Shown here: positions 1-64,000 of the stretch, in pieces
Position numbering within the stretch: position 1 is the stretch's first letter
Layout of the letters: every line of letters starts with the position of its first letter
NCBI RefSeq assembly: GCF_058153355.1
Contig: NZ_CM177019.1
Reading direction: 5' to 3' (one strand)
Length of the DNA stretch: 64,000 nucleotides
The notes under the pieces: generated by a model
What the model saw: the letters and a program-made list of their open reading frames with translations, nothing else
Told to the model about the DNA's origin: nothing
Databases searched by the model: none
Translations under genes and position numbers: made by a program

Positions 1-78
1 TAAAATTATGACTGTTTTGCGGTACGCTATCGCCGGGTTATGCCAGAATCATAAAAAAGCAGGTTGGGAGTCGTCAGG

Positions 79-2603
<2,525 letters not shown>

Positions 2604-2782
2604 TTACCAGGATGATTCTCAAAACAGCACAAATTATCAAAGATGATTTTTTCGGGAGCGATCCCGTTGACGCCAGAGCCACCAAGGGGTGACGCGCGTC
2701 ACATTTCTATTCATAAGTAGCGTTAATCATTCATATCACGAATATTTTCTTGTCAGCGAAAAAAATTGCGGATAAGGTGATG

Positions 2783-2870
2783 AACACATCAGATTTCCTG
2801 GTGTAACGAATTTTTTAAGTGCTTCTTGCTTAAGCAAGTTTAATCCCGACCCCCTCAGGGTCGGGATTTT
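2783..2870 (+). ncRNA. dsrA: DsrA small regulatory RNA (anti-H-NS, rpoS translational activator) with its own terminator hairpin
   Basis: Sequence aacacatcagatttcctggtgtaacgaattttttaagtgcttcttgcttaagcaagttt...cccgaccccctcagggtcgggattttttt matches the recalled DsrA sequence, including the GC hairpin plus U-run; located between yedP and yodD as in K-12. Confidence 0.85.
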
Positions 2871-2882
2871 TTTATTGTGCAT

Positions 2883-3110
2883 TCAACGATTCACTTCAGA
2901 GACGCTGAAGTCATGAATATCCAGTTCGAAGGCATCCGCCAATTCACGCCATGTATGATATTCACGTCCATCGACACTAACGTGTTCAGGATCGTGCTGG
3001 CTGCGATGAACTTCGCTTTCGCTAATTTCATTGATCGCCGCCAGCAGGGCATCGACATCGACACTGACCTCACGTTTTGCGGTATCGCTGTACTCTTTTG
3101 CGGTTTTCAT
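2883..3110 (-). CDS. yodD: Small stress-induced protein YodD (75 aa from MKTAKEYSDTAK)
   Basis: ORF 2883..3125 with internal Met giving a 75-aa product; synteny. Confidence 0.7.
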   Translation of the reverse strand: MKTAKEYSDTAKREVSVDVDALLAAINEISESEVHRSQHDPEHVSVDGREYHTWRELADAFELDIHDFSVSEVNR

Positions 3111-3181
3111 CATATTTCCTCGCAACCGTTACTCTGTTGTTGCCGCCAGTCGTTAAGTCCGCTGGCATCTCTTAAGTATAG

Positions 3182-3460
<279 letters not shown>

Positions 3461-3503
3461 TCTAATTCAGCCTGACTGGTGGGAAACCACCAGTCAGAAT
3501 GTG

Positions 3504-4127
3504 TTAGCGCATGTTGACAAAAATACCATTAGTCACATTATCCGTCAGTCGGACGACATGGTAGATAACCTGTTTATTATGCGTTTTGATCTTTCGTTTA
3601 ATATTACCTTTATGCGATGAAACGGTCTTGGCTTTGATATTCATTTGGTCGGAGATTTGAATGGTTCCCTGACCTGCCATCCACATTCGCAACATACTCG
3701 ATTCGGTTCGGCTCAATGATAACGTCGGCATATTTAAAAACGAGGTTATCGTTGTCTCTTTTTTCAGAATATCGCCAAGGATATCGTCGAGAGATTCCGG
3801 TTTAATCGATTTAGAACTGATCAATAAATTTTTTCTGACCAACAGATATTCATCAAAATGAACATTGGCAATTGCCATAAAAACGATAAATAACGTATTG
3901 GGATGTTGATTAATGATGAGCTTGATACGCTGACTGTTAGAAGCATCGTGGATGAAACAGTCCTCATTAATAAACACCACTGAAGGGCGCTGTGAATCAC
4001 AAGCTATGGCAAGGTCATCAACGGTTTCAATGTCGTTGATTTCTCTTTTTTTAACCCCTCTGCTCAACAGATACCCGGTTAAACCTAGTCGGGTGTAACT
4101 ACATAAATCCATAATAATCGTTGACAT
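3504..4127 (-). CDS. rcsA: RcsA, LuxR-type auxiliary regulator of capsule synthesis
   Basis: 207-aa ORF; C-terminal LuxR-type HTH; length and position match RcsA. Confidence 0.9.
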
Positions 4128-4380
4128 GGCATACCCTCACTCAATGCGTAACGATAATTCCCCTTACCTGAATATTTCATCATGACTAAACGGAACAACA
4201 TGGGTCACCTAATGCGCCACTCTCGCGATTTTTCAGGCGGACTTACTATCCCGTAAAGTGTTGTATAATTTGCCTGGAATTGTCTTAAAGTAAAGTAAAT
4301 GTTGCGATATGTGAGTGAGGTTAAAACAAATATTTCGCCACAGGAGTATCCTGGAAGATGTTCGTGGGTATTATTTTTCA

Positions 4381-4391
4381 GATAATCCTTA
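4381..4391 (-). promoter_or_regulatory. Candidate RcsAB box upstream of rcsA
   Basis: Minus-strand sequence TAAGGATTATC resembles the RcsAB box consensus; position upstream of rcsA. Confidence 0.3.
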
Positions 4392-4416
4392 GGATAACAA
4401 GATAAACATTAGGGAA

Positions 4417-5202
4417 TCATATTACAGGTAATTCGCTGATAATATCTGCCAGCAAATTAAAAATTTCACTGAATAAATGTTCGCAAAAAGGAGCAATTAA
4501 CGGCATTAATGCCGCCATTAATGAGATACCGACAGTCAGAGTTAATGGAAATCCAATAACAAAAATGGATAATTGCGGGGCCATACGATTCAGTAAACCT
4601 AATGCCAGATTCAGTGTCAGCAGCAGAGTAATGAGCGGTAACGCCAGCATCAGTCCATTGAGGAAAATCATACTCCCTGCTTTGGTGAGTGCCAGAAACG
4701 CATTGCTATTCAACGGCTCGCCACCAATAGGCAGGGTGTGAAAGGTATCCACCAGCAGTGAAATCAGCCATAAATGACCGTTAAATGTCAGGAACAGCAG
4801 TAACGCCAGCATATCCATGATGCGCGCTAAAACGGGCATATTGAGATGGCTGCCCGGATCGACAAACGTTGCAAATGACAGTCCCATTTGCAGACCGATA
4901 ATTTCGCCAGCGGTTCGCACAGCGGCAAAAGCAAACTGCATGGTAAAACCAAGCGCAATGCCGATCAGGATCTGCTGCACGGCCAGCCACAGAGCAAAGA
5001 ACGAAAAAACAGGAACATCGTTGGCAGGTAATGATGGGGCAATGGCGAACGTGATCATCAATGCGATACCCAGTTTGACCCGTTTCGGCACGCTACGTTC
5101 GCTCAGAATTGGCGCGGTAGAAATGAGCGCCAGCACGCGCAGTAACGGCCAGAAGTACAGGCTCAACCAGGAAAGCCATTGATCGCTTGTCACCTGCAAC
5201 AT
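4417..5202 (-). CDS. fliR: Flagellar export apparatus protein FliR
   Basis: 261-aa polytopic membrane protein at the end of the fliL operon. Confidence 0.93.
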
Positions 5203-5210
5203 TATACGGG

Positions 5211-5480
5211 CTACCCGATGATATACGGCAGGTTAGTGAACAAGGTACGGACGTAATCCAGCAACAGATTGAGCATCCACGGTCCGGCAATAATAATGGC
5301 GATAAATACGGCGATGATTTTCGGAATAAACGACAGCGTCATTTCATTAATCTGCGTGGCGGCCTGCAAAATACTGATGATAAGGCCCGTGACCAACGCC
5401 ACCAGCAATAGCGGGGCAGCCAGTGCCAGCGCGACTTTCATCGCTTCAGTCCCCATCATCATGACCGATTCAGGTGTCAT
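5211..5480 (-). CDS. fliQ: Flagellar export apparatus protein FliQ
   Basis: 89-aa hydrophobic ORF; operon position. Confidence 0.93.
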
Positions 5481-5489
5481 TTTGCCTCT

Positions 5490-6227
5490 CTAGCTGTAAA
5501 AGCTCTGCGCCAGCGAACCGACCAGCAATTGCCAGCCATCCACCAGTACAAACAGCATCAGTTTAAAGGGCAGAGCAATGGTGGCCGGGGGCACCATCAT
5601 CATCCCCAATGCCATCAGTACGCTGGCAATCACCAGGTCGATAATCAAAAAAGGAATGAAAATCGTGAAGCCTATCTGAAATGCGGTTTTCAGCTCGCTG
5701 GTCACGTAGGCCGGGAGTAAAATGCGCATTGGCACGGCTTCAGGTCCCTGCAACGGGCCGGTATTCGCCAGTCTGGCAAACAACCCTAAATCTGCCTCGC
5801 GGGTCTGACGCAGCATAAACTCACGCAGCGGCTGCGCCCCTTTTTCCAGCGCCTCCTGCATTGAGATTTTCTCTTCGCTGAACGGCTGGTATGCATCGAC
5901 ATAAATTTTGTCGATCACCGGCGACATTATAAAAAAGGTCAAAAACAGTGCCAGCCCCAGCAATACCTGGTTGGGTGGTGCGGAGGGCGTGCCCAGCGCG
6001 TTTCGCAATAATCCAAAAACAATGATGATACGGGTGAAACTGGTCATCATCAGTAAAATCGCTGGAATAAACGTCAACGAGGTGATGAACACCAGCGTCT
6101 GCACCGGGAGGGACCAACTTTGTCCTCCGCCAGGCAGCGGCTGACTGGTGATACCCGGCAGTTGTGCGAAGGCGACGGGTGTAACCAGCCAGAGAAGAAC
6201 AGGTGCGACAGACAACAAACGACGCAT
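5490..6227 (-). CDS. fliP: Flagellar export apparatus protein FliP
   Basis: 245-aa ORF with signal peptide and conserved membrane segments. Confidence 0.93.
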
Positions 6228-6592
6228 CAGGATCTCCCGCTACGCTTAAGCAAGTTTTTCATGACCGACTGAAAATCGGTCTGTGGTATCTCTTCCGTTG
6301 GCGCAGAAGGGGGAAGTTTATGCAGCAGATTGATTTGCCCTGCGGTAACGCCGAGCACCAGCCGTGCATCTTCCACATCGACCACCACGACCCTTTCACG
6401 GGCGCCCAGCGAAGCACTGGCGCTAATTTTCAGACCGTTAACGCCAGTTCGTTTGGGGGCAAATCCCAGCCGTTTTACCAGCCAGGCAGCAGCGAGGATC
6501 AGGGCAATAATGGCGATCAGTGCGCCGCTCACCTGCAGCAGCGGTGCAGCAGAAACCGGCGCGGACGGTTGCACAGTAGCGTGGTTATTCAT
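6227..6592 (-). CDS. fliO: Flagellar protein FliO
   Basis: 121-aa ORF between fliN and fliP. Confidence 0.85.
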
Positions 6593-6594
6593 CG

Positions 6595-7008
6595 CTAACG
6601 GCTCAGGCGGCGCATTCGCTCAGACGGAGTAATGATATCGGTGATCCGCACGCCATATTTATCGGCAACGACCACCACTTCGCCCTGGGCGATTAAATAA
6701 CCGTTGATCAGAATATCCAGCGGTTCGCCTGCCAGGCCGTCCAGCGCTACGACTGACCCTTGTGTCAGGCGCAACAGCTCTTTGATGGTCATCCGCGTGC
6801 GGCCCAGTTCGACGGTCAGCTTAACCGGAATATCCATAATCAGGTCGATATCCTGCAACGTTCCGCTGACATCACCGCCGCCAAATTGCTGGAATACCGC
6901 GTCTGCAGCGCTTTTACTGCTGGTTGATTTTTGTTCGCTCAACGCTTCAGCCCACAGATCGTCCATTGCGCCGTTGTTATCATCGGCCGGATTATTCAAG
7001 TCACTCAT
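6595..7008 (-). CDS. fliN: Flagellar motor switch protein FliN
   Basis: 137-aa ORF; operon position. Confidence 0.93.
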   Translation of the reverse strand: MSDLNNPADDNNGAMDDLWAEALSEQKSTSSKSAADAVFQQFGGGDVSGTLQDIDLIMDIPVKLTVELGRTRMTIKELLRLTQGSVVALDGLAGEPLDILINGYLIAQGEVVVVADKYGVRITDIITPSERMRRLSR

Positions 7009-8009
7009 TTGGGCTGTTCCTCGTTCAGAGAATTCAAAATCGGGTTAATCAAATGTTCAATCCGTAACGCATACTGGCCGTTGAGGGTGCCGTACTGGCT
7101 GGTCAGCACCGGAACGCCGTCAACATGGGCGATGATGCGATCGGGTTTTTCTATCGGCAGGACGTCGCCGGGTTTCAGTTTTAAAATCTGCGACAGACGC
7201 AGCGATATATCGGCAAAGTTAGCGACCAGCTCCAGCTGTGAGTGCTGCACCTGACGCACCAGGTTATCGCGCCAGTTCTGATCTTCATTTCGTGAGTTTT
7301 CCAGCGGCGGGTTAACCAACAATTCCCGTAGCGGCTCGATCATGCTGAATGGCAGGCAGATATTAAATTCGCCGGTCAGGTTGCCAATCTCCACATGGAA
7401 CGGTGTGTTAACCACGATGTCGTTCGGCGAGGTGGTGATATTGGTAAATTTCACCTGCATTTCCGAACGCACGTACTCTACATCCAGCGGATTAATTGCC
7501 TTCCAGGCGTCGCTATAGCCTTCCAGCGCCAGCTTCAACATACGGTTGATGACGCGCTGTTCAGTATGGGTAAACTCGCGACCTTCCACTTTGGTTGGGA
7601 AGCGTCCATCGCCGCCAAACAGGTTATCCACGGCGATAAACACCAGACTCGGCGAGAACACCACCAGCCCTGTGCCGCGTAGCGGTTTCAGGTGGATTAG
7701 GTTCAGGTTGGTCGGCACCGGCAGGTTGCGGGCAAATTCATGGTACGGCTGAATGCGGATGGCCCCGACGGTAATGTCCGGGCTACGGCGCAATAGGTTG
7801 AACAGCCCCATACGGAAATGGCGGGCAAAACGCTCATTAATGATTTCCAGCGCCTGCAAACGTTCGCGTACAACCCGTCGTTGGGTATTCGGATCGTACG
7901 GACGAATGTCACTATCGCCGCTAACACTGGCCGTCGGTTCGTCTTTGACTTCGCTGTCACCATTCAACAGCGCATCAATTTCAGCTTGAGAAAGAATACT
8001 ATCGCCCAT
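7005..8009 (-). CDS. fliM: Flagellar motor switch protein FliM (334 aa from MGDSILSQAEIDALL)
   Basis: ORF 7005..8111 trimmed to the internal Met that gives the canonical 334-aa product. Confidence 0.92.
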   Translation of the reverse strand: MGDSILSQAEIDALLNGDSEVKDEPTASVSGDSDIRPYDPNTQRRVVRERLQALEIINERFARHFRMGLFNLLRRSPDITVGAIRIQPYHEFARNLPVPTNLNLIHLKPLRGTGLVVFSPSLVFIAVDNLFGGDGRFPTKVEGREFTHTEQRVINRMLKLALEGYSDAWKAINPLDVEYVRSEMQVKFTNITTSPNDIVVNTPFHVEIGNLTGEFNICLPFSMIEPLRELLVNPPLENSRNEDQNWRDNLVRQVQHSQLELVANFADISLRLSQILKLKPGDVLPIEKPDRIIAHVDGVPVLTSQYGTLNGQYALRIEHLINPILNSLNEEQPK

Positions 8010-8013
8010 GTCG

Positions 8014-8478
8014 TTATCGCAGAATAAAAGCGGTATACAGCACGTCGGTGACATCCTGTTTCGGTTGCCCGGCAACAAGCGGGGTGGAAAGTGTGGCTTT
8101 AATCTCAGCAATCAGGCTTTTCTTGCCTTCTTCTGTCGCCAGTACGGCAGCATCCTGACGCGAAAACAGTAACAGCAAGCGGCTACGGACTTCCGGCAAA
8201 TACTCACTTAGCCGCGAGCGGGTAGCTTCATCTTTTAGCCGCAGAGTTATGCCGATATAAAGCACGCGATCCGCATCACCCAAATTGACCGTAAAGGTAT
8301 CCAGCGCATAGAAGACCGGGGAGGGCACGACGCGTTGCTGCGCTTTGTCGTCAGCGGCAACCTGATGCGAATGCCAGTAGCTGTAACCTGCGCTGGCACA
8401 GGCCGCGAGGGTAATGAATACCAGAATCGGGATCCAAAGCGATCGCTTGCTTTTCTTGCTTATCGCGTAATCAGTCAT
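8014..8478 (-). CDS. fliL: Flagellar basal body-associated protein FliL
   Basis: 154-aa ORF, first gene of the fliLMNOPQR operon. Confidence 0.92.
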
Positions 8479-8582
8479 GTGTTGCGGTCTTCCTGTGTCG
8501 CTACTGCTTATCGGCTAATTATCCTGCGTCTTGAACGCAACAAAGCGGGGAAAAGACGCGGATTACGGTGCTACCTCTGACG

Positions 8583-9710
8583 TTAGGCGAAAATATCAAC
8601 GCCACTGTTGCCTGTTACGCGCCCTTGTAAAGAGACGGGAACGGGTAGCGCATCGTCGTCTTCACCCGCCAGAGGTTCATGATTTGCTGTGCGCTGGCTT
8701 TGCTGTTGCTGTGAAGCGGCCTGTTGCTGACCACTAAAGCTTTCGCCACTGATGTTGCTTTGCCCTAACTGAATGCCACTTTCTGCCAGCTGCGTACGCA
8801 GTACCGGTAGCGCAGCTTCCAGCGCGGCGCGTACGTGCTGATGCGGTGACACCATCTGGATTTGCGCCTGGCTATCATCCACTTTGAGGGAGATTTGTAC
8901 TTCACCTAAATCCTGCGGGTGCAGACGCAACTCTGCGCTTTGTTGCCCCTGGCGGGTAAACAGCGAAATATGCTGGCTTAATGATTGTTGCCATTCGTGA
9001 GAACCCAGCGGCGCACTCAAAACAGGTGCTGCGACGGTGGGCAGCGGCTGTGTCTGGTGCGGAGTGATGAGCGGGCTGACGGCAGCGGTCACCGGCGAAG
9101 GTGTGCTGATGACTTCCGCTTTACTCTGGGCTTCTGCTACCAGCGGTGTTACTGGCTGAGCTTGCGCGTCGGGGGCGTCATCAGGCTGTGCGGTTGTGAA
9201 TTGCGCAGTAGTCAGTTTTATGTAGAGAGTTGGTTTCTCTGTCGGTAACACGGTTGACGGCGCATCAGCCACTTTGGGCGTATTGTCAAAACCCGGCAAC
9301 ATCGCAAAAAGGGCGCTCAGGCTTGCGGTGACGTCTTCATTAAGCTCATCTGCTTTTTCGTCTTTTGTCGTATTTTTGTCAGCCACCGCAGCCAACGTCA
9401 TCGTCTGAGCGGTGGTTAACGGTGTTGATGTGGATTGTTCGTCGTTGATGACAGGCGGTATTTCATCCTCAGGGATCAGTAAATCCGCTTGTTGCACATC
9501 GGAAAGAATATCGCTAACCAGCGGCTCACCTTTTGTTATGGGTTTATCTGTTGCCACCAGCAACTGAGGGGCTGCTTTGTCGGTTGTTGTTTCACCTGCT
9601 ATTGCTCCACTCAACAATGCGAGAAAATCTTGTGCAGCATCGCTGGCTTTACCGCCGGGCAATATGGCGGTGTCAACGTCAGCGGTAATCACGGGCGCTA
9701 AGCGAATCAT
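8583..9710 (-). CDS. fliK: Flagellar hook-length control protein FliK
   Basis: 375-aa Pro/Gln/Ala-rich ORF; position. Confidence 0.92.
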
Positions 9711-10150
9711 TCGGGTTTCCTCATGGTGGCACGTTGGGCGAACTCATCCATCTTTTTCTGATCGAGACGGTTTTCTGCAAGCAGTGCCGCCGTGGATTGC
9801 CGTTCCTGCAGTGTCTGCCAGGCCTGCAAACGTTGTTTCTTTTCTCGCCAGCTGTTCAGGGCAATGTCAACTTTCTGCGTCCACTGATTAAGTTGCTGGC
9901 GATGCTGAGTAATGGCTTTTTCCAGCGTCTGGATAAACTGCTGATAGTTGATCCAGCGGTTACTGGTCATCCCGGCACTCATATCGCTGTTGAGGTTATT
10001 GCGATATTCATTCTGATAATCGATCAGCATTTTGAGTTGTTCCTCTGCCTGCTGGCATCCGCGACGCATTTCACCCAGCAGGCGCGCGGCATCTTCTACC
10101 TCTTTTTCTGCCAGATCTTTCAGGGTCGCCAGCGCGCCATGTTCTGCCAT
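9707..10150 (-). CDS. fliJ: Flagellar export chaperone-escort protein FliJ
   Basis: 147-aa coiled-coil ORF. Confidence 0.92.
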
Positions 10151-10171
10151 CTGCCGTTATCTCCTGCGTTT

Positions 10172-11541
10172 TCACACTGTCGGGAATATGCGCTCCAGCC
10201 CCTGGAGAGACTCTTCCCAGTCCGCGCGTTCAAAAATGCCTTGTTGCAAATAGCCCTCCAGCTGCGGCCACAGAGCGATGGCTTTATCGAGCATTGGATC
10301 GCTGCCTTTGGCATACGCGCCGACGCTAACCAGATCGCGGTTACGCTGAAAACTCGACAACAGCTGTTTGAAGGTGCGCACTCGCGCGTAATGTTGCTCG
10401 CTGATCAACGCCGTCATTGCACGGCTGATCGACGCTTCAATATCAATCGCCGGATAGTGTCCGGCTTCCGCCAGACGACGAGAAAGAACAATGTGACCGT
10501 CGAGGATCGCCCGTGCGGAGTCGGCAATCGGGTCCTGCTGGTCATCGCCTTCGGTGAGCACGGTATAAAACGCCGTAATTGAGCCGCCGCCGCTGATACC
10601 GTTACCGGCACGCTCGACCAGCGCCGGTAATTTGGCGAATACCGACGGTGGATAACCTTTGGTGGCAGGCGGTTCGCCAATCGCCAGCGCAATCTCACGC
10701 TGGGCCATCGCGTAGCGGGTGAGGGAGTCCATAATCAGCAACACATGCTGACCACGATCGCGAAAATCTTCGGCAATGCGCGTGGCATAGGCGGCACCTT
10801 GCATTCGCAGGAGCGGAGAAACATCCGCTGGAGCGGCAATCACCACGGAGCGTGCACGCCCTTCGGCACCGAGGATATTCTCAATAAAATCTTTTACTTC
10901 GCGCCCACGTTCACCAATCAAACCCACGACAATGACATCGGCGCGGGTGTAACGTGCCATCATCCCCAGCAGCACACTTTTACCGACACCAGAACCAGCA
11001 AATAGCCCCATACGCTGCCCGCGCCCAACGGTAAGCAGGGCATTGATTGGGCGCACGCCCGTGTCCAGCACATGTTCAATCGGTGTACGTTGCAAAGGGT
11101 TAAAAGGCGGGGTGATCAGCGCACCTGTTTCGGTCGTATCGGGGGAGGGAAGGCCATCAAGCGGTTTACCGCTGCCGTCCAGTACGCGACCTAACAACGC
11201 CGGACCGAGTGGCAACTGCTTGCCGCTTTGCAGCCCTTCAGCCGAAATGTGTTTGGCATAAACGCGCGCGCCGGGCAGGACACCTTCCACTTCTTCCAGC
11301 GGCATTAAAAACAGCCGTTGACCGTTAAAACCAACCACTTCGCTTTCTACTTCATGCGTTTCCGACCCGTTCTGGCGCTCAATCACACAGGTTGCGCCGA
11401 GCGGCAATTGTAATCCGGTAGCCTCCAGCACCAGCCCGGTGGCGCGGGTTAATCGCCCGTAGCGACGTACCGCAGGCAACTGCGCCATTTTGGCTTCGAA
11501 GTTATCCAGCGTGGTTAGCCAGCGAGTCAGGCGCGTGGTCA

Positions 11542-11542
<1 letters not shown>
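10172..11542 (-). CDS. fliI: Flagellum-specific ATPase FliI
   Basis: 456-aa ORF with Walker A GSGVGKS. Confidence 0.95.
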
Positions 11543-14867
<3,325 letters not shown>

Positions 14868-15081
14868 CGCGCACCTCGTGGCTGATTATGGACGGCGTTA
14901 TTGGCAAAGTGGAACAAGACTCACTCCCGGGTCAGCAAACTCGAAAAATTGACGCTCTCATTATTTGTGCTTTCGTTTTTTTCTATCCGCCAATAAACCC
15001 GTTTTTTTGTTGCTATTTAGCGCCTTTGTCTTATTGACTTACTGGTAGGCTTTGCTACCAGAAATTATCCGGGAGATGAAA

Positions 15082-15396
15082 ATGTCAGCGATACAGGGGA
15101 TTGAAGGGGTTATTAGCCAGTTACAGGCTACGGCGATGAGTGCGCGTGCGCAGGAATCACTGCCGCAACCGACCATTAGTTTTGCCGGGCAGCTGCACGC
15201 CGCGCTCGATCGCATAAGCGATACACAAACCGCCGCCCGCACGCAGGCAGAAAAATTCACCCTCGGCGAACCCGGCGTGGCGTTAAACGATGTGATGACC
15301 GATATGCAAAAAGCCTCAGTTTCTATGCAAATGGGGATTCAGGTGCGTAATAAGCTGGTGGCGGCGTATCAGGAAGTGATGAGCATGCAGGTGTAA
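15082..15396 (+). CDS. fliE: Flagellar hook-basal body protein FliE (104 aa from [10 protein letters not shown])
   Basis: ORF 15052..15396 trimmed to the canonical start; divergent from fliF. Confidence 0.9.
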
Positions 15397-15729
15397 GTTG
15401 TGTAACCTGTTGTTGATTACATCCGATCTCACCGCGTGGGGCATGGATGGGGCAAACACACTCAATTTCTGGTTTAAAATGGAAACCTGATTCTGAAAGT
15501 TTTCTGCCATCCACGATCTGTAAACGCGATAACATGTTTTGTCTTCGCTTTGCTCATAGGAAGAGTGAACTCTTTCGTTAGCCTGGGGTTCCTTCTGATC
15601 ATTATTGTTCCTGCCTTTATCTCTTGCCACGCCAGAGCCCCCTGGATACACATACACCAGGATGAAAACGGTGAGTTGTGTTCAAACTGTAGTACAATTC
15701 TCTCCAGTATGAACAGGAAAGAATATGCT

Positions 15730-16062
15730 ATGAACCCTTATATTTATCTTGGTGGCGCAATACTTGCAGAGGTCATTGGTACAACCTTAATGAAGTTTTC
15801 AGAGGGGGTTACACGGTTATGGCCCTCTGTTGGCACAATTATTTGTTATTGTGCCTCATTCTGGTTATTAGCTCAGACGCTGGCTTATATACCTACAGGG
15901 ATTGCTTATGCTATCTGGTCAGGAGTCGGTATCGTTCTGATTAGTTTGCTTTCCTGGGGATTTTTTGGCCAACGGCTGGACCTGCCAGCCATCATAGGCA
16001 TGATGTTGATTTGTGCCGGTGTGTTAGTCATTAACTTGTTGTCACGAAGTGCACCGCATTAA
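15730..16062 (+). CDS. emrE: Small multidrug resistance (SMR) efflux protein EmrE
   Basis: C-terminal 110 aa of ORF 15550..16062 (MNPYIYLGGAILAEVIGTTLMKFSEG...) match recalled EmrE, including the conserved Glu14. Confidence 0.9.
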   Translation: MNPYIYLGGAILAEVIGTTLMKFSEGVTRLWPSVGTIICYCASFWLLAQTLAYIPTGIAYAIWSGVGIVLISLLSWGFFGQRLDLPAIIGMMLICAGVLVINLLSRSAPH

Positions 16063-16230
16063 AAAATAATCATCCTTGAGATAACAAGAATCTGATTTGT
16101 GCATATTATGGCTAATGTTCGGGGCAACTTTATAATTATGATTGCATTTGCGCGATCATTGCGCCTTTTTGCATAATGAGATCAAGGCACATCAAATAAA
16201 ATAACGATAGGTCACAACAAAGAGGTTTTT

Positions 16231-16782
16231 ATGAAAAAACTTATCGTTTCAAGTGTATTGGCATTCATAACATTTTCTGCGCAGGCCGCAGCATTTCAGG
16301 TCACTAGTAATGAAATAAAAACAGGAGAGCAACTTACAACGTCTCATGTATTTTCTGGATTTGGGTGTGAGGGGGGGAATACATCGCCCTCATTAACCTG
16401 GTCTGGTGCTCCTGAAGGCACCAAAAGCTTTGCCGTAACTGTGTATGATCCAGATGCGCCTACAGGCAGTGGATGGTGGCACTGGACTGTTGCTAATATT
16501 CCAGCAACGGTAACATATTTGCCCGCTGATGCAGGAAGACGTGATGGTACAAAACTTCCGACTGGTGCTGTCCAAGGCCGAAATGATTTTGGCTATGCGG
16601 GATTTGGTGGAGCATGTCCTCCCAAAGGAGATAAACCCCATCATTACCAGTTTAAAATATGGGCTCTAAAAACTGATAAGATTCCTGTGGATTCTAATTC
16701 CAGCGGAGCGTTAGTTGGTTATATGCTTAATGCCAATAAAATTGCAACCGCTGAGATAACACCCGTTTATGAGGTAAAGTAG
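16231..16782 (+). CDS. ybcL: YbcL, periplasmic PEBP/RKIP-family (UPF0098) protein; DLP12-prophage-type cargo
   Basis: 183-aa ORF with signal peptide and PEBP motifs (DPDAP, GWWHW, GxHHY); follows emrE as in DLP12. Confidence 0.85.
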   Translation: MKKLIVSSVLAFITFSAQAAAFQVTSNEIKTGEQLTTSHVFSGFGCEGGNTSPSLTWSGAPEGTKSFAVTVYDPDAPTGSGWWHWTVANIPATVTYLPADAGRRDGTKLPTGAVQGRNDFGYAGFGGACPPKGDKPHHYQFKIWALKTDKIPVDSNSSGALVGYMLNANKIATAEITPVYEVK

Positions 16783-16791
16783 GATAAGAGT

Positions 16792-17589
16792 ATGCTGGCA
16801 AAAGATAGGACTAACCTAAAGATTGAAGAAATACGGATGCATAAACATCATGAGATTCACAGGGTTAAGCCTCTTATGCCAGCTTTATGTCGTATCCGTC
16901 AGGGAAAAAAAGTTATCAATTGGGAGACGCATAGTCTAACTGTTGATAATAATCAGATAATATTATTTCCCTGTGGATATGAATTTTATATTGCGAATTA
17001 CCCAGAAGCAGGTCTTTATCTTGCAGAAATGCTTTATTATCCCATTGATCTAATTGAAAAGTTCCAAAATCTTTATGCGATAACCGATCAAATTCGTAAC
17101 ACGACAGGTTTCTGCTTACCTCAGAATCCCGAGTTAATATATTGTTGGGAGCAACTAAAAACATCTGTTTCCCGAGGCTTCTCAACGCAAATTCAGGAAC
17201 ACTTAGCAATGGGCGTTCTACTTTCATTAGGAGCACATCATGTTAATTGTTTACTTTTATCAGATAGTAAACAATCATTAATAAGTCGTTGTTATAACCT
17301 AATGCTATCCGAACCTGGAACAAAATGGACAGCAAACAGGGTAGCGAGATATCTCTACATTTCTGTTTCCACATTGCATCGCCGTCTGGCAAGCGAGGGA
17401 GTAAGTTTTCAAAGTATATTGGACGACGTGAGGTTAAATAATGCGTTGTCTGCTATACAAACGACAGTAAAACCCATCAGCGAGATTGCCAGGGAAAATG
17501 GTTACAAGTGTCCTTCTCGTTTTACTGAAAGGTTCCATAATCGTTTTAAGATAACACCAAGAGAGCTAAGAAAAGCGTCCAGAGAGTAA
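16792..17589 (+). CDS. ybcM: AraC-family transcriptional regulator YbcM
   Basis: 265-aa ORF with C-terminal AraC-type HTH; order matches DLP12 ybcL-ybcM. Confidence 0.8.
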
Positions 17590-17598
17590 AAGTATTTT

Positions 17599-17718
17599 AT
17601 GAAGGAGCAACAGCATCGATTTTTATTTTGGAAAATCAATACGGCATACTCAACCTATTGGAGCCTGAACAATCCGGTGACTTCTGCGCTAATCGGGGAC
17701 GTTTATAAGCACATATAA
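17599..17718 (+). CDS. Candidate small ORF (39 aa, MKEQQHRFLFWKINTAYSTYWSLNNPVTSALIGDVYKHI), possibly ylcH-like
   Basis: Short ORF immediately after ybcM, where DLP12 carries ylcH; no convincing ribosome-binding site. Confidence 0.25.
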   Translation: MKEQQHRFLFWKINTAYSTYWSLNNPVTSALIGDVYKHI

Positions 17719-18042
17719 TTGATACTCTCTTCCTCCATCACAATTTCAGAAATGCACGTGTGATTTTTTGGCATCCGGCGTTTGGACTATGTGGAGTTCA
17801 AGAGTGGGAAAGTTACAAGAGGTTGAGGGGATAATTAAAGGGATGCTTATGACATTAGATATCCGGTTAGGTACGGATATCGTTGTTATTAAATCTAATT
17901 GATACGTTAATTGTTCACTGAGTATTATTAAAAATGGGGCGTTGAAACGCCCCAGAAAATAAAGGGTAATATATAACAGAAGGTTTATATAGTCAGAAGC
18001 AAGATAGCGCTTCTAAGGAAAGTGGCTTGAGGGGGCCACTTA

Positions 18043-18075
18043 TATGTTGGGGAGGCAAAGCCTCCCACAACATAT
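18043..18075 (-). terminator. Perfect inverted repeat (atgttggggaggc / gcctcccacaacat) just downstream of the porin gene
   Basis: 13-bp stem with 4-nt loop directly 3' of the porin stop at 18091. Confidence 0.6.
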
Positions 18076-18090
18076 CTTTGAGTAATCAGA

Positions 18091-19173
18091 TTAGAACTGG
18101 TAAACCAATCCTACAGCAACGATATCATCGGTAGCAACGCCAGATGCTTTCGTGAAATCGCTCTTATCAATCAGGTTGATTTTGTAATCAACAAAAGTGG
18201 ACATATTTTTGTTGAAGTAATAGGTTGCACCTACATCAATATATTCAACCAGGTCCTGATCACCCCACGCACCCAAGTCTTTTCCTTTAGATTGCAGGTA
18301 AGCAACGGACGGACGCAGACCGAAGTCGAACTGATATTGTGCAACTACTTCGAAGTTTTGTGCTTTGTTGGCAATATGGTTATTACCAAAAACAGTCATG
18401 TTCTGGGTTTCAGAATAGGTGGTAGCCAGATAGATGTTGTTCGCATCATATTTCAGACCAGCTGCCCATACTTCAGCATTTTGACCAGATGCATTCAGGC
18501 TGTTGTTACCGTAGATAACCTGATCATTAGTGCGGTCAGATTTAGCATAGGTTGCACCTACACCGAATCCTTCATACTCATAAGTAGTGGAGAAACCGAA
18601 ACCATCACCGTTAGCTTCAGTTACGTCAGTGCGGTCATTTTTACCCTGATACTGAGCAGCAAAGTTCAGACCATCAACCAGACCAAAGAAGTCGTTGTTA
18701 CGATAAGTTGCAACACCTGTGGTGCGACCAGTCATGAACACATCTGTTTGGGTCCAGGTATCGCCACCGAATTCTGGCAGAACGTCGGTCCATGCACCGA
18801 TATCGTATGCTACACCGTAGTTACGGCCATAATCGATGGAGCCGTAGTCACCGAATTTCAGGCCAGCGAAGGCAAGACGGGTTTTATCTTTGGAAGAACC
18901 TTGAGATTCAGCACGGTTGCCTTTGAATTCATATTCCCACTGACCGAAACCAGTCAGTTGATCGTTGATTTGGGTTTCGCCTTTGAAGCCCAGACGAACA
19001 TAAGTTGTGTCGCCATCATCTGCATCGTTAGAAGAGAAGTAGTGCTTAGCATTAACTTTTCCGTACAGATCCAGCTTGTTACTGTCTTTATTGTAAATCT
19101 CTGCTGCCTGAGCAGACATCGCCATCAGTACTGATGCAGCTACAGCAGAAATTGCCACTGTTAATTTTTTCAT
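18091..19173 (-). CDS. nmpC: Intact NmpC/OmpD-type general porin of the OmpC/OmpF family
   Basis: 360-aa ORF with signal peptide ([23 protein letters not shown]) and C-terminal ...VGLVYQF; closest to recalled NmpC; prophage-type cargo on the opposite strand to emrE-ybcM as in DLP12. Confidence 0.8.
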
Positions 19174-19703
19174 CGTGAGCCCTTTTATTTGAACTATTAT
19201 TTAAAAATGATGTCACTGCACCACAAATATTCATCTAATCAATGAGATTATTTCAAGATGTAAGTTTTAGTTTCTCATTTAAATTGTGAAGTAGATCCCT
19301 ATTTTTATCTGAACTGTTTCTATTGCACACAATGCATGACTATTTTGTGAACGAATATAAATTTGGTAGTCAAATTATATTAAAGGTTGTTATTTATGAT
19401 TGACTCATAATTTATTTATTTAATTTAAATAGCCTAAAAATAACCATGGAGATTATTTGCATGATATTTGTTTAGATTTGTTAATGTAGTTGAGGTGATT
19501 TTATTTAATACGCAATATAGCGCCGCTTGATATTAGTTCTATTTTTTTTTTGCGTAAGATAGATGAGACAAACTGAGACGCATAATGGTTTGCAAGGCTC
19601 TAATACTTTGATGTTGAGGATGTGATGGGGCATGTACGTGCATAGTACAATGATGTCCATGCCGGTGTGGATAATCTCCAGGCTTATCCGGTGCGCCGTA
19701 AAA

Positions 19704-20177
19704 CCCCGTCCTTCAGGGCGGGGATATAAGGCGCGGTTTTCCACCTGACCAGGTGTTTGCTGTTGTTCAATGTATTGGCGGATGACGGATATTGGCGCAC
19801 CTCCGCAGCTACTGGCAAAATAGCCGGGACTCCACAAAACGCCTTTGTAGTAATACCTGACTGCAATATCTGGTCGATCTCGTCGCAGTAATCTACCCGA
19901 TACGCCTTTGTGGCTGTTTACCAGACTGGATATCGCCAGTTTGGGAGGATAGTTAATTAACAAATGGACGTGATTCTGGTTCGCCATCCATTTCAACCAG
20001 TTCAGCTTCAAAATCAGCACATACATTTGAAAAGTAAGTGCGTAGTTTTTCTGTCGCGTCATGGTCAAAAATCTGACGTCGGTATCTGGTGACAAAGACC
20101 CGGTGAACATGCATCAGAAAAACACAGTGCCTTCCACGCCGGATATCGGTTTCTTTTTTCACAGACCAAAGTATCAT
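19704..20177 (-). pseudogene. tnpA: IS200/IS605 Y1 (HuH) transposase TnpA, split by a frameshift
   Basis: N-terminal part in ORF 19953..20177 (HCVFLMHVHRVFVTRYRRQIF...ELVEMDGEPE); HuH motif and catalytic-Tyr region in a different frame in ORF 19505..20110 (NHVHLLINYPP...SCGGAPISVIRQYIEQQQ); frame switch near 19965..19985. Confidence 0.7.
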
Positions 20178-20184
20178 TTGGCCT

Positions 20185-21393
20185 GTGAAACGACTACAAG
20201 CATTTAAATTCCAGTTAAGACCAGGTGGTCAACAGGAGCGTGAAATGAGGCGCTTCGCAGGCGCATGTCGTTTCGTTTTCAATCGTGCTCTGGCACGTCA
20301 GAATGAGAATCATGAGGCCGGTAATAAATACATCCCTTACGGGAAAATGGCTTCCTGGCTGGTTGAGTGGAAAAATGCCACTGAAACGCAATGGCTTAAA
20401 GATTCGCCCTCACAGCCATTGCAACAGTCACTGAAAGACCTTGAGCGGGCTTACAAAAACTTCTTCCAGAAGCGGGCTGCTTTTCCCCGATTCAAAAAGC
20501 GGGGACAGAATGATGCATTCCGCTACCCGCAGGGCGTTAAGCTCGATCAGGAAAACAGCCGTATTTTTCTGCCGAAACTGGGCTGGATGCGCTACCGGAA
20601 CAGCCGTCAGGTCACGGGTGTTGTGAAAAATGTCACGGTCAGCCAGTCCTGCGGTAAGTGGTACATCAGTATTCAGACAGAAAGTGAAGTATCCACTCCG
20701 GTTCATCCTTCAGCATCAATGGTCGGGCTGGATGCTGGCGTGGCTAAACTCGCCACGCTGTCAGATGGCACAGTCTTTGAGCCTGTAAACAGTTTTCAGA
20801 AAAACCAGAAGACGCTGGCGAGACTTCAGCGACAGTTAAGCCGCAAGGTCAAATTCAGCAACAACTGGCAGAAGCAGAAACGCAAAATACAGCGACTGCA
20901 TTCCCGTATCGCAAATATCCGCAGGGACTACCTTCACAAAGTCACAACGACCGTCAGCAAAAACCACGCAATGATAGTCATTGAGGATTTGAAGGTCAGC
21001 AACATGTCAAAGTCAGCAGCGGGTACGGTCAGCCAGCCGGGGCGCAATGTCCGGGCAAAATCAGGTTTAAACCGTTCGATACTGGATCAGGGCTGGTATG
21101 AAATGCGCCGCCAGCTTGAGCACAAGCAGCTCTGGAGTGGCGGTCAGGTGCTTGCTGTTCCGCCAGCGTACACAAGCCAGCGTTGCGCGTGCTGTGGTCA
21201 TACAGCGAAAGAAAACCGCCTGTCACAAAGTAAATTCAGATGCCAGGTATGTGGATATACAGCGAACGCCGATGTAAATGGCGCTCGTAACATTTTAGCG
21301 GCGGGGCACGCCGTTCTTGCCTGTGGAGAGATGGTGCAGTCAGGCCGCCCGTTGAAGCAGGAACCCACCGAAATGATTCAGGCGACAGCCTGA
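20185..21393 (+). CDS. tnpB: TnpB (IS605 OrfB), RuvC-like RNA-guided endonuclease; intact; GTG start
   Basis: 402-aa ORF; N-terminus resembles TnpB; C-terminal zinc finger CxxC...CxxC ([37 protein letters not shown]) and RuvC-like segments. Confidence 0.85.
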
Positions 21394-21432
21394 ACGTAGC
21401 AGGGATCCACGTCCTTCAGGGCGTGGAGGATG

Positions 21433-22105
21433 TCAACAAACAGGTTGAATTAACTTCGCGCCCTGGTTTTTGACATTACCCACCGCGCGCGACACAGGGT
21501 GCCAGGTGAACTGGTTTGCTGGAACACAGCCACTGGCAGAAATTTCAGAGGCTTCTTTACCGCTAATCTCTTGCCGCATCCATTCCCGCGCAGCTTCTGG
21601 CGACAGTACCAGCGGGCGGCGGTCATGAATATCTACCAGACCCTGGTCTGCTGCTGCAGTGACAATTAAAAATCCTTCGGCTTCGTCACCACGCTCAAAC
21701 GGTGTGCTACCTATCGCGGCTATAAAAACAGGTTGTCCATCAGCGCGATAGATAAAATAAGGCTGTTTTTTTGTCGCCTTCTTTTTTCCACTCAAACCAG
21801 CCATCGGCAAAACAGATTGCCCGACCATGTTGCCAGAGCGGTTTAAACATACGACTGGTTGCCGCAGTTTCTACGCGGGCGTTAATCAGCGGCGGTTTAT
21901 CCCACCATCCGGGAGCATATCCCCAGAAAACCGGATCCAGATGAAGGTGTTCATCACGTTCACTGAGCAGAAGAACTTTGGTTCCCGGCGCGACGTTGTA
22001 TCTGCCAATGGGTTCGGGATCGTAGGGAATATCGCGTTCAATATCTTCCGCGAGAAGCGCAAGGTAATCTTCACGCGTTTGGGATTGGGCAAAGCGTCCA
22101 CACAT
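21433..22105 (-). pseudogene. yedK: YedK (SRAP/HMCES-family abasic-site processing protein) disrupted by a +1 frameshift in a homopolymer run
   Basis: N-terminal 121-aa ORF (MCGRFAQSQ..., catalytic Cys2) and C-terminal 131-aa ORF overlap in different frames; 7-nt T run at 21766..21772 where the intact reading requires 6. Confidence 0.8.
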
Positions 22106-22213
22106 AGCAACCTCCTGAGATCATACTGAAAAGAATAGGAGAGGGGGCGGGTAAAATCTATGTGATGCAGAGGTAACGATGTTCCCGCTGTTGGCCACAG
22201 CGGGAATGAGGGA

Positions 22214-22447
22214 TTACTTCTGAATTAAATAACGAATGGTCGGCCCGTCTTGCTGAATATCCAGCACCGTATAGCCGTGATTACGCGCATCCAGTGGAAT
22301 ATTATTGATCGACTGCGGACAGTCGCTCACCACTTCCAGGATCTCACCTTTTTTTAATTGCGGCATCGCCTCAAGGGTTGCGACTGCCGGATAAGGGCAG
22401 GGTTCACCCACCATATCAAGGCGGTAATCAGGAACGATATTTTTCAT
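22214..22447 (-). CDS. yedF: TusA-like sulfurtransferase-family protein YedF
   Basis: 77-aa ORF with CPxP motif (EPCPYP). Confidence 0.88.
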   Translation of the reverse strand: MKNIVPDYRLDMVGEPCPYPAVATLEAMPQLKKGEILEVVSDCPQSINNIPLDARNHGYTVLDIQQDGPTIRYLIQK

Positions 22448-23649
22448 GCGATCTCCTTAGCAGTCTGCGGTGCCGCACGGCGGAAGAAGCGTTTTTCCCA
22501 GCCGATAATCAACATCAGCGCAGCAAACAGCAGCAAATATGTCACCAGCAGGCCACCCATCGGACCAAAGGTTTTCAGTAGGTTGATTTTGTCCCAGTCG
22601 GTGGCCAGCGCCGGAGCGAAATCATCCCAGTAATACGCCAGAATCGTTGAGCCGATCACGTTGCCCAGACCGACCCACCAGTAGTGCACCTGGCCTTCTA
22701 CCGCGCGGTACATCCAGCCGGTTTCGCAACCGCCTGCCAGCACGATGCCAAAACCAAACAGTAAACCACCGATTACCGCGTTCGGCCCCGCCCACATGAT
22801 TTTGGGTTCAACGCCTAACTGGACGTAACTGAAGATCCCGATGGCACTTACCGCCATACCGATAATGATTGCTTTCGCCATGTGGGTACGTCCGGTGATC
22901 CACATATCGCGGAACGCCGAAGTAAAGCAGATTTGCGCACGTTCAATCAGTAAACCAAAGCCGACGCCAAACAGCATTGCCAGCCCCAGTTTTGGTTGGT
23001 TCATCGCCGTCAGCAGCGCCCAGCCCAGCATGCCGAAAAAGACCAGCATCCCGAGACGAAAACGACGCCGCGCCTGATCCGGTTTTTGCGTCAGCGGTGA
23101 GGCGGCAGAAACTTTCTGCATTTTCACGGGAATACGGAAGATGGGCAGCAGGGTAAAGCGCGCGCCAAACCATGAACCAATGGCAGTGGCGATGGCAAAG
23201 AACCAGGCATGCAGCGAGAACTGAGGAATGCCGGTAAAGAACGCCGCCAGGTTACAGCCCATTGCCAGACGCGCGCCAAAACCGGCGATAATGCCGCCAA
23301 TGATGGCCTGCATAATGCGGATACGGCTGCGCGGCATGCGTAGTTTGACATTGTTGGCCCACAGCGCTGCAGCAAAGCAGCCGCCAAACATACCGAGGAT
23401 CATCATGCCGTCGATGCGGGTTAATGGCGATCCTTCCAGATGAATAATTTTAAAATAACCCCACTCTTCAGCATGGACGCCGAACAGCTGCAGGAGCTGA
23501 CCGCCCCAACGGGTAAATTCACCCGTGACAGCCCAAAAGGTGCCAGTGATGCCAAAGTAGTAAGTGGAGAGAATACCCGCCGCGATGACCGCAGGGATGG
23601 GTGCCCAGAATTTAATCAACCAGGCGTGTTTGAATTGCTGCCATGACAT
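22444..23649 (-). CDS. yedE: YedE, YeeE/YedE-family inner membrane transporter (selenium/thiosulfate-related)
   Basis: 401-aa polytopic membrane ORF overlapping yedF. Confidence 0.88.
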   Translation of the reverse strand: MSWQQFKHAWLIKFWAPIPAVIAAGILSTYYFGITGTFWAVTGEFTRWGGQLLQLFGVHAEEWGYFKIIHLEGSPLTRIDGMMILGMFGGCFAAALWANNVKLRMPRSRIRIMQAIIGGIIAGFGARLAMGCNLAAFFTGIPQFSLHAWFFAIATAIGSWFGARFTLLPIFRIPVKMQKVSAASPLTQKPDQARRRFRLGMLVFFGMLGWALLTAMNQPKLGLAMLFGVGFGLLIERAQICFTSAFRDMWITGRTHMAKAIIIGMAVSAIGIFSYVQLGVEPKIMWAGPNAVIGGLLFGFGIVLAGGCETGWMYRAVEGQVHYWWVGLGNVIGSTILAYYWDDFAPALATDWDKINLLKTFGPMGGLLVTYLLLFAALMLIIGWEKRFFRRAAPQTAKEIA

Positions 23650-23832
23650 GTATGTAGCCTCTGAACTCAGAAGGTTTGAAACAAGAGTCGCGAATCATAC
23701 ATCAAGCAAATTTATTTTCGGGGTAATAATTCACAAAAATAATAGTTAGATCAAATTTCTCTCTGAACCTGGAAAGGCTGGCGACATCAGGGCTTTAATG
23801 CCACAATCCTCTTTTCTTCTCATGCAGGACGA

Positions 23833-24249
23833 ATGATGAAAAAACTCGCAATTGCAGGCGCGCTCATGTTGCTGGCGGGCTGTGCCGAAGTCGAAAACTA
23901 TAACAATGTCGTTAAAACCCCCGCGCCGGACTGGCTGGCGGGCTACTGGCAGACCAAAGGGCCGCAAAGTGCGCTGGTCAGTCCGGAAGCGATAGGCAGC
24001 CTGATTGTCACTAAAGAGGGCGATACCCTGGATTGCCGTCAGTGGCAGCGGGTGATTGCTGTGCCGGGTAAGTTGACATTGATGTCTGATGATCTCACTA
24101 ACGTTACCGTAAAACGTGAGCTGTACGAGGTTGAGCGTGAAGGTAACACCATTGAGTACGATGGAATGACGATGGAGCGTGTGGATCGCCCGACGGCAGA
24201 GTGTGCCGCTGCGCTGGATAAAGCGCCGTTACCGACGCCATTGCCGTAA
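23833..24249 (+). CDS. yedD: Lipoprotein YedD
   Basis: 138-aa ORF with lipobox (LLAGC). Confidence 0.8.
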   Translation: MMKKLAIAGALMLLAGCAEVENYNNVVKTPAPDWLAGYWQTKGPQSALVSPEAIGSLIVTKEGDTLDCRQWQRVIAVPGKLTLMSDDLTNVTVKRELYEVEREGNTIEYDGMTMERVDRPTAECAAALDKAPLPTPLP

Positions 24250-24282
24250 TGAAATCTCCCCGGCTTGCCGCCGGGGATGAAT

Positions 24283-25770
24283 TTAAATCACCTCTTCGAT
24301 AACCCACACGCTGACGCTGCCGCCGTTGCAAAAGAAGGTCGCTTCGCCGTTTTCGTCGGTCACTACGCTCTCTTGCCGATTCCCCAGAAAATCACGCCAG
24401 GTTTTATTGCCGTAATTCTCTCCCAGATGAATGGTTTTTTCGCCATCATCTCCGTTCGACATGACCACCACGCAGCCGGGATATTCGTCGGTGCCACTGC
24501 GGCTAAAGGCAATGCAGTTCGGATGGTCGAAAAATAACGTCTGTACACCGTGGGCGAAACGCTGACGGGCGAGAATTAACTCATCAAGTTGTTCGATTAT
24601 TGGCATATCTATCGGATAGGTTTGCCCGTCACCGCCGACATCTTCGTAATGCGCGCCATAGAGGTCAGGATAGAACACCGAAGGAACGCCATTTTCCCGC
24701 AACAAAATTAAGGCATACGCCAGCGGTTTAAACCACGGTTCGACCGGCGCTTCGAGGGCTTGCAACGGTTGGGTGTCATGGTTGGCAACGAGGGTTACGG
24801 CGTGAAAAGGATCGGCTTCCACCAGCGTCCCAGTGAAAATCTGCGTCATGTCGTAGTCGCGTCCCATGCGCGATGCTTCATGGAATTTCATCTGCAGCGG
24901 CGCATCGAACAGCATGGTTTTGCCTTCCACCTGATCAATATACGTTTGCAGCTTATCAACTTCATGCGACCAGTACTCCGCCACAATAAACAGCGGCTTT
25001 GGCGCAACTTCTTGTACGTGTTCGACCCACTCTTTATAAAACCAGGCTGGAATATGTTTGACCGCATCAAGACGAAAACCGTCGCATTGCGTTTGTTCCA
25101 TCACCCAGCGCGCCCAGTATTTAATCTCTTCCGTCACGGCATGATTGCGAAAATCGATATTCTCGCCCATCAGATAATCGAAATTACCGAGTTCATCATC
25201 AACCTGATCGTTCCAGCCTTCGCCGGTGTAGTCGTTAACAATTTTAAAAATGCCATCTTCATTGGGGTTTTCGATATGGTCGATACCGCTAAAACATTTG
25301 AAATCCCAGATAAACTGCGAGTATTGCCCGGCACGGGCGGGGAAGGTGTAACGCGTCCAGCCTTCGCATTCAATGATTTCTTCATCAATTTGCGTACGGT
25401 CGTCAGCATTAACGCGCTGCACGCGAATAGCTTCTTTTTCATCCGCGCCCATTTTGTGATTGACTACCACGTCCAGCAGCACCGCAATGTCATTACGTTT
25501 CAGAGCGTCAATGGCGGCCAGCAGTTGTGCTTTATCGCCATATTTAGTAGGGATGCTGCCTTTCTGATCAAACTCGCCTAAATCAAATAAATCATAGGAG
25601 TCGTAGCCGACCGAATACCCGCCCGATGCGCCTTTATAGGCGGGCGGCAACCAGACCATATTGATACCAATATCATTAAAACCGTCGGCGCGCTCGGCCA
25701 GTTCAGGCCAGAGCTTACCGCCTTCCGGGTAATACCAGTGAAAACATTGTAACAGCGTGGGATTACGCAT
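24283..25770 (-). CDS. amyA: Cytoplasmic alpha-amylase AmyA
   Basis: 495-aa ORF with GH13 motifs ([12 protein letters not shown]). Confidence 0.92.
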
Positions 25771-25847
25771 TCTTCGACTCCATTCAAGGGGAACATTAGA
25801 AGCGTAGCCGTAATCGGATTATTCGCGAGCCATCGGCTCGTTAAGAT

Positions 25848-26213
25848 TCAAAAGAGGTTATCCTGCGGAGCCAGCACAAAGCCGCCCTGATCGCCATAGG
25901 CACTTAACACCGATTTTTGTACCGATGACTGACCGACCAGTTTCGCCAGTTCATCCATCCGAATCTGCAATAACTGCTTTACCCTGCTTTCGTTGTCGAG
26001 AATCAGGCGCAGCATCGGGCGGAGTTGCTCCTGCATCGTGGTGGACGGATCAATCTCTTCAGTCAGATGTGCAATCTCCTGCACCGCATTCACATACGCC
26101 ATTTCGCTGGCGATGAGTTCGTCCCATTGTTCTTCTGTTGCCAGGCGTAACATGAGCTGGCTTTTTTCGACGAGTTGTTGCCAGGCGAAATACAAATGCG
26201 GTGCATGGTTCAT
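25848..26213 (-). CDS. fliT: Flagellar chaperone / anti-FlhDC factor FliT
   Basis: 121-aa ORF downstream of fliS. Confidence 0.9.
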
Positions 26214-26623
26214 CAGACTGGGTCCTGAATCAAAGAAGGGGAGAGTAAAGACTCTTTCCAGGCATCGGCAATATTGCGCATTAATGCTTCCACTTCTTCG
26301 ACTGCGGAGACATCGTTGCGTAAATTGGCTTGCAGCAAGCGCCTGACCATATAGCTATAAAGAGCAATCAAGTTTTGGGTTAGTTCGTCTTTGCTCTCTT
26401 CATCAAGACTCACCCGCAGCCCGTTCTCAATGATGTTGATCGCTTTTGACAAAGAGACGCCTTTGCCTTGCTGATTGTTGTCCTGCATAAACAGGCGCGC
26501 TCTAACCAGTGCGCTCAGCACTCCATCAAATAGCATGGTGACCAGCTGCTGCTGGCTGGCGCTCATTACGGCGCTTTCGACGCCAATTTGTGCATAGGCC
26601 TGGGTGCCTTTTGCCGCGTACAT
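26213..26623 (-). CDS. fliS: Flagellin-specific chaperone FliS
   Basis: 136-aa ORF. Confidence 0.92.
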
Positions 26624-26638
26624 AGTTTCTCCTGAAGA

Positions 26639-28054
26639 TTATTTCGAGTTGCTATTTGAGGTGTCGAACTGCTGTGTCAGATAGCTACTGGTGGAGTTAA
26701 GCGAGTTCATTAACACATCTAATTGGGTGAACTGGGCTTTATAGCGCGTCATTAAGGTATCGATACGCTCACTGGCTGCGTTGTACTGGTCGGTCAAATT
26801 ATTCAGCGTTTTGCTGACGCCATCTTTTGCGGCCTGGATTATCCCGGTGGAAGAGAGCCAACTGGTCAGGTTGCTACTAATGCCGGTAGTTACCCCTGTA
26901 CTTTTACCGTCACCTATAAACATTTCACCGATGCCAGCGGCATCTTTTTTTAGTGCCGTTTGCAGTTTGTCGGTCGCGATTTCCAGCTTGCCGGTACTGG
27001 CATCGCTGGTAATGCCAATCTGTGCCAGCGTTTTATAGTTTGAACTGCTGTGAGTATTGGCGAGCAAGGTTTTAAGCTGAGTCTGGATGGTACGCAGTGT
27101 GGAGTCACCAAGTAATGCTCCATTACTGGAGTCCTGACTTTCTGCTCCGGCATCGACAGCGGTGTATTTGGTTAAGCTACTGAATGTATCCTGCAATGTG
27201 TTATAGGCATCCACCCATGCTTTGACTGCATTTTCAGCTTTGGATGTGTCTTTACTGATGGTCAGTGTCTGATTACCGGTGGTGACGTCATTCAGGTTGA
27301 GTGTGATATCTTCCAGCGCGTCGCTGATAGTGTTACTGCTGTTTTCAATCTCAACGTTATTGACTGTTAGTTTGGCGTTTTGCGCGGTGACGCTTTCAAT
27401 CATGCCATTGCTGCTATCACCCGACGTTCCGTTGTAACCCATAAAACTTTCCAGGGCGCTGTCGCCGCTGACGCTAAGTTTCATAGCGTTATCGTTGCCC
27501 GTATCGTTAGCGGTGATGGACAGACGATATTCGCCGTTTCCCACATTGATGATACTGGCGCTGACACCAGCTTTGGCGTTGTTAATGGCATCGCGAATGC
27601 CGGAAAGTGACGAGTTAGCCGCGCTGATATCAATCGTGACCGGATCTTTACCGCCGCCTTGCTGGATGGTCAGTACGCTATCGCTGGTAGCGATGGCAGC
27701 TTTACTGTCTTTTTGACTAATTTTTGTGGTCAGCGTTTGTGCCTGCGCCAGTTGGCTAACGCTAATGGTGAATTTCCCGGCAATCGCGCTGCCCGTGGTG
27801 GTGGCGCTGAAAGCCGATGAACTGCTGGTGGTTGAAGTGGCGGTAAATAAATCGGCTTTATTCAGTGCTGTGTTGGCTGTCTGGAAACTCTCTAGTGCAC
27901 TTTTCAGCGTCCCGTAGGCGCTCAGTTTCGCGGTGTAAGAGCTTTGCTGTTTTGATATCGGCGTCAGGGTAGATTTTTCTGCCGCCTCCAGACTGTCAAG
28001 GATGCTGCTTAAGTCCAGCCCCGACCCAACCCCAAGCGTTGAAATACTAGCCAT
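26639..28054 (-). CDS. fliD: Flagellar filament cap protein FliD
   Basis: 471-aa ORF (MASISTLGVGSGLDLSSILDSL...). Confidence 0.92.
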   Translation of the reverse strand: MASISTLGVGSGLDLSSILDSLEAAEKSTLTPISKQQSSYTAKLSAYGTLKSALESFQTANTALNKADLFTATSTTSSSSAFSATTTGSAIAGKFTISVSQLAQAQTLTTKISQKDSKAAIATSDSVLTIQQGGGKDPVTIDISAANSSLSGIRDAINNAKAGVSASIINVGNGEYRLSITANDTGNDNAMKLSVSGDSALESFMGYNGTSGDSSNGMIESVTAQNAKLTVNNVEIENSSNTISDALEDITLNLNDVTTGNQTLTISKDTSKAENAVKAWVDAYNTLQDTFSSLTKYTAVDAGAESQDSSNGALLGDSTLRTIQTQLKTLLANTHSSSNYKTLAQIGITSDASTGKLEIATDKLQTALKKDAAGIGEMFIGDGKSTGVTTGISSNLTSWLSSTGIIQAAKDGVSKTLNNLTDQYNAASERIDTLMTRYKAQFTQLDVLMNSLNSTSSYLTQQFDTSNSNSK

Positions 28055-28096
28055 ATAGATTCCTTAATCATGCGACGTATAGAACGAATATCGAGG

Positions 28097-28123
28097 TTAT
28101 CGGCGTAAGCGGGGCAAAGTTTA
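28097..28123 (-). promoter_or_regulatory. sigma28 (FliA) class 3 promoter for fliDST
   Basis: Minus-strand TAAACTTT-N11-GCCGATAA, a near-perfect match to the sigma28 consensus TAAAGTTT-N11-GCCGATAA. Confidence 0.75.
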
Positions 28124-28196
28124 CGATTTATTTTTTGGTTTAATGACACGAACAGCAACGAGGAAGGGGAGTATTTCGACCGCTAGAAAAAAATTC

Positions 28197-28223
28197 TAAA
28201 GGTTGTGAGTGACCAGACGATAA
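28197..28223 (+). promoter_or_regulatory. sigma28 (FliA) class 3 promoter for fliC
   Basis: TAAAGGTT-N11-GACGATAA about 75 bp upstream of the fliC ATG. Confidence 0.75.
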
Positions 28224-28299
28224 CAGGGTTGACGGCGACGAAGCCGAAGGGTGGAAGCCCAATACCTAAACCGTAGACTTGAAAACAGGAAAAGAAATC

Positions 28300-29781
28300 A
28301 TGGCACAAGTCATTAATACCAACAGCCTCTCGCTGATCACTCAGAACAACATCAACAAAAACCAGTCTGCGCTGTCGACGTCTATCGAGCGTCTGTCTTC
28401 CGGTCTGCGTATCAACAGCGCAAAGGATGATGCAGCGGGCCAGGCCATTGCTAACCGTTTCACCTCTAACATTAAAGGCCTGACTCAGGCTGCACGTAAC
28501 GCCAACGACGGTATTTCTCTGGCGCAGACTACTGAAGGCGCGCTGTCTGAGATTAACAACAACTTGCAGCGTGTGCGTGAGTTGACTGTACAGGCGACGA
28601 CCGGGACTAACTCTGAATCTGACCTGTCTTCTATCCAGGATGAAATCAAATCCCGTTTAAGCGAAATTGACCGTGTTTCTGGTCAGACTCAGTTTAACGG
28701 CGTGAACGTACTGGCTAAGAATGACACCCTGTCTATTCAGGTAGGTGCAAATGACGGTCAGACTATCAATATTGACCTGCAGCAGATCGATTCTCATACA
28801 CTGGGTCTGGATGGTTTCAGCGTTAAAAACAATGATGCAGTGAAAACCAGTGCTGCGGTGAATACTCTTGGGGGTGGGGCAAGTTCTGTTGCTGTCGACT
28901 TCGCAACAACCAATTTGACTGCTATCGCTGGTCTCGGTGGCGGTGCTATCAGCGAAATTGCTAAAGACGATAATGGTGATTACTACGCGCATGTTACAGG
29001 GACTACGGGTAGTACTGCTGATGGTTACTATGCTGTCGATATTGACAAGGCTAACGGTAAGGTCGCTCTGAAAGATGGTAACGTAGATACACCGACAGGT
29101 ACGCCAACGACGACAAGCACATATGACTTCACAGACGCTGGTCAAACCGTTTCCTTTGGCACTGATGCTGCAACAGCAGGTATCAGCACTGGCGCTTCTC
29201 TCGTCAAACTTCAGGATGAGAAAGGCAATGATACTGCTACTTATGCAATCAAAGCACAAGATGGCAGCCTGTATGCCGCCAACGTTGATGAGACTACCGG
29301 TAAAGTCACTGTCAAAACCGCCAGCTATACCGATGCTGACGGCAAAGCAGTGACCGATGCCGCTGTAAAACTGGGTGGCGACAATGGCAAAACCGAAATT
29401 GTTGTCGATGCTGCGTCAGGTAAAACTTACGATGCTGGTGCACTGCAAAACGCTGATCTCTCCAGTGCAACCAACACGGTAACCGCAATCCCGAACGGTA
29501 AAACCACGTCTCCTCTGGCTGCCCTTGACGACGCAATCAGCCAGATCGACAAATTCCGCTCCTCCCTCGGTGCGGTACAAAACCGTTTGGATTCCGCCGT
29601 CACCAACCTGAACAACACCACTACCAACCTGTCTGAAGCGCAGTCCCGTATTCAGGACGCCGACTATGCGACCGAAGTGTCCAACATGTCGAAAGCGCAG
29701 ATTATCCAGCAGGCCGGTAACTCCGTGCTGGCAAAAGCCAACCAGGTACCGCAGCAGGTTCTGTCTCTGCTGCAGGGTTAA
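28300..29781 (+). CDS. fliC: Flagellin FliC (493 aa from MAQVINTNSL); conserved termini with a variable central H-antigen domain
   Basis: ORF trimmed to the canonical start; N- and C-terminal regions match recalled flagellin, central region diverges from K-12. Confidence 0.93.
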   Translation: MAQVINTNSLSLITQNNINKNQSALSTSIERLSSGLRINSAKDDAAGQAIANRFTSNIKGLTQAARNANDGISLAQTTEGALSEINNNLQRVRELTVQATTGTNSESDLSSIQDEIKSRLSEIDRVSGQTQFNGVNVLAKNDTLSIQVGANDGQTINIDLQQIDSHTLGLDGFSVKNNDAVKTSAAVNTLGGGASSVAVDFATTNLTAIAGLGGGAISEIAKDDNGDYYAHVTGTTGSTADGYYAVDIDKANGKVALKDGNVDTPTGTPTTTSTYDFTDAGQTVSFGTDAATAGISTGASLVKLQDEKGNDTATYAIKAQDGSLYAANVDETTGKVTVKTASYTDADGKAVTDAAVKLGGDNGKTEIVVDAASGKTYDAGALQNADLSSATNTVTAIPNGKTTSPLAALDDAISQIDKFRSSLGAVQNRLDSAVTNLNNTTTNLSEAQSRIQDADYATEVSNMSKAQIIQQAGNSVLAKANQVPQQVLSLLQG

Positions 29782-29824
29782 TCGTCCTAACCTGATTAAC
29801 TGAGACTGACGGCAACGCCAAATT

Positions 29825-29927
<103 letters not shown>

Positions 29928-29955
29928 TGAATGGTAATTTGTCAGCAACGTGCTT

Positions 29956-29980
29956 CCCCGCCACCGGCGGGGTTTTTTCT
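29956..29980 (+). terminator. Rho-independent terminator after fliC
   Basis: ccccgccaccggcgggg hairpin followed by a T run. Confidence 0.8.
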
Positions 29981-30067
29981 GTCCGCAATTTACCGGTAAC
30001 CCCCAAATAACCCCTCATTTCACCCACTAATCGTCCGATTAAAAACCCTGCAGAAACGGATAATCAT

Positions 30068-30075
30068 GCCGATAA
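30068..30075 (+). promoter_or_regulatory. sigma28-type -10 element (GCCGATAA) upstream of fliA
   Basis: Exact GCCGATAA about 25 bp upstream of the fliA GTG; the matching -35 is weak. Confidence 0.4.
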
Positions 30076-30100
30076 CTCATATAACGCAGGGCTGTTTATC

Positions 30101-30820
30101 GTGAATTCACTCTATACCGCTGAAGGTGTAATGGATAAACACTCGCTGTGGCAGCGTTATGTCCCGCTGGTGCGTCACGAAGCATTGCGCCTGCAGGTTC
30201 GACTGCCCGCGAGCGTGGAACTTGACGATCTGCTACAGGCGGGCGGCATTGGGTTACTTAATGCCGTCGAACGCTATGACGCCCTACAAGGAACGGCATT
30301 TACAACTTACGCAGTGCAGCGTATCCGTGGCGCTATGCTGGATGAACTTCGCAGCCGTGACTGGGTGCCGCGCAGCGTGCGACGCAACGCGCGTGAAGTG
30401 GCACAGGCAATAGGGCAACTGGAGCAGGAACTTGGCCGCAACGCCACGGAAACTGAGGTTGCGGAACGTTTAGGGATCGATATTGCCGATTATCGCCAAA
30501 TGTTGCTCGACACCAATAACAGCCAGCTCTTCTCCTACGATGAGTGGCGCGAAGAGCACGGCGATAGCATCGAACTGGTTACTGATGATCATCAGCGAGA
30601 AAACCCGCTACAACAACTGCTGGACAGTAATCTGCGCCAGCGGGTGATGGAAGCCATCGAAACGTTGCCTGAGCGCGAAAAACTGGTATTAACCCTCTAT
30701 TACCAGGAAGAGCTGAATCTCAAAGAGATTGGCGCGGTGCTGGAGGTCGGGGAATCGCGGGTCAGTCAGTTACACAGCCAGGCCATTAAACGGTTACGCA
30801 CTAAACTGGGTAAGTTATAA
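30101..30820 (+). CDS. fliA: Flagellar sigma factor sigma28 FliA (GTG start)
   Basis: 239-aa ORF with sigma-70 family regions 2 and 4. Confidence 0.95.
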   Translation: MNSLYTAEGVMDKHSLWQRYVPLVRHEALRLQVRLPASVELDDLLQAGGIGLLNAVERYDALQGTAFTTYAVQRIRGAMLDELRSRDWVPRSVRRNAREVAQAIGQLEQELGRNATETEVAERLGIDIADYRQMLLDTNNSQLFSYDEWREEHGDSIELVTDDHQRENPLQQLLDSNLRQRVMEAIETLPEREKLVLTLYYQEELNLKEIGAVLEVGESRVSQLHSQAIKRLRTKLGKL

Positions 30821-30865
30821 CGTCAGTAAATGCCGCACTTTAATTTTGACTACCAGGAGTTCTTA

Positions 30866-31417
30866 ATGATGGTGCAGCACCTGAAAAGACGGCCATTAAG
30901 CCGCTATCTTAAAGACTTTAAACACAGCCAGACCCATTGCGCGCATTGCCGTAAATTACTCGATCGCATTACCCTCGTTCGCGACGGCAAAATAGTGAAT
31001 AAAATCGAGATTTCCCGCCTGGACACGCTGCTTGATGAAAATGGCTGGCAAGTGGAACAAAAATCATGGGCGGCATTGTGCCGATTTTGCGGTGATTTAC
31101 ATTGCAAAACGCAGAGTGATTTTTTCGATATTATCGGCTTTAAGCAATTTCTTTTTGAGCAAACTGAAATGAGCCCAGGTACGGTGCGTGAATATGTCGT
31201 TCGTCTGCGCCGTTTGGGTAATCATCTTCACGAGCAAAATATTTCCCTCGATCAGCTGCAGGACGGTTTCCTTGATGAAATCCTCGCCCCGTGGCTGCCC
31301 ACTACCAGCACCAACAATTACCGCATCGCGTTACGGAAGTATCAACACTATCAGCGTCAAACGTGTACCGGACTTGTGCAGAAATCCACCAGTCTGCCTG
31401 CTTCTGATATATATTAA
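30866..31417 (+). CDS. fliZ: FliZ regulator (183 aa from MMVQHLKRRPL)
   Basis: ORF trimmed to the canonical start; downstream of fliA. Confidence 0.9.
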   Translation: MMVQHLKRRPLSRYLKDFKHSQTHCAHCRKLLDRITLVRDGKIVNKIEISRLDTLLDENGWQVEQKSWAALCRFCGDLHCKTQSDFFDIIGFKQFLFEQTEMSPGTVREYVVRLRRLGNHLHEQNISLDQLQDGFLDEILAPWLPTTSTNNYRIALRKYQHYQRQTCTGLVQKSTSLPASDIY

Positions 31418-31504
31418 ATAAGAATAAGATGTAGCAGAGTTGTTTTTGTGTTTACAAACAATGGCTCTACACTGCAAACAGACATAACAACATTCGGGGT
31501 GAAT

Positions 31505-33396
<1,892 letters not shown>

Positions 33397-33410
33397 CTCC
33401 GGAAACGCTC

Positions 33411-34079
33411 ATGCAAGAAAGTATACAACTGGTTATTGATTCCTTGCCGTTCCTGCTGAAAGGGGCTGGGTATACGCTGCAACTCAGTATCGGCGGCATG
33501 TTTTTTGGCTTACTGCTAGGGTTTATTCTCGCGCTGATGCGCCTTTCGCCAATCTGGCCCGTGCGCTGGCTGGCGCGTTTTTATATCTCTATTTTTCGTG
33601 GTACACCGCTCATCGCACAACTGTTTATGATCTATTACGGCCTGCCGCAGTTTGGCATCGAATTAGATCCTATACCATCAGCGATGATTGGTCTGTCGCT
33701 GAATACTGCCGCCTATGCAGCCGAAACGCTGCGCGCCGCCATTTCTTCTATTGATAAAGGTCAGTGGGAAGCTGCTGCCAGTATTGGTATGACGCCGTGG
33801 CAGACCATGCGTCGCGCGATTTTGCCACAGGCGGCGCGGGTGGCGTTGCCGCCGCTGTCGAACAGCTTTATCAGCCTGGTAAAAGATACGTCGCTGGCCG
33901 CGACAATCCAGGTGCCGGAGCTGTTCCGTCAGGCGCAGTTGATTACCTCGCGTACGCTGGAGGTGTTCACCATGTATCTGGCGGCTTCGCTCATCTACTG
34001 GATCATGGCGACAGTGTTATCGACGTTGCAGAACCATTTTGAGAATCAACTTAATCGCCAGGAGAGAGAACCAAAATGA
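33411..34079 (+). CDS. tcyL: Cystine ABC transporter permease TcyL (YecS)
   Basis: 222-aa ABC permease ORF. Confidence 0.9.
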   Translation: MQESIQLVIDSLPFLLKGAGYTLQLSIGGMFFGLLLGFILALMRLSPIWPVRWLARFYISIFRGTPLIAQLFMIYYGLPQFGIELDPIPSAMIGLSLNTAAYAAETLRAAISSIDKGQWEAAASIGMTPWQTMRRAILPQAARVALPPLSNSFISLVKDTSLAATIQVPELFRQAQLITSRTLEVFTMYLAASLIYWIMATVLSTLQNHFENQLNRQEREPK

Positions 34080-34828
34080 GTGCCATTGAAGTTAAGAACC
34101 TGGTGAAAAAATTCCACGGCCAGACGGTGCTGCACGGTATCGACCTTGAGGTGAAGCCTGGCGAAGTGGTAGCGATTATCGGTCCGAGCGGTTCCGGTAA
34201 AACCACGTTGCTCCGCAGCATAAATCTGCTGGAGCAACCGGAAGCGGGAACCATTACCGTTGGCGATATCACCATTGATACTGCACGTTCATTAAGTCAG
34301 CAAAAATCGCTGATTCGCCAGTTGCGTCAGCACGTCGGGTTTGTCTTCCAGAACTTTAATTTGTTTCCGCATTGCACGGTACTGGAAAACATTATTGAAG
34401 GGCCGGTGATCGTCAAAGGCGAACCAAAAGAAGAGGCCACGGCGCGCGCTCGCGAGCTACTGGCGAAAGTTGGGCTGGCCGGTAAAGAAACCAGTTATCC
34501 ACGTCGTTTGTCTGGCGGTCAACAGCAGCGTGTCGCGATTGCGCGAGCGCTGGCTATGCGTCCTGAGGTGATTTTGTTTGACGAGCCAACGTCGGCGCTG
34601 GATCCAGAGCTGGTGGGCGAAGTCCTGAACACCATCCGCCAGCTGGCGCAGGAAAAGCGCACGATGGTGATTGTGACGCACGAAATGAGCTTTGCCCGGG
34701 ATGTTGCGGACAGGGCGATCTTTATGGACCAGGGGCGGATAGTCGAGCAGGGGGCCGCAAAAGCGTTATTTGCCGATCCTCAGCTGCCTCGCACTCGCCA
34801 GTTCCTCGAGAAGTTTCTGCTGCAATAA
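34076..34828 (+). CDS. tcyN: Cystine ABC transporter ATP-binding protein TcyN (YecC)
   Basis: 250-aa ORF with Walker A GPSGSGKTT, signature LSGGQQQRVAIARAL, Walker B ILFDEPTSALD. Confidence 0.92.
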   Translation: MSAIEVKNLVKKFHGQTVLHGIDLEVKPGEVVAIIGPSGSGKTTLLRSINLLEQPEAGTITVGDITIDTARSLSQQKSLIRQLRQHVGFVFQNFNLFPHCTVLENIIEGPVIVKGEPKEEATARARELLAKVGLAGKETSYPRRLSGGQQQRVAIARALAMRPEVILFDEPTSALDPELVGEVLNTIRQLAQEKRTMVIVTHEMSFARDVADRAIFMDQGRIVEQGAAKALFADPQLPRTRQFLEKFLLQ

Positions 34829-35057
34829 TAAGAAAAAATCAGCCCCGACGATTTACCAGCCGGGGCGGGACGCCACTTCAAACGTGATAAAACTGCTTAA
34901 CAAATCAGCATAACTCATTAATAACATAAGAGAATGCGATGGCTTGCAAAAGTAATTCATTGCCTGAATAATATAAATTATATATAAATCTTATTTATGT
35001 GATAGTTTGAATTATCATTATAAATGATACTCACTCTCAGGGGCGTTGCGGTTTACT

Positions 35058-35780
35058 ATGCAGGATACGGATTTTTTCAGCTGGCGTCGCACGATGCTGT
35101 TGCGTTTTCAGAGGATGGAGGCCGCAGAAGAGGTCTACCATGAAATAGAGCTTCAGGCTCAGCAGCTGGAGTACGATTACTATTCGTTATGTGTTCGCCA
35201 CCCGGTACCATTCACGCGACCTAAAGTAGCTTTCTACACCAATTACCCTGAGGCGTGGGTGAGTTATTATCAGGCAAAAAACTTTCTCGCCATTGATCCT
35301 GTGCTGAACCCTGAAAACTTTAGTCAGGGCCATTTAATGTGGAATGATGACTTATTCAGCGAAGCACAGCCGTTATGGGAAGCCGCGCGCGCACACGGTT
35401 TACGCCGCGGTGTCACTCAGTATTTAATGCTGCCAAATCGGGCGCTGGGCTTTTTGTCCTTTTCCCGTTGCAGCACGCGCGAAATACCCATTCTTAGTGA
35501 TGAACTGCAATTAAAAATGCAGTTACTGGTGCGCGAAAGTCTGATGGCTCTAATGCGTTTAAATGATGAAATAGTGATGACGCCAGAGATGAATTTCAGC
35601 AAGCGCGAAAAAGAAATTCTGAAATGGACGGCGGAAGGGAAGACATCAGCAGAGATAGCGATGATTTTGTCAATCTCTGAGAATACGGTCAATTTCCATC
35701 AGAAAAACATGCAGAAAAAAATCAATGCACCGAATAAGACCCAGGTTGCCTGTTACGCGGCCGCTACTGGCTTAATTTGA
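35058..35780 (+). CDS. sdiA: LuxR-type quorum-sensing regulator SdiA (240 aa from MQDTDFFSWRRTML)
   Basis: Autoinducer-binding domain plus C-terminal LuxR HTH. Confidence 0.92.
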   Translation: MQDTDFFSWRRTMLLRFQRMEAAEEVYHEIELQAQQLEYDYYSLCVRHPVPFTRPKVAFYTNYPEAWVSYYQAKNFLAIDPVLNPENFSQGHLMWNDDLFSEAQPLWEAARAHGLRRGVTQYLMLPNRALGFLSFSRCSTREIPILSDELQLKMQLLVRESLMALMRLNDEIVMTPEMNFSKREKEILKWTAEGKTSAEIAMILSISENTVNFHQKNMQKKINAPNKTQVACYAAATGLI

Positions 35781-35807
35781 TCGCTTTTCTTTCTGCGTGC
35801 CAGATGC

Positions 35808-35845
35808 AAAAACCGGCTGAAAGGCACGCTCTCAGCCGGTTTTAT
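35808..35845. terminator. Bidirectional hairpin terminator between sdiA and yecF
   Basis: aaaaccggctga...tcagccggtttt inverted repeat with A-run and T-run flanks. Confidence 0.7.
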
Positions 35846-35846
35846 A

Positions 35847-36071
35847 TTACTGACGGTAGGCTTGTTTAATTTGCTTAACCGTTTTGGAAAATACTGCAGC
35901 CTGGGTTTCGTCTTCGATCAGCGCAAGCTGTTTTTCCATCTTTAACATCACGCGGCCCGCGTCAGCTTGTCCCATCGCCTGCAGCATCAGCGTCAGCATC
36001 GCTTTCAGGCAGGAGACTTCATTTGCCAGTTCTTGATTATTCTCGGCAGTAGAAAAATCAGGCGTACTCAT
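35847..36071 (-). CDS. yecF: Small protein YecF
   Basis: 74-aa ORF; synteny between sdiA and uvrY. Confidence 0.75.
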
Positions 36072-36529
36072 TTATTTTCCTCGTCATGTTGCAATGAAAA
36101 TTTGCGGTGAAAAATGTTAAGGCGGCGGAGTATACCATAAGCTTTGCTAAAAATAGCAGTGGTTGTTTTTTGAGCGTGCCGTCAACGGTGCTATTAAATG
36201 CGTTAATATAATGACCAATAAATATTTTTATCATGAATGTTTTTTGCCCGTATTGTTCGGGTTAATTAATGTTACATATTCAGCGGGCTGATTTTCATTT
36301 TTGCTGAATAAAGGTAATTTTTGTCACATTTCGTCGCAGGGCTTACTGTGAAACGATCCGGTAAGCCGTTGGTGACGGGCGTGACCATTACTGTGGACAA
36401 TCGAATTGACAAAAACGAGAGAAAAATCGAATACCCACCATTTTTAACGTTTCAAAGTTGCAATAAAAACCGCTAATATACGAATGACTAACTATCAGTA
36501 GCGTTATCCCTATTTCTGGAGATATTCCT

Positions 36530-37186
36530 TTGATCAACGTTCTACTTGTTGATGACCACGAACTGGTGCGCGCAGGGATACGACGCATTCTGGAAGATAT
36601 AAAGGGTATAAAAGTCGTCGGTGAGGCATCGTGCGGTGAAGACGCCGTTAAGTGGTGCCGGGCAAATGCCGTTGACGTGGTGCTAATGGACATGAGTATG
36701 CCGGGCATTGGCGGTCTTGAGGCGACGCGTAAAATCGCGCGTTCCACAGCTGATGTCAAAATCATCATGCTTACTGTCCATACAGAAAACCCTTTACCAG
36801 CGAAAGTCATGCAGGCCGGTGCTGCGGGCTACCTCAGCAAAGGCGCGGCTCCGCAGGAAGTCGTGAGTGCGATCCGTTCTGTCTATTCAGGGCAGCGTTA
36901 CATTGCTTCTGACATCGCTCAACAAATGGCGTTAAGCCAGATCGAACCAGAAAAAACAGAAAGCCCATTTGCCAGTTTGTCTGAACGTGAATTGCAGATT
37001 ATGCTGATGATCACCAAGGGCCAGAAGGTCAATGAGATCTCAGAACAGCTCAATCTCAGTCCGAAAACGGTGAACAGCTACCGCTATCGAATGTTCAGTA
37101 AACTAAACATTCATGGCGATGTTGAGCTGACTCACCTGGCAATTCGCCATGGTCTGTGTAATGCGGAGACATTATCAAGTCAGTGA
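36530..37186 (+). CDS. uvrY: Response regulator UvrY (BarA/UvrY two-component system); TTG start
   Basis: 218-aa ORF with receiver domain ([13 protein letters not shown]...D54 region) and LuxR HTH. Confidence 0.93.
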
Positions 37187-39015
37187 GTGATCAGTTTGAC
37201 GCAAAAGCGTTTTTAAAAACCGTAACCAGCCAGCCAGGCGTTTATCGCATGTACGATGCTGGTGGTACGGTTATCTATGTCGGCAAAGCGAAAGACCTGA
37301 AAAAACGGCTTTCCAGCTATTTCCGTAGCAACCTCGCTTCGCGCAAAACCGAAGCGCTGGTCGCCCAGATCCAGCAAATTGATGTAACGGTTACTCATAC
37401 AGAAACCGAAGCGCTGTTGCTGGAACACAACTACATCAAACTCTATCAGCCGCGTTACAACGTTTTGCTACGCGATGATAAATCTTATCCTTTTATCTTC
37501 CTGAGTGGCGATACCCACCCGCGTCTGGCGATGCATCGTGGTGCGAAGCATGCCAAAGGTGAATATTTCGGCCCGTTCCCGAATGGCTATGCCGTACGTG
37601 AAACACTGGCGTTACTGCAAAAGATATTCCCCATTCGCCAGTGCGAAAATAGTGTTTATCGCAATCGCTCGCGTCCGTGTCTGCAATATCAGATAGGGCG
37701 CTGTCTGGGGCCGTGCGTTGAAGGACTGGTGAGTGAAGAAGAATACGCTCAGCAGGTCGAGTATGTGCGCCTGTTTTTGTCTGGCAAAGATGATCAGGTG
37801 CTTACGCAACTCATTAGCCGTATGGAAACTGCCAGCCAGAATCTGGAGTTTGAAGAAGCGGCACGTATTCGCGACCAAATTCAGGCGGTGCGACGCGTCA
37901 CCGAAAAACAGTTTGTGTCCAATACCGGCGACGACCTTGACGTTATTGGTGTGGCGTTCGATGCGGGCATGGCTTGTGTCCACGTATTGTTCATTCGTCA
38001 GGGTAAAGTGCTCGGCAGCCGCAGCTATTTCCCGAAAGTGCCGGGCGGTACGGAACTGAGCGAGGTGGTGGAAACCTTCGTAGGTCAGTTCTATTTACAA
38101 GGCAGCCAGATGCGCACCTTACCGGGTGAGATCCTGCTCGATTTTAATCTTAGCGATAAAACGCTGCTCGCCGATTCCCTTTCAGAACTGGCGGGACGCA
38201 AGATTAATGTTCAAACCAAACCTCGCGGCGATCGGGCGCGTTATCTGAAACTCGCGCGCACCAATGCGGCGACGGCCTTAACCAGCAAACTTTCGCAGCA
38301 ATCTACCGTTCACCAGCGACTGACCGCGCTTGCCAGCGTGTTGAAATTGCCGGATGTGAAGCGGATGGAGTGCTTTGACATCAGCCATACCATGGGTGAA
38401 CAAACCGTCGCCTCCTGTGTGGTATTTGATGCTAACGGCCCGCTGCGTGCGGAGTATCGGCGCTATAACATTACTGGCATTACGCCGGGCGATGATTATG
38501 CGGCGATGAATCAGGTGCTGCGTCGGCGTTATGGTAAAGCCATCGACGACAGTAAGATCCCGGATGTGATCCTTATCGACGGCGGCAAAGGCCAGCTTGC
38601 ACAGGCGAAAAATGTCTTCGCCGAACTGGATGTCTCATGGGATAAAAATCATCCGCTGCTACTTGGCGTTGCCAAAGGAGCAGATAGGAAGGCTGGGTTG
38701 GAAACGCTGTTCTTTGAGCCGGAAGGTGAGGGATTCAGTTTGCCGCCAGATTCTCCCGCGCTGCATGTTATCCAACATATTCGCGACGAATCACACGATC
38801 ACGCGATTGGCGGGCACCGCAAAAAACGGGCGAAGGTCAAAAATACCAGTTCCCTGGAAACCATTGAAGGCGTCGGGCCAAAACGTCGGCAAATGTTGTT
38901 GAAATATATGGGCGGTTTGCAAGGTTTACGTAACGCCAGCGTCGAGGAAATTGCAAAAGTGCCGGGTATTTCGCAAGGTCTGGCAGAAAAGATCTTCTGG
39001 TCGTTGAAACATTGA
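37183..39015 (+). CDS. uvrC: Excinuclease ABC subunit C UvrC
   Basis: 610-aa ORF with GIY-YIG N-terminus ([24 protein letters not shown]). Confidence 0.95.
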
Positions 39016-39071
39016 TGTCTCTGTAGCAACATAGGGGTAATCTTACTGACAACAGATAGTTACCCGTCATT

Positions 39072-39620
39072 ATGCAATTTAATATTCCTACGTTGCTTAC
39101 ACTGTTCCGTGTCATCCTTATCCCATTCTTTGTATTGGTCTTTTATCTACCTGTCACCTGGTCGCCGTTTGCCGCCGCGCTCATTTTCTGCGTCGCGGCG
39201 GTGACTGACTGGTTCGATGGTTTTCTGGCACGCCGCTGGAACCAGAGTACCCGGTTTGGTGCTTTCCTTGACCCTGTAGCAGATAAAGTTCTCGTGGCTA
39301 TCGCCATGGTGCTGGTAACCGAGCATTATCACAGCTGGTGGGTGACCTTACCGGCAGCAACGATGATCGCCCGTGAAATTATTATTTCTGCGCTACGCGA
39401 ATGGATGGCGGAGTTGGGTAAACGCAGTAGCGTGGCTGTCTCCTGGATTGGGAAAGTGAAAACCACTGCCCAGATGGTGGCGCTGGCATGGCTGCTGTGG
39501 CGTCCGAACATTTGGGTTGAGTACGCCGGTATTGCACTTTTCTTTGTGGCTGCGGTACTGACTCTGTGGTCAATGTTGCAATATTTGAGCGCTGCGCGTG
39601 CAGATTTGCTTGATCAGTGA
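39072..39620 (+). CDS. pgsA: CDP-diacylglycerol--glycerol-3-phosphate 3-phosphatidyltransferase PgsA
   Basis: 182-aa ORF with CDP-alcohol phosphatidyltransferase motif (DGFLAR...FLDPVADK). Confidence 0.93.
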
Positions 39621-39670
39621 TCGTTTCGGCGCAATTTTCAGCAAACGATCAAAAGTGGTGAAAAATATCG

Positions 39671-39698
39671 TTGACTCATCGCGCCAGGTAAGTAGAAT
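39671..39698 (+). promoter_or_regulatory. Strong sigma70 promoter for the glyW-cysT-leuZ tRNA operon
   Basis: TTGACT-N16-TAGAAT about 75 bp upstream of glyW, followed by a GC-rich discriminator. Confidence 0.65.
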
Positions 39699-39771
39699 GC
39701 AACGCATCGAACGGCGGCACTGATTGCCAGACGATAATAAAATCAAGTGATTAACTGATTGCTTGATGAAT

Positions 39772-39847
<76 letters not shown>

Positions 39848-39900
39848 GTTTAAAAGACATCGGCTTCAGCGGATGTCCGGCTGAAAGGCCTGAAGAATTT

Positions 39901-39974
39901 GGCGCGTTAACAAAGCGGTTATGTAGCGGATTGCAAATCCGTCTAGTCCGGTTCGACTCCGGAACGCGCCTCCA
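39901..39974 (+). tRNA. cysT: tRNA-Cys (GCA)
   Basis: ggcgcgttaacaaagcggttatgtagcggattGCAaatccgtc...ggttcgactccggaacgcgcctcca; 74 nt. Confidence 0.93.
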
Positions 39975-39986
39975 CTTTCTTCCCGA

Positions 39987-40073
39987 GCCCGGATGGTGGA
40001 ATCGGTAGACACAAGGGATTTAAAATCCCTCGGCGTTCGCGCTGTGCGGGTTCAAGTCCCGCTCCGGGTACCA
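39987..40073 (+). tRNA. leuZ: tRNA-Leu (UAA) with long variable arm
   Basis: gcccggatggtggaatcggtagacacaagggattTAAaatccc...gggttcaagtcccgctccgggtacca; 87 nt. Confidence 0.93.
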
Positions 40074-40117
40074 TGGGAAAGATAAGAATAAAATCAAAGC
40101 AATAAGCAGTGTCGTGA

Positions 40118-40141
40118 AACCACCTTCGGGTGGTTTTTTTG
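40118..40141 (+). terminator. Rho-independent terminator of the tRNA operon
   Basis: aaaccacc ttcg ggtgg hairpin followed by a T run of 7. Confidence 0.85.
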
Positions 40142-40268
40142 TACCTGCAACTTGTCGTTACACCCTCCTTAATTTTTAATCACCGGCAAAGCCACTCAAA
40201 AAGTATCTCTGATACGGACCGACATGTAAGATAGGTGTTGGCGAGTTGAGATCCACAAGGAAAAGCGT

Positions 40269-40934
40269 ATGAAAACGGAACCGTTAAACGAAAGTGAGTT
40301 GGAATGGCTGGACGATATTCTGACCAAATACAACACTGACCACGCCATTCTTGATGTGGCGGAGCTGGACGGGTTATTGACGGCGGTGTTGAGCTCTCCG
40401 CAAGAGATTGAACCGGCACAGTGGCTGGTTGCCGTATGGGGTGGGGCTGACTATGTGCCACGCTGGGCGTCAGAGAAAGAGATGACGCGCTTTATGAACC
40501 TGGCTTTTCAGCATATGGCCGATACCGCAGAGCGTCTGAACGAATTCCCGGAGCAGTTTGAGCCGTTATTCGGCTTGCGAGAAGTCGATGGCAGCGAGCT
40601 GACGATTGTTGAGGAGTGGTGCTTTGGCTATATGCGGGGCGTGGCACTTTCTGACTGGTCAACGTTGCCCGATTCGTTAAAACCGGCGCTGGAGGCGATT
40701 GCGCTGCACGGTACTGAGGAAAACTTCGAGCGGGTAGAGAAGATGTCGCCAGAAGCGTTTGAAGAGAGCGTAGATGCCATTCGACTGGCGGCACTTGATT
40801 TACATGCATACTGGATGGCGCATCCGCAGGAAAAAGCTGTTCAGCAACCAATCAAAGCAGAAGAGAAACCGGGTCGTAACGATCCTTGTCCGTGCGGCAG
40901 TGGTAAGAAATTTAAGCAGTGCTGCCTGCATTAA
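40269..40934 (+). CDS. yecA: YecA (UPF0149 domain with C-terminal SEC-C metal-binding motif)
   Basis: 221-aa ORF ending [13 protein letters not shown]. Confidence 0.88.
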
Positions 40935-40983
40935 GAGGTCAAATTGGGTGTCAGCGTTAATTCTGGCACCCAATAAGATCTAA

Positions 40984-42195
40984 TCATCCCACTTCTGGTA
41001 ACAAGCCTGCCGCAATCAAAAATTGCGCGCCAATCACAGCAATACCACAGAGAAACACCACCACCAGCGCCGGACGACCACCTTTCACCCGGTAACCCGC
41101 CTGAGGATTGTGTTTTCTGCTTTGCCAGGTCAACAGCGAAGGGATAATCAATGCCAGTACCGCCAGCGCCACACCGGCGTAACCCAGCGCCATTACAAAT
41201 CCTCGTGGATAAAACAGTGCAAACGCTAACGGCGGCAGAAAGGTAATTGCACCAGTTTGCAATCGTCCACCAACGGTATTTGAACGCTGAAACAAATCTG
41301 CCTGATAATCAAATAAACCTAACGCAACGCCGAGGAATGACGTGGCGAGGGCTAAATCAGCAAATAAATGCACCGCCAGCTCAACATGCGGAGAGGCCAC
41401 CATTTCGCGTAACGCCTGTAACAGCCCGTTTAATCCGGCATGATTAGCCAGCAATCCCATAAAGGTTGTTGAATCAATGCTGCCAAGCGTCGCCAGCTGC
41501 CAGAAAATATATGCCACCAGGGGGATCGCACTACCGGTTATAAACACCCAGCGTAGCTTACGAATATTGCCATCCATATAACTGACAATGCTCGGCACGC
41601 TGCCGTGAAAACCAAACGACGTAAAAATCACCGGGATTGCAGACAGTGCCAGCCCCTGTTGCAATGGCAGGGTTAAAAGATTCACCTTGTGAATATGCGG
41701 AAGCAGCAGTACCAGCATTACCACCAGAAAAATAATTTTGGCGCTGAACAGAAAACGGTTAAATAAATCGACCAGCGAAGTTCCAACACAAACCACGCCA
41801 CCGGCAACAAAAGTGAACAACAGCACGCCAGCGGTTGCCGACATTGAAATACCTGTCCAGTCGCTGATGCTGGAAGCCAACAATTCACCAGCACCGCTGA
41901 TGTATGCCGCAGTCAGAGCATACATTAAGAACATCATACTGAAGCCCGTCAGCCACTGACCGTAGCGTCCCAGATAGCGTTTTGCCAGCGTGCCCAGACC
42001 GGTATCTGCCGGGACATGCTGGTACACCTCCAGTAGTAATAGCGCCGTGTAGCACATCAACGCCCAAAGCCCAATCAACAAGATTAACGTGACGCTAAAA
42101 CCAACACCTGCCGCAGCCAGCGGCATTGCCAGCATGCCTGCGCCAATTGTGGTTCCCGCCACGATAAAAACACTTCCCAGAGTTCTGTTTTTCAC
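40984..42195 (-). CDS. tyrP: Tyrosine-specific transporter TyrP
   Basis: 403-aa polytopic aromatic amino acid permease-family ORF. Confidence 0.92.
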
Positions 42196-42385
42196 GCTTT
42201 CTTCTGTCCTGACGATCTTTATGAGTGATATCTGCGGCGCAGGTTAAGGCATAACGGCTGCTTCGTCAAACCGGCGTTACATATGGTGTAAATATAAATG
42301 TACAATAAAATGCGTTCAGTCCTGCGCTGGCGCAAAGTCTTGGTAAGCGGCAATCGCTACGCTAGCCTTTTTTTGAGGAGGAACG

Positions 42386-42625
42386 ATGGACTCTATTCAC
42401 GGTCATGAAGTGTTAAATATGATGATTGAATCAGGTGAGCAATATACGCATGCCAGTCTGGAAGCTGCGATTAAAGCGCGTTTTGGTGAACAGGTACGTT
42501 TTCACACTTGCTCGGCAGAAGGGATGACAGCGGGAGAGCTGGTAGCGTTTCTGGCAGCAAAAGGCAAATTTATACCTTCGGAAGAAGGTTTTTCGACCGA
42601 TCAGAGTAAGATTTGCCGTCACTGA
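42386..42625 (+). CDS. yecH: Small protein YecH
   Basis: 79-aa ORF; synteny between tyrP and ftnA. Confidence 0.7.
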   Translation: MDSIHGHEVLNMMIESGEQYTHASLEAAIKARFGEQVRFHTCSAEGMTAGELVAFLAAKGKFIPSEEGFSTDQSKICRH

Positions 42626-42662
42626 TTTGAAACGGCGGCAGTAAACCTGCCGCCGGAGAACA

Positions 42663-43160
42663 TTAGTTTTGTGTGTCGAGGGTAGAGAGTTCTTTGTCGA
42701 TAAAATACAAACCTTCGCCGCTTTTGCCTGCCAGGCTTAATTTATCAATAATCGATTTGAACAGTTTCTCTTCTTCATGCTGCTCAGAAACATACCATTG
42801 CAGGAAATTAAATGTTGGGTAGTCCTGATTGGTCATTGCAGCATGAGCCAGTTCGTTAATTTTCTGCGTGATTAATTGTTCGTGTTTATAGGTTTCCTGG
42901 AATAATTCATCAAGTGAAGAATATTCAGCAAACGGAGATTCAACGGTATTAATACGCGGTAAGTTTCCGGTATCAGTCAGGTAATCAAACAGACGCTGCA
43001 TATGCGTCATCTCTTCCTGGGCGTGGCGGCGCAGGAACGCGGCAGCACCTTCGAAGGTATGATAGCTGCACCAGGCGCTCATTTGCTGATAAAGCAGTGA
43101 AGAGTACAGTTCCAGGTTCATCTGCTCATTAAGTTTTTCAATCATTTCTGGTTTCAGCAT
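42663..43160 (-). CDS. ftnA: Ferritin FtnA (165 aa from [10 protein letters not shown])
   Basis: Ferritin-like ORF trimmed to the canonical start. Confidence 0.9.
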
Positions 43161-43331
43161 GATAGTGCTCCACAAAGGTTATATTTGTTGCTGTGGCGTC
43201 ACTATAATTTGTTATTTTATTATTTGCAAAAGGTAAAATATAAACTTCATTTATTAAAAATACGAATGGGAATAAAACGCATTACCGCTATTTATTTAAT
43301 CAGCGAAGATCCCCCTCGCTGATTAAAACGT

Positions 43332-43655
43332 TTAGAGAAAGACAGGGAAGGCGGAATGATGGCACTGATATGACAAAGTGAATTCCGTATTCAAACATAA
43401 GGAACCCGCAAAGAGGCTACAGTTGCCTACTGGCTGACCAAAGGGGATAGCGTGGGTATAGCCTTCCTGCTGGCATGCGCGATCGGCGATCCCGCGACTG
43501 ACATAACGATCGGTACGGGCATGCTGCAAAAAAGCCTGATCATAAACCAACCGAACAATACCTGTTGCCGCGTCAACTTCGCCCACATGAGCCTGGCGAG
43601 TAACTGTGCACCCCGCCAGCGTTATTAATGAAAGAGTCAGAATCAGAAGTCTCAT
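43332..43655 (-). CDS. yecR: Lipoprotein YecR
   Basis: 107-aa ORF with lipobox (LAGC); synteny. Confidence 0.6.
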   Translation of the reverse strand: MRLLILTLSLITLAGCTVTRQAHVGEVDAATGIVRLVYDQAFLQHARTDRYVSRGIADRACQQEGYTHAIPFGQPVGNCSLFAGSLCLNTEFTLSYQCHHSAFPVFL

Positions 43656-43819
43656 GGTCCAGCCAGAAGAGTAAAAGAAAGCAGTATTTTACGCGTTACA
43701 GCGCTGCGACAATGGCCGGAAAAGACGCCTGGCAGGCGCTATTTCTCGCCATCTGTATGTGTCAGAAATGGGGGTGCTGCTTTTTGATTATCATTTTTAT
43801 AACATTAAAGGGGTATTTG

Positions 43820-43835
43820 TGTGATTTGCATCACA
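43820..43835. promoter_or_regulatory. CRP-type palindrome TGTGATTTGCATCACA upstream of azuC
   Basis: Perfect TGTGA-N6-TCACA half-sites about 85 bp upstream of the azuC ATG. Confidence 0.6.
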
Positions 43836-43917
43836 TAAAGATTGATTTTTGTGATGGTTGTCATATTATAAGTGCAAAGACAATAACACCTGCATAACAA
43901 ATAGTCGGAGTGCCGCG

Positions 43918-44004
43918 ATGAAACTGCGCAAGATCCTGAAAAGTATGTTCAATAACTATTGCAAGACGTTCAAAGACGTACCGCCAGGCAATATGTTCAG
44001 ATAA
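43918..44004 (+). CDS. azuC: Small membrane-associated protein AzuC (28 aa); its mRNA is also the AzuCR/IsrB regulatory RNA
   Basis: atgaaactgcgcaagatcctgaaaagtatgttcaataactattgcaagacgttcaaagacgtaccgccaggcaatatgttcagataa encodes MKLRKILKSMFNNYCKTFKDVPPGNMFR; followed by terminator hairpin aaaaacctgctccggcaggttttttt. Confidence 0.8.
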   Translation: MKLRKILKSMFNNYCKTFKDVPPGNMFR

Positions 44005-44118
44005 CAAAAAACCTGCTCCGGCAGGTTTTTTTGTGTCCTGATGACGGTGGTTGTGACTATCGCTGAAGAAGTGAAGCCGCTACTATAACGGCTTTCAAAA
44101 TGCTATCAGGAGTTTACG

Positions 44119-44370
44119 ATGTCCCAGCCGCTGAATGCCGATCAGGAACTGGTTTCTGACGTGGTTGCTTGCCAGTTGGTTATCAAACAAATTCTCGACG
44201 TTCTGGATGTAATCGCGCCCGTTGAAGTTCGCGAAAAAATGTCCAGCCAGCTGAAGAATATCGACTTTACTCACCATCCCGCCGCCGCAGACCCGGTCAC
44301 CATGCGGGCAATCCAAAAAGCCATCGCGCTGATTGACCTCAAGTTTACCCCACAGGGCGAATCCCATTAA
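44119..44370 (+). CDS. yecJ: Small protein YecJ
   Basis: 83-aa ORF; synteny. Confidence 0.7.
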
Positions 44371-44447
44371 AAAACCGCTGCTTCAAAAAGATGAGGCAGC
44401 GGTTTCTCAAAAACTTCATCGGCGCAATGCATTAGCGCCGATGATGA

Positions 44448-44951
44448 TCAATGCAGCTGATGCGACACGACATTCAGAACATGTTGGTCGGTCTGCACAG
44501 GGCACATACCAGCAAGTTTCGCACTGCGCACTTCATCAAGAATGGTTTGCAGCAACAGGCCATCATGCTGCTGCTCTTTTTCCAGATCGCGCAGGAAATT
44601 GACGGTTGAATCATCATTCAGTTCTTTAGCTTCATCGGCTAACTGTGCCAGCGTGCTTGAACGTTGCTCGTATTCTTCCATCGTTTTTTGGAAAAGTTCT
44701 TCCAGTGAGTTCAGTTTTTCACCGGGAACATCAATGGCTTTAACAATGGGAGTAGCGCCGACACTCTTCATAAAGTTAAACATGCGCATCATTTGGGTCA
44801 CGTTACTCTGTGCCTGGGCGCGAAGGAAAGTGGCGGTGCCGTTCAGACTCTGTTCAGAACACCAGTTACTCAGGTGAAGGTAGAGATTGGATGCGTAAAA
44901 CTCGCGGTTCATTTGAGAGTTGAGTTTGAGAAGCATTCCAGCGGTTGCCAT
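44448..44951 (-). CDS. ftnB: Ferritin-like protein FtnB (YecI)
   Basis: 167-aa ORF paralogous to ftnA. Confidence 0.88.
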
Positions 44952-45747
44952 ACCTAATATCCTTATATCCAGAAGTGGAGAGGTGCAAGATAAATCAAAA
45001 CACCATAATTACTGTTTGCAGAATAATTCCTTTCTGCCGGTCCGAAATGTGATCGTGGAGTCAATTCTGACGATGATCTGAAATAAGAATAACGTCTGAA
45101 CGGGTATAAGAAAATGCTTAAATCATCAAGTTTATATATTTTTACATTTCATTGATGAAATCAATGTAACTGCAATGAATTTTAATGATGATGCTTTTTG
45201 TATCTTGTTGATATTAATAGGGGGATTTGAATTCATGATGAAGAAATGATTTTTTAAAACATTTTTTCATTTTTGCGATATGGCTCTCAGTATACGTGTT
45301 CTGTTAATTAATGAGCACGGTGATAATTAATGGCGAAATGAATGACGCTCATTTTCCACCTCTTTGAGTTGCGGTTATTACACCATTTCAAAAGCTCAAC
45401 GCCAGGTAATGTGGCCAATTGACTGGTTAAAAAGAAGACGTTCCGCATGGGTACCAAAGACAACAAGGATTTCCAGGCTAATCTTATGGATTAATCTGCT
45501 GCGTGCTCGGTGATTTGTCTGACAAATAAGCTTTTACTTATGTCTTTTCCCGCTAAATTTATGCACGTTCTCACTGTAATTCTGCGATGTGATATTGCTC
45601 TCCTATGGAGAATTAATTTCTCGCTAAAACTATGTCAACACGGTCACTTATCTTTTAGTTAAAAGGTAATGCTTTGTTTTCCGATTAATTTAACGAAAGT
45701 CATTCGTTTTTGCCCTACACAAAACGACACTAAAGCTGGAGAGAACC

Positions 45748-46743
45748 ATGCACAAATTTACTAAAGCCCTGGTAGCCATTGGTCTGGCAGCCGTTATGTC
45801 ACAATCCGCTATGGCGGAGAACCTGAAGCTCGGTTTCCTGGTGAAGCAACCGGAAGAGCCGTGGTTCCAGACCGAATGGAAGTTTGCCGATAAAGCCGGG
45901 AAGGATTTAGGGTTTGAAGTTATTAAGATTGCCGTGCCGGATGGCGAAAAAACATTGAACGCTATCGACAGCCTGGCTGCCAGTGGCGCGAAAGGTTTCG
46001 TTATTTGTACTCCGGACCCGAAACTCGGCTCTGCCATCGTGGCGAAAGCGCGTGGCTACGATATGAAAGTCATTGCCGTGGATGACCAGTTTGTTAACGC
46101 CAAAGGCAAGCCAATGGATACCGTTCCGCTGGTGATGATGGCAGCGACCAAAATTGGCGAACGTCAGGGCCAGGAACTGTATAAAGAGATGCAGAAACGT
46201 GGCTGGGATGTCAAAGAAAGCGCGGTGATGGCGATTACCTCCAACGAACTGGATACGGCTCGTCGCCGTACTACGGGTTCTATGGATGCGCTGAAAGCTG
46301 CAGGATTCCCGGAAAAACAAATTTATCAGGTACCTACCAAATCTAACGACATCCCCGGGGCATTTGACGCTGCCAACTCAATGCTGGTTCAACATCCGGA
46401 AGTTAAACATTGGCTGATCGTCGGTATGAACGACAGCACCGTGCTGGGCGGCGTACGCGCGACGGAAGGTCAGGGCTTTAAAGCGGCCGATATTATCGGT
46501 ATCGGTATCGGTATTAACGGTGTGGATGCAGTAAGCGAACTGTCTAAAGCACAGGCAACCGGCTTCTACGGTTCCCTGCTGCCAAGCCCGGACGTACATG
46601 GCTATAAATCCAGTGAAATGCTTTACAACTGGGTAGCAAAAGACGTTGAACCGCCAAAATTTACCGAAGTTACCGACGTGGTACTGATCACGCGTGACAA
46701 CTTTAAAGAAGAACTGGAGAAAAAAGGTTTAGGCGGTAAGTAA
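45748..46743 (+). CDS. araF: Periplasmic L-arabinose-binding protein AraF
   Basis: 331-aa ORF with signal peptide (AVMSQSAMA). Confidence 0.93.
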   Translation: MHKFTKALVAIGLAAVMSQSAMAENLKLGFLVKQPEEPWFQTEWKFADKAGKDLGFEVIKIAVPDGEKTLNAIDSLAASGAKGFVICTPDPKLGSAIVAKARGYDMKVIAVDDQFVNAKGKPMDTVPLVMMAATKIGERQGQELYKEMQKRGWDVKESAVMAITSNELDTARRRTTGSMDALKAAGFPEKQIYQVPTKSNDIPGAFDAANSMLVQHPEVKHWLIVGMNDSTVLGGVRATEGQGFKAADIIGIGIGINGVDAVSELSKAQATGFYGSLLPSPDVHGYKSSEMLYNWVAKDVEPPKFTEVTDVVLITRDNFKEELEKKGLGGK

Positions 46744-46812
46744 TCTGCCGGAAAAATTCCCCTCTGCATGATGCAGAGGGGGTGTGAACGACCAGTGATT
46801 CACGGAGACGTT

Positions 46813-48327
46813 ATGCAACAGTCTACCCCGTATCTCTCATTTCGCGGCATCGGTAAAACGTTTCCCGGCGTTAAGGCGCTGACGGATATTAGTTTTGACT
46901 GCTATGCCGGTCAGGTTCATGCGTTGATGGGTGAAAATGGCGCAGGAAAATCAACTCTCTTAAAAATCCTCAGCGGCAACTATGCGCCAACCACGGGTTC
47001 TGTAGTGATTAATGGGCAGGAAATGTCCTTTTCCGACACAACCGCAGCACTTAACGCGGGTGTGGCGATTATTTACTAGGAACTGCATCTCGTGCCGGAA
47101 ATGACCGTCGCGGAAAACATCTATCTCGGCCAGCTGCCGCATAAAGGCGGCATTGTGAATCGCTCATTGCTGAATTATGAGGCGGGTTTACAACTTAAAC
47201 ATCTTGGTATGGATATTGACCCGGACACGCCGCTGAAATATCTCTCCATTGGTCAGTGGCAGATGGTTGAAATTGCCAAAGCGCTGGCGCGTAACGCCAA
47301 AATTATCGCCTTTGATGAGCCAACCAGCTCCCTCTCTGCCCGTGAAATCGACAATCTTTTCCGCGTTATTCGTGAACTGCGAAAAGAGGGGCGGGTGATC
47401 TTATACGTTTCTCACCGTATGGAAGAAATATTTGCCCTCAGCGATGCCATCACCGTCTTTAAAGATGGGCGTTATGTCAAAACCTTTACTGATATGCAGC
47501 AGGTTGACCACGACGCCCTGGTGCAGGCGATGGTCGGGCGCGACATCGGCGATATCTACGGTTGGCAACCGCGTAGTTATGGCGAGGAGCGGCTGCGTCT
47601 TGATGCTGTGAAAGCACCAGGCGTGCGTACGCCAATAAGTCTGGCGGTTCGCAGTGGAGAAATTGTCGGTCTGTTTGGTCTGGTCGGGGCAGGGCGTAGC
47701 GAATTAATGAAAGGCATGTTTGGCGGTACGCAAATCACCGCCGGTCAGGTTTATATCGACCAACGGCCGATTGATATTCGTAAACCGAGCCACGCTATTG
47801 CCGCAGGCATGATGCTCTGCCCGGAAGATCGCAAAGCGGAAGGCATTATTCCTGTGCACTCCGTTCGCGACAATATCAACATCAGTGCCAGACGCAAACA
47901 TGTGCTCGGCGGTTGTGTAATCAACAACGGTTGGGAAGAAAACAATGCCGATCACCACATTCGTTCGCTCAACATCAAAACGCCGGGCGCAGAGCAACTG
48001 ATCATGAATCTTTCAGGCGGAAATCAGCAAAAAGCCATTCTGGGCCGCTGGTTATCGGAAGAGATGAAGGTCATTTTGCTGGATGAACCTACGCGCGGCA
48101 TTGATGTTGGTGCTAAGCATGAAATTTACAACGTGATTTATGCGCTGGCAGCGCAGGGCGTGGCGGTGCTGTTTGCCTCCAGCGACTTACCCGAAGTCCT
48201 CGGCGTTGCCGACCGGATTGTGGTGATGCGGGAAGGCGAAATCGCCGGTGAATTGTTACACGAGCAGGCAGATGAGCGTCAGGCACTGAGCCTTGCGATG
48301 CCTAAAGTTAGCCAGGCAGTTGCCTGA
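46813..48327 (+). pseudogene. araG: Arabinose ABC transporter ATPase AraG interrupted by an in-frame amber codon (TAG at 47077..47079)
   Basis: Reading frame split into a 103-aa ORF (46768..47079, with Walker [10 protein letters not shown]) and a 411-aa ORF (47092..48327) in the same frame; the TAG sits where the recalled K-12 protein has Gln ([12 protein letters not shown]). Confidence 0.8.
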
Positions 48328-48341
48328 GTAAGGAGAGTATG

Positions 48342-51694
<3,353 letters not shown>

Positions 51695-51700
51695 GTGCGG

Positions 51701-52129
51701 TTAATCTCCCGTAAGTGGAACTAACAGCACATCGACCTCACTTGAGGCAATCACTCTTTTCGCCGAGCAGGATGCTCGCGAAAAGAAACTGTGATTGTGA
51801 TTACCGCAAATCACCAAATCGAAATGATGTTTGCGACAAACCTCCAGAATATGTTCGCTTAACTCACCGTAGGCAATAAACGTTTCGTCAACGGGATACC
51901 CCGCATCCTGAATTAACTTATCAAGAAAGCTTTGCGTTTCTTCCTGCATCACGCTGCGTAAATCTTCAAGCATCGGCGCGGCTAATTGATTGTACATTTC
52001 CGGGTCGGAAGCGAGAGTAATTAAACTGATGTGTCCCTTTACTGGCCTGGCGATAGATACCGCTTTTGCTAGCAGTTGCTGACTTTCCGGTGTAACCGCA
52101 ACGGCGACAAGAATATTGCTATAGCTCAT
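51701..52129 (-). CDS. uspC: Universal stress protein UspC
   Basis: 142-aa Usp-family ORF. Confidence 0.88.
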   Translation of the reverse strand: MSYSNILVAVAVTPESQQLLAKAVSIARPVKGHISLITLASDPEMYNQLAAPMLEDLRSVMQEETQSFLDKLIQDAGYPVDETFIAYGELSEHILEVCRKHHFDLVICGNHNHSFFSRASCSAKRVIASSEVDVLLVPLTGD

Positions 52130-52631
52130 AACCTGTTCCTTATTCTGTGAACTTCAGGTGACATTAAAGCTTTACTCCTAATGGAGAATCGACGCAATCC
52201 CAACTCAGTCAAACAGGTAAATATTAGTGTGATTATTAGTAAATACAATTAATCAATCACTCTCGGTGATCATATGATTTCAACTGTAATTATAAGAAAA
52301 TAATGTACTGATTCTCCATATCAAACAAGTGGTTAATATATGTAAAACATTTTATTAACATTAAGTTGATTGTTGCCTTTCTTTGTATTTAATTAGTTTG
52401 TTGTGCGGTAAGTGTCTGTTTAAAAATAGCTTATCGGGTATTGCATTAAAGCAATTATTTATAGCAGATGATTATTTACGGTGAGTTATTTTAACTGTGC
52501 GCAACATCCCATTTCGATTATTCCTGTTTCATTTTTACTTGCTATCGTAGCGAAAAACTTTTTAACAGATTGAAATACACCCAAAACAAAAGTATGACTT
52601 ATACATTTATGTTAAGTAATTGAGCGTTTTG

Positions 52632-52647
52632 TGTGATCTGCATCACA
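52632..52647. promoter_or_regulatory. CRP site TGTGATCTGCATCACA in the flhDC regulatory region
   Basis: Perfect TGTGA-N6-TCACA palindrome about 265 bp upstream of the flhD start; flhDC is a known CRP-activated class 1 operon. Confidence 0.75.
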
Positions 52648-52909
52648 CATTATTGAAAATCGCAGCCCCCCTCCGTTGTATGTGAGTGTAGTGACGAGTA
52701 AAGTTGCGTCGATTTAGGAAAAATCTTAGATAAGTGTAAAGAACCCCTTCTATTTGTAAGGACTTATTAAATCCAAAAAAGGGGCTCTGCCTATTGCAGC
52801 TTATCGCAACTATTCTAATGCTAATTATTTTTTACCGGGGCTTCCCGGCGACATCACGGGGTGCGGTGAGACCGCATAAAAATAAAGTTGGTTATTCTGG
52901 GTGGGAATA

Positions 52910-53260
52910 ATGCATACCTCCGAGTTGCTGAAACACATTTATGACATCAACTTGTCATATTTACTACTTGCACAGCGTCTGATTGTTCAGGACAAAGCGT
53001 CCGCAATGTTTCGTCTCGGCATAAATGAAGAAATGGCGACAACGTTAGCGGCACTGACTCTTCCGCAAATGGTTAAGCTGGCAGAAACCAATCAACTGGT
53101 TTGTCACTTCCGTTTTGACAGCCACCAGACGATTACTCAGTTGACGCAAGATTCCCGCGTTGACGATCTCCAGCAAATTCATACCGGCATCATGCTCTCA
53201 ACACGCTTGCTGAATGATGTTAATCAGCCTGAAGAAGCGCTGCGCAAGAAAAGGGCGTGA
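52910..53260 (+). CDS. flhD: Flagellar master regulator subunit FlhD (116 aa from [15 protein letters not shown])
   Basis: ORF 52901..53260 trimmed to the canonical start. Confidence 0.93.
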
Positions 53261-53262
53261 TC

Positions 53263-53841
53263 ATGAGTGAAAAAAGCATTGTTCAGGAAGCGCGGGATAT
53301 TCAGCTGGCAATGGAATTGATCACCCTGGGCGCTCGTTTGCAGATGCTGGAAAGCGAAACACAGTTAAGTCGCGGATGCCTGATAAAACTCTATAAAGAA
53401 CTGCGCGGAAGCCCACCGCCGAAAGGCATGCTGCCATTCTCAACCGACTGGTTTATGACCTGGGAACAAAACGTTCATGCTTCGATGTTCTGTAACGCAT
53501 GGCAGTTTTTACTGAAAACCGGCTTGTGTAATGGCGTCGATGCGGTAATCAAAGCCTACCGTTTATACCTTGAACAGTGCCCGCAAGCAGAAGAAGGACC
53601 GCTACTGGCATTAACCCGTGCCTGGACATTGGTACGGTTTGTTGAAAGTGGATTACTGCAACTTTCCAGCTGCAACTGCTGCGGCGGCAATTTTATTACC
53701 CACGCTCACCAGCCTGTTGGCAGCTTTGCCTGCAGCTTATGTCAGCCGCCATCCCGGGCAGTAAAAAGACGTAAACTTTCCCAGAATCCTGCCGATATTA
53801 TCCCACAACTGCTGGATGAACAGAGAGTACAGGCTGTTTAA
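53263..53841 (+). CDS. flhC: Flagellar master regulator subunit FlhC (192 aa)
   Basis: ORF with Zn-binding cysteines (CNCCGGNF...CSLC). Confidence 0.93.
53772..53798 (+). promoter_or_regulatory. sigma28 promoter inside the 3' end of flhC, candidate class 3 promoter for motAB-cheAW
   Basis: TAAACTTT-N11-GCCGATAT matches the sigma28 consensus at 7/8 and 7/8 positions. Confidence 0.6.
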
Positions 53842-53865
53842 CTGATACGGTGTGGCGAAACATTC

Positions 53866-53899
53866 CAGCAGCGGTAACGACGTACCGCTGCTTTTTTTT
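53866..53899 (+). terminator. Rho-independent terminator after flhC
   Basis: gcagcggta acga cgtaccgctgc hairpin followed by a T run of 8. Confidence 0.75.
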
Positions 53900-53967
53900 C
53901 CCCCAATCGCGCGTTAACGTCTGACGACTGAACATCCTGTCATGGTCAACAGTGGAAGGATGATGTC

Positions 53968-54851
53968 GTGCTTATCTTATTAGGTTACCTGGTTGTTCTC
54001 GGTACAGTTTTCGGCGGTTATCTGATGACCGGTGGAAGCCTTGGAGCACTCTATCAACCCGCTGAACTGGTGATTATTGCCGGTGCAGGGATTGGGTCGT
54101 TTATCGTCGGCAATAATGGCAAAGCGATTAAAGGCACGCTGAAGGCGCTGCCGTTGCTATTTCGTCGCTCCAAATATACCAAAGCAATGTATATGGATCT
54201 GCTGGCTCTGCTTTATCGGTTGATGGCGAAATCGCGGCAGATGGGGATGTTTTCGTTGGAACGCGATATTGAAAATCCCCGTGAGAGCGAGATCTTCGCC
54301 AGCTACCCACGCATCCTTGCGGATAGCGTCATGCTTGATTTTATCGTCGATTATCTGCGCCTGATTATCAGCGGTCACATGAATACCTTCGAAATTGAAG
54401 CCCTGATGGATGAAGAGATTGAGACGCACGAAAGCGAAGCAGAAGTCCCGGCGAACAGTCTGGCATTGGTCGGGGACTCACTTCCGGCGTTTGGTATTGT
54501 CGCGGCTGTGATGGGGGTCGTTCACGCGTTAGGTTCAGCCGATCGTCCTGCCGCCGAGCTGGGGGCGCTTATCGCACATGCGATGGTGGGGACTTTCCTC
54601 GGTATTTTATTGGCTTACGGATTTATTTCCCCATTAGCGAGTGTTTTACGTCAGAAAAGCGCCGAAACCAGCAAAATGATGCAATGCGTCAAAGTCACAC
54701 TGCTTTCTAATCTGAACGGTTACGCACCGCCTATCGCCGTTGAGTTTGGTCGCAAAACGCTCTATTCCAGCGAACGTCCGTCGTTTATTGAACTGGAAGA
54801 GCATGTGCGTGCGGTGAAAAATCCGCAACAACAGACGACAACCGAGGAAGC

Positions 54852-54855
<4 letters not shown>
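53968..54855 (+). CDS. motA: Flagellar stator protein MotA (GTG start)
   Basis: 295-aa ORF. Confidence 0.95.
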
Positions 54856-57747
<2,892 letters not shown>

Positions 57748-57767
57748 ATGAGTAAAAAGGTAACAAT

Positions 57768-58271
57768 ATGACCGGTATGACGAATGTAACAAAGCTGGCC
57801 AGCGAGCCGTCAGGCCAGGAATTCCTGGTATTTACCCTTGGTGACGAAGAGTACGGTATTGATATTCTGAAAGTGCAGGAGATCCGTGGTTACGATCAGG
57901 TGACACGGATTGCAAACACGCCAGCGTTTATCAAAGGTGTCACTAATCTGCGCGGTGTTATTGTGCCGATTGTCGACTTACGAATTAAGTTCAGTCAGGT
58001 GGATGTGGACTATAACGACAACACAGTAGTTATTGTCCTGAATCTCGGGCAGCGGGTAGTCGGCATCGTAGTGGACGGGGTTTCGGACGTTCTTTCATTG
58101 ACGGCGGAGCAAATTCGTCCGGCACCGGAATTTGCCGTGACTCTTTCAACAGAATATCTCACTGGACTGGGCGCACTGGGTGACCGCATGTTGATTCTGG
58201 TGAACATCGAAAAACTGCTGAACAGCGAAGAGATGGCGCTGTTAGATAGCGCGGCGTCAGAAGTGGCGTAA
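57768..58271 (+). CDS. cheW: Chemotaxis coupling protein CheW
   Basis: 167-aa ORF. Confidence 0.95.
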
Positions 58272-58297
58272 TTCTCCTGATTTCCTCAATTGCAATG

Positions 58298-58329
58298 AAC
58301 CCGATGACCTGCGCATCGGGTTTTTTATT
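58298..58329 (+). terminator. Rho-independent terminator after cheW
   Basis: cccgatg acctgcg catcggg hairpin followed by ttttttattt. Confidence 0.8.
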
Positions 58330-58356
58330 TCAGTTTCGCGGTGGGTGGCATCAGCA

Positions 58357-58384
58357 ATAAAGTTTCCCCCTTCCTTGCCGATAA
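58357..58384 (+). promoter_or_regulatory. sigma28 class 3 promoter for the tar-tap-cheRBYZ operon
   Basis: Exact consensus TAAAGTTT-N11-GCCGATAA about 30 bp upstream of the tar ATG. Confidence 0.9.
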
Positions 58385-58415
58385 CGAGATCAACTTGTTT
58401 TCAGGAAGGTGCCTT

Positions 58416-60077
58416 ATGATTAACCGTATCCGCGTAGTCACGCTGTTGGTAATGGTGCTGGGGGTATTCGCACTGTTACAGCTTATTTCCGGCAGTCTGT
58501 TTTTTTCTTCCCTTCACCATAGCCAGAAGAGCTTTGTGGTTTCCAATCAATTACGGGAACAGCAGGGCGAGCTGACGTCAACCTGGGATTTAATGCTGCA
58601 AACGCGCATTAACCTGAGTCGATCAGCGGTGCGGATGATGATGGATTCCTCCAATCAACAAAGTAACGCCAAAGTTGAATTGCTCGATAGCGCCAGGAAA
58701 ACTTTGGCCCAGGCCGCGACACATTATAAAAAATTCAAAAGCATGGCGCCGTTACCTGAAATGGTCGCTACCAGTCGTAATATTGATGAAAAATATAAAA
58801 ACTATCACACAGCATTAACTGAACTGATTGATTATCTTGATTATGGCAATACTGGAGCTTATTTCGCTCAGCCAACCCAGGGAATGCAAAATGCAATGGG
58901 CGAAGCGTTTGCTCAGTACGCCCTCAGCAGTGAAAAACTGTATCGCGATATCGTCACTGACAACGCAGATGATTACCGATTTGCCCAGTGGCAACTGGCG
59001 GTTATTGCGCTGGTGGTGGTATTAATTCTGCTGGTGGCGTGGTACGGCATTCGCCGTATGTTGCTTACACCGCTGGCAAAAATTATTGCTCACATTCGCG
59101 AAATCGCCGGTGGTAACCTGGCGAATACCCTGACCATTGACGGGCGCAGTGAAATGGGCGACCTGGCGCAGAGCGTTTCACATATGCAACGCTCTTTGAC
59201 TGACACCGTCACTCATGTGCGCGAAGGTTCAGATGCCATCTATGTCGGTACCCGTGAAATTGCGGCGGGCAATACCGATCTTTCCTCTCGTACTGAACAG
59301 CAAGCATCCGCGCTGGAAGAAACTGCTGCCAGCATGGAGCAGCTCACCGCGACGGTGAAGCAAAATGCCGATAACGCCCGCCAGGCCTCGCAACTGGCGC
59401 AAAGTGCCTCCGACACCGCCCAGCATGGCGGCAAAGTAGTGGATGGCGTAGTGAAAACGATGCATGAGATCGCCGATAGTTCGAAGAAAATTGCCGACAT
59501 TATCAGCGTTATCGACGGTATTGCCTTCCAGACTAATATCCTCGCGCTGAATGCCGCTGTTGAAGCCGCGCGAGCGGGTGAACAAGGCCGTGGTTTTGCC
59601 GTGGTGGCGGGCGAAGTGCGTAATCTTGCCAGCCGCAGCGCCCAGGCGGCAAAAGAGATCAAAGCACTTATTGAAGACTCCGTTTCGCGTGTTGATACCG
59701 GTTCAGTGTTGGTCGAAAGCGCCGGGGAAACAATGAACAATATCGTCAATGCTGTCACTCGCGTGACTGACATTATGGGCGAAATTGCATCGGCATCAGA
59801 TGAACAGAGCCGCGGCATCGATCAAGTCGCATTGGCGGTTTCGGAAATGGATCGCGTCACGCAACAGAACGCATCGCTGGTGCAGGAATCAGCTGCCGCC
59901 GCAGCTGCGCTGGAAGAACAGGCCAGTCGTTTAACGCAAGCGGTTTCCGCGTTCCGTCTGGCAGCCAGCCCACTCACCAATAAACCGCAAACACCATCCC
60001 GTCCTGCCAGTGAGCAACCACTGGCACAGCCACGACTGCGAATTGCAGAACAAGATCCAAACTGGGAAACATTTTAA
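58416..60077 (+). CDS. tar: Methyl-accepting chemotaxis protein II Tar (aspartate/maltose receptor, 553 aa)
   Basis: ORF trimmed to [17 protein letters not shown] and MCP signalling domains; C-terminal NWETF pentapeptide. Confidence 0.95.
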
Positions 60078-60122
60078 CGAGCATTGACTAACGCGGTCAT
60101 TGCCGCCTGATGGGGAGCGTTG

Positions 60123-61724
60123 ATGTTTAATCGTATTCGAATTTCGACCACGCTGTTTTTAATTTTGATTCTCTGCGGGATCTTGCAGATTGGCAGTAAC
60201 GGCATGTCTTTTTGGGCATTTCGCGATGATTTGCAACGATTGAATCAGGTCGAGCAGAGCAATCAGCAACGTGCGGCATTAGCGCAAACTCGGGCGGTGA
60301 TGTTACAGGCCAGCACCGCGCTGAATAAAGCGGGCACTCTGACGGCGCTTAGCTATCCGGCAGATGACATTAAAACGTTGATGACGACGGCGCGCGCCAG
60401 TCTGACGCAATCCTCTACGTTATTTAAAAGTTTTATGGCGATGACTGCGGGCAACGAGCACGTGAGGGCGTTGCAAAAAGAGACGGAGAAAAGTTTTGCC
60501 CGCTGGCACAACGATCTCGAACATCAGGCGACCTGGCTTGAAAGTAATCAACTTTCGGATTTCCTCACTGCGCCGGTGCAGGAATCACAGAATGCGTTTG
60601 ACGTTAACTTTGAGGCCTGGCAGCAGGAGATCAACCATGTGCTGGAAGCCGCCAGTGCGCAAAGCCAGCGTAACTATCAGATTTCGGCGCTGGTGTTTAT
60701 CAGCATGATTATTGTTGCAGCGCTCTACATCAGCAGTGCGCTGTGGTGGACGCGCAAGATGATTGTTCAACCACTGGCCATCATCGGTAGCCATTTTGAC
60801 AGCATTGCTGCGGGTAATCTGGCGCGTCCGATTGCGGTATATGGTCGCAATGAGATCACCGCCATTTTTGCCAGCCTGAAGACCATGCAGCAGGCTTTAC
60901 GTGGGACGGTGAGTGATGTGCGTAAGGGAAGCCAGGAGATGCACATTGGTATCGCGGAGATCGTTGCAGGCAATAACGATCTCTCAAGTCGTACCGAACA
61001 GCAGGCGGCATCGCTGGCACAAACGGCCGCCAGTATGGAGCAATTAACCGCCACGGTAGGGCAAAACGCCGATAACGCGCAACAGGCTTCGGAACTGGCA
61101 AAAAAAGCCGCGACAACGGCGCAGGCGGGGGGTGTCCAGGTCAGTACCATGACTCACACCATGCAGGAAATCGCCACCAGCTCGCAAAAAATTGGCGACA
61201 TTATCAGCGTTATCGACGGCATTGCTTTCCAGACCAATATTCTGGCCCTGAATGCGGCAGTGGAAGCGGCTCGCGCCGGAGAGCAGGGGCGTGGTTTTGC
61301 GGTAGTGGCAGGTGAAGTGCGCAATCTTGCCAGCCGTAGCGCCCAGGCGGCAAAAGAGATCAAAGGACTGATCGAAGAGTCTGTCAATCGTGTCCAGCAG
61401 GGTTCGAAACTGGTGAATAACGCCGCCGGGACCATGACCGATATTGTCAGTTCAGTAACCCGCGTGAACGACATTATGGGAGAAATTGCCTCGGCGTCGG
61501 AAGAACAACGGCGTGGGATTGAACAAGTTGCACAGGCTGTTAGCCAGATGGATCAGGTGACACAGCAGAACGCCTCCCTGGTAGAAGAAGCGGCGGCGGC
61601 AACGGAACAACTGGCGAACCAGGCTGACCATCTTTCGTCGCGTGTGGCGGTATTTACCCTTGAAGAACATGAAGTAGCACGACATGAGTCGGCGCAGTTA
61701 CAAATTGCGCCAGTGGTATCCTGA
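60123..61724 (+). CDS. tap: Methyl-accepting chemotaxis protein IV Tap (dipeptide/pyrimidine receptor, 533 aa)
   Basis: ORF trimmed to MFNRIRISTTLFL; signalling domain near-identical to tar; lacks NWETF. Confidence 0.93.
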   Translation: MFNRIRISTTLFLILILCGILQIGSNGMSFWAFRDDLQRLNQVEQSNQQRAALAQTRAVMLQASTALNKAGTLTALSYPADDIKTLMTTARASLTQSSTLFKSFMAMTAGNEHVRALQKETEKSFARWHNDLEHQATWLESNQLSDFLTAPVQESQNAFDVNFEAWQQEINHVLEAASAQSQRNYQISALVFISMIIVAALYISSALWWTRKMIVQPLAIIGSHFDSIAAGNLARPIAVYGRNEITAIFASLKTMQQALRGTVSDVRKGSQEMHIGIAEIVAGNNDLSSRTEQQAASLAQTAASMEQLTATVGQNADNAQQASELAKKAATTAQAGGVQVSTMTHTMQEIATSSQKIGDIISVIDGIAFQTNILALNAAVEAARAGEQGRGFAVVAGEVRNLASRSAQAAKEIKGLIEESVNRVQQGSKLVNNAAGTMTDIVSSVTRVNDIMGEIASASEEQRRGIEQVAQAVSQMDQVTQQNASLVEEAAAATEQLANQADHLSSRVAVFTLEEHEVARHESAQLQIAPVVS

Positions 61725-61742
61725 AGTGATTGAGAAGGCGCT

Positions 61743-62603
61743 ATGACTTCATCTCTGCCCTGTGGGCAAACGTCTTTATTGTTACAGATGACCGAGCGCC
61801 TGGCGCTTTCCGACGCGCATTTTCGGCGGATAAGTCAATTGATCTATCAACGAGCCGGGATCGTTCTGGCTGACCATAAACGCGACATGGTTTACAACCG
61901 ATTAGTTCGTCGCTTGCGTTCGCTGGGACTGACGGATTTCGGCCATTACTTGAACTTGCTGGAATCTAACCAGCACAGCGGTGAGTGGCAGGCGTTTATC
62001 AATTCGCTGACCACGAATCTGACAGCATTTTTCCGTGAGGCACACCATTTTCCTCTGCTCGCGGATCATGCCCGGCGTCGTTCTGGCGAGTATCGTGTAT
62101 GGAGCGCGGCGGCTTCGACCGGCGAAGAACCGTACAGCATTGCGATGACACTGGCTGACACATTGGGCACCGCGCCCGGACGCTGGAAAGTGTTTGCCAG
62201 CGACATTGACACCGAAGTGCTGGAAAAAGCCAGAAGCGGTATTTATCGCCATGAAGAGCTGAAAAATCTGACGCCGCAGCAACTGCAGCGGTACTTCATG
62301 CGAGGGACGGGACCGCATGAAGGGCTGGTACGCGTGCGTCAGGAGCTGGCGAACTATGTTGATTTTGCCCCGCTGAATTTACTGGCGAAACAATACACCG
62401 TGCCGGGGCCGTTTGATGCGATCTTCTGTCGTAACGTCATGATCTACTTCGATCAAACTACCCAGCAGGAGATTTTGCGCCGCTTTGTTCCGCTCCTTAA
62501 ACCCGACGGATTGCTGTTTGCGGGTCACTCTGAAAACTTTAGCCACCTTGAGCGCCGCTTCACGCTGCGTGGTCAGACGGTGTATGCGCTAAGTAAGGAT
62601 TAA
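61743..62603 (+). CDS. cheR: Chemotaxis methyltransferase CheR
   Basis: 286-aa ORF. Confidence 0.95.
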
Positions 62604-62605
62604 CG

Positions 62606-64000
<1,395 letters not shown>

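Follow-up and report, generated by a model that had tools for sequence, protein, structure and literature searches.

A probable lambdoid prophage remnant with DLP12-like cargo between fliE and yedK in Escherichia coli

Introduction

In the Escherichia coli chromosome studied here (a window of 64,000 nucleotides from contig NZ_CM177019.1, assembly GCF_058153355.1), the interval between the flagellar gene fliE and yedK holds genes that K-12 lacks at this locus, raising the question of what this DNA is and how it arrived there. An initial annotation had read it as a decayed prophage remnant. Our literature search returned nothing on the fliE-yedK locus. We conclude, with a probability of roughly 0.85, that what lies here is left over from a temperate lambda-like phage that integrated at fliE with an IntG-type integrase, and that an IS609-like element hit it later. 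Defective lambdoid prophage remnants of this kind are well known and ordinary in E. coli.

Gene content and boundaries of the island

The annotated emrE, ybcL, ybcM, intact porin and IS200/IS605 element were all found in place (Table 1), and K-12 does differ between fliE and yedK, its MG1655 order being fliE-intG'-yedN'-yedL-yedK. Homology between the window and K-12 ended at 15533 and picked up again at 21437, so that allele-specific DNA begins at 15533/15534 rather than at 15397. G+C content was 37-46% in the island and 50-56% in its flanks. EmrE, of the SMR efflux pump family, shared 97.3% amino acid identity with K-12 EmrE, scored above its NCBIfam cutoff and retained the essential Glu14, as read off the translation. 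The porin matched NF007841 over residues 8-360 (520.8 bits against a cutoff of 484) and possessed a signal peptide and a C-terminal Phe, the protein ending ...VGLVYQF. Its 3' flank contained a strong intrinsic-terminator-like hairpin at 17954-17935 on the minus strand in a terminator scan, and an Rfam scan of 14.5-23 kb (E <= 1) found no known sRNA family in that flank. A promoter scan was uninformative, returning fewer sigma-70-like sites than in shuffled sequence. Beyond the DLP12-like part of the porin upstream region, some 160 bp of spacer (19512 to ~19674) had no match among the sequences compared, and the ~14 bp immediately left of the IS (about 19675-19688) are common to K-12, where they lie just after the yedK stop codon.

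Repeats were sought across 15300-22300; no long direct ones flank the island, and the IS hairpins formed the sole meaningful pair. A tRNA scan found none near the island, which leaves the site without a tRNA link. No repressor, excisionase, replication, lysis, head or tail genes were present among the open reading frames. With no structural, lysis or replication gene left, a phage origin therefore rests on collinearity with known phages and on traces of an integrase and its attachment site.

Table 1. Coordinates of features at the fliE-yedK locus (positions in the window).
Feature	Position	Strand	Details
fliE	15082-15396	+	
attL core	15377..15396	+	last 20 nt of fliE (TGATGAGCATGCAGGTGTAA); ~20-21 bp; copy in live-phage attP
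Tyrosine integrase 3'-terminal fragment, IntG type	15415..15549	-	found by tblastn
Internal fragment of same integrase	15528..15637	-	76% nt identity to IdasGreatGrand int 36120-36235
DLP12-like block 1	15654..16064	+	last 9 bp of ren, emrE upstream region, emrE
emrE	15730-16062	+	NF042984, 234.7 bits (cutoff 226)
DLP12-like block 2	16076..17796	+	ybcL, ybcM, 5' part of ylcH (about 17706-17796)
ybcL	16231-16782	+	NF007330, 400.8 (cutoff 277); periplasmic PEBP/Raf-kinase-inhibitor-like protein
ybcM	16792-17589	+	AraC-type HTH regulator; 91.7% aa identity to K-12 YbcM
quuD 3' stub and porin 3' flank	17806..18090	-	quuD (antiterminator gene) stub 17806-17904, + sense
NmpC/Lc/OmpD-type general porin	18091-19173	-	360 aa, intact; NF007841
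AT-rich porin upstream region	19174..19688	-	DLP12-like up to 19511
IS200/IS605-family (IS609-like) element	19689..21437	+	1,749 bp
tnpA	19689-20177	-	frameshifted near 19975
IS left-end hairpin	19704-19724		
tnpB	20185-21393	+	intact, 402 aa; NF040570, 383 bits, full length
IS right-end hairpin	21407-21427		
yedK (SRAP/HMCES-family protein)	21433..22105	-	frameshifted; two half-length ORFs
Candidate attR relic	22160..22176	+	degenerate copy of fliE 3' end (ATGTGATGCAGAGGTAA)

Collinearity with DLP12 and live lambdoid phages

The prophage-remnant reading was borne out by comparison with DLP12, the cryptic lambdoid prophage of K-12, and with live phages. The cargo aligned to DLP12 in four collinear blocks at 85-93% nucleotide identity (92.7% for block 1, 89.6% for block 2 against DLP12 6739-8459, and 87% for the region 17806..18090 against DLP12 10242-10571), with clean deletion junctions of 9-16 bp. 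Relative to DLP12, ylcJ-ybcK and the ylcH(3')-quuD(5') block were absent. The annotation's view that gene content, order and porin orientation mirror DLP12, with ybcK and the ylcH-quuD block missing, is thus upheld. DLP12 and the live lambdoid phages PhiR34_1, PhiR68_2 and PhiR70_1 share emrE, ybcL, ybcM, ylcH', quuD' and an nmpC-type porin with the window in the same order and orientation; in these elements the porin gene, on the opposite strand, is flanked by Q and the lysis genes. The full order in the three phages is ren-emrE-ylcJ-ybcK-ybcL-ybcM-nin-Q-porin-S-R-Rz. All three covered window positions 15654-19511 at about 91% identity, and PhiR34_1 covered 90% of 15397-19688 at 91%.

Integrase fragments and the attachment site

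The initial annotation had stated that no integrase or recognizable att repeats remain, which we revise on both counts: two integrase fragments, together about 240 bp, lie beside fliE, and the attL core is identifiable through live-phage attP and a complete prophage at the site. No intact integrase is present. The 3'-terminal fragment extends from the stretch aligned to the C-terminal ...VYRVYGSWM... motif through the C-terminus, and by tblastn shared 35 of 45 residues (E = 7e-17) with a 194-aa integrase fragment from Escherichia sp. E1V33; in two other island-bearing genomes (L007 and L008), PGAP calls this stub an 'integrase' pseudogene. Inside it, a motif at 15438-15457 (GGGGCATGGATGGGGCAAAC) resembles an Int arm-type binding site. 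The internal fragment included an 18-aa integrase match in a second frame, and ~344 bp of int are deleted between the two pieces. These remains adjoin fliE with the int 3' end toward it, as in an attL-int arrangement.

The nearest full-length relatives of the fragments were lambdoid phage integrases. The closest belonged to the lambda-like phage IdasGreatGrand (96.6% amino acid identity to the longer E1V33 fragment), whose attP region bears the fliE end and matched window positions 15377-15532 at 85%, fliE end included. Complete prophages occupy the site in a few E. coli. In one of them, strain UTAK-1, the prophage is 38.7 kb long and separates fliE from the old int stub; comparison of its attL, attR and attP supported the attL core. 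A full-length integrase gene of the IntG type abutted fliE in six E. coli genomes. The 3' end of fliE is a long-used phage attachment site that is still active.

The new prophage beside an old stub in UTAK-1 demonstrates re-use of the site, so the stub and the cargo might stem from two events, an older element leaving the stub and a later DLP12-like phage at the same att recombining with it or deleting into it. The int 3' stub is indeed common to K-12-type alleles, where the cryptic prophage PR-G (intG') occupies the same site with a stub of about 97% nucleotide identity up to 15533 and shares the right flank starting at the yedK stop codon, and the stub occurs at 84-89% identity in E. albertii and cryptic-clade genomes that have no cargo. 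PR-G differs from the window in carrying yedM/yedN' (an LRR effector-like pseudogene) and yedL in place of emrE-ybcL-ybcM-porin, and in having no IS and no internal int fragment. This extra fragment in the island counts against two events, as it runs straight into the ren/emrE junction, just as a single int-to-ren deletion within one prophage would leave it; we consider separate origins the less likely of two scenarios that are hard to tell apart on these data.

The right-hand end and yedK

No second copy of the fliE end was found with a 17-mer search allowing up to 4 substitutions, and the candidate attR emerged only via gapped alignment. We regard it as a putative relic supported mainly by its position, its sequence by itself being statistically weak (local alignment against random window segments, p about 0.008-0.06 depending on scoring). 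It is followed by a hairpin at 22182-22206 that in Citrobacter braakii stands directly after the fliE stop codon, and synteny with other Escherichia species picks up again at 22183.

The candidate thus lies beyond yedK, which is itself broken in this genome: compared with three intact alleles, a homopolymer run in it (T7 on the plus strand, 21766-21772) is one base longer. Other Escherichia species, Citrobacter and Salmonella have no yedK at this locus. Gifsy-2 of Salmonella, whose integrase is of the same family as the window stub (about 69% amino acid identity), and Escherichia phage PHB10, with an integrase of just 47.5% identity, each have a homologue of yedK (82-84% amino acid identity) on the non-int side of attP, in the same position and orientation relative to int as in the window. 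The right end of Gifsy-2 also contains a 21-bp exact match to the arm-site-like motif in the window's int stub. Unlike the remnant, both are complete, as phages or prophages, use other att sites and bring cargo of their own, which in the examined part of Gifsy-2 is sseI. With yedK homologues present next to attP in lambdoid phages, and with the candidate attR on the far side of yedK, the gene itself is probably old phage cargo. More tentatively, and at somewhat less than even odds, the whole fliE-yedF interval may go back to a single Gifsy-2/lambda-like prophage that integrated in the last ~21 bp of fliE, the emrE-ybcL-ybcM-porin and K-12 yedM-yedN-yedL cassettes being alternative deletion products, the site still a live attB, and yedK domesticated phage cargo beside the old attR. 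If so, a 'core' DNA-repair gene, the bacterial HMCES/SRAP model, would be phage-derived.

The IS609-like element

The IS insertion is a later event, separate from the prophage. Its ends were set by comparison with L002, an island copy that lacks the IS and so provides a precise empty site: the element sits 3' of TTATC inside the yedK stop codon, made no target duplication and added one Cys codon to the yedK 3' end. The same termini with a TTATC left flank recurred at three other unrelated loci, making four independent loci in all at which TTATC directly precedes the left end. The element has subterminal hairpins and no terminal inverted repeats. Matches of tnpA to NF033573 (Y1/HUH) were split over two frames (79 and 48.5 bits); with tnpA decayed, this copy is therefore non-autonomous and cannot move by itself. 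The tnpB reading frame is intact, and TnpB may still be active. The only hits of the Rfam scan of 14.5-23 kb were three sub-threshold ones over the tnpB 3' end, including HgcC (21.9 bits) and RAGATH-18 (25.4 bits). Divergent tnpA and tnpB, subterminal hairpins without inverted repeats, and insertion 3' of a fixed pentanucleotide without target duplication are all shared with IS609/IS605-group elements that have TnpB (InsQ), and E. coli copies named IS609 family by PGAP were 97.7-98.4% identical in nucleotides to the window IS. Apart from the frameshifted tnpA, nothing about this copy is unusual for the group.

Distribution in E. coli and related species

We evaluated the fliE-emrE junction in 5,426 complete E. 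coli genomes. It occurred in 2,619, making it the commonest single haplotype family, though the exact form seen in the window (porin and IS) was rare. K-12-type genomes, with 1,530 full junctions and about 1,200-1,300 partial ones (truncated derivatives), constituted roughly the other half. Identity across the fliE-emrE junction ranged from 94.5% to 99.6%, a spread that suggests long residence. The island is one of two haplotype families that split E. coli roughly in half, and it looks like an old resident of the site, not a recent acquisition. A 'near-empty' allele (L009) was considered as a true empty site and rejected, being a deletion derivative of the K-12 type.

Such prevalence and long residence could also be expected if the arrangement were ancestral core DNA of E. 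coli with K-12 as the exception. This we consider very unlikely: the K-12-type and truncated junctions account for the other half of the species, none of the cargo was found at the loci of other Escherichia species, Citrobacter or Salmonella (in Citrobacter species, fliE and yedF are about 50-200 bp apart with nothing between them), G+C is 37-46%, and live phage DNA matches the cargo at 91% identity. The description of the DNA as an accessory island is thus correct in that the arrangement is neither universal nor ancestral, but not in any implication of rarity, since some form of it is present in about half of sequenced E. coli. Nor is it the only clearly strain-variable DNA in the window, as had been claimed: the centre of fliC (about 28.85-29.5 kb) did not align to K-12, and the K-12 IS1H near flhDC is absent from the window at about 52.6 kb.

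Probable origin and decay of the remnant

The window remnant lacks lysis and structural genes altogether, and its porin is intact where nmpC of the K-12 DLP12 is disrupted by IS5. DLP12 integrates at the tRNA-Arg gene argU, as opposed to the fliE 3' end, and its IntD shares only about 27% amino acid identity with the integrase type of the window (IntG/Gifsy-2-like). Because the integrase types differ, the remnant is not a copy of DLP12 itself. A recent duplication of a resident DLP12 segment into the fliE locus would account for the shared gene content and order, and both copies are present in many genomes, but it is highly improbable given identities of merely 85-93%, the different type of integrase adjoining the cargo, and a porin allele that matches PhiR34_1 (99.2% amino acid identity) rather than K-12 nmpC. 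The porin was also 100% identical in amino acids to that of the IS-free island. Nucleotide identity within the porin gene reached 100% across 18204-18600. Despite an intact attL core and the use that live phages make of the site, there is practically no chance that this is a still-functional, inducible prophage or satellite, with only two integrase fragments, a degenerate attR relic and no excisionase, repressor, replication, lysis or structural genes.

Under the preferred reading of a decayed lambda-like phage, a phage with an IntG-type tyrosine integrase would have integrated into the last ~21 bp of fliE, bringing its own copy of these bases so that fliE stayed intact. Large deletions would then have removed, in an order that we can only infer, the 5' half of int through ren (and with it the genes for recombination, immunity and replication), the ylcH-to-quuD stretch of nin genes, and everything from the lysis genes through the tail fibres. 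The survivors would be genes that did not serve phage growth, whose products, where tested, act on the host cell envelope, among them EmrE as a proton-coupled SMR efflux pump. We postulate that the cargo is expressed, with the porin, in its usual Q-to-lysis position, transcribed on the opposite strand from an AT-rich promoter of its own. Unable to excise or replicate, the remnant passes down vertically like any other chromosomal DNA. An IS609-like element later entered 3' of TTATC in the yedK stop codon; its tnpA has decayed since then, while tnpB is intact.

Significance

The finding has little importance beyond annotation, where it helps to read strain differences at this locus and to name the integrase stub correctly. 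Through the island the strain has a second complement of envelope-related genes: an efflux pump, a regulator, a periplasmic protein of the PEBP family and one more porin. This additional porin could alter permeability as well as sensitivity to phages or colicins. A single-residue variant of YbcL, present in most uropathogenic strains, is reported to suppress neutrophil migration (review, PMC4810123). The evolutionary point is a modest one: one decay product occupies this site in about half of E. coli, and the other in about half.

A prophage remnant between fliE and yedK

The island between fliE and yedK was supported as a prophage remnant, the interpretation already offered by the initial annotation. 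ORF listing and NCBIfam scans recovered every gene which that annotation had named (emrE, ybcL, ybcM, a porin gene and an IS element), and G+C content was 37-46% over 15.5-20 kb, compared to 50-56% in the flanks. BLAST against the K-12 region of the cryptic lambdoid prophage DLP12 returned four collinear blocks, and three live lambdoid phages (PhiR34_1, R68_2 and R70_1) covered 15654-19511 at ~91%; the likeness to DLP12 proposed for this DNA was therefore correct at the DNA level. Relative to DLP12, the island lacked ylcJ-ybcK (2.1 kb), the stretch from the 3' part of ylcH through the 5' part of quuD (1.8 kb) and IS5. The gene order of PhiR34_1 was int...O-P-ren-emrE-ylcJ-ybcK-ybcL-ybcM-ybcN-ninE-ybcO-rusA-ylcG-Q-porin(-)-S-R-Rz, and its porin shared 99.2% protein identity with that of the window, with 100% DNA identity over 18204-18600. 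The middle of the porin gene (18204-18800) was 98-100% identical to PhiR34_1 in DNA and the flanking cargo only 80-94%, a mosaic pattern which suggests that lambdoid phages have swapped the porin allele.

Features of the fliE-yedK interval and blocks shared with DLP12
Feature	Coordinates	Strand	Evidence
fliE	15082-15396	+	ORF list
Integrase stub, first piece	15549-15415	-	tblastn, 35/45 residues identical, E = 7e-17
Integrase stub, second piece, different frame	15581-15528		tblastn
emrE	15730-16062	+	NCBIfam 234.7 bits, cutoff 226
ybcL	16231-16782	+	NCBIfam 400.8 bits, cutoff 277
ybcM	16792-17589	+	AraC-type HTH; no equivalog-level NCBIfam match
Porin gene, 360 aa	18091-19173	-	OmpC-subfamily model 520.8, cutoff 484
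tnpA, IS200-type, two out-of-frame pieces	19689-20177	-	ORF list, NCBIfam
tnpB, intact, 402 aa	20185-21393	+	ORF list, NCBIfam
IS subterminal hairpins	19704-19724; 21407-21427
yedK, two ORFs	21433-21828; 21740-22105
Candidate attR	22160-22176
DLP12 block: last 9 bp of renD, emrE	15654-16064		92.7% nt identity
DLP12 block: ybcL, ybcM, ylcH 5' part	16076-17796		89.6% nt identity
DLP12 block: quuD 3' 99 bp, nmpC 3' end	17806-18132		87.3% nt identity
DLP12 block: nmpC and upstream region	18149-19511		85.4% nt identity

Residue 99 of the YbcL precursor (codon 16525-16527), which would correspond to about mature residue 78 with a 21-aa signal peptide, was Ala in the window, Val in K-12 DLP12 and Thr in L002, an E. 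coli genome with an IS-free island. The activity of YbcL reportedly depends on position 78, with Thr active and Val inactive. Suppression of neutrophil migration by YbcL is determined by one residue (reviewed in PMC4810123). A strong terminator-like hairpin (17935-17954, minus strand; 8 bp stem with six GC pairs, followed by a T run) was located ~140 nt past the porin stop codon, in DNA homologous to the nmpC-quuD spacer of DLP12. No family was matched at this hairpin in an Rfam search. The porin-regulating sRNA IpeX presumably maps to the same spacer in DLP12.

In K-12 MG1655, the locus reads fliE-intG'-yedN'-yedL-yedK and is annotated as cryptic prophage PR-G; alignment of the window to K-12 ended at 15533 and restarted at 21437. 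The claim that no other DNA of the window was clearly strain-variable proved wrong: the central part of fliC (about 28854-29497) did not align to K-12, reflecting H-antigen variation, and the K-12 IS1H upstream of flhDC was missing at about 52604-52611. Identity to K-12 was only 95.8% on the fli operon side (1-15533), compared to ~97.3% for 29497-64000.

Integrase relic and attachment site at fliE

Contrary to the original view that neither an integrase nor att sequences remained, both integrase fragments and an attP-matching fliE end were present. A 194-aa ORF adjoining fliE in Escherichia sp. E1V33 clearly corresponded to the C-terminal half of a tyrosine integrase, and as a tblastn query it identified two pieces of an integrase stub beside fliE in the window. 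PGAP labels this stub as an 'integrase' pseudogene in both island-bearing and K-12-type genomes. The full-length integrase nearest to the E1V33 fragment was that of the lambda-like phage IdasGreatGrand (96.6% aa), followed by those of Fels-1, Gifsy-2, phiP27 and Stx phages at 60-80%. The int 3' end and attP of IdasGreatGrand matched 15377-15532 at 85% DNA identity, including the last 20 nt of fliE, and an internal int piece matched 15528-15637 at 76%. The phage thus brings its own copy of this end, and integration within fliE restores the reading frame.

Full-length integrases of the IdasGreatGrand type abutted fliE in six E. coli genomes, and E. coli UTAK-1 carried a complete 38.7-kb prophage between fliE and the old stub. 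The fliE site therefore still serves as a live attB, and the stub was left behind by an earlier occupant. Comparison of the UTAK-1 attL and attR with the phage attP placed the crossover in ...TGATG[TCC/AGC]ATGCAGGTGTA.... The UTAK-1 prophage (L097 825-39500) was P22-like, encoding int, xis, ERF, N, a cI-like repressor, Q, two tRNAs, lysis genes, a P22-type capsid and a tailspike; past it lay the old integrase stub, an intact LRR effector-like gene and yedK. Within the stub of the window, the motif GGGGCATGGATGGGGCAAAC (15438-15457) had a 21-bp exact match near the Gifsy-2 right end (L098 124-144), and GCCCC-rich repeats of a similar kind flanked attP in IdasGreatGrand and PHB10; both look like arm-type binding sites of the integrase.

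An IS609-like element and the forms of the island

The alignment of L002 to the window broke off after 19688 and picked up at 21437, which gave an exact empty site (...GGCTTATC^AAACAGG..., the caret marking the junction), and the IS was therefore delimited to 19689-21437 (1,749 bp). Its termini, CGGTGCGCC...GGATGTCAA[C/T], recurred at three unrelated loci (yjfZ-ytfB, ydcL-ydcO and near yidH), with TTATC directly 5' of the left end at every locus inspected, and comparison with the L002 empty site revealed no target duplication. Close relatives are named as IS609 family by PGAP. Insertion split the yedK stop codon (T^GA) and added one Cys codon, which accounts for the annotated yedK length of 672 bp in IS-bearing genomes. 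The tnpA gene was frameshifted near 19975, and the TnpB protein was identical to that of strain 2017.17.01CC. In five other IS609-like copies (L013, L014, L015, L005 and L007), tnpA was always annotated as frameshifted, truncated or with an internal stop; tnpB was intact in three (L013, L015 and L005) and had an internal stop in two (L014 and L007), in line with the general pattern that intact tnpB genes outnumber intact tnpA genes. At the IS right end, Rfam returned sub-threshold matches only, to HgcC and RAGATH-18. TnpB elements are reportedly characterised in Karvelis 2021, Altae-Tran 2021 and Meers 2023. On what is established for such elements, the guide in the right-end RNA would match AAACAGGTTGAATTAA..., with TTATC as target-adjacent motif. 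The predicted target would be TTATC+AAACAGGTTGAATTAAC, and a nuclease of this kind would cut an allele that lacks the IS.

We evaluated the frequency of the island in 5,426 complete E. coli genomes using a 501-bp fliE-emrE junction query at coverage of at least 80%. The junction was found in 2,619 genomes at 94.5-99.6% identity, and the description of the island as accessory needs qualifying accordingly. The K-12-type junction was fully covered in 1,530 genomes, and about 1,200-1,300 more were estimated, from evenly spaced rows, to hold K-type alleles in truncated form, among them int'-yedL-yedK (L008) and a near-empty form (L009). Among island-bearing genomes, estimates from spread listings gave about 1,000 that retained the IS and had lost the porin via a deletion of 17901-19132 (L007 type), about 1,000 in which the porin and most of the IS were gone and yedK had lost a part (L004 type), and about 400 that kept the porin without the IS (L002 type). 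An intact porin with a complete IS, as in the window, was found in only one of the genomes listed, strain 2017.17.01CC, which carries an extra IS1, so this form is rare. One and the same IS insertion is partly preserved in both the L007 and the L004 type, so both types likely descend from a window-like arrangement.

The right-hand end and the origin of yedK

A FliE query against the GTDB species representatives gave 80 loci. Convergent fliE and yedF genes lay only about 50-200 bp apart in several Citrobacter species. The gap held other genes in E. whittamii, E1V33, E. albertii and two 'E. coli'-labelled genomes, and emrE, ybcL, ybcM, the porin gene and yedK were all absent from it in these five; the integrase stub was shared in part by all of them except E. 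whittamii. The two records titled 'Escherichia coli', L020 (NZ_JAATUR010000007.1) and L023 (CP089930.1), shared only 84-88% identity with the window near fliE, lacked yedK at this locus and probably represent cryptic clades of Escherichia, not true E. coli. Similarity to the window resumed beyond yedK, at 22183 in four of the five Escherichia genomes and at about 22178 in E. albertii. Directly left of 22183 lies ATGTGATGCAGAGGTAA, which resembles a degenerate fliE 3' end (a weak match, p = 0.06, 0.019, 0.008 or 0.046 across the queries and scoring schemes used) and is followed by a hairpin at 22182-22206; in C. braakii, the hairpin is directly 3' of the fliE stop codon. We regard this sequence as a candidate attR, mainly on account of its position.

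The two yedK ORFs of the window result from a homopolymer at 21766-21772 (T7 on the plus strand, six T in three other alleles), and the split reflects either a genuine pseudogene or an error in sequencing the run; yedK was also frameshifted in L008. Homologues of yedK in lambdoid phages adjoined attP on the non-int arm: in PHB10 (84% aa) the order was int-attP-SRAP, oriented as in the window, in Gifsy-2 (82% aa) about 1.8 kb separated the gene from the right end of the prophage, and in a Klebsiella phage it lay at the record end. This is the geometry of yedK relative to the integrase stub in the window, and we think there is a good chance that E. coli acquired yedK through the fliE site. Remnants of this kind are well known, the K-12 counterpart is already named and thousands of genomes carry the island. 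Only two points are mildly new, the serial use of the fliE 3' end as an attB and the probable origin of yedK as phage cargo; a search of the available literature collection found no paper on either.

Follow-up and report, generated by a model that had tools for sequence, protein, structure and literature searches.

Directly behind the gene ybcM, in the 64,000-nt stretch of DNA analyzed here (the window), an unannotated open reading frame (ORF) of 39 codons raises a simple question: is it a small gene, as its neighborhood might suggest, or did the frame open for reasons that have nothing to do with coding? The first-pass annotation had seen in it a possible relative of ylcH, a small gene that the prophage DLP12 carries after ybcM, and had added the hedge that it may be a remnant rather than an expressed gene. 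As set out below, the proposed kinship with ylcH did not survive comparison with K-12, while the hedge did: we consider the ORF to be, very probably, a nonfunctional by-product of decay in a reduced prophage remnant of the phage-82/DLP12 type. The evidence for this reading includes a frame that was opened by decay mutations, the missing Shine–Dalgarno (SD) sequence, and a sequence diversity that looks neutral.

Structure and Initiation Signal of the ORF

The frame itself is present as originally described. According to both the sequence and the ORF list, it lies on the plus strand at 17599–17718, with 39 sense codons (MKEQQHRFLFWKINTAYSTYWSLNNPVTSALIGDVYKHI) from the ATG at 17599 to the TAA at 17716–17718. 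The last intact gene before the fossil DNA is ybcM (16792–17589, plus strand), which the ORF list and the RefSeq annotation of near-identical genomes identify as an AraC-type helix-turn-helix regulator; its TAA is in the frame of the ORF, three codons ahead of the ATG (17587–17607), and the ATG follows 10 nt past this stop. A position directly after ybcM, part of the argument for ylcH, is thus correct for the ORF but not for K-12 ylcH, which lies 117 nt past the ybcM stop.

The claim that the ORF has no convincing SD sequence was confirmed. Within the 20 nt upstream of the ATG, there is no ribosome-binding site (RBS) at a functional spacing, and the best anti-SD duplex in this interval, formed by AGAGAG at −18 to −13, is badly spaced and reaches −3.3 kcal/mol. 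Such a score is equaled or beaten by 30% of all ATGs in the window; the scores of the neighboring genes fliE, ybcL, and ybcM and of the porin gene range from −4.4 to −6.5. A strong SD-like motif, AAGGAG, is located just inside the ORF (17602–17607), and K-12 and phage 82 have the same AAGGAG; no canonical start codon is found at a functional spacing 3′ of it.

Nor does the length of the frame call for an explanation. When the 501-nt gap between ybcM and the porin gene (39% G+C) was shuffled 2,000 times with dinucleotides preserved, at least one ATG-initiated ORF of at least 39 codons appeared in 61% of the shuffles (mean 0.89 per shuffle), and the 64-kb window contains 279 ATG-initiated ORFs of at least this length. 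A log-odds measure of codon usage, derived from 41 of the window's long ORFs, does not discriminate here: it gives the ORF 0.02 bits per codon, between the values of core genes (0.32 ± 0.16) and of spurious ORFs (−0.18 ± 0.22), but ybcM and ybcL, which are real genes of foreign origin, come out no higher. The peptide sequence contains no hydrophobic helix or other recognizable small-protein feature.

Island Context and the Deletion behind ybcM

In the closest complete genomes (99.3% identity), the gene order is fliF, fliE / emrE, ybcL, ybcM / ∼500 nt free of coding sequences (CDSs) / porin / yedK, yedF, yedE, the island (emrE-ybcL-ybcM … porin) being located between fliE and yedK. This version of the island, at ≥95% identity, is carried by ∼2,650 of 5,426 complete Escherichia coli genomes, about half, and among the island-type RefSeq matches listed from this set, the ORF is never covered by an annotated CDS. 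In derivatives of K-12, the only matching DNA is that of DLP12 (∼81–86% identity), in which ybcK, ybcL, and ybcM are followed by a 102-nt “hypothetical protein” (ylcH) and then by ybcN, ninE, ybcO, rusA, ylcG, and quuD. The assignment of the locus to a ybcM–ylcH neighborhood of the DLP12/phage-82 type was well founded, as 17401–17806 aligns to the ybcM-ylcH-ybcN segment of K-12 with ∼86% identity.

The homology to this arrangement ends at the GTG start of ybcN (17804–17806). From there, a deletion scar on the plus strand (17804–17902) fuses the ybcN start in frame to the last ∼30 codons of quuD; the scar peptide is 70% identical to QuuD residues 98–127 (E = 2e-12), and ∼1.8 kb is missing, comprising ybcN, ninE, ybcO, rusA, ylcG, and most of the antiterminator gene quuD. 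The ORF list places the scar within a 44-aa ORF with a TTG start (17768–17902).

Past the quuD remnant, the intergenic region between Q and the porin gene is 87–90% identical to that of phages 434, ev243, and others and of K-12. On the minus strand, 17935–18090 forms the 3′ untranslated region (UTR) of the porin gene with an intrinsic terminator (17954–17935) and shares ∼90% identity with the sequence that follows nmpC in K-12. The porin-inhibiting RNA IpeX is reported to map to this 3′ UTR (Castillo-Keller et al. 2006). IpeX is listed as a regulator of ompC mRNA (PMC3333887). A MicF-like Rfam match at 17928–18009 (minus strand) has a score of 20 bits and an E value of 3.5, far under the gathering score, and Rfam returned nothing relevant in the window. 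The porin gene (18091–19173, minus strand) is of phage type, NmpC/OmpD-like although labeled “porin OmpC” in RefSeq, and forms the right-hand neighbor of the fossil.

Relative to the closest genome, the window carries an insertion of ∼1.75 kb between the porin gene and yedK (19689–21441), with tnpA and tnpB ORFs of the IS200/IS605 type. In JJ1887-like genomes (n = 2), the match to the window breaks off at 17910 and picks up again at ∼19805, inside the IS200/IS605-type element, from which it follows that the porin gene is deleted there and that an annotated tnpA CDS runs into the fossil. In strain W21 (NZ_CP163122), an IS2 inserted at the equivalent of ∼17597 removes ybcM and the start of the ORF.

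Relationship of the ORF to ylcH

In K-12 DLP12, ylcH corresponds to orf33 of phage 82 and encodes an uncharacterized protein of 33 aa (UniProt YLCH_ECOLI). Its RNA is detectable in K-12 and increases twofold under microaerobic growth, with the protein not detected (PMC8910356); the ylcH literature that we found consists of incidental mentions only, with no functional or ribosome-profiling evidence. The idea that the ORF is a diverged orthologue of this gene has gene order on its side, as ylcH follows ybcM in both DLP12 and phage 82, and both ORFs are small. The sequences themselves disagree with it. A BLASTP comparison of the ORF with K-12 YlcH, the check that the first-pass annotation had suggested, gave no alignment at E ≤ 100, a lack of similarity that this annotation had itself named among the results that would speak against a ylcH-like gene, and at the nucleotide level, the ORF aligns to the K-12 spacer between ybcM and ylcH, upstream of ylcH and not at its position; in K-12 and phage 82, moreover, the frame of the ORF is closed.

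The true equivalent of ylcH (orf33) is found at 17705–17807 on the plus strand, in another frame, and it is dead: the ATG has become ATA (17705–17707), codon 6 is a TGA (17720–17722), and one extra base has been gained near 17762–17772. The ORF overlaps this copy by just 14 nt. The core of the dead peptide can still be read (PSQFQKCTCDFL), and it is only here, downstream and out of frame with the ORF, that the conserved YlcH core SQMQKCTC(D/N)FLH is seen; the ORF has no trace of it. Other hallmarks of ylcH are absent from the ORF as well. The start codon of ylcH lies just 3′ of a short hairpin with the RBS, GGGA, in its loop, and this arrangement is not found at the start of the ORF, which instead contains the hairpin (hairpin 2 below) and the RBS within itself (17690–17704). 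The stop of K-12 ylcH overlaps the start of ybcN, while the ORF ends at 17718, 86 nt ahead of the start-codon relic of ybcN at 17804, with no GTGA/ATGA overlap of the ylcH kind. On the evidence of the nucleotide alignment and the frame analysis, a diverged ylcH is refuted as a reading of the ORF, and we assign it next to no probability.

A Decayed Phage-82-Type Leader beneath the ORF

What underlies the ORF can be recognized from the phage 82 record X92588. The record begins with the last codons of ybcM and contains orf33, orf151, orf56, orf96, rus, orf45, and Q, where orf33 equals ylcH and orf151 equals ybcN; between ybcM and orf33, its feature table shows a −35 (TTGATT) and a −10 (CATAAT), both marked putative, followed by an inverted repeat and an RBS, and the inverted repeat, GTCACCGGAG-N9-CTCCGGTGAC, is labeled “possible regulator-binding site.” All of these elements have counterparts on the plus strand of the window, and all are damaged. 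The −35 (17622–17627) reads TTTATT vs. TTGATT in phage 82, K-12, and ∼100 phage copies, and the −10 (17645–17650) reads CATACT vs. the conserved CATAAT. In the inverted repeat, or hairpin 1 (17654–17681), most of the left arm has mutated and the right arm lacks one C, and the predicted minimum free energy (MFE) of the hairpin has risen from −17.1 kcal/mol in phage 82 to −5.2 kcal/mol in the window. A conserved GACTTCTGCGC block is followed by the remains of hairpin 2 (together 17679–17704), with the orf33/ylcH RBS (GGGGA) in the loop and TCGGGG at 17693–17698 as the equivalent of the annotated RBS; the stem pairs AATCG with CGTTT, vs. AAACG/CGTTT in intact copies, and its predicted energy goes from −4.9 to −1.4 kcal/mol. 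Hairpin 3 is refolded in the window and goes from −9.7 to −6.3 kcal/mol. With the start codon of ylcH and the SD of ybcN, both of them also mutated, the damage extends to both hexamers, all three hairpins, and the initiation signals of the genes that followed.

A covariance model (R1) of the leader module that we defined upstream of ninB in lambdoid phages still matches the window at 17638–17798 (plus strand) with 83 bits (E = 2e-20), vs. 133–183 bits in 102 intact copies, and the region is therefore best described as homologous but degraded. Intact copies have a −35 TTGAT(T) and a −10 (C/T)ATAAT at 17-nt spacing, a stable hairpin 1, hairpins 2 and 3, and a ninB-type gene immediately downstream; in the window, both hexamers are altered, the three hairpins are weakened, and ybcN is deleted. 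A promoter and terminator scan found neither inside 17590–17850.

How the Reading Frame Opened

The intact copies tell, almost letter by letter, how the ORF came to be open. In phage 82 and K-12, the corresponding frame reads AAG AAG GAG CAA TTC TAT CGA TTT TGA … GCA TAA and contains no ATG; its in-frame TGA is inside the −35 hexamer and its TAA inside the −10 hexamer. A G-to-T substitution turning TTGATT into TTTATT thus eliminated the TGA, an A-to-C substitution turning CATAAT into CATACT eliminated the TAA, and a 1-nt deletion in an arm of hairpin 1 rephased the frame such that it now stops at 17716–17718. The start codon is supplied by an AAG/ATG difference at a position that is present in ybcM-linked copies only. 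Because TTGAT, CATAAT, and the undeleted hairpin are common to 13 BLAST-derived copies and ∼110 distinct copies from viral contigs, the intact states of the leader are clearly ancestral; given that and the removal of both stops by the substitutions, the ORF is a side effect that arose as this regulatory DNA decayed. Within the island lineage (eight genomes), the two substitutions and the deletion have become fixed.

The history that we propose is short. The prophage remnant has lost the genes from ybcN to quuD by deletion, and its ylcH is inactivated; with ybcN through quuD gone, the leader has nothing left to serve. Left without a purpose, it would have drifted, the hexamer substitutions taking away the TGA and the TAA, the hairpin deletion rephasing the frame, and the AAG/ATG difference providing a start. 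We infer that the resulting frame is not translated into a functional protein and sits in neutrally drifting DNA. Transcription is another matter: the terminator scan found no terminator between ybcM and the ORF, and for this reason, the ORF is probably transcribed, presumably within the untranslated 3′ end of the ybcM mRNA, with low-level translation a slight possibility.

Variation among Island Genomes and Database Searches

A small population sample was formed of the window and seven further island genomes picked to cover the range of identities. In each of these seven, the ORF has its ATG and is intact, which is expected at ∼98% identity. The changes within it are three synonymous and six nonsynonymous ones (W21L, W21C, S22N, S22I, D34V, and Y36S). 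Across the eight genomes, 8 of its 120 sites segregate (π = 0.021), compared with 6 of 417 at the adjacent 3′ end of ybcM (π = 0.0045), such that the ORF is roughly fivefold more diverse than ybcM; segregating sites number 4 of 88 in the rest of the fossil and 5 of 94 in the quuD remnant. The ORF evolves like the surrounding dead DNA and not like a gene. The 3′ end of ybcM (17170–17586) has its own peculiarity, five of the six segregating sites in the eight genomes being nonsynonymous and one synonymous, which, in very small numbers, hints at relaxed selection on ybcM itself.

Pfam, NCBIfam, and PHROGs have no matches for either the ORF or YlcH. The exact peptide is absent from a set of 15 billion predicted proteins, even though two of the sampled genomes encode it identically, and none of 5.8 billion protein clusters shares three 5-residue words with it, the query in this search being the 39-aa peptide plus its two native upstream codons.

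Alternative Explanations

The observations above could be accommodated by a gene too young to have left other traces, that is, by a lineage-specific small protein that arose de novo and is translated from the downstream portion of the ybcM mRNA wherever the fliE–yedK island is carried. The frame has an ATG and is open in eight of the eight island genomes, the island itself is found in about half of the complete E. coli genomes, no terminator separates the ORF from ybcM, and the three frame-opening changes have reached fixation among the island genomes; all of this is in favor of such a protein. The same frame, however, has no SD sequence and the length that chance gives, no gene caller has ever predicted it, and nothing in the peptide resembles a known small-protein feature. 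Its variation also speaks against a gene: at ∼5 times the diversity of ybcM, nonsynonymous changes predominate and hit both codons of the tryptophan region. We regard a de novo protein as most unlikely, and its more specific form, a very young gene born from the neutral decay of promoter hexamers, with weak translation from the end of the ybcM mRNA in the approximately one in two E. coli genomes that have the island, as less likely still. Alternatively, the coding potential may be irrelevant and the DNA may still function as nucleic acid, whether as a residual promoter or operator, as a structure in the 3′ UTR of ybcM that stabilizes or terminates the transcript, or as a small RNA. The covariance model still recognizes the region, with its 83 bits; the conserved block ahead of hairpin 2 and the GGGGA motif persist; and the ylcH region is transcribed in K-12 (PMC8910356). 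Against this stand the mutations in the hexamers, the three hairpins, the start codon, and the SD of ybcN, the lack of anything downstream to regulate, a diversity as high as that of the adjacent dead quuD fragment, and the empty results from Rfam and from the promoter and terminator scan of 17590–17850. A surviving nucleic-acid function thus seems very unlikely, if not quite as unlikely as a new protein.

A by-product of decay, the reading that we prefer, has practical consequences. The ORF is better left without annotation, and the most fitting label for the region is that of a phage-82/DLP12-type prophage remnant with a dead ylcH leader and a ybcN′-′quuD deletion scar. As the stop codons were carried by the hexamers TTGATT and CATAAT themselves, the locus is also a tidy worked example of an open reading frame arising purely through the decay of regulatory DNA.

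The Intact Leader Upstream of ninB and ybcN

More useful than the ORF, we believe, is the by-product of its analysis: the intact ancestral leader, which looks like an undescribed structured RNA. The leader is a block of ∼160–190 nt that precedes ninB/ybcN and is conserved in the lambdoid phages and prophages, more than 100 in number, that infect Escherichia, Klebsiella, and Enterobacter or reside in them; the block spans 45–235 of phage 82 X92588 and 3217–3407 of the extracted K-12 locus, and its dead copy occupies 17620–17807 of the window. A pattern scan matched at least 120 viral contigs, in which the two anchor motifs of the scan are invariant by construction; the BLAST-derived set shows no variation in these motifs either. 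The promoter-like motif of the leader consists of a −35 TTGAT within the palindrome TTGATTTT-N-AAAATCAA and a −10 CATAAT at 17-nt spacing. Hairpin 1 begins 4–5 nt after the −10 and has 7–12 bp (10 bp in the phage-82-type leader); among 51 distinct sequences, its mean MFE is −12.5 kcal/mol (z = −3.3). In an alignment of 88 distinct copies, which was guided by the model and fitted to the structure and so leans toward it, 8 of the 10 pairs of hairpin 1 have changed on both sides with 95.8% of cells paired and G-U pairs frequent, and for the whole structure, 88.6% of cells are paired vs. 34–46% with the partners slid, with covariation scores of 0.248 vs. at most 0.088. The pair count of helix 2 in this alignment, 63.8%, is an understatement, as the MAFFT and covariance-model alignments misregister its stem variants; hairpin 2 was therefore assessed by folding each sequence individually. 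Five versions of its stem exist, each with the pairing preserved (AAACG/CGTTT, TTTAAG/CTTAAA, TTTGAG/CTCAAA, ATATGATT/AATTATAT, and ATTTGAT/ATTAAAT), the GGGA in the loop being the RBS of orf33 and the ATG or GTG start lying in the 3′ arm.

Within the leader, the ylcH frame has been preserved in three diverged lineages by indels that compensate for one another; its stop overlaps the start of ninB, and the SQMQKCTC core is invariant at the nucleotide level and also forms a hairpin of 13 bp. The leader is conserved whatever the cargo upstream of it, be it ybcM, a YajG lipoprotein, a HEPN protein, DNA polymerase III theta, or an alpha/beta hydrolase. What lies between ren (or the replication genes) and the ninB leader varies from one prophage to the next, being emrE-ybcL-ybcM in DLP12 and phage 82, and the interval behaves as an insertion hotspot for morons, with the palindrome of the leader as its right boundary.

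No Rfam family matches the intact copies. An identity with the prophage anti-sRNAs AgvB and AsxR was rejected, as their place is the moron site that follows Q, downstream of PR′ (PMC4104026), and not the DNA upstream of ninB. The possibility that hairpin 1 or 3 is an intrinsic terminator, analogous to tR2, also found no support: neither stem is followed by a U-tract, and the terminator scan finds none. The intact leader may control the nin/Q region in a way not yet described, at the level of either translation or transcription, and the simplest reading of its conserved features would be a structured leader with a coupled mini-ORF that controls the expression of ninB and the nin region.

Comparison with Known Systems

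The closest described relative of the region is the promoter and “regulator-binding site” upstream of orf33 in phage 82, to which the DNA under the ORF is homologous base for base. The two differ in that the elements in the window are all mutated and the genes that they served are deleted; the labels in phage 82 are themselves “putative” and “possible.” At the scale of the island, the counterpart is DLP12 (qsr′), a cryptic lambdoid prophage of K-12, which shares emrE, ybcL, ybcM, the ylcH region, the 3′ end of quuD, the porin 3′ UTR, and an nmpC-type porin gene at 81–90% identity. DLP12, however, is found at another chromosomal site, whereas the island is located between fliE and yedK and lacks ybcK, the genes ybcN-ninE-ybcO-rusA-ylcG, and most of quuD; conversely, nmpC of K-12 carries an IS5, and the porin gene of the island is intact.

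As an open reading frame, finally, the ORF resembles the spurious ORFs of decaying prophage and intergenic DNA: it has the length expected by chance, no SD sequence, and substitutions that look neutral, and it is not conserved beyond near-identical genomes. It is unlike the usual cases of this kind in one respect. As many intact copies of the ancestral leader exist, the mutations that opened its frame can be named exactly.

Follow-up and report, generated by a model that had tools for sequence, protein, structure and literature searches.

A prophage-type porin gene that is complete, is preceded by a long and very AT-rich stretch of DNA and has an insertion sequence (IS) beyond that stretch raises the question of whether it is a silenced foreign gene, a gene affected by its IS neighbour or simply an accessory porin under its own regulation. 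We addressed this for a porin gene in a window of 64,000 nucleotides (the whole stretch of DNA analysed, from contig NZ_CM177019.1 of assembly GCF_058153355.1), to which all coordinates refer (Table 1). Both the gene, an accessory porin, and its accessory locus are already known, and its native regulatory region has been studied before. Very probably it encodes a functional general-diffusion porin of the NmpC/OmpD/Lc type, carried on a DLP12-like prophage remnant and driven by its native, conditional promoter, with the IS as a bystander.

Table 1. Features of the porin locus and its surroundings (positions in the 64,000-nucleotide window)
Feature	Position	Strand	Remarks
emrE	15730-16062	+	DLP12-type cargo, 92.7% identity to DLP12
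ybcL	16231-16782	+	DLP12-type cargo
ybcM	16792-17589	+	DLP12-type cargo
Antiterminator Q (QuuD-like), C-terminal remnant, 32 codons	17806-17904	+	Still translates to the last 32 Q residues
pR'-like sigma-70 promoter match TTGATA-18-TATTAT	17899-17928	+	Antisense toward porin 3' end
Terminator-like hairpin	17935-17954	T-run on porin strand	Beyond the pR'-like match
Porin CDS, NmpC/OmpD/Lc type	18091-19173	-	360 aa, stop codon included
Signal peptide, residues 1-23	19105-19173	-	Probable cleavage site AQA|AE
Leader/promoter region	19174-19511	-	338 bp, 25.4% GC; shares homology with the DNA upstream of nmpC in DLP12 and in live lambdoid phages
Equivalent of K-12 PnmpC	19174-19372	-	Positions -199 to -1 of the porin
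CRP-like site AGGGATCTACTTCACA	19285-19300	-	8/10 consensus positions; conserved in the K-12, CFT073 and phage sequences compared
Locus-specific spacer, 177 bp	19512-19688	-	Between phage-derived leader and yedK stop codon/IS
IS200/IS605-family element, IS609-like, 1,748 bp	19689-21436	+	From comparison with IS-free locus, 1-bp ambiguity
tnpA, Y1 transposase	19745-20177	-	Frameshift: one additional base at 19974 compared with locus L007, whose 143-aa copy is intact
tnpB/insQ, RNA-guided endonuclease, 402 aa, intact	20185-21393	+	Pfam and NCBIfam matches; divergent from tnpA
yedK (SRAP), core-genome flank	21434-22105	-	One Cys codon added by the IS; frameshift, extra base at 21766

The porin reading frame is uninterrupted: its translation has zero internal stops and no frameshift, and it matches Pfam Porin_1 (PF00267) over the full length of the profile (E = 1.3e-153, residues 29-360, profile positions 1-337 of 337). 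Its constriction-loop L3 motif, PEFGG, is found at residue 133, and VGLVYQF forms the C-terminus. The preliminary description of a complete porin of 360 residues, with a signal peptide and a C-terminal Phe, is thus borne out. End-to-end matches were obtained with the solved chains of OmpK37, OmpC, PhoE and OmpF (E-values 1e-138 to 1e-109). These chains were deposited as mature proteins and cover residues 24 to 360 of the window porin; since they align from residue 24, cleavage of the signal peptide is expected after Ala23. The protein would then be exported via Sec and inserted into the outer membrane by BAM, with the terminal Phe as recognition feature, and its fold is predicted to be a trimeric 16-stranded beta-barrel with a water-filled channel, as in other members of the OmpC/OmpF/PhoE family. 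No second porin-like gene was found within the 64-kb window by tblastn.

The database name of this gene is misleading. The protein passes the cut-off of the NCBIfam OmpC subfamily model (520.8 bits, cut-off 484) and fails the equivalog cut-offs for both PhoE and OmpF, and the label 'ompC' given by PGAP/RefSeq comes from that subfamily-level model and not from orthology. We rejected the possibility that it is the true ompC, as it is not located beside micF/rcsD but in a prophage remnant, with ybcM and yedK as its neighbours. The names NmpC, OmpD and Lc are absent among the 48 solved-chain matches. The protein shares 90.1% amino acid identity with the IS5-reconstructed NmpC of K-12 (DLP12, b0553), including an identical signal peptide, and the divergence is concentrated in two or three surface-loop segments. 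With 'OmpD' of the live lambdoid phage PhiR34_1 the identity is 99.2%. Judged by its identity to NmpC and to phage porins, the protein is a member of the NmpC/OmpD/Lc group, and on this point as well the preliminary description was right. The OmpD of Salmonella is counted in the same group by the nmpC/ompD naming for E. coli (PMC2808357) and may be an orthologue. WP_000737290.1 is identical to the window porin over all 360 residues, and RefSeq annotation places it between ybcM and yedK in ERP001, in 2017.17.01CC and in the uropathogenic strain CFT073 as well. At least 1,000 public contigs contain exactly this sequence, annotated variously as 'porin OmpD', 'outer membrane porin protein LC' or 'porin OmpC'. 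The locus is of little importance except for correct annotation: what RefSeq calls 'ompC' is really a prophage porin of the NmpC/OmpD/Lc type, and the label could cause confusion with the true ompC in comparative or resistance studies.

Compared with K-12, the window has an island of 4.2 kb (15534-19688, IS excluded) between fliE and yedK, bounded by a short intG-side remnant beside fliE and by the yedK stop codon. At this locus K-12 has yedL-yedN-intG' and no porin. The initial claim that both prophage-type porin genes of K-12 are pseudogenes is therefore correct only for nmpC of DLP12, which is the prophage porin and carries an IS5 insertion close to its 3' end, whereas the fliE-yedK locus of K-12 contains no porin at all. 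The gene order in the island is fliE-emrE-ybcL-ybcM-(Q remnant)-porin-yedK. The segment from ybcL through ybcM to the start of ylcH is 89.6% identical to DLP12, the last 99 nt of quuD with the Q-nmpC spacer 87.3%, and nmpC with its 338 bp upstream 85.4%. The emrE gene of this genome thus belongs to the prophage remnant at fliE-yedK.

In live phages the full order is ybcL-ybcM-ybcN-ninE-ybcO-rusA-ylcG-Q, followed by the porin on the opposite strand and then by S-R-Rz-bor. The porins of PhiR34_1, ev243 and PA-2-like phages have this position between Q and the holin gene S, and their DNA is 92% identical to window positions 17806-19511. Since the island is collinear with DLP12 and with live phages and has kept the Q remnant, it is best read from its gene content as a collapsed DLP12-like lambdoid prophage of which the cargo genes alone survive. 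In K-12, emrE, ybcL, ybcM and Q likewise lie downstream of nmpC, but there DLP12 is largely complete and located at argU, whereas the remnant in the window lacks ybcK, ybcN to Q and the lysis and morphogenesis genes. The 32 remaining codons of Q mark the internal deletion of ybcN to Q from the ancestral prophage; in contrast to the live phages, this phage is dead, and while the Q remnant and the leader on either side of the porin are kept, the lysis genes are lost. In the ancestral phage the porin would have been a lysogenic-conversion gene, flanked by Q and the lysis genes and oriented opposite to them, and the later loss of ybcN to Q and of everything past the porin leader would have produced the 4.2-kb remnant between fliE and yedK. 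Three hairpins between the pR'-like promoter match and the porin stop codon are conserved in K-12 DLP12 and in phage PhiR34_1.

The full stretch upstream of the porin (19174-19688) is 515 bp long with 30.9% GC, and it holds the lowest-GC 300 bp of the whole window (19184-19483: 24%, against a mean of 50% with a standard deviation of 5.7%, thus about 4.6 standard deviations below). The preliminary description of an AT-rich upstream region of about 500 bp agrees with this; it correctly let the region end at the left end of the IS, but its end coordinate of 19685 is 3-4 bp short. Two parts can be distinguished, a phage-derived leader and a locus-specific spacer. Positions -199 to -1 of the porin share 99.5% identity with CFT073 and 84.5% with K-12, and over the 100 bp nearest to the start codon the identity with K-12 rises to 92%. 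A scan with the sigma-70 consensus gave no convincing -35/-10 pair in the proximal 200 bp of the leader, and its sole minus-strand match in the leader is at 19383-19354. Therefore, we relied on the 5' RACE and deletion data from K-12 to place the promoter. If transcription starts at the G at 19221, which is a guess, the CRP-like site would be centred near -71.5. An Rfam scan of positions 14500-22500 gave no match in the leader or the 3' region of the porin gene.

In K-12, the transcription start of PnmpC was mapped by 5' RACE; CRP activates the promoter, OmpR, IHF and MprA repress it, and RyhB exerts control as well (PMC11677980). The promoter has enough strength to be the main driver of the IS5 transposase, and deletion of the 199-bp region abolished the contribution of the nmpC promoter to IS5 transposition (PMC11677980). 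In K-12 MC4100, nmpC mRNA rose 16.5-fold within 4 h of a shift from 23 to 37 °C (PMC8544407). By analogy with these data, the window porin would have a sigma-70 promoter of its own, no more than about 200 bp ahead of the start codon and in an AT-rich tract that H-NS probably binds. CRP would activate this promoter, OmpR, IHF and MprA would repress it, and its induction at 37 °C compared with 23 °C would be strong. In Salmonella the abundant general porin OmpD is controlled by RybB, SdsR and MicC acting in the early coding sequence (PMC4911921). When the seed regions of K-12 MicC, RybB, SdsR and RyhB were paired with positions -80 to +150 of the porin mRNA, the energies were just 0.8-2.1 standard deviations better than those of shuffled sequences, which is no convincing margin. 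The RybB 5' end has an exact 7-nt complement at +14 to +20 and nucleotides 10-18 of MicC have a 9-nt complement at +80 to +88, neither of which is significant.

Could the porin be a cryptic, horizontally acquired gene that H-NS keeps switched off and that becomes visible only in an hns mutant? The preliminary description saw in the upstream region a trait typical of H-NS-silenced genes, and some observations agree with such a reading. The AT-rich regulatory DNA expected of such a gene is present, as the leader has 24-25% GC compared with 50% for the window and includes the window minimum. The nmpC/essD intergenic region of K-12 is one of 78 'promoter islands' and was bound by H-NS in three of three ChIP-chip studies compiled (PMC3661553), and stronger expression at 37 than at 23 °C is a typical trait of genes modulated by H-NS. 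The AT-rich leader is thus very likely a target of H-NS, by analogy with K-12, and such targeting would fit the thermoregulation at 37 °C. A scan for the H-NS nucleation motif TCGATAAATT, allowing up to 2 mismatches, gave one match with 2 mismatches in the leader; over all 64 kb the motif is not clearly enriched (85 matches versus 68.5 ± 8.3 expected).

The other property expected of a silenced gene, little expression in the wild type, is not what the literature on near-identical copies reports. The promoter is active in K-12. In CFT073, the gene described as 'nmpC precursor/c2348' shows a strong preference for 37 °C in both RNA and protein levels (PMC12890032), and from gene order and the identical protein c2348 is very probably the porin of the yedK-fliE locus. 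An NmpC spot was identified on 2D gels of outer membranes of adherent-invasive E. coli (AIEC; PMC9409007); the nmpC primers of that study match the window exactly at 18267-18286 and 19110-19129 and give the published product of 863 bp. NmpC was also found in vesicles of Nissle 1917 (PMC6598517). Hence no hns mutation was needed to see RNA and protein in wild-type cells of CFT073, AIEC and Nissle, and a porin of this type is already known from outer membranes or vesicles of uropathogenic E. coli, AIEC and Nissle. In Shigella flexneri an nmpC gene is induced anaerobically, for which FNR is partly responsible. We infer from these near-identical sequences that the window porin is conditionally expressed and not silent, with its expression dampened according to conditions. 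A gene that is normally off seems unlikely, and the claim of an H-NS-silenced extra porin is half right, because H-NS probably targets the leader while silence does not follow.

The CFT073 locus has the identical protein in the same position and gene order, with an upstream region that is 97-99.5% identical, but there no IS separates the leader from an intact yedK. The alternative that the preliminary description had set against its own reading, a normally regulated porin gene conserved at this place, essentially fits. Published work connects porins of the NmpC type with resistance to heat and with sensitivity to phages and colicins; the early NmpC genetics on phage and colicin sensitivity (Pugsley and Schnaitman, 1978, as cited in PMC8544407) agree with the effect on susceptibility that had been suggested for the window porin.

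What remains is the IS. It has the features of the IS200/IS605 family and of IS609/insQ-type elements, namely a Y1 TnpA together with TnpB, subterminal hairpins, and a short target without unambiguous duplication. It lies after TTATC inside the yedK stop codon (19684-19689 / 21436-21440), and both ends have the hairpin CC(C/A)CGTCCTTCAGGGCG(G/T)GG on the plus strand. From the subterminal hairpin and the orientation of tnpB, the end that adjoins the porin leader is the left one; read on the porin strand, this end has a GC-rich terminal hairpin followed by TTTT. Because the insertion is in the stop codon, YedK would end in QPVC and not in QPV. The Pfam Y1_Tnp domain is recorded on the equivalent 143-aa gene of locus L008. 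Unlike a typical member of its type, the element has a frameshifted tnpA here and occupies the yedK stop codon as a fixed insertion in about 20% of complete E. coli genomes.

As tnpA and the porin are co-oriented without a gene in between, the IS could change porin expression through readthrough from tnpA or an altered H-NS/CRP architecture; this could give a distinct porin phenotype, possibly tied to gene loss in related lineages. However, 515 bp separate the IS from the ATG, which places it outside both the 338-bp leader and the region corresponding to the 199-bp PnmpC of K-12; the hairpin with TTTT stands at its end on the porin strand, and tnpA is frameshifted. Because of its distance, its location outside the phage-derived leader and its own terminal hairpin between it and the gene, the IS is most likely a neutral neighbour of the porin.

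The distribution of the locus was assessed in 5,426 complete E. coli genomes with junction-specific queries. The junction of ybcM, deleted Q and porin occurs in 453 of them, and 448 complete genomes have the porin, leader and yedK without IS. The same IS at the same yedK site without porin is found in about 1,091 genomes (about 20%). Porin and IS occur together in one complete genome, AP027822, which has an extra IS1 inside tnpA, and in a few draft assemblies; one of these drafts, GCA_043012465.1, differs from the window by 0 mismatches and 1 gap over 13.2 kb. Related porins inside prophages beside an intact quuD occur in many further genomes. A count of 2,328 genomes, based on coverage of at least 80% of positions 17600-19700, was rejected as the frequency of the porin island, because it is inflated: copies within prophages by themselves already reach 81% coverage of that query. 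The window is thus a rare combination of two common features, and the locus illustrates prophage decay and three population states, in which the porin is present without the IS, the IS without the porin or, rarely, both together.

In genomes with the IS and without the porin, the AT-rich leader remains, together with 41 nt from the start of the porin reading frame. Compared with loci L006, L007 and L008, the porin was lost by a clean deletion of 1,222 bp (17911-19132), with no obvious microhomology at the endpoints. The ends of this deletion are not adjacent to the IS, which makes it unlikely that the IS caused the loss directly, and the association of porin loss with IS presence is probably phylogenetic. 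The IS may nevertheless have influenced the fate of the porin, because its loss is almost general among genomes with the IS at this site: against 1,091 complete genomes with the IS and without the porin there is a single one that retains the porin. In view of the position, hairpin, frameshift and deletion ends noted above, a change of porin expression by the IS is nonetheless very unlikely. A related possibility is that the window is a rare intermediate in which the IS is fixed at the yedK stop while the porin is still there, and that the IS clade then lost the porin by the clean 1.2-kb deletion under selection (for example by porin-dependent phages, colicins or antibiotics), or that the IS subtly alters porin expression; we consider this quite improbable. 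If either of these readings were true, the locus would be a natural experiment on the costs and benefits of an accessory porin.

The porin could also be intact by chance, as a pseudogene in waiting in a lineage that is gathering frameshifts. Both neighbours, tnpA and yedK, have single-base frameshifts, and the sister state has the porin deleted. Against this, the 360 residues are identical to the allele on at least 1,000 contigs and the promoter is 99.5% identical to CFT073. The extra base at 21766 in yedK falls in an A-run, and the insertions at 19974 and 21766 could be true pseudogenisation or homopolymer assembly errors. Ongoing decay of the porin is therefore extremely unlikely, and a functional accessory porin under its native promoter is the preferred reading. 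In GCA_043012465.1, tnpA and yedK are uncalled as well.

An intact TnpB beside a dead TnpA at one site fits either a domesticated or a merely immobilised element. Sub-threshold Rfam matches to HgcC, RAGATH-18 and sot0042 (E 0.1-0.55) occur on the plus strand at 21266-21449; they overlap the 3' end of tnpB and the right end of the IS, where an omega-RNA guide scaffold is expected.

Follow-up and report, generated by a model that had tools for sequence, protein, structure and literature searches.

A non-autonomous IS609 copy in the yedK stop codon retains an intact tnpB gene and a predicted omega-RNA

The 64,000-nt stretch of DNA analysed here (the window) contains an IS200/IS605-family element with a broken transposase gene, tnpA, next to an intact tnpB gene. 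This raises the question whether the locus still carries a TnpB nuclease together with its omega-RNA or is simply decaying. The best explanation, to which a probability of about 0.8 is assigned, is a non-autonomous copy of IS609 with a dead TnpA and a retained TnpB/omega-RNA module. A preliminary description had likewise read the locus as an element of this family with a frameshifted Y1 gene, an undamaged TnpB and a locus that may encode an omega-RNA. This reading is supported, and it is strengthened by the exact ends, an empty site, the catalytic residues, RNA covariation and a suppression of synonymous changes. Every sequence feature listed in that description was found at, or within 3 nt of, the position given there.

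The element at 19688-21436 is an IS609 copy of 1,749 bp, in which tnpA and tnpB are divergent (Table 1). Over its whole length it shares 98.6-98.8% nucleotide identity with annotated IS609 copies at ydcO and yedK, and 98.6-99.8% with copies annotated as IS609 tnpA and InsQ/TnpB. Here, the name rests on RefSeq labels, with 98.7% identity to copies whose tnpA is called 'IS200/IS605-like element IS609 family transposase'. The window copy agrees with IS609 of E. coli (insP/insQ, the ydcM locus of K-12) in gene order, in its ends and in the 402-aa TnpB.

The ends were set by comparison with the copy at the ydcO site, 34 relatives and empty sites. This places the element exactly between TTAT and CAAACAGG, inside the yedK stop codon. 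E. coli E7-1N7 and 536 have the empty site, which reads GGCTTAT directly followed by CAAACAGG, whereas the occupied form reads TTAT-IS-CAAACAGG; the comparison of both reveals no target duplication. The precise empty yedK site is present in 456 complete E. coli genomes and the junction of the right end with yedK in at least 667 genomes. Insertion occurs 3' of a specific tetranucleotide, with TTAT or TTAC left of the element in 17 relatives at independent sites. Terminal inverted repeats are absent, and the imperfect palindromes by which the family is recognised lie subterminally on the same strand at both ends. From the span proposed before (19685-21436), the right boundary stands. The left boundary lies 3 nt too far to the left, because TTAT is flank and target motif, and the true start is 19688.

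Table 1. Positions of the IS609 copy's genes, ends and predicted RNA elements in the window.
Feature	Position	Strand	Remarks
TTAT	19684..19687	+	target tetranucleotide, left cleavage site C_L; flank, outside the element; predicted TAM
Left end (LE)	19688..19747	+	G_L AAAA 19700-19703; imperfect palindrome IP_L 19704-19723
tnpA (Y1 HUH transposase) pseudogene	19748..20177	-	GTG start 20162, alternative ATG 20177
14-nt inverted repeat	20157..20190	.	spans the divergent GTG starts of tnpA and tnpB
tnpB (insQ)	20185..21393	+	intact, 402 aa, GTG start; TnpB RNA-guided endonuclease gene
Predicted omega-RNA scaffold	21267..21436	+	last ~42 tnpB codons and right end; 5' boundary approximate
Proposed omega-RNA helices	21267-21283; 21298-21314; 21320-21361 (enclosing 21328-21350); 21373-21397 (across the tnpB stop)		last helix is the right-end hairpin; long-range helix 21290-21295 with 21428-21433
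Right-end core	21403..21436	+	G_R GGAT 21403-21406; imperfect palindrome IP_R 21407-21426; C_R TCAA 21433-21436
Predicted 16-nt omega-RNA guide	21437..21452	+	CAAACAGGTTGAATTA; flank sequence, antisense to yedK at its 3' end

The near-identical palindromes noted beforehand at both ends were recovered at exactly these positions. IP_L (CCCCGTCC-TTCA-GGGCGGGG) and IP_R (CCACGTCC-TTCA-GGGCGTGG) form a direct repeat on one strand, with 90% identity, the left hairpin having a stem of 8 bp, one of them T·G, and the loop TTCA. Their core motif is found nowhere else in the 64 kb, and both hairpins are conserved in relatives, with compensatory changes. The right end of all relatives reads ...GGAGGATGTCAA, beyond which the sequences diverge. 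The TCAA ends 10 nt past the foot of the right hairpin, the same spacing as in IS608 (PMC3201880). On the left, a C_L of TTAT goes with a G_L of AAAA and a C_L of TTAC with a G_L of AAAG, and the fourth bases of C_L and G_L covary in 17 of the 18 relatives whose left end is readable in register. Covariation and TCAA spacing suggest that the guide tetranucleotides recognise the cleavage sites by the IS608 rule.

IS608 from Helicobacter pylori, the mechanistic model for TnpA, is also similar in its subterminal top-strand hairpins, in the 4-nt guides 5' of each of them, in TCAA as right cleavage site and in insertion 3' of TTAY without duplication. It differs in the target (TTAC instead of TTAT), in G_L (AAAG instead of AAAA) and in the left cleavage site, which lies 19 nt from the hairpin foot compared to 16 nt here. 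Furthermore, tnpA and tnpB are co-directional in IS608 and divergent in the window copy. The element would have entered the yedK stop codon in single-stranded form, on the 3' side of TTAT. The cis signals for the peel-and-paste reaction of TnpA are all kept, namely both top-strand hairpins, G_L and G_R, and the cleavage sites TTAT and TCAA, so that TnpA from another copy could still mobilise the element.

The partner transposase gene is indeed frameshifted, as had been noticed earlier. One extra T (+1) is present at 19974-19975, where the window has GACGTGATTCTGG and three further copies have GACGTGA-TCTGG, so that the HUH motif and the catalytic Tyr are no longer in one frame. Without this T the product has 138 aa, the length of the intact TnpA of a Serratia or Yersinia relative, scores 140 bits on the NCBIfam model transpos_IS200 (cut-off 55) and carries the HVH motif and the RQYIEQQ tyrosine. 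In addition, tnpA lacks the stop codon of relatives from other genera, their TAG being CAG at 19745-19747. This loss is common to the E. coli copies, whereas the +1 frameshift is private to the window copy among those sampled and distinguishes it from IS609 elsewhere. Read from the gene sequence, the transposase of the window copy is dead, the frameshift coming on top of the stop-codon loss.

For TnpB, the full-length protein of 402 aa with a RuvC core and a CxxC...CxxC zinc finger that had been described is confirmed by alignment with ISDra2 TnpB and by domain models. The same ORF is called by RefSeq in other E. coli copies, and the protein has 0 amino-acid differences from that of the copy in E. 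coli R32_14_1F, annotated as WP_176263772.1. Pfam assigns HTH_OrfB_IS605, OrfB_IS605 and Cas12f1-like_TNB, and the NCBIfam model guided_TnpB gives 383 bits (cut-off 100). The protein is colinear with TnpB of ISDra2 from Deinococcus radiodurans (PDB 8bf8, 8exa, 8h1j). In the full-length alignment with 8bf8 (E=2e-55), the triad D183/E267/D363 falls on D191/E278/D361, which shows that the RuvC catalytic residues of a characterised TnpB are conserved here. The zinc finger is formed by the cysteine pairs C334/C337 and C353/C356. All ten residues that serve as activity criterion in PMC12781874 are present (10/10), at a constant offset of +2. The dN/dS of tnpB against relatives is 0.06-0.16, and pN/pS is 0.26 for 10 E. 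coli copies from five sites. For ISDra2 TnpB nuclease activity has been demonstrated, whereas the TnpB of the window is known here from its sequence.

The preliminary description had proposed a search for an omega-RNA near 21250..21436, and a covarying structure on the + strand was found there. In the alignment used (A2), the 52 proposed pairs are 92% paired, in comparison to 40-50% when the partners are slid. Compensatory changes occur at 19 pairs against 7.8±1.7 after shuffling, and none of 500 shuffles reaches 19. G·U cells number 241 and A·C cells 37, which favours the + strand, the sense strand of tnpB. Within the same region dS falls three- to four-fold, from ~1.3 to 0.35-0.58 in tnpB codons 361-402, i.e., the last ~40 codons, and the invariant RNA columns are all intact in the window copy. 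These data support a conserved RNA structure on the tnpB sense strand at ~21267-21436, a statement that concerns structure and not expression.

At gathering thresholds, Rfam has no match within the element. Below threshold, three families match on the + strand, exactly over the 3' end of tnpB and the element's right end, namely HgcC (RF00062, 21.9 against a threshold of 50), sot0042 (RF02656, 17 against 88) and RAGATH-18 (RF03064, 25.4 against 44.9). These weak matches include the motifs CCUGUGGAG...GAAGCAGGAA and hairpin-GAGGAUGUCA. HgcC and sot0042 have been tied to TnpB RNAs (PMC4615843), and so has RAGATH-18 (PMC11061315). Since the scores are far under the gathering thresholds, the IS609 RNA is not a curated member of these families, and the matches are taken as leads and not as membership.

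A further model is provided by the omega-RNA (reRNA) of ISDra2, in which the 3' end of tnpB and the right end precede a guide derived from the flank, the arrangement predicted here. The architecture is shared and the RNA sequences are unrelated; the ISDra2 motif is TTGAT as opposed to the predicted TTAT. The last ~16 nt of the ISDra2 RNA are derived from the flank (PMC8612924), and by this rule the predicted guide of the window copy would be the 16 nt following the right end. In empty sites, CAAACAGGTTGAATTA stands directly 3' of TTAT. The transposon target site suggests TTAT as the predicted target-adjacent motif of TnpB. Elsewhere in the window, a site resembling TTAT plus guide at 18164-18183, within a porin gene, has three mismatches, one of them at guide position 4, and was attributed to chance.

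Following the mechanism established for the family (PMC8612924 and 10.1101/2023.03.14.532601), the tnpB transcript would yield both the 402-aa nuclease and an omega-RNA of ~150-190 nt, made from the 3' end of tnpB together with the right end and finishing in ~16 nt of the flank. The complex of TnpB and this RNA would recognise and cut TTAT followed by CAAACAGGTTGAATTA, the sequence of the unoccupied yedK site. The cut would then be repaired from an occupied copy and the element regained, amounting to retention or homing. The occupied site would itself be protected because TCAA replaces TTAT.

The preliminary description had singled out the loss of TnpA with retention of TnpB. This state is not special, since tnpA is defective in 11 of 12 sampled E. 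coli IS609 copies, and in the family as a whole a tnpA lies close to only ~25% of tnpB genes (10.1101/2023.03.14.532601); tnpB without tnpA is the usual state. IS609-like sequence is present in 5,015 of 5,426 complete E. coli genomes, at ~11,000 places, and the several polymorphic sites include the yedK stop codon. Others are ydcO, a TetR gene by ytfB, yajI by nrdR, and plasmids, each copy having a different guide. An ancient, fixed and domesticated insertion in yedK was considered and rejected on account of this polymorphism and of the other sites. Among the sampled copies, four independent inactivating events fall into the 414 nt of tnpA and two into the 1,206 nt of tnpB. The latter are a 97-nt deletion and a frameshift, leaving tnpB broken in 2 of 13 copies. 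Within E. coli, N/S counts of tnpB and of the tnpA remnants do not differ (Fisher P=1.0). Stronger purifying selection on tnpB than on tnpA was therefore not upheld by N/S, the one hint being the lesion count, with P ~0.04 as our own binomial estimate under equal per-base rates. Given this likeness to the tnpA remnants, selection on tnpB in place is not proven.

These figures bear on an unlikely alternative, according to which the whole element is decaying as an inert relic, tnpB being open merely because little time has passed, silenced by its GTG start and a weak -10 box and forming no TnpB-RNA complex. Both tnpA and tnpB start with GTG in Escherichia copies and with ATG in relatives, and the -10-like box ~7 nt upstream of tnpB is TATCAT (20172-20177) in place of the TATAAT of relatives. 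These changes are specific to Escherichia copies and suggest that activity may be low. A scan for sigma-70 promoters and terminators yielded no promoter on the + strand, with counts within the shuffle expectation, and was uninformative; taken at face value, the lack of a sigma-70-like site on this strand means that the TnpB level may be very low. Inertness would also fit the absence of IS609 transposition in mutation-accumulation lines of E. coli K-12 (PMC5009759), the two broken tnpB copies and the N/S pattern shared with tnpA. It is opposed by the excess of inactivating events in tnpA, by the pN/pS of tnpB across five sites and by the intact catalytic and zinc-binding residues and invariant RNA columns of the window copy. 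A TnpB called 'IS609' has been purified and tested for trans-cleavage only, where it was not the best performer (PMC12781874), and our literature search found no paper showing activity of the native E. coli IS609 TnpB.

With low probability, the frameshift in tnpA is an artefact of sequencing or assembly; the copy would then have an uninterrupted tnpA frame like other E. coli IS609 elements. Such an error would be in keeping with a lesion that consists of a single extra T (T to TT) and is absent from the other sampled copies, and the adjoining yedK also has a single extra T, in a T6 run (21766-21772). Nevertheless, tnpA would still lack the stop codon of relatives and read through the left end if the frameshift were removed, and it is independently inactivated in most other copies. 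An error-ridden assembly as a general source of frameshifts was rejected, since outside the hypervariable fliD-fliC region only about a dozen indels, several of them at short homopolymer runs, separate the window from its nearest E. coli genome over ~45 kb, so sequence errors are not pervasive. Far less probable still is a domesticated TnpB that no longer serves the transposon, either as an RNA-guided regulator resembling TldR or through antisense control of yedK. TldR is a nuclease-dead, exapted homologue of TnpB, whereas the RuvC triad is intact here. The retention of tnpB with loss of tnpA in most E. coli copies, and the antisense orientation of the guide, and of any read-through transcript, relative to the yedK 3' end, would suit such an exaptation. 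However, neither transposon end is damaged, the yedK site varies among genomes between empty and occupied in the numbers given above, and copies at several unrelated sites and on plasmids carry a different guide each time.

For the non-autonomous IS609 copy with a retained TnpB/omega-RNA module, much is already known. The IS is named, the function of the family has been known since 2021, and the gene carries a fitting label. The expectation that such a nuclease would be annotated only as a transposase was not confirmed, as RefSeq/PGAP gives 'RNA-guided endonuclease InsQ/TnpB family protein' in nearly all of the records inspected and 'transposase' in one. The importance of the locus beyond good annotation is therefore slight.

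It is a speculative and rather unlikely idea that selection keeps TnpB and the omega-RNA of E. coli IS609, though there is almost no working TnpA, for a role independent of TnpA. If this were true, the role could be homing into vacant TTAT sites, as in the 456 empty yedK alleles, when recombination joins occupied and empty alleles. Alternatively, it could lie in influencing the convergent host gene that has the element in its stop codon (yedK or ydcO). What is useful here is the base-exact map of the window copy, with its ends, TTAT motif, guide and proposed helices, together with an empty-site control that is present in natural E. coli genomes and the finding that E. coli IS609 nearly always keeps tnpB while losing tnpA in several independent ways. 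Taken together, these make IS609 of E. coli a convenient native system in which retention and homing by TnpB could be tested.

The element beside yedK is a copy of IS609, a member of the IS200/IS605 family. In a megablast search of 19685-21436 against complete E. coli genomes, 5,015 of 5,426 matched, at a median of two and a maximum of nine places per genome, and 573 of the matching places are plasmid-borne. The assignment, made on sequence identity, follows from the annotation of these copies, whose tnpA is labeled 'IS200/IS605 family transposase' (in some records 'IS609 family transposase') and whose insQ is labeled 'RNA-guided endonuclease InsQ/TnpB family protein'. The expectation of the preliminary description that such a nuclease is typically annotated only as a transposase is therefore not borne out. 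The element is known, of a known kind and already described by public annotation, and in this sense ordinary; the sequence observation itself is confirmed, and its interpretation as a nuclease locus with a dead transposase is supported. The closest copies, from E. coli 2017.17.01CC and R32_14_1F, are 99.5-99.8% identical to the window copy, and their TnpB (WP_176263772.1) is identical in amino-acid sequence to the product of the window ORF.

The ends were set by aligning the window copy with the ydcO copy and 34 relatives of other genera, where similarity begins at TTATCC (19684) and halts after GGAGGATGTCAA (21436). Furthermore, a synthetic empty site, 100 nt of left flank joined to 100 nt of right flank, was matched end to end in 456 genomes; in E7-1N7 and strain 536 it reads ...CTCCAGGCTTAT / CAAACAGGTTGAATTAAC... 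across the insertion point. Since alignments and empty sites agree on the boundaries, exact ends can be given (see table), which retains the right end proposed previously and moves the left start from 19685 to 19688. Comparison of empty and occupied sites shows that the element inserted 3' of TTAT and duplicated no target sequence. At least 667 genomes contain the junction of right end and yedK, and together with the empty ones this makes the site polymorphic in E. coli.

The insertion point is the yedK stop codon. YedK ends in ...QPV-stop at empty sites and in ...QPVC-stop at occupied ones, the TGA being derived from the terminal TCA of the element. The ydcO copy, too, has a 4-nt overlap with the stop codon of the gene convergent to it. 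In the window, yedK (an SOS-response-associated peptidase gene) is frameshifted by a change from T6 to T7 in comparison to two E. coli genomes; yedK and tnpA hold two +1 T frameshifts inside 1.8 kb.

Features of the IS609 copy and other features of the window
Feature	Position	Strand	Details
DsrA sRNA	2783-2869		Rfam, gathering level
ompC-like porin gene	18091-19173		
Guide-like site in porin gene	18164-18183	+	TTATCAATCAGGTTGATTTT
IS609 element	19688-21436		1,749 bp (1,748 bp minus the extra T); alignments and empty sites
Left imperfect palindrome	19704-19723		20 nt; CCCCGTCC-TTCA-GGGCGGGG
14-nt inverted repeat	20157-20190		TTTCACAGACCAAA / TTTGGCCTGTGAAA; spans divergent start codons of tnpA and tnpB
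tnpB ORF	20185-21393	+	402 aa; GTG start
sot0042 match	21266-21427	+	E=0.16, sub-gathering
RAGATH-18 match	21320-21363	+	E=0.074, sub-gathering
HgcC match	21330-21449	+	E=0.029, sub-gathering
RNA parts	21290-21295 with 21428-21433 (long-range helix)		also hairpin across tnpB stop codon; right-end hairpin
Right imperfect palindrome	21407-21426		20 nt; CCACGTCC-TTCA-GGGCGTGG
IS609/yedK stop overlap	21433-21440		around 1598-1605 in two other compared loci (L070, L071)
yedK	21433-22105	minus	T run at 21766-21772
Predicted guide	21437-21452		CAAACAGGTTGAATTA
fliD-fliC	26600-28800		
Three tRNAs	39772-40070		Rfam, gathering level
C0465 sRNA	58291-58368		Rfam, gathering level

As previously described, TnpB is full length. 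The intact ORF displays the Pfam domains HTH_OrfB_IS605, OrfB_IS605 and Cas12f1-like_TNB and scores 383 bits on NCBIfam guided_TnpB (cut-off 100). Residues 3-376 align with ISDra2 TnpB (8bf8, 8exa; E=2e-55), and this comparison with a characterized TnpB, a check proposed beforehand, recovers both the RuvC-like core, as a conserved D-E-D (D183, E267 and D363, corresponding to D191, E278 and D361 of ISDra2), and the CxxC...CxxC zinc finger, whose pairs C334/C337 and C353/C356 coincide with the ISDra2 cysteines. For ISDra2, cleavage requires D191 (PMC8612924). All ten residues of the activity criterion of PMC12781874 are present at a constant offset of +2. Eighteen relatives are colinear with the window tnpB at 402 codons, with dN/dS to the window of 0.06-0.16, and pN/pS within a set of ten E. 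coli copies amounts to 0.26. Thus, tnpB is intact and, judged by these residues, TnpB looks catalytically competent.

Just upstream of tnpB, two overlapping ORF fragments on the minus strand jointly resemble a Y1 HUH transposase. In agreement with the frameshift noted before, an additional T at 19974-19975, absent from three other E. coli copies, cuts off the HVH motif from the tyrosine of RQYIEQQ, the catalytic residue; its removal gives a 138-aa product that scores 140 bits on the NCBIfam model transpos_IS200, where the cut-off is 55. This T may be a single-base error. A pervasive assembly artefact as its source is ruled out by a count of indels relative to the closest E. coli genome: outside the hypervariable fliD-fliC stretch, there are roughly a dozen over ~45 kb. 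Furthermore, TnpA of Serratia, Yersinia, Morganella and other genera ends in ...EQQQTPG/S-stop, and in the window, as in most E. coli copies, CAG replaces the stop codon, so that the frame would run through the left end; RefSeq marks such stop-less copies incomplete.

The loss of TnpA with retention of TnpB had been pointed out for this element. This state is not special: some 75% of tnpB genes lack a neighboring tnpA (10.1101/2023.03.14.532601), and of 12 IS609 copies sampled in E. coli at five sites, 11 have a defective tnpA, the independent lesions being the window frameshift, an IS1 insertion, two distinct nonsense codons and the stop-codon loss. Of 13 copies sampled for tnpB, 11 have kept the gene intact; the other two are a frameshifted plasmid copy and that of E. 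coli PEC411. Independent lesions number four in the 414-nt tnpA vs. two in the 1,206-nt tnpB, for which we calculate a binomial P of ~0.04 from this small sample; this is a hint that tnpB is preferentially retained. N/S counts among the E. coli copies did not distinguish the two genes. In PEC411 (locus L075), 97 nt are deleted between two GTGGAG repeats at the tnpB 3' end. The deletion takes out the right-end hairpin together with the core of the omega-RNA, spares the terminal 12 nt of the right end and truncates TnpB at a stop in codon 388.

The near-identical imperfect palindromes reported for both ends are present as direct copies on the same strand, and their core has no further occurrence within the 64-kb window. 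For IS608, TnpA cleaves the left end 3' of TTAC and the right end after TCAA, 10 nt past the right hairpin foot, both sites being read by 4-nt guides directly 5' of each hairpin, with AAAG as the left guide G_L (PMC3201880). Similarly, TCAA of the window copy ends exactly 10 nt past the right hairpin foot, whereas its target is TTAT and its G_L is AAAA. In 17 of 18 relatives at independent sites with the left end readable in register, TTAT occurs together with AAAA and TTAC with AAAG; the sole exception, Escherichia sp. MOD1-EC7003 (L004), combines TTAC with AAAA. This covariation is the pattern expected of cleavage-site recognition by base pairing. Since all TnpA-type cis signals are intact, TnpA provided in trans could in principle still mobilize the copy.

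In other E. coli genomes, IS609 copies interrupt a TetR/AcrR regulator gene beside ytfB (L076/L077) and a SadB/YajI lipoprotein gene beside nrdR (L078/L080). Such copies inside host genes indicate that the element was formerly mobile in E. coli, despite the present defective tnpA. In K-12 mutation-accumulation lines no IS609 movement was seen (PMC5009759).

For the RNA, no Rfam family matched the element at its gathering threshold. At a permissive threshold, HgcC, sot0042 and RAGATH-18, which are linked to tnpB 3' ends or TnpB guide RNAs (PMC4615843; PMC11061315), overlap the tnpB 3' end and the right end. The IS609 RNA has in common with them the motifs CCUGUGGAG...GAAGCAGGAA and hairpin-GAGGAUGUCA, which suggests a distant relationship between the enterobacterial IS609-type RNA and these families, which are curated separately.

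For 27 distinct elements, the 190 nt that precede the right-end boundary were aligned, and the RNAalifold consensus plus three helices from a single-sequence fold was tested. For the 52 pairs of this structure, pairing holds in 92% of cells vs. 40-50% with partners slid by 1-3 columns, and 19 pairs show compensatory changes vs. 7.8±1.7 in shuffles (reached by 0 of 500). Several covarying pairs include synonymous third positions, e.g., GCG/CAC vs. GCA/CAT. The excess of G·U (241) over A·C cells (37) indicates that the structure suits the + strand better than its complement (fit 92 vs. 77%), and mean pairwise dS drops from ~1.3 gene-wide to 0.58 and 0.35 in windows over codons 361-402. Taken together, covariation, strand asymmetry and the dS drop speak for a conserved structured RNA that spans roughly 21267-21436, in line with the candidate omega-RNA locus proposed earlier. 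Its long-range helix ends just before the predicted guide. RNA-specific evidence comes solely from the upstream helices, since TnpA, acting on single-stranded DNA, makes use of the right-end hairpin as well.

By the ISDra2 rule, the last ~16 nt of the RNA come from the flank (PMC8612924), and the guide would be CAAACAGGTTGAATTA. Since this sequence directly follows TTAT in empty sites, the predicted target is the vacant yedK site; at the occupied site, TCAA takes the motif position. A site in the porin gene resembles TTAT plus the guide target except for mismatches at three positions of the guide, 4, 13 and 16. Such matches are expected 0.01 times per window; the site is probably due to chance, and its cutting is unlikely because of the mismatch early in the guide.

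In other parts of the window, fliD-fliC shows ~93% identity and many indels vs. the closest E. coli genome, with flanks at ~98.7-99%. That genome bears IS1 insertions and internal stops in fliA and dgcQ. The DsrA, C0465 and tRNA matches (Gly, Cys and Leu by the annotation of the same genome) are ordinary.

TnpB-RNA complexes cut the donor joint or the vacant site, after which the transposon is restored by homologous repair (PMC8612924; 10.1101/2023.03.14.532601). By this mechanism, IS609 TnpB with its omega-RNA would cleave the vacant TTAT site, and homologous repair would then restore the element. On sequence grounds, the window copy has everything that this family mechanism requires; that TnpB is expressed, uses TTAT as its motif and cleaves is what we infer. 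Regarding expression, both genes start with GTG in Escherichia copies and with ATG in other genera, and the -10-like box is TATCAT in the former and TATAAT, ~7 nt upstream of the ATG, in relatives. A promoter scan found no + strand promoter for the element. These changes and the inverted repeat may indicate that expression is attenuated, or that an operator or hairpin is shared. The base-exact map of this copy allows the native E. coli IS609 TnpB to be tested.

What the first reader, a model, noticed from the sequence alone, without database searches (positions are those of the whole stretch)
19953..19990. Frameshift splits the Y1 transposase TnpA
The conserved N-terminal strand (HCVFLMHVH...YRRQIF...ELVEMDGEPE) is read in one frame and terminates at 19953. 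The HuH motif (HVHLL) and the catalytic-Tyr region (SCGGAPISVIRQYIEQQQ) continue in another frame. The junction maps to the sequence gaaccagaatcacgtccat (minus strand), consistent with a single-base indel. The element is therefore probably immobile by its own transposase.
Basis: seen in the sequence. Interest (0 to 1): 0.4.

Follow-up and report, generated by a model that had tools for sequence, protein, structure and literature searches.

The report
One-base frameshift in IS609 transposase gene
The transposase gene of a common E. coli jumping element (IS609) is broken here by one extra base. This is an ordinary kind of decay for this element, but only this assembly shows this particular break, so a sequencing error cannot be excluded.

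Summary
Window 19688..21436 is an IS609 copy (IS200/IS605 family) inserted at the stop codon of yedK. Its tnpA (minus strand, 20177->19745) carries one extra base: TT at 19974-19975 where all relatives have T. The extra base lies in the Asp68 codon, just before the HUH motif (H69-V70-H71). The N-terminal 67 residues therefore end at a stop at 19953-19955, and HUH and Tyr135 lie in another frame.

The extra base was found nowhere else:
- in none of 9,758 copies in 4,990 complete E. coli genomes;
- in no metagenome contig (a search with the normal sequence found at least 120);
- not in a sister assembly that differs from the window by only 2 SNPs in 21.5 kb.

So it is either a very recent private mutation (about 0.6) or an assembly error (about 0.35). 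Reads are needed to decide.

tnpB (402 aa), both end hairpins and the TTAT target are intact, so the element is at most non-autonomous. Broken tnpA beside an intact tnpB is usual for IS609, as in K-12. The finding is ordinary and of low interest.

The parts
19684..19687 (+). TTAT target tetranucleotide immediately 5' of the left end
   Evidence: The same TTAT flanks the left end at three independent insertion sites: this window, the O157 TetR site and the K-12 ydcL/ydcO site. The empty site in strain Es_ST80 reads TTAT|CAAACAGG.
19688..21436 (+). IS609 copy (IS200/IS605 family), 1749 bp including the extra base. The top strand is the tnpB strand.
   Evidence: Boundaries come from the filled versus empty site comparison and from where homology to the K-12 and O157 copies stops. 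Identity to the O157 copy annotated IS609 is 97.5 %.
19704..19723 (+). Left-end subterminal hairpin (CCCCGTCC TTCA GGGCGGGG)
   Evidence: ssDNA fold gives an 8-bp stem and a 4-nt loop. The hairpin sequence is identical in the O157 copy.
19745..20177 (-). tnpA pseudogene (canonical extent, 432 nt plus 1 inserted base)
   Evidence: Pfam Y1_Tnp matches in two frames.
19974..19975 (.). The frameshift: TT where every relative has a single T (minus strand GAAT versus GAT, Asp68 codon). It disrupts a GATC site.
   Evidence: The allele is absent from 9,758 E. coli copies and from metagenome contigs (control).
19953..20177 (-). N-terminal fragment ORF: 67 native residues, 7 aberrant residues, then a stop
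19505..20110 (-). Second-frame ORF. It carries HUH (19964-19972) and Tyr135 (19772-19774) and reads on past the lost stop codon into the flank.
19745..19747 (-). Former stop codon, now CAG (TAG in the O157 and goat-strain copies)
20185..21393 (+). tnpB (InsQ-type RNA-guided nuclease), 402 aa, open
   Evidence: Pfam HTH_OrfB_IS605, OrfB_IS605 and Cas12f1-like_TNB match. The exact protein is already in public collections. It aligns with ISDra2 TnpB structures over residues 3-376, E=2e-55.
21406..21427 (+). Right-end subterminal hairpin (TCCACGTCC TTCA GGGCGTGGA)
21433..21436 (+). Right end TCAA. Its complement supplies the new yedK stop (QPV* becomes QPVC*).
21266..21452 (+). Inferred omega-RNA region (3' end of tnpB to the right end) plus about 16 nt of flank (21437-21452, CAAACAGGTTGAATTA) as guide
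   Evidence: This part is inference from the known TnpB/omega-RNA layout. The only local support is sub-threshold Rfam hits (HgcC, sot0042, RAGATH-18) at 21266-21449.
21433..22105 (-). Neighbouring yedK (SRAP peptidase), itself frameshifted by T6->T7 at 21766-21772
   Evidence: The same allele is present in two independent assemblies.

Best explanation
A resident chromosomal IS609 copy sits at the yedK stop codon, a site occupied in at least 667 of 5,426 complete E. coli genomes. In this strain its tnpA gene has acquired a genuine, very recent one-base insertion in the Asp68 codon.

Translation from the normal start gives 67 native residues, 7 wrong ones and a stop. This product has neither the HUH metal-binding motif nor the nucleophilic Tyr135, so it cannot cut or rejoin the single-stranded ends.

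The gene was probably already drifting. This lineage had put Arg at a conserved hydrophobic beta-strand position (L26R) and His at L89, and had lost the stop codon.

The rest of the element is intact: tnpB, both subterminal hairpins, the TTAT target and the TCAA end. The copy is therefore now a non-autonomous, TnpB-only element. It can move only if another IS609 copy supplies TnpA in trans.

Shown: the insertion, its position, the lost stop codon, the intact tnpB and ends, and the rarity of the allele. Inferred: loss of TnpA activity, prior relaxation of constraint, possible trans-mobilisation, and that the base is real.
For: - Single gap column against intact and related copies.
- The fragment lacks HUH and Tyr, judged by alignment with IS608 TnpA 2A6M and other solved Y1 transposases.
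- The assembly is otherwise clean. All 43 other genes compared with a relative in window 1-40,000 are open, fliC being only partly comparable. There is no coding frameshift in 40,000-64,000.
- The window is identical, with no differences, to two contigs assembled independently from public sequencing runs, over 19.7 kb and 8.4 kb. It differs from the sister assembly by 2 SNPs and this one indel in 21.5 kb.
- The insertion turns T into TT, so it is not a long homopolymer.
- The neighbouring yedK frameshift, which looked equally suspicious, is confirmed in two independent assemblies.
- Decay of tnpA is the norm for IS609. Of 38 full-length copies in metagenome contigs, 27 carry a premature stop or a frameshift, 7 have lost only the stop codon, and 4 are canonical. 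By contrast 41 of 51 full-length tnpB copies are open.
- The K-12 copy has L96* plus stop loss beside an intact insQ and never transposed in mutation-accumulation lines (PMC5009759).
- The ends are intact.
Against: - The allele is seen in this one assembly only. It is absent from 9,758 places in 4,990 genomes and from all metagenome contigs, while the wild-type 27-mer hits at least 120.
- The frameshifted products are not among about 15 billion proteins.
- The near-identical sister assembly GCA_043012465.1 has the undisturbed 223-aa ORF.
- The site lies inside a repeated element. Contigs from sequencing runs of the same clone break about 25 bp inside both IS ends.
- The site is a GATC (Dam) motif. 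Both repeats and methylation motifs are contexts where assembly or polishing errors occur (the second point is from my own knowledge).
- No contig from those runs covers the IS interior, so there is no second read-based view of the base.
Confidence: 0.6

Rival explanations
1. Assembly or consensus artefact. The strain really has GATC, giving a continuous 223-aa tnpA ORF as in its sister. The extra T was introduced during assembly or polishing of a multi-copy IS.
For: - The allele is private to one assembly and absent from the 99.986 % identical sister, from 9,758 E. coli copies and from metagenomes.
- IS609 appears to be repeated in this clone, because contigs from its sequencing runs stop at both IS ends.
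- The site is a Dam GATC motif (sequence). That such motifs are error-prone in nanopore consensus is my own knowledge.
Against: - The window shows no other discrepancy with read-based contigs over 28.1 kb.
- All long homopolymers agree with the sister assembly, including the T10 at 19542 and the T7 in yedK, since the alignment has no other gap.
- The other single-base indels relative to the goat strain, outside the divergent fliD-fliC intergenic stretch, lie outside or at the edge of coding sequence apart from yedK. This is the pattern of selection-filtered real differences, not random error.
- The change is not a homopolymer-length error.
Confidence: 0.35
2. The split is functional: a programmed +1 frameshift, or a two-piece TnpA that still yields active transposase.
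For: None beyond the fact that both halves remain open reading frames.
Against: - No other IS609 copy has this arrangement, in none of 9,758 places. It is therefore not a conserved feature of the element.
- There is no slippery run or in-frame stop at the shift site. The 0 frame runs on for 7 more codons.
- Solved Y1 transposases are single chains that span both halves.
- Programmed frameshifting is not known in the IS200/IS605 family (own knowledge).
Confidence: 0.02

Closest known systems
IS609 of E. coli K-12 (insQ/ydcM with tnpA pseudogene, ydcL-ydcO locus)
   Same: - Same element and same divergent tnpA/tnpB layout, with TTAT at the left flank and TCAA at the right end.
- tnpB is open at 402 aa and tnpA is dead.
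- It shares the stop-codon loss.
- It was not seen to transpose in mutation-accumulation lines (PMC5009759).
   Different: - It occupies a different chromosomal site.
- The K-12 lesion is a nonsense codon (L96*) that is widely inherited, making up 17 of the 38 full-length copies sampled. The lesion here is a private 1-base insertion at codon 68.
Intact IS609 of E. coli O157:H7 (TnpA WP_000604943.1, 143 aa; L003)
   Same: 97.5 % DNA identity over the whole element, with the same hairpins and ends.
   Different: - The O157 tnpA is a continuous 143-aa ORF with a TAG stop.
- The window copy has the extra base, no stop codon, and the changes L26R, K51N, L89H and A131V.
IS608 (Helicobacter pylori) and ISDra2 (Deinococcus radiodurans), the mechanistic models of the family
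   Same: - The Y1 HUH transposase aligns with solved TnpA structures 2A6M and 2XM3, E=1e-18 to 1e-15, with HUH and Tyr conserved.
- TnpB aligns with ISDra2 TnpB 8BF8/8EXA, E=2e-55.
- It has subterminal hairpins, inserts 3' of a tetranucleotide and makes no target duplication.
- The right end is TCAA, as in IS608 (IS608 detail from my own knowledge).
   Different: - tnpA and tnpB are divergent here, with starts 8 bp apart. In IS608 they are tandem (own knowledge).
- The target is TTAT rather than TTAC or TTGAT (own knowledge for the latter two).
- The TnpA here is disabled.

Membership tests
IS200/IS605 family, IS609 | Encodes a Y1 (HUH, single-Tyr) transposase of the Pfam Y1_Tnp type | tested here: met
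   PF01797 matches in two frames, E=2e-10 and 1e-23. The repaired protein aligns with IS608 and ISDra2 TnpA structures, with HUH and Tyr conserved.
IS200/IS605 family, IS609 | The transposase gene is a single open frame (autonomous element) | tested here: not met
   A +1 insertion at 19974/19975 and a lost stop codon. The copy is a defective member, not an autonomous one.
IS200/IS605 family, IS609 | Accessory tnpB (OrfB_IS605, RuvC-like with zinc ribbon) | tested here: met
   A 402-aa ORF with PF12323, PF01385 and PF07282. It aligns over residues 3-376 with ISDra2 TnpB structures.
IS200/IS605 family, IS609 | Subterminal imperfect hairpins at both ends instead of terminal inverted repeats | tested here: met
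   Hairpins at 19704-19723 and 21406-21427 share the motif GTCCTTCAGGGCG on the same strand.
IS200/IS605 family, IS609 | Insertion 3' of a fixed short target sequence, without target-site duplication | tested here: met
   TTAT is present at three independent sites. The empty site TTAT|CAAACAGG against the filled site shows no duplication.
IS200/IS605 family, IS609 | Near-identity to the named reference element | tested here: inconclusive
   97.5 % identity over 1,761 bp to a copy that RefSeq annotates as 'IS609 family transposase'. The ISfinder reference entry itself was not available to compare.
Programmed-frameshift transposase genes (IS1/IS3 type) | Frameshift site with a slippery motif, conserved among copies of the element | tested here: not met
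   None of 9,758 copies carries the two-frame arrangement, and there is no slippery run at the site.

The most novel reading that the evidence does not exclude
The frameshift may be one more instance of a systematic pattern in which E. coli keeps IS609 tnpB and its guide RNA open while tnpA decays. In the metagenome sample about 71 % of full-length tnpA copies were overtly broken against about 20 % of tnpB copies, although tnpB is 2.8 times longer. That would point to selection on the RNA-guided nuclease independent of transposition. Here the guide would be fixed on the 3' end of yedK.
Probability: 0.1. Interest if true: 0.4.

Novelty: already known. Interest (0 to 1): 0.08.

Why it matters
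It matters little. For annotation, this tnpA should be marked as a pseudogene, or the base re-checked, and the IS609 copy treated as non-autonomous.

The case does show how to separate a real pseudogene from a possible artefact without reads. The yedK frameshift 1.8 kb away is confirmed by independent assemblies of the same clone. The tnpA frameshift is not.

It also adds one more example to the known pattern that TnpB genes outlast their TnpA partners.

Tried and rejected
- **Species-representative genome scan.** The exact frameshift 28-mer gave 0 hits, but the wild-type control also gave 0. This negative result says nothing and is not used.
- **Exact protein look-ups.** Six possible products of the frameshifted gene and the sister's 223-aa ORF are not on record. 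This is weak evidence, because pseudogenes get no protein record and contigs from sequencing runs break at the IS.
- **Read-based view of the IS interior.**
  - Contigs found through FliC and FliK are identical to the window but stop about 25 bp inside each IS end.
  - Contigs found through a truncated TnpB (P0030) come from other samples.
  - Genomes with the identical TnpB all have the wild-type base.
- **Rfam.** No family reaches its gathering score at the tnpB 3' end. There are only sub-threshold HgcC, sot0042 and RAGATH-18 hits.
- **Shigella-like genome rich in pseudogenes.** Rejected. All flagellar and other genes compared are open except tnpA and yedK.
- **Noisy long-read assembly.** Rejected as a general description, because there are no differences from read-based contigs over 28 kb.
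- **pN/pS for tnpA and tnpB between copies.** About 0.2 for both, from a handful of changes. This is too few to show relaxed constraint.
- **Programmed frameshift.** Rejected (and the sequence itself).
- **Second IS609 copy in the window.** None found.

Full report
**What is there**

The window is E. coli chromosome, the fli / yedK / amyA / che region. It is 98-99 % identical to complete genomes.

Between a porin gene (18091..19173) and yedK lies a 1,749-bp copy of IS609, an IS200/IS605-family element. The boundaries are exact. A strain with an empty site reads ...GGCTTAT|CAAACAGGTTG... on the window's plus strand (L007). The window has the element between TTAT (19684-19687) and CAAACAGG (21437 onward).

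Three independent insertion sites all show TTAT 5' of the left end and TCAA as the last four bases of the right end. These sites are this window, the K-12 ydcL/ydcO site and the O157 TetR-gene site.

Each end has an 8-9 bp hairpin with a TTCA loop on the same strand, at 19704-19723 and 21406-21427.

The two genes are divergent:
- tnpA runs on the minus strand from 20177.
- tnpB runs on the plus strand, 20185..21393. It is 402 aa with all three Pfam domains. It aligns with the ISDra2 TnpB structures over residues 3-376 at E=2e-55.

The insertion sits on the yedK stop codon and changes its end from QPV* to QPVC*. The yedK/right-end junction is present in at least 667 of 5,426 complete E. coli genomes, so this is an old, inherited insertion.

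**The observation**

It is correct.
- The ORF 19953..20177 (-) gives MILWSV...ELVEMDGEP, then ESRPFVN and a stop.
- The ORF 19505..20110 (-), in another frame, carries NHVHLL...SCGGAPISVIRQYIEQQQ.
- Both halves hit Pfam Y1_Tnp: profile positions 1-50 at E=2e-10, and 26-121 at E=1e-23.
- Alignment with the intact 143-aa TnpA gene of an O157:H7 IS609 and two other copies shows one gap column. The window has CCAGAATCAC where the others have CCAGATCAC. On the plus strand this is TT at 19974-19975.
- The extra base is in the Asp68 codon, directly before H69-V70-H71.
- Tyr135 aligns with the Tyr of the YIENQQ helix of IS608 TnpA.

- The normal stop codon is gone: CAG at 19745-19747, where the O157 and goat-strain copies have TAG. 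A repaired gene would therefore still carry an 80-residue tail that reads into the flank.
- This lineage's TnpA also has Arg at position 26 and His at position 89. Solved relatives have Ile/Phe and Ala/Phe at these positions. That these changes are damaging is inference.

**Is the base real?**

Population evidence says the allele is private.
- None of 9,758 places in 4,990 complete E. coli genomes matches the 81-bp query without the gap.
- There are no metagenome contigs with the 28-mer, while the wild-type 27-mer finds at least 120.
- None of the predicted products is among about 15 billion proteins.
- The species-representative scan is uninformative, because its wild-type control also failed.

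The most telling comparison is with assemblies of the same clone.
- GCA_043012465.1 (L009/L020) matches window 18299..39781 with 2 SNPs and 1 gap, and the gap is this base. It has a continuous 223-aa tnpA ORF.
- Two contigs assembled from public sequencing runs (SRR28786219 and SRR31441161) match the window perfectly over 1..19710 and 21409..29849. Both end about 25 bp inside the IS, so they do not cover the site.
- Those breaks imply at least one more IS609 copy in the clone (inference).

Points for a real mutation:
- The window has no other discrepancy with read-based contigs over 28 kb.
- All homopolymers agree with the sister assembly, since the alignment has no other gap.
- Of 45 genes compared in 1-40,000, only tnpA and yedK are frameshifted (fliC could be compared only over its conserved 5' part). 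There is no coding frameshift in 40,000-64,000.
- The change is T to TT rather than a long-run length error.

Points for an artefact:
- The allele is unique to this assembly.
- It lies inside a repeat.
- It lies in a GATC motif.

I put the odds at about 0.6 real and 0.35 artefact. Only reads can settle it.

**A useful contrast**

yedK is also split, by T6->T7 at 21766-21772. That allele too is absent from 5,373 complete genomes. However, it is present in both independent assemblies of the clone. It is therefore real.

**How it works now (inference from the family's established mechanism)**

IS200/IS605 TnpA needs the HUH motif and the Tyr to cut and rejoin the single-stranded hairpin ends. A 74-residue product with neither is inactive. 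A re-initiated C-terminal piece would lack the first beta-strand and helix.

The cis sites and tnpB are intact. The copy is therefore a non-autonomous element that another IS609 copy could mobilise.

By the known layout, the TnpB guide would be the 16 nt after the right end (CAAACAGGTTGAATTA), and its target would be the empty site next to TTAT. The local support for an omega-RNA is only sub-threshold.

**How ordinary this is**

- In 80 metagenome contigs carrying the wild-type 27-mer, 38 had a full-length tnpA. Of these, 27 had a premature stop or frameshift, 7 had only the stop-codon loss, and 4 were canonical.
- Of 51 full-length tnpB genes in the same contigs, 41 were open.
- These copies share inherited alleles (L96* alone accounts for 17), so independent events are far fewer than copies.
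- The K-12 copy has L96* and the stop loss beside an intact insQ. It produced no new insertion in mutation-accumulation lines (PMC5009759).
- At the yedK site itself, different lineages carry different lesions: an internal stop in STEC2018-553 and an IS1 insertion in 2017.17.01CC. In a goat isolate the gene is annotated as intact.

**Verdict**

The feature is a defective copy of a known element with a known kind of lesion, so its novelty is nil. The one open point, mutation versus consensus error, is technical.

Noticed in passing
window 21433-22105 (-), T-run 21766-21772: yedK (SOS-response-associated peptidase, SRAP) is split into 121-aa and 131-aa ORFs by T6->T7. The allele is absent from 5,373 complete E. 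coli genomes. It is present in GCA_043012465.1 and in a contig assembled from run SRR31441161, so it is a real, clone-specific pseudogene.
   Followed up: yes
window 19745-19747 (-): The tnpA stop codon is CAG, not TAG. The ORF runs on through the left end into the flank, to 19505. K-12-type and STEC copies share this change. NCBI annotates 204- and 224-aa 'transposases' of this kind. Whether the tailed protein is active is unknown.
   Followed up: partly
L023-L102 (metagenome contigs): 27 of 38 full-length IS609 tnpA copies are overtly broken, against 10 of 51 full-length tnpB copies, although tnpB is 2.8 times longer. Inherited alleles inflate the counts, so selection on tnpB is suggested but not shown.
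   Followed up: partly
window 21266-21449 (+): Sub-threshold Rfam hits to HgcC, sot0042 and RAGATH-18 lie at the 3' end of tnpB and the right end, where an omega-RNA would be expected. None reaches its gathering score.
   Followed up: no
window 17911-19132: A 1.2-kb segment carrying an OmpC-like porin gene (18091..19173) is present here and in strain 2017.17.01CC. It is absent from the goat strain, which otherwise aligns continuously with the window.
   Followed up: no
window 15730-17589: emrE, ybcL and ybcM lie between fliE and the porin/IS609. In K-12 these genes are in the DLP12 prophage region (own knowledge).
   Followed up: no
window 46494-46500: A 6-bp in-frame insertion (a repeat of ATCGGT) in araF relative to the goat strain.
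   Followed up: no
window 19710 and 21409: Contigs assembled from sequencing runs of the same clone stop about 25 bp inside both IS609 ends. This implies at least one more IS609 copy elsewhere in that genome. There is none in this window.
   Followed up: partly
window 31056 and 34373: These are the only two substitutions against the sister assembly in 21.5 kb. One of them changes FliZ residue 64, Glu here and Val in the sister.
   Followed up: no

What the first reader, a model, noticed from the sequence alone, without database searches (positions are those of the whole stretch)
20175..20187. tnpA and tnpB start codons are head-to-head only 7 bp apart
The tnpA ATG (minus strand, 20175..20177) and the tnpB GTG (plus strand, 20185) are separated by 7 bp. 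The promoters of these divergent genes must therefore lie inside each other's coding sequence. This compact arrangement implies coupled or mutually interfering expression, and it may matter for how TnpB and its RNA are expressed once tnpA is broken.
Basis: seen in the sequence. Interest (0 to 1): 0.3.

Follow-up and report, generated by a model that had tools for sequence, protein, structure and literature searches.

The report
Two-way leaderless promoter inside IS609
The two genes of this E. coli jumping-gene copy (IS609) sit back to back because one tiny two-way promoter lies between them and starts the tnpB message exactly at its start codon; the "7 bp" gap comes from a single base change, and the layout is normal for this element family.

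Summary
The coordinates are right. CAT (the minus-strand ATG) is at 20175-20177, GTG is at 20185-20187, and 7 bp lie between them. RefSeq annotates E. coli copies the same way. The site is the centre of an IS609 copy (IS200/IS605 family, 19688-21436).

Comparison with about 70 related elements changes the reading. In 67 of 72 junctions tnpA starts at an ATG that corresponds to window GTG 20160-20162 (codon 6 of the annotated ORF). This leaves a non-coding gap of 20-23 bp. That gap holds two overlapping -10 hexamers on opposite strands: TATAAT for tnpB and TATACT for tnpA. Each lies 6-8 nt from its start codon, and the -35 hexamers sit in the partner gene's first codons.

Two published E. coli K-12 transcription-start datasets place the tnpB (insQ/ydcM) start at, or within 1 nt of, the G of its GTG, so that mRNA is leaderless. 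A tnpA start at the junction is inferred, not shown.

The chromosomal E. coli lineage carries weakening changes: both starts are GTG, the -10 core is mutated, and a lineage-specific 14-nt palindrome is present.

This is a tidy example of a known promoter type and is of modest interest.

The parts
19688..21436 (+). IS609 copy (IS200/IS605 family), oriented with tnpB on the + strand
   Evidence: Homology among four different insertion sites begins at CCGGTGCGCC and ends at GTCAA. K-12 annotates the same element as IS609, 1748 bp. It is 95-99% identical to copies in most E. coli genomes.
19684..19687 (+). TTAT target motif immediately 5' of the left end
   Evidence: TTAT (TTAC in the plasmid copy L084) precedes the left end at all four insertion sites compared. 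Its role as the motif TnpB needs next to its target is inferred from family knowledge.
19704..19723 (+). left-end subterminal hairpin (CCCCGTCC-TTCA-GGGCGGGG)
   Evidence: Read from sequence. It mirrors the right-end hairpin.
19745..20177 (-). tnpA pseudogene as annotated (143-codon frame). It has an extra T at 19974 and has lost its stop codon (TAG to CAG at 19745-19747).
   Evidence: Pfam Y1_Tnp matches on both ORF fragments. Alignment to the intact copy L002 shows the changes.
20160..20162 (-). ancestral tnpA start codon (GTG here; ATG in 67 of 72 related junctions)
   Evidence: Many relatives' TnpA are annotated at 138 aa starting at this position.
   Evidence: Relatives have AAT here, and 1-bp indels in this stretch show it is non-coding in them.
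20163..20184 (.). 22-bp core between the conserved start codons: the bidirectional promoter
   Evidence: A gap of 20-23 bp in 67 of 72 junctions. Per-position conservation fits a -10 element.
20172..20177 (+). tnpB -10 hexamer TATCAT (TATAAT in 32 of 67 relatives), 7 nt before the GTG
   Evidence: The K-12 start site lies at the eighth base downstream of this hexamer.
20170..20175 (-). tnpA -10 hexamer GATACT (TATACT, TATAGT or TATATT in relatives), 7 nt before GTG 20162. It shares 4 bp with the tnpB -10.
   Evidence: No start site has been mapped here.
20149..20154 (+). weak -35-like hexamer for tnpB (GTTTCT; TTGTCA or TTGTTT in other clades), inside tnpA codons
20194..20199 (-). -35-like hexamer for tnpA (TTGTAG), inside tnpB codons 4-5
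   Evidence: The Gln5 codon is CAA in 51 of 52 distinct genes, against 34% CAA at other Gln codons of the same genes.
20185..21393 (+). tnpB (402 aa, intact). The GTG start is also the transcription start by homology to the K-12 copy.
   Evidence: Three Pfam domains match from residue 1. It aligns with ISDra2 TnpB from residue 3, and the three RuvC catalytic motifs are present. The N-terminal 20 aa are conserved as protein. dN/dS is 0.08-0.29.
20157..20190 (.). 14-nt-arm palindrome (13 of 14 paired, 6-nt spacer) spanning both start codons; specific to the chromosomal E. coli lineage
   Evidence: repeat I2. Folding gives -15.4 kcal/mol against a median of -3.7 in relatives, and 0 of 1000 shuffles reach it.
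20163..20169 (.). AGACCAA block, nearly invariant in relatives; function unexplained
   Evidence: It is also present in the Acidiphilium and Bifidobacterium elements.
19828..19828 (+). position equivalent to a second tnpB-strand start site in K-12 (356-nt leader, antisense to tnpA)
   Evidence: Kim et al. 2012 supplementary TSS table: TSS 1501325, 28 reads. Mapped to the window by sequence.
21406..21427 (+). right-end subterminal hairpin
   Evidence: repeat I4.
21266..21449 (+). probable guide-RNA (omega RNA) region spanning the tnpB 3' end, the right end and the first flanking bases
   Evidence: Only sub-threshold Rfam matches to HgcC, sot0042 and RAGATH-18. The assignment is inferred from family knowledge.

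Best explanation
The finding marks the centre of an IS609 element. The roughly 22 bp between the conserved tnpA start (GTG 20160-20162, minus strand) and the tnpB start (GTG 20185-20187) form one compact bidirectional sigma-70 promoter.

Its two -10 hexamers lie on opposite strands and share a 4-bp TATA core (TATC here). Each is 7 nt from its start codon, so RNA polymerase would begin each transcript at the first base of that codon, giving leaderless mRNAs. The -35 hexamers fall in the first codons of the partner gene.

Shown: the tnpB start site coincides with its GTG in the K-12 copy, and the architecture is conserved across about 70 elements.

Inferred: tnpA is also leaderless from this core, and the annotated tnpA ATG at 20175-20177 is part of the promoter rather than the real start.

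In the resident chromosomal E. coli lineage the module is degraded. The core is TATC instead of TATA, and both starts are GTG, which by established knowledge is a poor leaderless start in E. coli. Expression is therefore probably very low, and tnpB-direction transcription continues whether or not tnpA is intact.
For: 1. Conserved spacing. Of 72 related junctions (TnpA 62-85% identical), 67 have 20-23 bp between a tnpA ATG and the tnpB ATG. Lengths of 20, 21, 22 and 23 bp all occur, so the stretch is non-coding.
2. -10 elements. The tnpB -10 is TATAAT or TATNNT, 6-7 nt before the ATG, in 67 of 67 junctions analysed. The tnpA -10 is TATACT, TATAGT or TATATT, 6-8 nt before its ATG. -35 hexamers of form TTGnnn lie 16-18 bp away on both sides. 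Conservation peaks at T1, A2, T3 and T6 of the hexamer, while the 6-7 nt before the tnpB ATG are close to random and carry no ribosome-binding site.
3. Synonymous-site test. tnpB Gln5 is CAA (TTG on the tnpA strand) in 51 of 52 distinct genes, against 34% CAA elsewhere in those genes.
4. Experimental start sites. Kim et al. 2012 (PMC3415461, Table S4, 'leaderless mRNAs') list ydcM/b1432 with its start site equal to the gene start, a 5' UTR of 0, and 14 reads. SMRT-Cappable-seq, which captures triphosphate 5' ends (PMC6131387), lists b1432 at 1503656; insQ starts at 1503657.
5. tnpB start codon. Pfam and ISDra2 TnpB align from residues 1-3, and residues 1-20 are conserved as protein.
6. Annotation of close relatives. 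The 90%-identical E. coli plasmid copy has ATG/TATAAT/ATG and is annotated with a 138-aa TnpA and a 22-bp gap.
7. Published promoter class. Divergent start sites 18, 10 or 23 bp apart are the common classes of bacterial bidirectional promoters (PMC12825309). Here the two start-codon first bases are 23 bp apart.
Against: - No tnpA-direction start site at the junction was found in the K-12 tables I could read. Those files are truncated and may omit intragenic sites.
- K-12 also carries CAG at Gln5, which removes the TTG of the tnpA -35, so K-12 is a poor test of the tnpA direction.
- The related loci are not independent samples.
- The start-site data come from the K-12 copy, not this window; it differs by 1 nt in the spacer (20181 G to A).
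- The -35 hexamers in the window are weak (2 of 6 matches for tnpB).
- Strong conservation of AGRCCAA is not explained by a plain promoter.
- PGAP and the IS609 naming use the 143-aa TnpA.
Confidence: 0.7

Rival explanations
1. The annotated arrangement is the functional one. TnpA starts at ATG 20175-20177, 7 bp from tnpB, and both genes are transcribed from promoters deep inside each other's coding sequence.
For: It is the longest ORF with an ATG and is the PGAP call in E. coli. K-12 has a tnpB-strand start site 356 nt upstream inside tnpA and a weak (2-read) minus-strand start site 482 nt upstream inside tnpB. A weak AGG lies 6 nt before the ATG.
Against: The ATG is absent or out of frame in relatives and lies within the conserved -10 hexamer. 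Relatives start at codon 6. The main mapped tnpB start site is at the GTG itself, not inside tnpA.
Confidence: 0.15
2. The 14-nt-arm palindrome 20157-20190 is the functional element. It could be an operator for a dimeric regulator, or an RNA hairpin that hides both start codons in read-through transcripts and so shuts the element down. This reading can coexist with the bidirectional-promoter explanation.
For: 13 of 14 positions pair and the fold is -15.4 kcal/mol; 0 of 1000 shuffles reach that value. Its right arm is an inverted copy of the invariant AGRCCAA block. Long-leader and read-through transcripts that would contain it exist in K-12.
Against: It is absent from all relatives outside the chromosomal E. 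coli lineage. The primary tnpB transcript starts inside the right arm and cannot form the hairpin. No binding protein is known.
Confidence: 0.15
3. tnpB really starts at the internal ATG 20245 (Met21), which has a strong AGGAG ribosome-binding site, so the gap is much wider.
For: AGGAG lies 6 nt upstream of ATG 20245.
Against: Residues 1-20 are conserved as protein, with synonymous DNA changes. The AGGAG arises from Gln-Glu-Arg codons only in Enterobacterales. Pfam HTH_OrfB_IS605 and ISDra2 TnpB align from residues 1-3.
Confidence: 0.03

Closest known systems
IS609 of E. coli (IS200/IS605 family, divergent tnpA/tnpB organisation)
   Same: 95-99% DNA identity to the element annotated as IS609 in K-12 and O157. 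It has the same genes, the same ends and the same junction sequence.
   Different: This copy has a frameshifted tnpA that has also lost its stop codon. It sits beside yedK rather than between ydcL and ydcO.
Bacterial bidirectional promoters (Warman, Grainger and colleagues; PMC12825309)
   Same: A pseudo-symmetrical -10 region usable on both strands, with divergent starts about 23 bp apart. That is one of the reported common spacings.
   Different: Here both predicted start sites coincide with start codons. The two hexamers overlap by 4 bp (my reading); I could not compare this with the published configurations because the figure is not held. Only one direction has a mapped start site.
Leaderless mRNAs of E. 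coli K-12 (for example the list in Kim et al. 2012, Table S4)
   Same: ydcM/insQ, the K-12 copy of this tnpB, is in that list with a 5' UTR of 0.
   Different: The 5' codon is GUG, not AUG, in the chromosomal E. coli lineage. Relatives have AUG.
IS200 tnpA expression control (weak promoter; ribosome-binding site hidden in an mRNA stem-loop) - recalled from memory, not tested
   Same: Same family, very low transposase expression, and a hairpin over the start region in the E. coli lineage.
   Different: IS200 has a leader and a ribosome-binding site. Here there is no leader, and the hairpin is lineage-specific and absent from the primary tnpB transcript.

Membership tests
IS200/IS605 family (IS609) | Y1 (HUH) transposase TnpA | tested here: met
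   Pfam Y1_Tnp matches both ORF fragments (E = 2e-10 and 7e-24). The gene is broken in the window.
IS200/IS605 family (IS609) | TnpB with OrfB_IS605 and zinc-ribbon (TNB) domains and an intact RuvC catalytic triad | tested here: met
   Three Pfam domains match. The alignment to solved TnpB-type structures shows the GLDAG, IEDL and NADVNGA motifs.
IS200/IS605 family (IS609) | Subterminal hairpins at both ends instead of terminal inverted repeats | tested here: met
   Similar hairpins at 19704-19723 and 21406-21427.
IS200/IS605 family (IS609) | Insertion 3' of a fixed tetranucleotide, without target duplication | tested here: met
   TTAT (or TTAC) precedes the left end at four different sites, and the flanks are otherwise unrelated.
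IS200/IS605 family (IS609) | Near-identity to the reference IS609 | tested here: met
   The junction stretch (window 19950-20450) is about 97-98% identical in K-12-type and O157 genomes, and its end-to-end extent matches the K-12 feature labelled IS609. ISfinder itself was not available.
IS200/IS605 family (IS609) | Guide RNA (omega RNA) encoded at the tnpB 3' end and right end | tested here: inconclusive
   Only sub-threshold Rfam matches (HgcC 21.9 bits, sot0042 17 bits, RAGATH-18 25.4 bits).
Bidirectional sigma-70 promoter | -10 hexamers on both strands that overlap | tested here: met
   TATCAT (+, 20172-20177) and GATACT (-, 20170-20175). Relatives have TATAAT and TATACT.
Bidirectional sigma-70 promoter | Two divergent transcription starts a fixed short distance apart | tested here: inconclusive
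   The tnpB start is mapped in K-12. No tnpA start at the junction was found in the held tables.
Bidirectional sigma-70 promoter | RNA polymerase binds in either orientation, and the two orientations exclude each other | not testable with these tools
   Needs in vitro transcription or footprinting.
Leaderless mRNA | Primary 5' end at the first base of the start codon | tested here: met
   Met for tnpB in the K-12 copy: a 5' UTR of 0 and a capped-end start site at, or 1 nt before, the GTG. tnpA was not tested.
Leaderless mRNA | 5'-terminal AUG (needed for efficient leaderless translation in E. coli; established knowledge) | tested here: not met
   GTG in the window and in the chromosomal E. coli lineage. 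ATG in 65 of 72 related junctions.

The most novel reading that the evidence does not exclude
The junction could be more than a promoter. It could be an ancient expression-and-control module that works in many hosts. Under this reading, leaderless starts let the element be translated in hosts from different phyla, for example Proteobacteria and Bifidobacterium. The nearly invariant AGRCCAA block, duplicated in inverted form in E. coli to give the palindrome, would be a binding site for a host or element-encoded factor that switches transcription between tnpA and tnpB.
Probability: 0.15. Interest if true: 0.55.

Novelty: new member of a known kind. Interest (0 to 1): 0.3.

Why it matters
- Annotation: gene callers report gaps of -2, 7 or 22 bp for one and the same architecture. 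The conserved tnpA start is probably codon 6 of the E. coli ORF.
- tnpB expression: tnpB and its guide RNA are made from a promoter that does not depend on tnpA being intact. This fits the thousands of E. coli genomes that keep an intact tnpB, under purifying selection, next to a decayed tnpA.
- Experimental system: it offers a natural, very small bidirectional promoter with two leaderless genes for testing RNA polymerase competition. The resident E. coli copies look down-tuned compared with the rare plasmid-borne form.

None of this overturns current understanding.

Tried and rejected
- Internal tnpB start at Met21 with AGGAG: rejected, because the N-terminus is conserved as protein and the ribosome-binding site is clade-specific.
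- Palindrome as a conserved structure: rejected as a family feature, because it occurs only in chromosomal E. coli copies.
- Rfam scan of 19300-21900: nothing at the junction, and only sub-threshold hits at the tnpB 3' end.
- Strict consensus promoter scan: no site at the junction at 9 of 12 matches or better, because the window's hexamers are degenerate.
- Terminator-like hairpin 20138-20150 on the + strand: judged weak. It is not conserved, and K-12 shows ydcL-insQ read-through.
- Literature searches for IS609 + TnpB, insQ + transcription start, leaderless + TnpB + tnpA, and insQ + leaderless found nothing relevant. The yncK search matched author names only.
- Other start-site sources: the dRNA-seq paper I tried by PMC id is not held. 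The Cappable-seq supplement has no rows for this region. Conway 2014 has no held supplements.
- More distant divergent elements do not share the design: gaps of 36 and 61 bp, the latter with a GGAGG ribosome-binding site. The module is therefore clade-specific, not general to all divergent IS605-type elements.

Full report
**Observation.** The sequence reads ...cacagaccaaagtatCATttggcctGTGaaacga... CAT is at 20175-20177, GTG is at 20185-20187, and 7 bp lie between them. Each codon is the most upstream possible start of its ORF. RefSeq/PGAP annotates E. coli copies in the same way: tnpA ends 7 bp before tnpB in strains ST865, R32_14_1F, a K-12 derivative, O157:H7 and MG1655. The literal observation is confirmed.

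**What the locus is.** The ORFs are a Y1/HUH transposase (Pfam Y1_Tnp) and a TnpB (OrfB_IS605, Cas12f1-like TNB and HTH_OrfB_IS605 domains, matching from residue 1).
- Comparing four insertion sites shows that homology starts at CCGGTGCGCC, directly after a TTAT, and ends at GTCAA. The element therefore spans 19688-21436, with similar subterminal hairpins at 19704-19723 and 21406-21427.
- MG1655 labels the same 1748-bp element IS609.
- A 1.9-kb query spanning the element and short flanks matched at 80% coverage or more in 4312 of 5426 complete E. coli genomes.
- In the window tnpA is broken twice relative to the intact copy L002: an extra T at 19974, just before the HUH motif, and loss of the TAG stop (19745-19747 is CAG).
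- tnpB is intact. It aligns with the solved ISDra2 TnpB from residue 3 and keeps the three RuvC motifs. It is under purifying selection, with dN/dS 0.14-0.29 among E. coli copies and about 0.08 against other Enterobacterales.
- Sub-threshold Rfam hits to HgcC, sot0042 and RAGATH-18 at 21266-21449 fit a guide RNA at the 3' end but do not prove one.

**Where the genes really start.**
- For tnpB, GTG 20185 stands. Residues 1-20 (M[KQ]RLQA[FY]K[FY].L.P.G.Q...) are conserved as protein in about 70 relatives while the DNA varies synonymously. The attractive internal Met21 with AGGAG exists only where the codons happen to be Gln-Glu-Arg.
- For tnpA the picture changes. A protein search showed that close relatives (about 80-85% identical) are mostly annotated at 138 aa and begin M(K/T)(K/N)ETDIRRG. 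That start corresponds to codon 6 of the E. coli ORF.
- I fetched 80 related loci from one-genome-per-species contigs (TnpA 62-85% identical). Almost all that hold both genes have them divergent and head to head.
- With tnpB on the + strand, the junction consensus is CAT-AGACCAA-AG-TATA-AT-N6/7-ATG.
- The CAT (tnpA ATG) aligns with window CAC 20160-20162. It is ATG in 67 of 72 junctions and GTG in 4; the last junction (L010) was not scored by the search pattern.
- The distance to the tnpB ATG is 20 bp (7 loci), 21 bp (23), 22 bp (20) or 23 bp (17). These lengths are not multiples of three, so the stretch is non-coding.
One A-to-C change created an in-frame ATG 15 nt upstream of the old start.
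- A 90%-identical copy on an E. coli plasmid keeps CAT...TATAAT...ATG. PGAP annotates it with a 138-aa TnpA and a 22-bp gap.

**What the 22 bp are.** In the 67 junctions with a 20-23 bp gap:
- The tnpB side carries TATAAT (32), TATACT (9), TATCAT (7), TATGAT (7) or another near match, 6-7 nt before the ATG. A TTGnnn hexamer lies 16-18 bp upstream, inside tnpA codons.
- The opposite strand carries TATACT (27), TATAGT (11), TATATT (7) or similar, 6-8 nt before the tnpA ATG. TTGAAG or TTGTAG lies 17-18 bp upstream, inside tnpB codons 4-5.
- The two -10 hexamers share the TATA core.
- Conservation is highest at T1, A2, T3 and T6 of the hexamer (0.97-1.0). The 6-7 nt before the tnpB ATG carry almost no information and no ribosome-binding site.
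- As an independent test of the tnpA -35, the Gln5 codon of tnpB is CAA (TTG on the other strand) in 51 of 52 distinct genes. Only 34% of the other Gln codons in those genes are CAA (binomial p about 5e-23; relatedness inflates this figure).
- In the window the elements are TATCAT at 20172-20177 (+), GATACT at 20170-20175 (-), GTTTCT at 20149-20154 (+) and TTGTAG at 20194-20199 (-).

**Experimental support from the K-12 copy.**
- Kim et al. 2012 (PMC3415461) list ydcM (b1432, now insQ) in their Table S4 of leaderless mRNAs. The start site is 1501681, equal to the gene start, with a 5' UTR of 0 and 14 reads. The printed upstream sequence ends ...AGTATCATTTGACCTG.
- SMRT-Cappable-seq (PMC6131387, Supplementary Data 2) lists b1432 with a start site at 1503656 on the forward strand, and insQ starts at 1503657. 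That table gives thrL as 147, and from memory the accepted value is 148, so it may be zero-based. Either way the primary 5' end is at the G of GTG or 1 nt before it.
- The tnpB mRNA is therefore leaderless, starting at the eighth base after TATCAT, as the comparative model predicts.
- Kim et al. also list a stronger + strand start site 356 nt upstream, inside tnpA (28 reads; window equivalent 19828), and a 2-read minus-strand start site inside insQ. They list none at the predicted tnpA start.
- That absence is weak evidence. The held files are truncated, and K-12 carries CAG at Gln5, which removes the TTG of the tnpA -35.

**Comparison with known promoter types.** Warman et al. 2026 (PMC12825309) describe bacterial bidirectional promoters as pseudo-symmetrical -10 regions. 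Their divergent start sites are most often 18 bp apart, with 10 and 23 bp also common. Polymerase competition appeared only when one direction was strongly activated. Here the first bases of the two conserved start codons are 23 bp apart (21-24 in relatives).

**Features specific to the E. coli lineage.**
- The chromosomal E. coli form differs from the plasmid-borne form at three functional bases: tnpA ATG to GTG, TATAAT to TATCAT (which also changes TATACT to GATACT), and tnpB ATG to GTG.
- The tnpB-side spacer is TTGGCCT (TTGGCTT in the plasmid copy), an inverted near-copy of the tnpA-side AGACCAA.
- Together these changes create the 14-nt-arm palindrome 20157-20190. It folds at -15.4 kcal/mol, against a median of -3.7 for relatives.
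- The window-type junction is found in 3966 of 5426 genomes, almost always on the chromosome (6659 of 6664 places). The ATG/TATAAT/ATG form is found in only 17 genomes, mostly on plasmids.
- By established knowledge, leaderless GUG starts are translated poorly in E. coli. The resident copies therefore look down-tuned. This is an inference.
- The primary tnpB transcript starts inside the right arm, so the hairpin could matter only for long-leader or read-through RNAs.

**Reach of the design.** Elements with only about 50% TnpA identity keep the design: Acidiphilium (CAT-agacctaatc-TATAAT-aggtac-ATG, 22 bp) and Bifidobacterium longum (CAT-gaagaccaag-TATAAT-accaaac-ATG, 23 bp). A Klebsiella plasmid element (36 bp) and a second Bifidobacterium element (61 bp, with a GGAGG ribosome-binding site) do not. 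The module is clade-wide, not universal among divergent IS605-type elements.

**Unexplained.** The AG(A/G)CCAA block next to the tnpA start is almost invariant, whereas its mirror position on the tnpB side is free to vary. A plain discriminator does not need such conservation. One relative (L073) has six tandem CATAGAC units there.

**Verdict.** But the 7-bp figure rests on a lineage-specific ATG that most likely belongs to the promoter. The feature is a compact bidirectional promoter with a leaderless tnpB (shown in the K-12 copy) and a probably leaderless tnpA (inferred). Both the promoter class and the K-12 start site were already published. The family-wide view appears to be new, as far as the searched literature shows, and is of modest interest.

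Noticed in passing
window 19745-19747 and 19974: tnpA is damaged twice relative to an intact E. coli copy: an extra T at 19974, and the stop codon TAG changed to CAG. The 199-224 aa TnpA entries among E. coli hits suggest the stop loss is common there (not checked copy by copy).
   Followed up: partly
window 21433-22105 (minus), extra T at 21766: yedK carries a 1-bp insertion in a T run, which causes a frameshift. Its TGA stop (21433-21435) is supplied by the last bases of the IS. Rebuilding the empty site as TTAT|CAAACAGG restores ...IQPV-stop. Both single-T insertions in this window (tnpA and yedK) could be real decay or homopolymer sequencing errors.
   Followed up: partly
window 20163-20169; loci L003-L082, L089, L090: The AG(A/G)CCAA block beside the tnpA start is nearly invariant across about 70 elements and two phyla, while the mirror position before tnpB is random. 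No function was found.
   Followed up: partly
L073 (Methylobacter luteus), junction region: Six tandem copies of CATAGAC sit exactly at the tnpA start and conserved block. This suggests replication slippage at this site.
   Followed up: no
window 19828 (+), by homology to K-12 position 1501325: K-12 has a tnpB-strand transcription start inside tnpA (28 reads, stronger than the leaderless one). It gives an RNA antisense to tnpA with a 356-nt leader that would contain the palindrome.
   Followed up: partly
E. coli genome collection: The window-type junction is in 3966 of 5426 genomes and is almost always chromosomal. The ATG/TATAAT/ATG form is in 17 genomes, mostly on plasmids. K-12 and O157 copies also carry CAG at tnpB Gln5, which removes the TTG of the tnpA -35.
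   Followed up: partly
L010 (record titled Streptomyces mutabilis, 2-kb contig): The contig carries an element whose TnpA and TnpB are about 82% identical to the E. coli proteins, typical of Enterobacterales. This is probably assembly contamination.
   Followed up: no
window 21423-21444 / 21462-21483: A 22-nt inverted repeat (77% complementary) spans the IS right end and the yedK flank. Its significance is unknown, and it may be chance.
   Followed up: no
window 20138-20159 (+): A short terminator-like hairpin followed by a T run lies just upstream of the junction, inside tnpA codons. It is weak, not conserved, and K-12 shows read-through across it.
   Followed up: partly

What the first reader, a model, noticed from the sequence alone, without database searches (positions are those of the whole stretch)
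21400..21440. The IS right end abuts the yedK stop codon
The right-end subterminal hairpin ends at 21426 and the yedK stop codon is at 21433..21435 on the opposite strand. The insertion therefore sits at, or possibly replaces, the extreme 3' end of yedK. For TnpB-type elements the guide portion of the RNA is templated by the DNA immediately flanking the right end, so any guide here would be antisense to the yedK 3' end.
Basis: inference. Interest (0 to 1): 0.35.

Follow-up and report, generated by a model that had tools for sequence, protein, structure and literature searches.

The report
IS609 end supplies yedK's stop codon
A known mobile element (IS609) landed inside the stop codon of the DNA-repair gene yedK and supplies a replacement stop from its own last four bases, adding one amino acid; this is an ordinary, nearly harmless insertion that recurs at other gene ends.

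Summary
Window 19688..21436 is a 1749-bp copy of IS609 (IS200/IS605 family), 98% identical to the K-12 copy. Four independent E. coli insertion sites fix its ends: TTAT always lies immediately left, and the element always ends ...GGATGTCAA. The last base is 21436, so the yedK stop (21433..21435, minus strand) lies inside the element.

K-12 carries the exact empty site (GGCTTAT|CAAACAGG). On the yedK strand, native GTT TG|A TAA became GTT TGT TGA. The insertion split the native TGA, added one Cys, and the terminal TCAA gave a new stop.

The same geometry (NN|A-TAA to NNT-TGA) recurs at K-12 ydcO, at three P1-like plasmid genes and in metagenome contigs. That is about five-fold above a crude null.

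tnpB is intact, with its D183/E267/D363 triad. tnpA is dead here. By family rule, a guide RNA would be templated from 21437 onward. It would be antisense to the last yedK codons, but its expected target is the empty yedK allele (TTAT plus the same sequence), present in at least 1703 complete genomes.

The element and mechanism are known, so interest is low to moderate. yedK also carries a private +1 frameshift.

The parts
19684..19687 (+). TTAT target tetranucleotide, the presumed TAM. Its reverse complement ATAA is the third base of the native yedK TGA plus a following TAA.
   Evidence: TTAT lies immediately 5' of the LE at four independent E. coli sites and on plasmids. The K-12 empty site is GGCTTAT|CAAACAGG.
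19688..21436 (+). IS609 (IS200/IS605 family), 1749 bp; the top strand is the window + strand.
   Evidence: 98.06% identity over 19684-21436 to the annotated K-12 IS609. Boundaries are defined by where identity among copies stops.
19704..19723 (+). LE subterminal hairpin CCCCGTCC-TTCA-GGGCGGGG. It shares the 13-nt core GTCCTTCAGGGCG with the RE hairpin, in the same orientation.
   Evidence: Read directly from the sequence.
19745..20177 (-). tnpA (Y1 HUH transposase), inactivated here by an extra T at 19974 (frameshift) and a TAG-to-CAG stop loss at 19745-19747.
   Evidence: Base-by-base comparison with the intact 143-aa copy in strain R32_14_1F. Pfam Y1_Tnp E 5e-40 for the intact copy.
20185..21393 (+). 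tnpB (insQ), 402 aa, an intact RNA-guided endonuclease homologue.
   Evidence: Pfam OrfB_IS605, Cas12f1-like TNB and HTH_OrfB_IS605 domains. ISDra2 TnpB structures match at E 2e-55, and D183, E267, D363 align to the ISDra2 RuvC motifs.
21290..21436 (+). Predicted omega/reRNA scaffold: the 3' end of tnpB plus the RE.
   Evidence: Only sub-threshold Rfam hits: HgcC E 0.063, RAGATH-18 E 0.16, sot0042 E 0.34. Fold z = -2.8. Three conserved hairpins, with 5 pairs kept through double changes in 6 relatives. The assignment rests on homology, not on RNA data.
21406..21427 (+). RE subterminal hairpin TCCACGTCC-TTCA-GGGCGTGGA.
   Evidence: All 9 pairs are kept in 6 relatives.
21433..21436 (+). TCAA, the right-end cleavage motif (TEM) and the last four bases of the IS.
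   Evidence: Every IS609 copy examined ends with it.
21433..21438 (-). The present yedK end. The TGT (Cys) codon at 21436-21438 takes its T from the IS and its TG from the native stop. TGA at 21433-21435 lies wholly within the IS.
   Evidence: K-12 has ...CCT GTT TGA TAA; the window has ...CCT GTT TGT TGA. The protein is 223 aa ending QPVC versus 222 aa ending QPV.
21437..21456 (+). RE flank that would template the 16-20 nt guide (CAAACAGGTTGAATTAACTT); antisense to the last yedK codons.
   Evidence: It is the first non-IS base onward. Its first 16 nt (21437-21452) occur only once in the window. The family rule comes from Karvelis et al. 2021.
21433..22105 (-). yedK (SRAP/HMCES-type abasic-site protein). 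It is frameshifted in this window by an extra T in the run 21766-21772.

Best explanation
A copy of IS609 inserted, as IS200/IS605 elements do, immediately 3' of a TTAT on the strand opposite to yedK. That TTAT is the reverse complement of the A-TAA formed by the last base of the yedK TGA stop and an in-frame TAA behind it.

The insertion split the stop codon (TG|A). The element ends in TCAA, which reads TTGA on the yedK strand. The gene therefore now reads TGT TGA: one extra Cys, then a stop codon made of element DNA. No target duplication and no loss of native residues occurred. This part is shown.

The rest is inferred from the family mechanism.
- The intact tnpB and the structured RNA encoded by its 3' end plus the right end would yield a guide templated by 21437 onward.
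- Its cognate DNA target is TTAT plus CAAACAGGTTGAATTA. That combination exists only in chromosomes with an empty yedK site, whether never occupied or precisely excised.
- The system would therefore cut empty alleles and be restored by recombination (homing/retention). At the occupied site the TAM is absent, so the site is left alone.
- Because tnpA is dead in this copy, excision would need a transposase supplied in trans.
- The antisense relation of the guide to yedK is a by-product of where the element landed.
For: Boundaries and family:
- 98% identity to K-12 IS609 from 19684 to 21436.
- Four independent sites share TTAT| ... TCAA|.
- No terminal inverted repeats; two like-oriented hairpins.
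- Y1_Tnp and OrfB_IS605 domains are present.

Empty sites:
- K-12 reads ...GGCTTAT|CAAACAGG....
- The K-12-type empty junction is present in at least 1703 of 5426 complete genomes.
- The IS-yedK junction is present in at least 666.
- The reconstructed ydcO empty site was found at 92/92 identity, with at least 80% cover in 2047 genomes.

Protein effect: 223 aa ending QPVC versus 222 aa ending QPV. RefSeq annotates yedK ending 3 nt inside the IS end.

TnpB:
- Full-length alignment to ISDra2 TnpB with the catalytic D/E/D and four Cys kept.
- 11 synonymous versus 9 non-synonymous codon differences from the K-12 copy.

Mechanism from the literature:
- The roughly 16-nt guide comes from the RE flank, and the TAM equals the TnpA target (Karvelis 2021).
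- Donor-joint cleavage and retention (Meers 2023).

No terminator-like site lies on the + strand between the tnpB stop and yedK. The + strand GC skew is positive overall, consistent with the top strand being on the lagging-strand template.
Against: - No RNA or activity data exist for this element.
- Rfam gives only sub-threshold matches to RNA families, and the covariation set is small.
- IS609 showed no transposition in E. coli mutation-accumulation lines (PMC5009759).
- tnpA is a pseudogene in the window and is annotated as one in K-12, so the homing cycle may be idle.
- Whether empty alleles were never occupied or arose by precise excision cannot be told from sequence.
- TTAT as the TAM of this TnpB is assumed from the family rule, not measured.
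Confidence: 0.85

Rival explanations
1. Coincidental proximity. The IS ends at or before the hairpin (about 21427), and yedK keeps its native stop and 3' flank.
For: The hairpin is the most conspicuous end feature and ends 6 nt before the stop.
Against: IS609 copies at four loci stay identical through GGATGTCAA and diverge only after it. K-12 yedK diverges from the window exactly between TG and A of its stop.
Confidence: 0.01
2. The junction is a selected safe harbour rather than a one-off. The IS609 end motifs (TTAT, complement ATAA; TCAA, complement TTGA) make insertion into an ochre or tandem stop self-repairing. Such insertions therefore survive preferentially at the 3' ends of convergent genes.
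For: Same phase (NN|A-TAA to NNT-TGA) at:
- yedK (+Cys);
- K-12 ydcO (+Tyr; IS609 1503161..1504908 overlaps ydcO from 1504905);
- a P1-like head-processing gene (Lys to Asn);
- a P1-like gene upstream of the defense-against-restriction protein A gene;
- pacB/terminase, in both full-length and 46-bp forms (Ile silent);
- metagenome sites L037 and L069.

In an annotation-blind sample, 5 clear plus 3 ambiguous of 32 sites have this geometry, against about 3% of tolerated TTAT sites expected (P about 0.003).
Against: - Other copies sit inside a gene (ytfA), in plain intergenic DNA (yhgE/hslO), or in another frame (Klebsiella TrbC reads 18 nt into the RE).
- The null uses a crude ORF caller that undercounts genes.
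- Sites were not phylogenetically de-replicated.
- The plasmid cases were picked because their annotations overlapped the IS.
- This reading complements the best explanation rather than excluding it.
Confidence: 0.5
3. Regulatory co-option. The tnpB-sense RNA or a TnpB-RNA complex acts on yedK, by antisense pairing with its mRNA 3' end or by DNA binding as in nuclease-dead TnpB-derived repressors.
For: The genes are convergent, with no terminator-like site between them on either strand near the junction. The guide and RE are complementary to the yedK 3' end.
Against: - The catalytic triad is intact.
- The element is polymorphic, and the same element sits at unrelated loci.
- At the occupied site the guide match is preceded by GTCAA, not TTAT, so TAM-dependent DNA binding is not expected.
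- yedK itself is frameshifted here.
Confidence: 0.04

Closest known systems
IS609 of E. coli K-12 (insQ/ydcM b1432 with yncK, between ydcL and ydcO)
   Same: Same element: 98% nucleotide identity, the same TTAT left flank and TCAA end. tnpA and tnpB are divergent, and tnpA is also defective. Its right end likewise overlaps the stop codon of the convergent gene by 4 nt.
   Different: A different locus (yedK rather than ydcO). There are 9 amino-acid differences in TnpB. The window copy carries an extra tnpA frameshift.
IS608 of Helicobacter pylori and ISDra2 of Deinococcus radiodurans (reference IS200/IS605 elements)
   Same: Single-strand 'peel and paste' architecture: subterminal hairpins, insertion 3' of a short AT-rich motif, and no target duplication. 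TnpB carries a right-end-derived guide RNA whose TAM equals the transposase target. The TCAA right-end motif is the same as I recall for IS608 (from memory).
   Different: The target is TTAT rather than TTAC or TTGAT. The genes are divergent, not co-directional. No biochemical data exist for IS609 TnpA. IS609 TnpB was purified in one screen, but no TAM or cis-cleavage data are reported for it in the section I read.
Geobacillus ISGst TnpB/IscB homing system (Meers et al. 2023)
   Same: The same logic is predicted: the guide matches the donor joint (TAM plus right flank), which is the empty yedK allele seen in K-12.
   Different: It is shown experimentally there and only inferred here. The local tnpA is dead, so no excision is expected without a helper.

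Membership tests
IS200/IS605 family (IS609) | Encodes a Y1 HUH transposase TnpA | tested here: met
   The orthologous intact copy matches Pfam Y1_Tnp at E 5e-40. The window copy is the same gene with a +1 frameshift and a stop loss, so it is a pseudogene.
IS200/IS605 family (IS609) | Subterminal hairpins at both ends in the same orientation, with no terminal inverted repeats | tested here: met
   The LE hairpin (19704-19723) and RE hairpin (21406-21427) share GTCCTTCAGGGCG on the + strand.
IS200/IS605 family (IS609) | Inserts 3' of a fixed short motif without target-site duplication | tested here: met
   TTAT lies at the LE flank of four chromosomal and several plasmid sites. Exact empty sites exist for yedK and ydcO, with no duplicated bases.
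IS200/IS605 family (IS609) | Near-identity to the named reference element | tested here: met
   98.06% over 1753 nt to the IS609 feature annotated in NC_000913.3.
IS200/IS605 family (IS609) | Active (top) strand lies on the lagging-strand template | tested here: inconclusive
   The + strand GC skew is positive over the window but weak near the IS. The K-12 map positions of both loci fit the rule, using replichore limits from memory.
TnpB-omegaRNA RNA-guided nuclease | RuvC D-E-D triad and zinc-ribbon cysteines | tested here: met
   D183, E267 and D363 align to the RuvC motifs of ISDra2 TnpB (the ISDra2 numbers D191/E278/D361 are from memory; D191 is confirmed). C334/C337/C353/C356 are present.
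TnpB-omegaRNA RNA-guided nuclease | Structured RNA scaffold spanning the tnpB 3' end and the RE | tested here: inconclusive
   Rfam hits fall below gathering scores: HgcC 21.9 versus 50, RAGATH-18 25.4 versus 44.9, sot0042 17 versus 88. Fold z = -2.8. 5 of 38 pairs show compensatory change in 6 sequences.
TnpB-omegaRNA RNA-guided nuclease | Guide templated by DNA just outside the RE, differing between copies | not testable with these tools
   At the DNA level, copies diverge exactly after TCAA. The RNA 3' end itself needs RNA-seq or RACE.
TnpB-omegaRNA RNA-guided nuclease | TAM-dependent dsDNA cleavage, with TAM equal to the TnpA target | not testable with these tools
   TTAT is assumed from the family rule.
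Nuclease-dead TnpB-derived regulators (TldR-like) | Loss of RuvC catalytic residues and fixed association with a regulated host gene | tested here: not met
   The triad is intact. The insertion is polymorphic and the element also sits at unrelated loci.

The most novel reading that the evidence does not exclude
The end motifs of IS609-type elements act as a built-in stop-codon repair. The target TTAT is the complement of A-TAA, and the terminal TCAA is the complement of T-TGA in the same phase. Insertion into an ochre or tandem stop of a convergent gene therefore costs at most one residue. Gene 3' ends become preferred long-lived harbours, and each such copy then carries a guide antisense to that gene's last codons.

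A corollary: the 46-bp LE/RE-fusion scars left when the body is deleted separate the TAM from the guide match. They would therefore be IS-free alleles that the element's own nuclease cannot cut.
Probability: 0.35. Interest if true: 0.45.

Novelty: already known. Interest (0 to 1): 0.3.

Why it matters
For annotation:
- The last codon and the stop of yedK in IS-bearing strains are partly or wholly element DNA. The 223-aa 'QPVC' YedK is an insertion allele of the 222-aa K-12 protein.
- The same holds for K-12 ydcO.

For biology:
- The locus offers natural occupied and empty allele pairs (at least 666 versus at least 1703 complete genomes) with a fully specified predicted TAM and guide.
- That makes it a convenient native system to test TnpB homing in E. 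coli.

If the recurrent stop-codon geometry survives a proper census, it would explain how a site-specific single-strand transposon finds neutral sites in a gene-dense genome.

Tried and rejected
- Rfam, permissive search over 18000-23000: nothing reached a gathering score.
- Exact RE-end pattern scan of GTDB representative genomes: only 4 hits. Three were distant taxa sharing only the terminal 24+ nt, which did not help the E. coli site census.
- Literature search for the hairpin and end sequences: only chance primer matches.
- Search for IS609 TnpB data: one purification mention, with no TAM or cis-cleavage data in the section read.
- A 46-bp scar allele at yedK: absent from all 5426 genomes.
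- The idea that the 46-bp element is a free-moving MITE lost support. The pacB site carries either a 1337-bp tnpB-containing IS609 derivative or the 46-bp form between identical flanks. That points to in-situ deletion across the 13-nt repeat shared by the two hairpins.
- The variant right flank GACACGG...: no similarity to the window, so it is not a local yedK deletion.
- The first whole-IS search (4311 genomes) was not site-specific, because the IS itself is 87% of that query. Junction-specific queries replaced it.

Full report
**What is at 21400-21440**

The + strand reads ...TGA(tnpB stop, 21391-21393) ACGTAGCAGGGA TCCACGTCC TTCA GGGCGTGGA GGATG TCAA | CAAACAGGTTGAATTAAC....
- The hairpin spans 21406-21427.
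- The ORF list gives a minus-strand ORF 21433..21828 whose TGA occupies 21433-21435.
- That ORF is the C-terminal part of yedK. The intact orthologue is a 223-aa SRAP-domain protein (Pfam E 9e-52).

**Where the element really ends**

The region 19684-21436 is 98.06% identical to the IS609 feature annotated in K-12 MG1655 between ydcL and ydcO. I compared copies at four unrelated chromosomal sites: yedK, ydcO, inside the TetR-family gene ytfA, and between yhgE and hslO.
- The sequence is shared from CCGGTGCGCC... through ...GGATGTCAA and diverges immediately outside.
- The base run just left of the element is TTAT in every case.
- The element is therefore 19688..21436 (1749 bp). It has no terminal inverted repeats and two like-oriented subterminal hairpins.

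The gene content is:
- a divergent tnpA (Y1_Tnp);
- tnpB with OrfB_IS605, TNB and HTH domains.

The stop codon of yedK (21433-21435) is the TCA of the terminal TCAA. It lies inside the element, not next to it.

**The empty site and the effect on yedK**

K-12 yedK ends ...CCT GTT TGA TAA GCC TGG AGA TTA T. The window reads ...CCT GTT TGT TGA CAT CCT CCA CG....
- In window orientation, K-12 reads ...ATAATCTCCAGGCTTAT|CAAACAGGTTGAATTAAC.
- That is exactly the window's left flank (to 19687) joined to its right flank (from 21437), with no duplicated or missing base.
- On the gene strand the insertion point is TG|A-TAA. The native TGA was split, the element contributes T-TGA, and YedK gains one C-terminal Cys (QPV to QPVC, 222 to 223 aa).
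- The SRAP domain ends at residue 211, so the change is probably harmless.
- RefSeq annotates yedK in IS-bearing strains with exactly this end.

**Population picture**

- IS609 occurs in most complete E. coli genomes, but that count is not site-specific.
- A 90-nt query across the RE/yedK junction is covered at 80% or more in 666 of 5426 genomes. This is a lower bound, since variant junctions align only partly.
- The K-12-type empty junction is covered in 1703 genomes.
- Further genomes keep the junction but differ 17 nt to the left, where a variable prophage-remnant island begins.

The insertion is therefore a common polymorphism.

**State of the genes in this window**

- tnpB is intact, at 402 aa.
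- It aligns end to end with ISDra2 TnpB structures (E 2e-55).
- D183, E267, D363 and the four zinc-ribbon cysteines are conserved.
- Against the K-12 copy it shows 11 synonymous and 9 non-synonymous codon differences.
- tnpA is dead. It has an extra T at 19974 and a TAG-to-CAG stop loss; K-12 shares the stop loss.
- yedK has one extra T in the run 21766-21772, which splits it into 121- and 131-aa ORFs. No other complete genome shares this, so it is either private or a sequencing error.

**How it most likely works**

Shown here: the insertion geometry above.

Inferred from the family:
- In ISDra2, the TnpB-bound RNA matches the tnpB 3' end and the RE. Its last ~16 nt come from the flank.
- The TAM equals the TnpA target (Karvelis 2021).
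- In Geobacillus elements, the nuclease cuts the donor joint left by excision and so retains the element (Meers 2023).

Applied to this copy:
- The guide would be CAAACAGGTTGAATTA(ACTT) and the target TTAT plus that sequence.
- This is the empty yedK allele. K-12 matches guide positions 1-19.
- In the window the first 16 nt occur once only and are preceded by GTCAA, so no self-targeting is expected.
That follows from the insertion site and is not evidence of regulation.

Support for a structured RNA is modest:
- Rfam hits to HgcC, RAGATH-18 and sot0042 over 21266-21449, all below threshold. RAGATH-18 is described as a TnpB guide-RNA scaffold (PMC11061315 abstract). That HgcC and sot RNAs are tnpB-3'-end RNAs is from memory.
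- A fold z-score of -2.8.
- Three hairpins conserved in six relatives, with five compensatory pairs.

No terminator-like site separates tnpB from yedK on the + strand, so read-through is plausible.

The orientation fits the family's lagging-strand-template rule, though the evidence is weak (plus K-12 map positions).

**A recurrent geometry**

The K-12 IS609 feature (1503161..1504908) overlaps ydcO (from 1504905) by the same 4 nt.
- The predicted ydcO empty site (TTTTTAT|TATCGG) exists verbatim, at 92/92 identity, with 2047 genomes covering at least 80% of the query.
- In those genomes ydcO stops at TA|A.
- The K-12 allele therefore reads TAT TGA, which adds one Tyr.

The same phase (NN|A-TAA to NNT-TGA) is seen at:
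- a P1-like head-processing gene (AAA TAA to AAT TGA);
- a P1-like gene upstream of the defense-against-restriction protein A gene;
- the terminase/pacB stop (ATA TAA to ATT TGA, silent);
- metagenome contigs L037 and L069.

I took an annotation-blind sample of 32 distinct right flanks from a metagenome scan.
- Five have a long ORF only in this phase, and three more are ambiguous.
- By comparison, none has a long ORF only in F0 and two only in F1, the other two frames.
- A crude null from 1 Mb of the same contigs puts such sites at about 3% of tolerated TTAT sites (P about 0.003).

Caveats: the gene caller undercounts genes, the sites are not phylogenetically independent, and the plasmid examples were chosen because annotations overlapped.

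Counter-examples exist: ytfA interior, yhgE/hslO intergenic, and Klebsiella TrbC in another frame.

The simplest reading is survivorship. The target contains the complement of TAA and the end contains the complement of TGA in the same phase, so these insertions are nearly silent.

**Comparison with what is known, and novelty**

This is IS609, a named element of a well-studied family, at a site already annotated in RefSeq genomes. The guide logic is textbook TnpB biology. I file it as already known. I found no description of the stop-codon geometry in the searchable literature, but it is a modest extension rather than a new kind of system.

**Verdict**

Interest is 0.3.

Noticed in passing
L138 2001-2046; L136 2501-2546; L137 2001-2046; L084, L069, L132, L114, L112, L053, L048 (metagenome loci): A 46-bp unannotated element, CCGGTGCGCCGTAAAACCCCGTCCTTCAGGGCGTGGAGGATGTCAA. 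It is IS609 LE bases 1-33 fused to the last 13 RE bases across the 13-nt repeat shared by the two hairpins, and is always preceded by TTAT. It is covered at 80% or more in 2715 of 5426 E. coli genomes, in prophages and P1-like plasmids. At the pacB site, identical flanks hold either a 1337-bp tnpB-bearing IS609 derivative or this 46-bp form, so it looks like an in-situ deletion scar. None occurs at yedK. Such scars separate the TAM from the guide match and would escape TnpB cutting (inference).
   Followed up: partly
L004 6906-6909 (K-12 1504905-1504908); L140 345-350: K-12 ydcO takes its stop codon, and the third base of an added Tyr codon, from the IS609 right end. IS-free genomes have ydcO ending CGA TAA directly against the ydcL terminator.
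   Followed up: yes
window 21766-21772: yedK carries one extra T in a T-run (7 versus 6), splitting the gene. None of 5365 complete E. coli genomes matches this stretch perfectly. It is a private pseudogenisation or a homopolymer sequencing error.
   Followed up: partly
window 19974 and 19745-19747: tnpA is inactivated twice: a +1 T, and a TAG-to-CAG stop loss. The stop loss is shared with the K-12 copy, which is annotated as pseudogene yncK. tnpB stays intact, the usual pattern of tnpB outliving tnpA.
   Followed up: yes
window 19670-19687 versus L003 (K-12 downstream of yedK): Only about 17 nt left of the TTAT are shared with K-12. Beyond that, the window has a prophage-remnant island (emrE, ybcL, ybcM, an ompC-like porin at 18091-19173) where K-12 has yedL-yedN-yedM-intG. 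Other genomes break at the same point. The IS sits 17 nt from a recombination or att-like boundary.
   Followed up: partly
L102 and 10 other metagenome contigs: An IS609 copy has the yedK-side left flank (GATAATCTCCAGGCTTAT) but a right flank GACACGGAAAACG... unrelated to yedK. The ytfA-site left flank likewise pairs with another right flank (L021). This suggests recombination between IS609 copies, or large deletions starting at the right end.
   Followed up: partly
L009 179-240 (Citrobacter amalonaticus): An IS609-like copy (92.6% identity, tnpA deleted) is flanked by TTAC instead of TTAT. It has AAAG instead of AAAA just 5' of the LE hairpin, a single covariation consistent with the IS608-type DNA-guide rule for target choice (the rule is as described).
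   Followed up: no
L008 8150-8173, L010 9190-9213, L011 7321-7344: The exact 24-nt right-end tail CCTTCAGGGCGTGGAGGATGTCAA occurs in Desulfopila, Parasutterella and Paractinoplanes genomes, next to otherwise unrelated sequence. The archaeal HgcC consensus in Rfam has a similar tail. The terminal hairpin plus GGAGGAUGUCAA appears to be conserved far beyond IS609.
   Followed up: no
L013 2478-2498 (Klebsiella IncHI1B plasmid): A 78%-identical relative of IS609 inserted at TTAT in another frame. The conjugation gene (TrbC family) reads 18 nt into the right end and stops at a TAA in the hairpin loop, so its C-terminus is element-encoded.
   Followed up: partly
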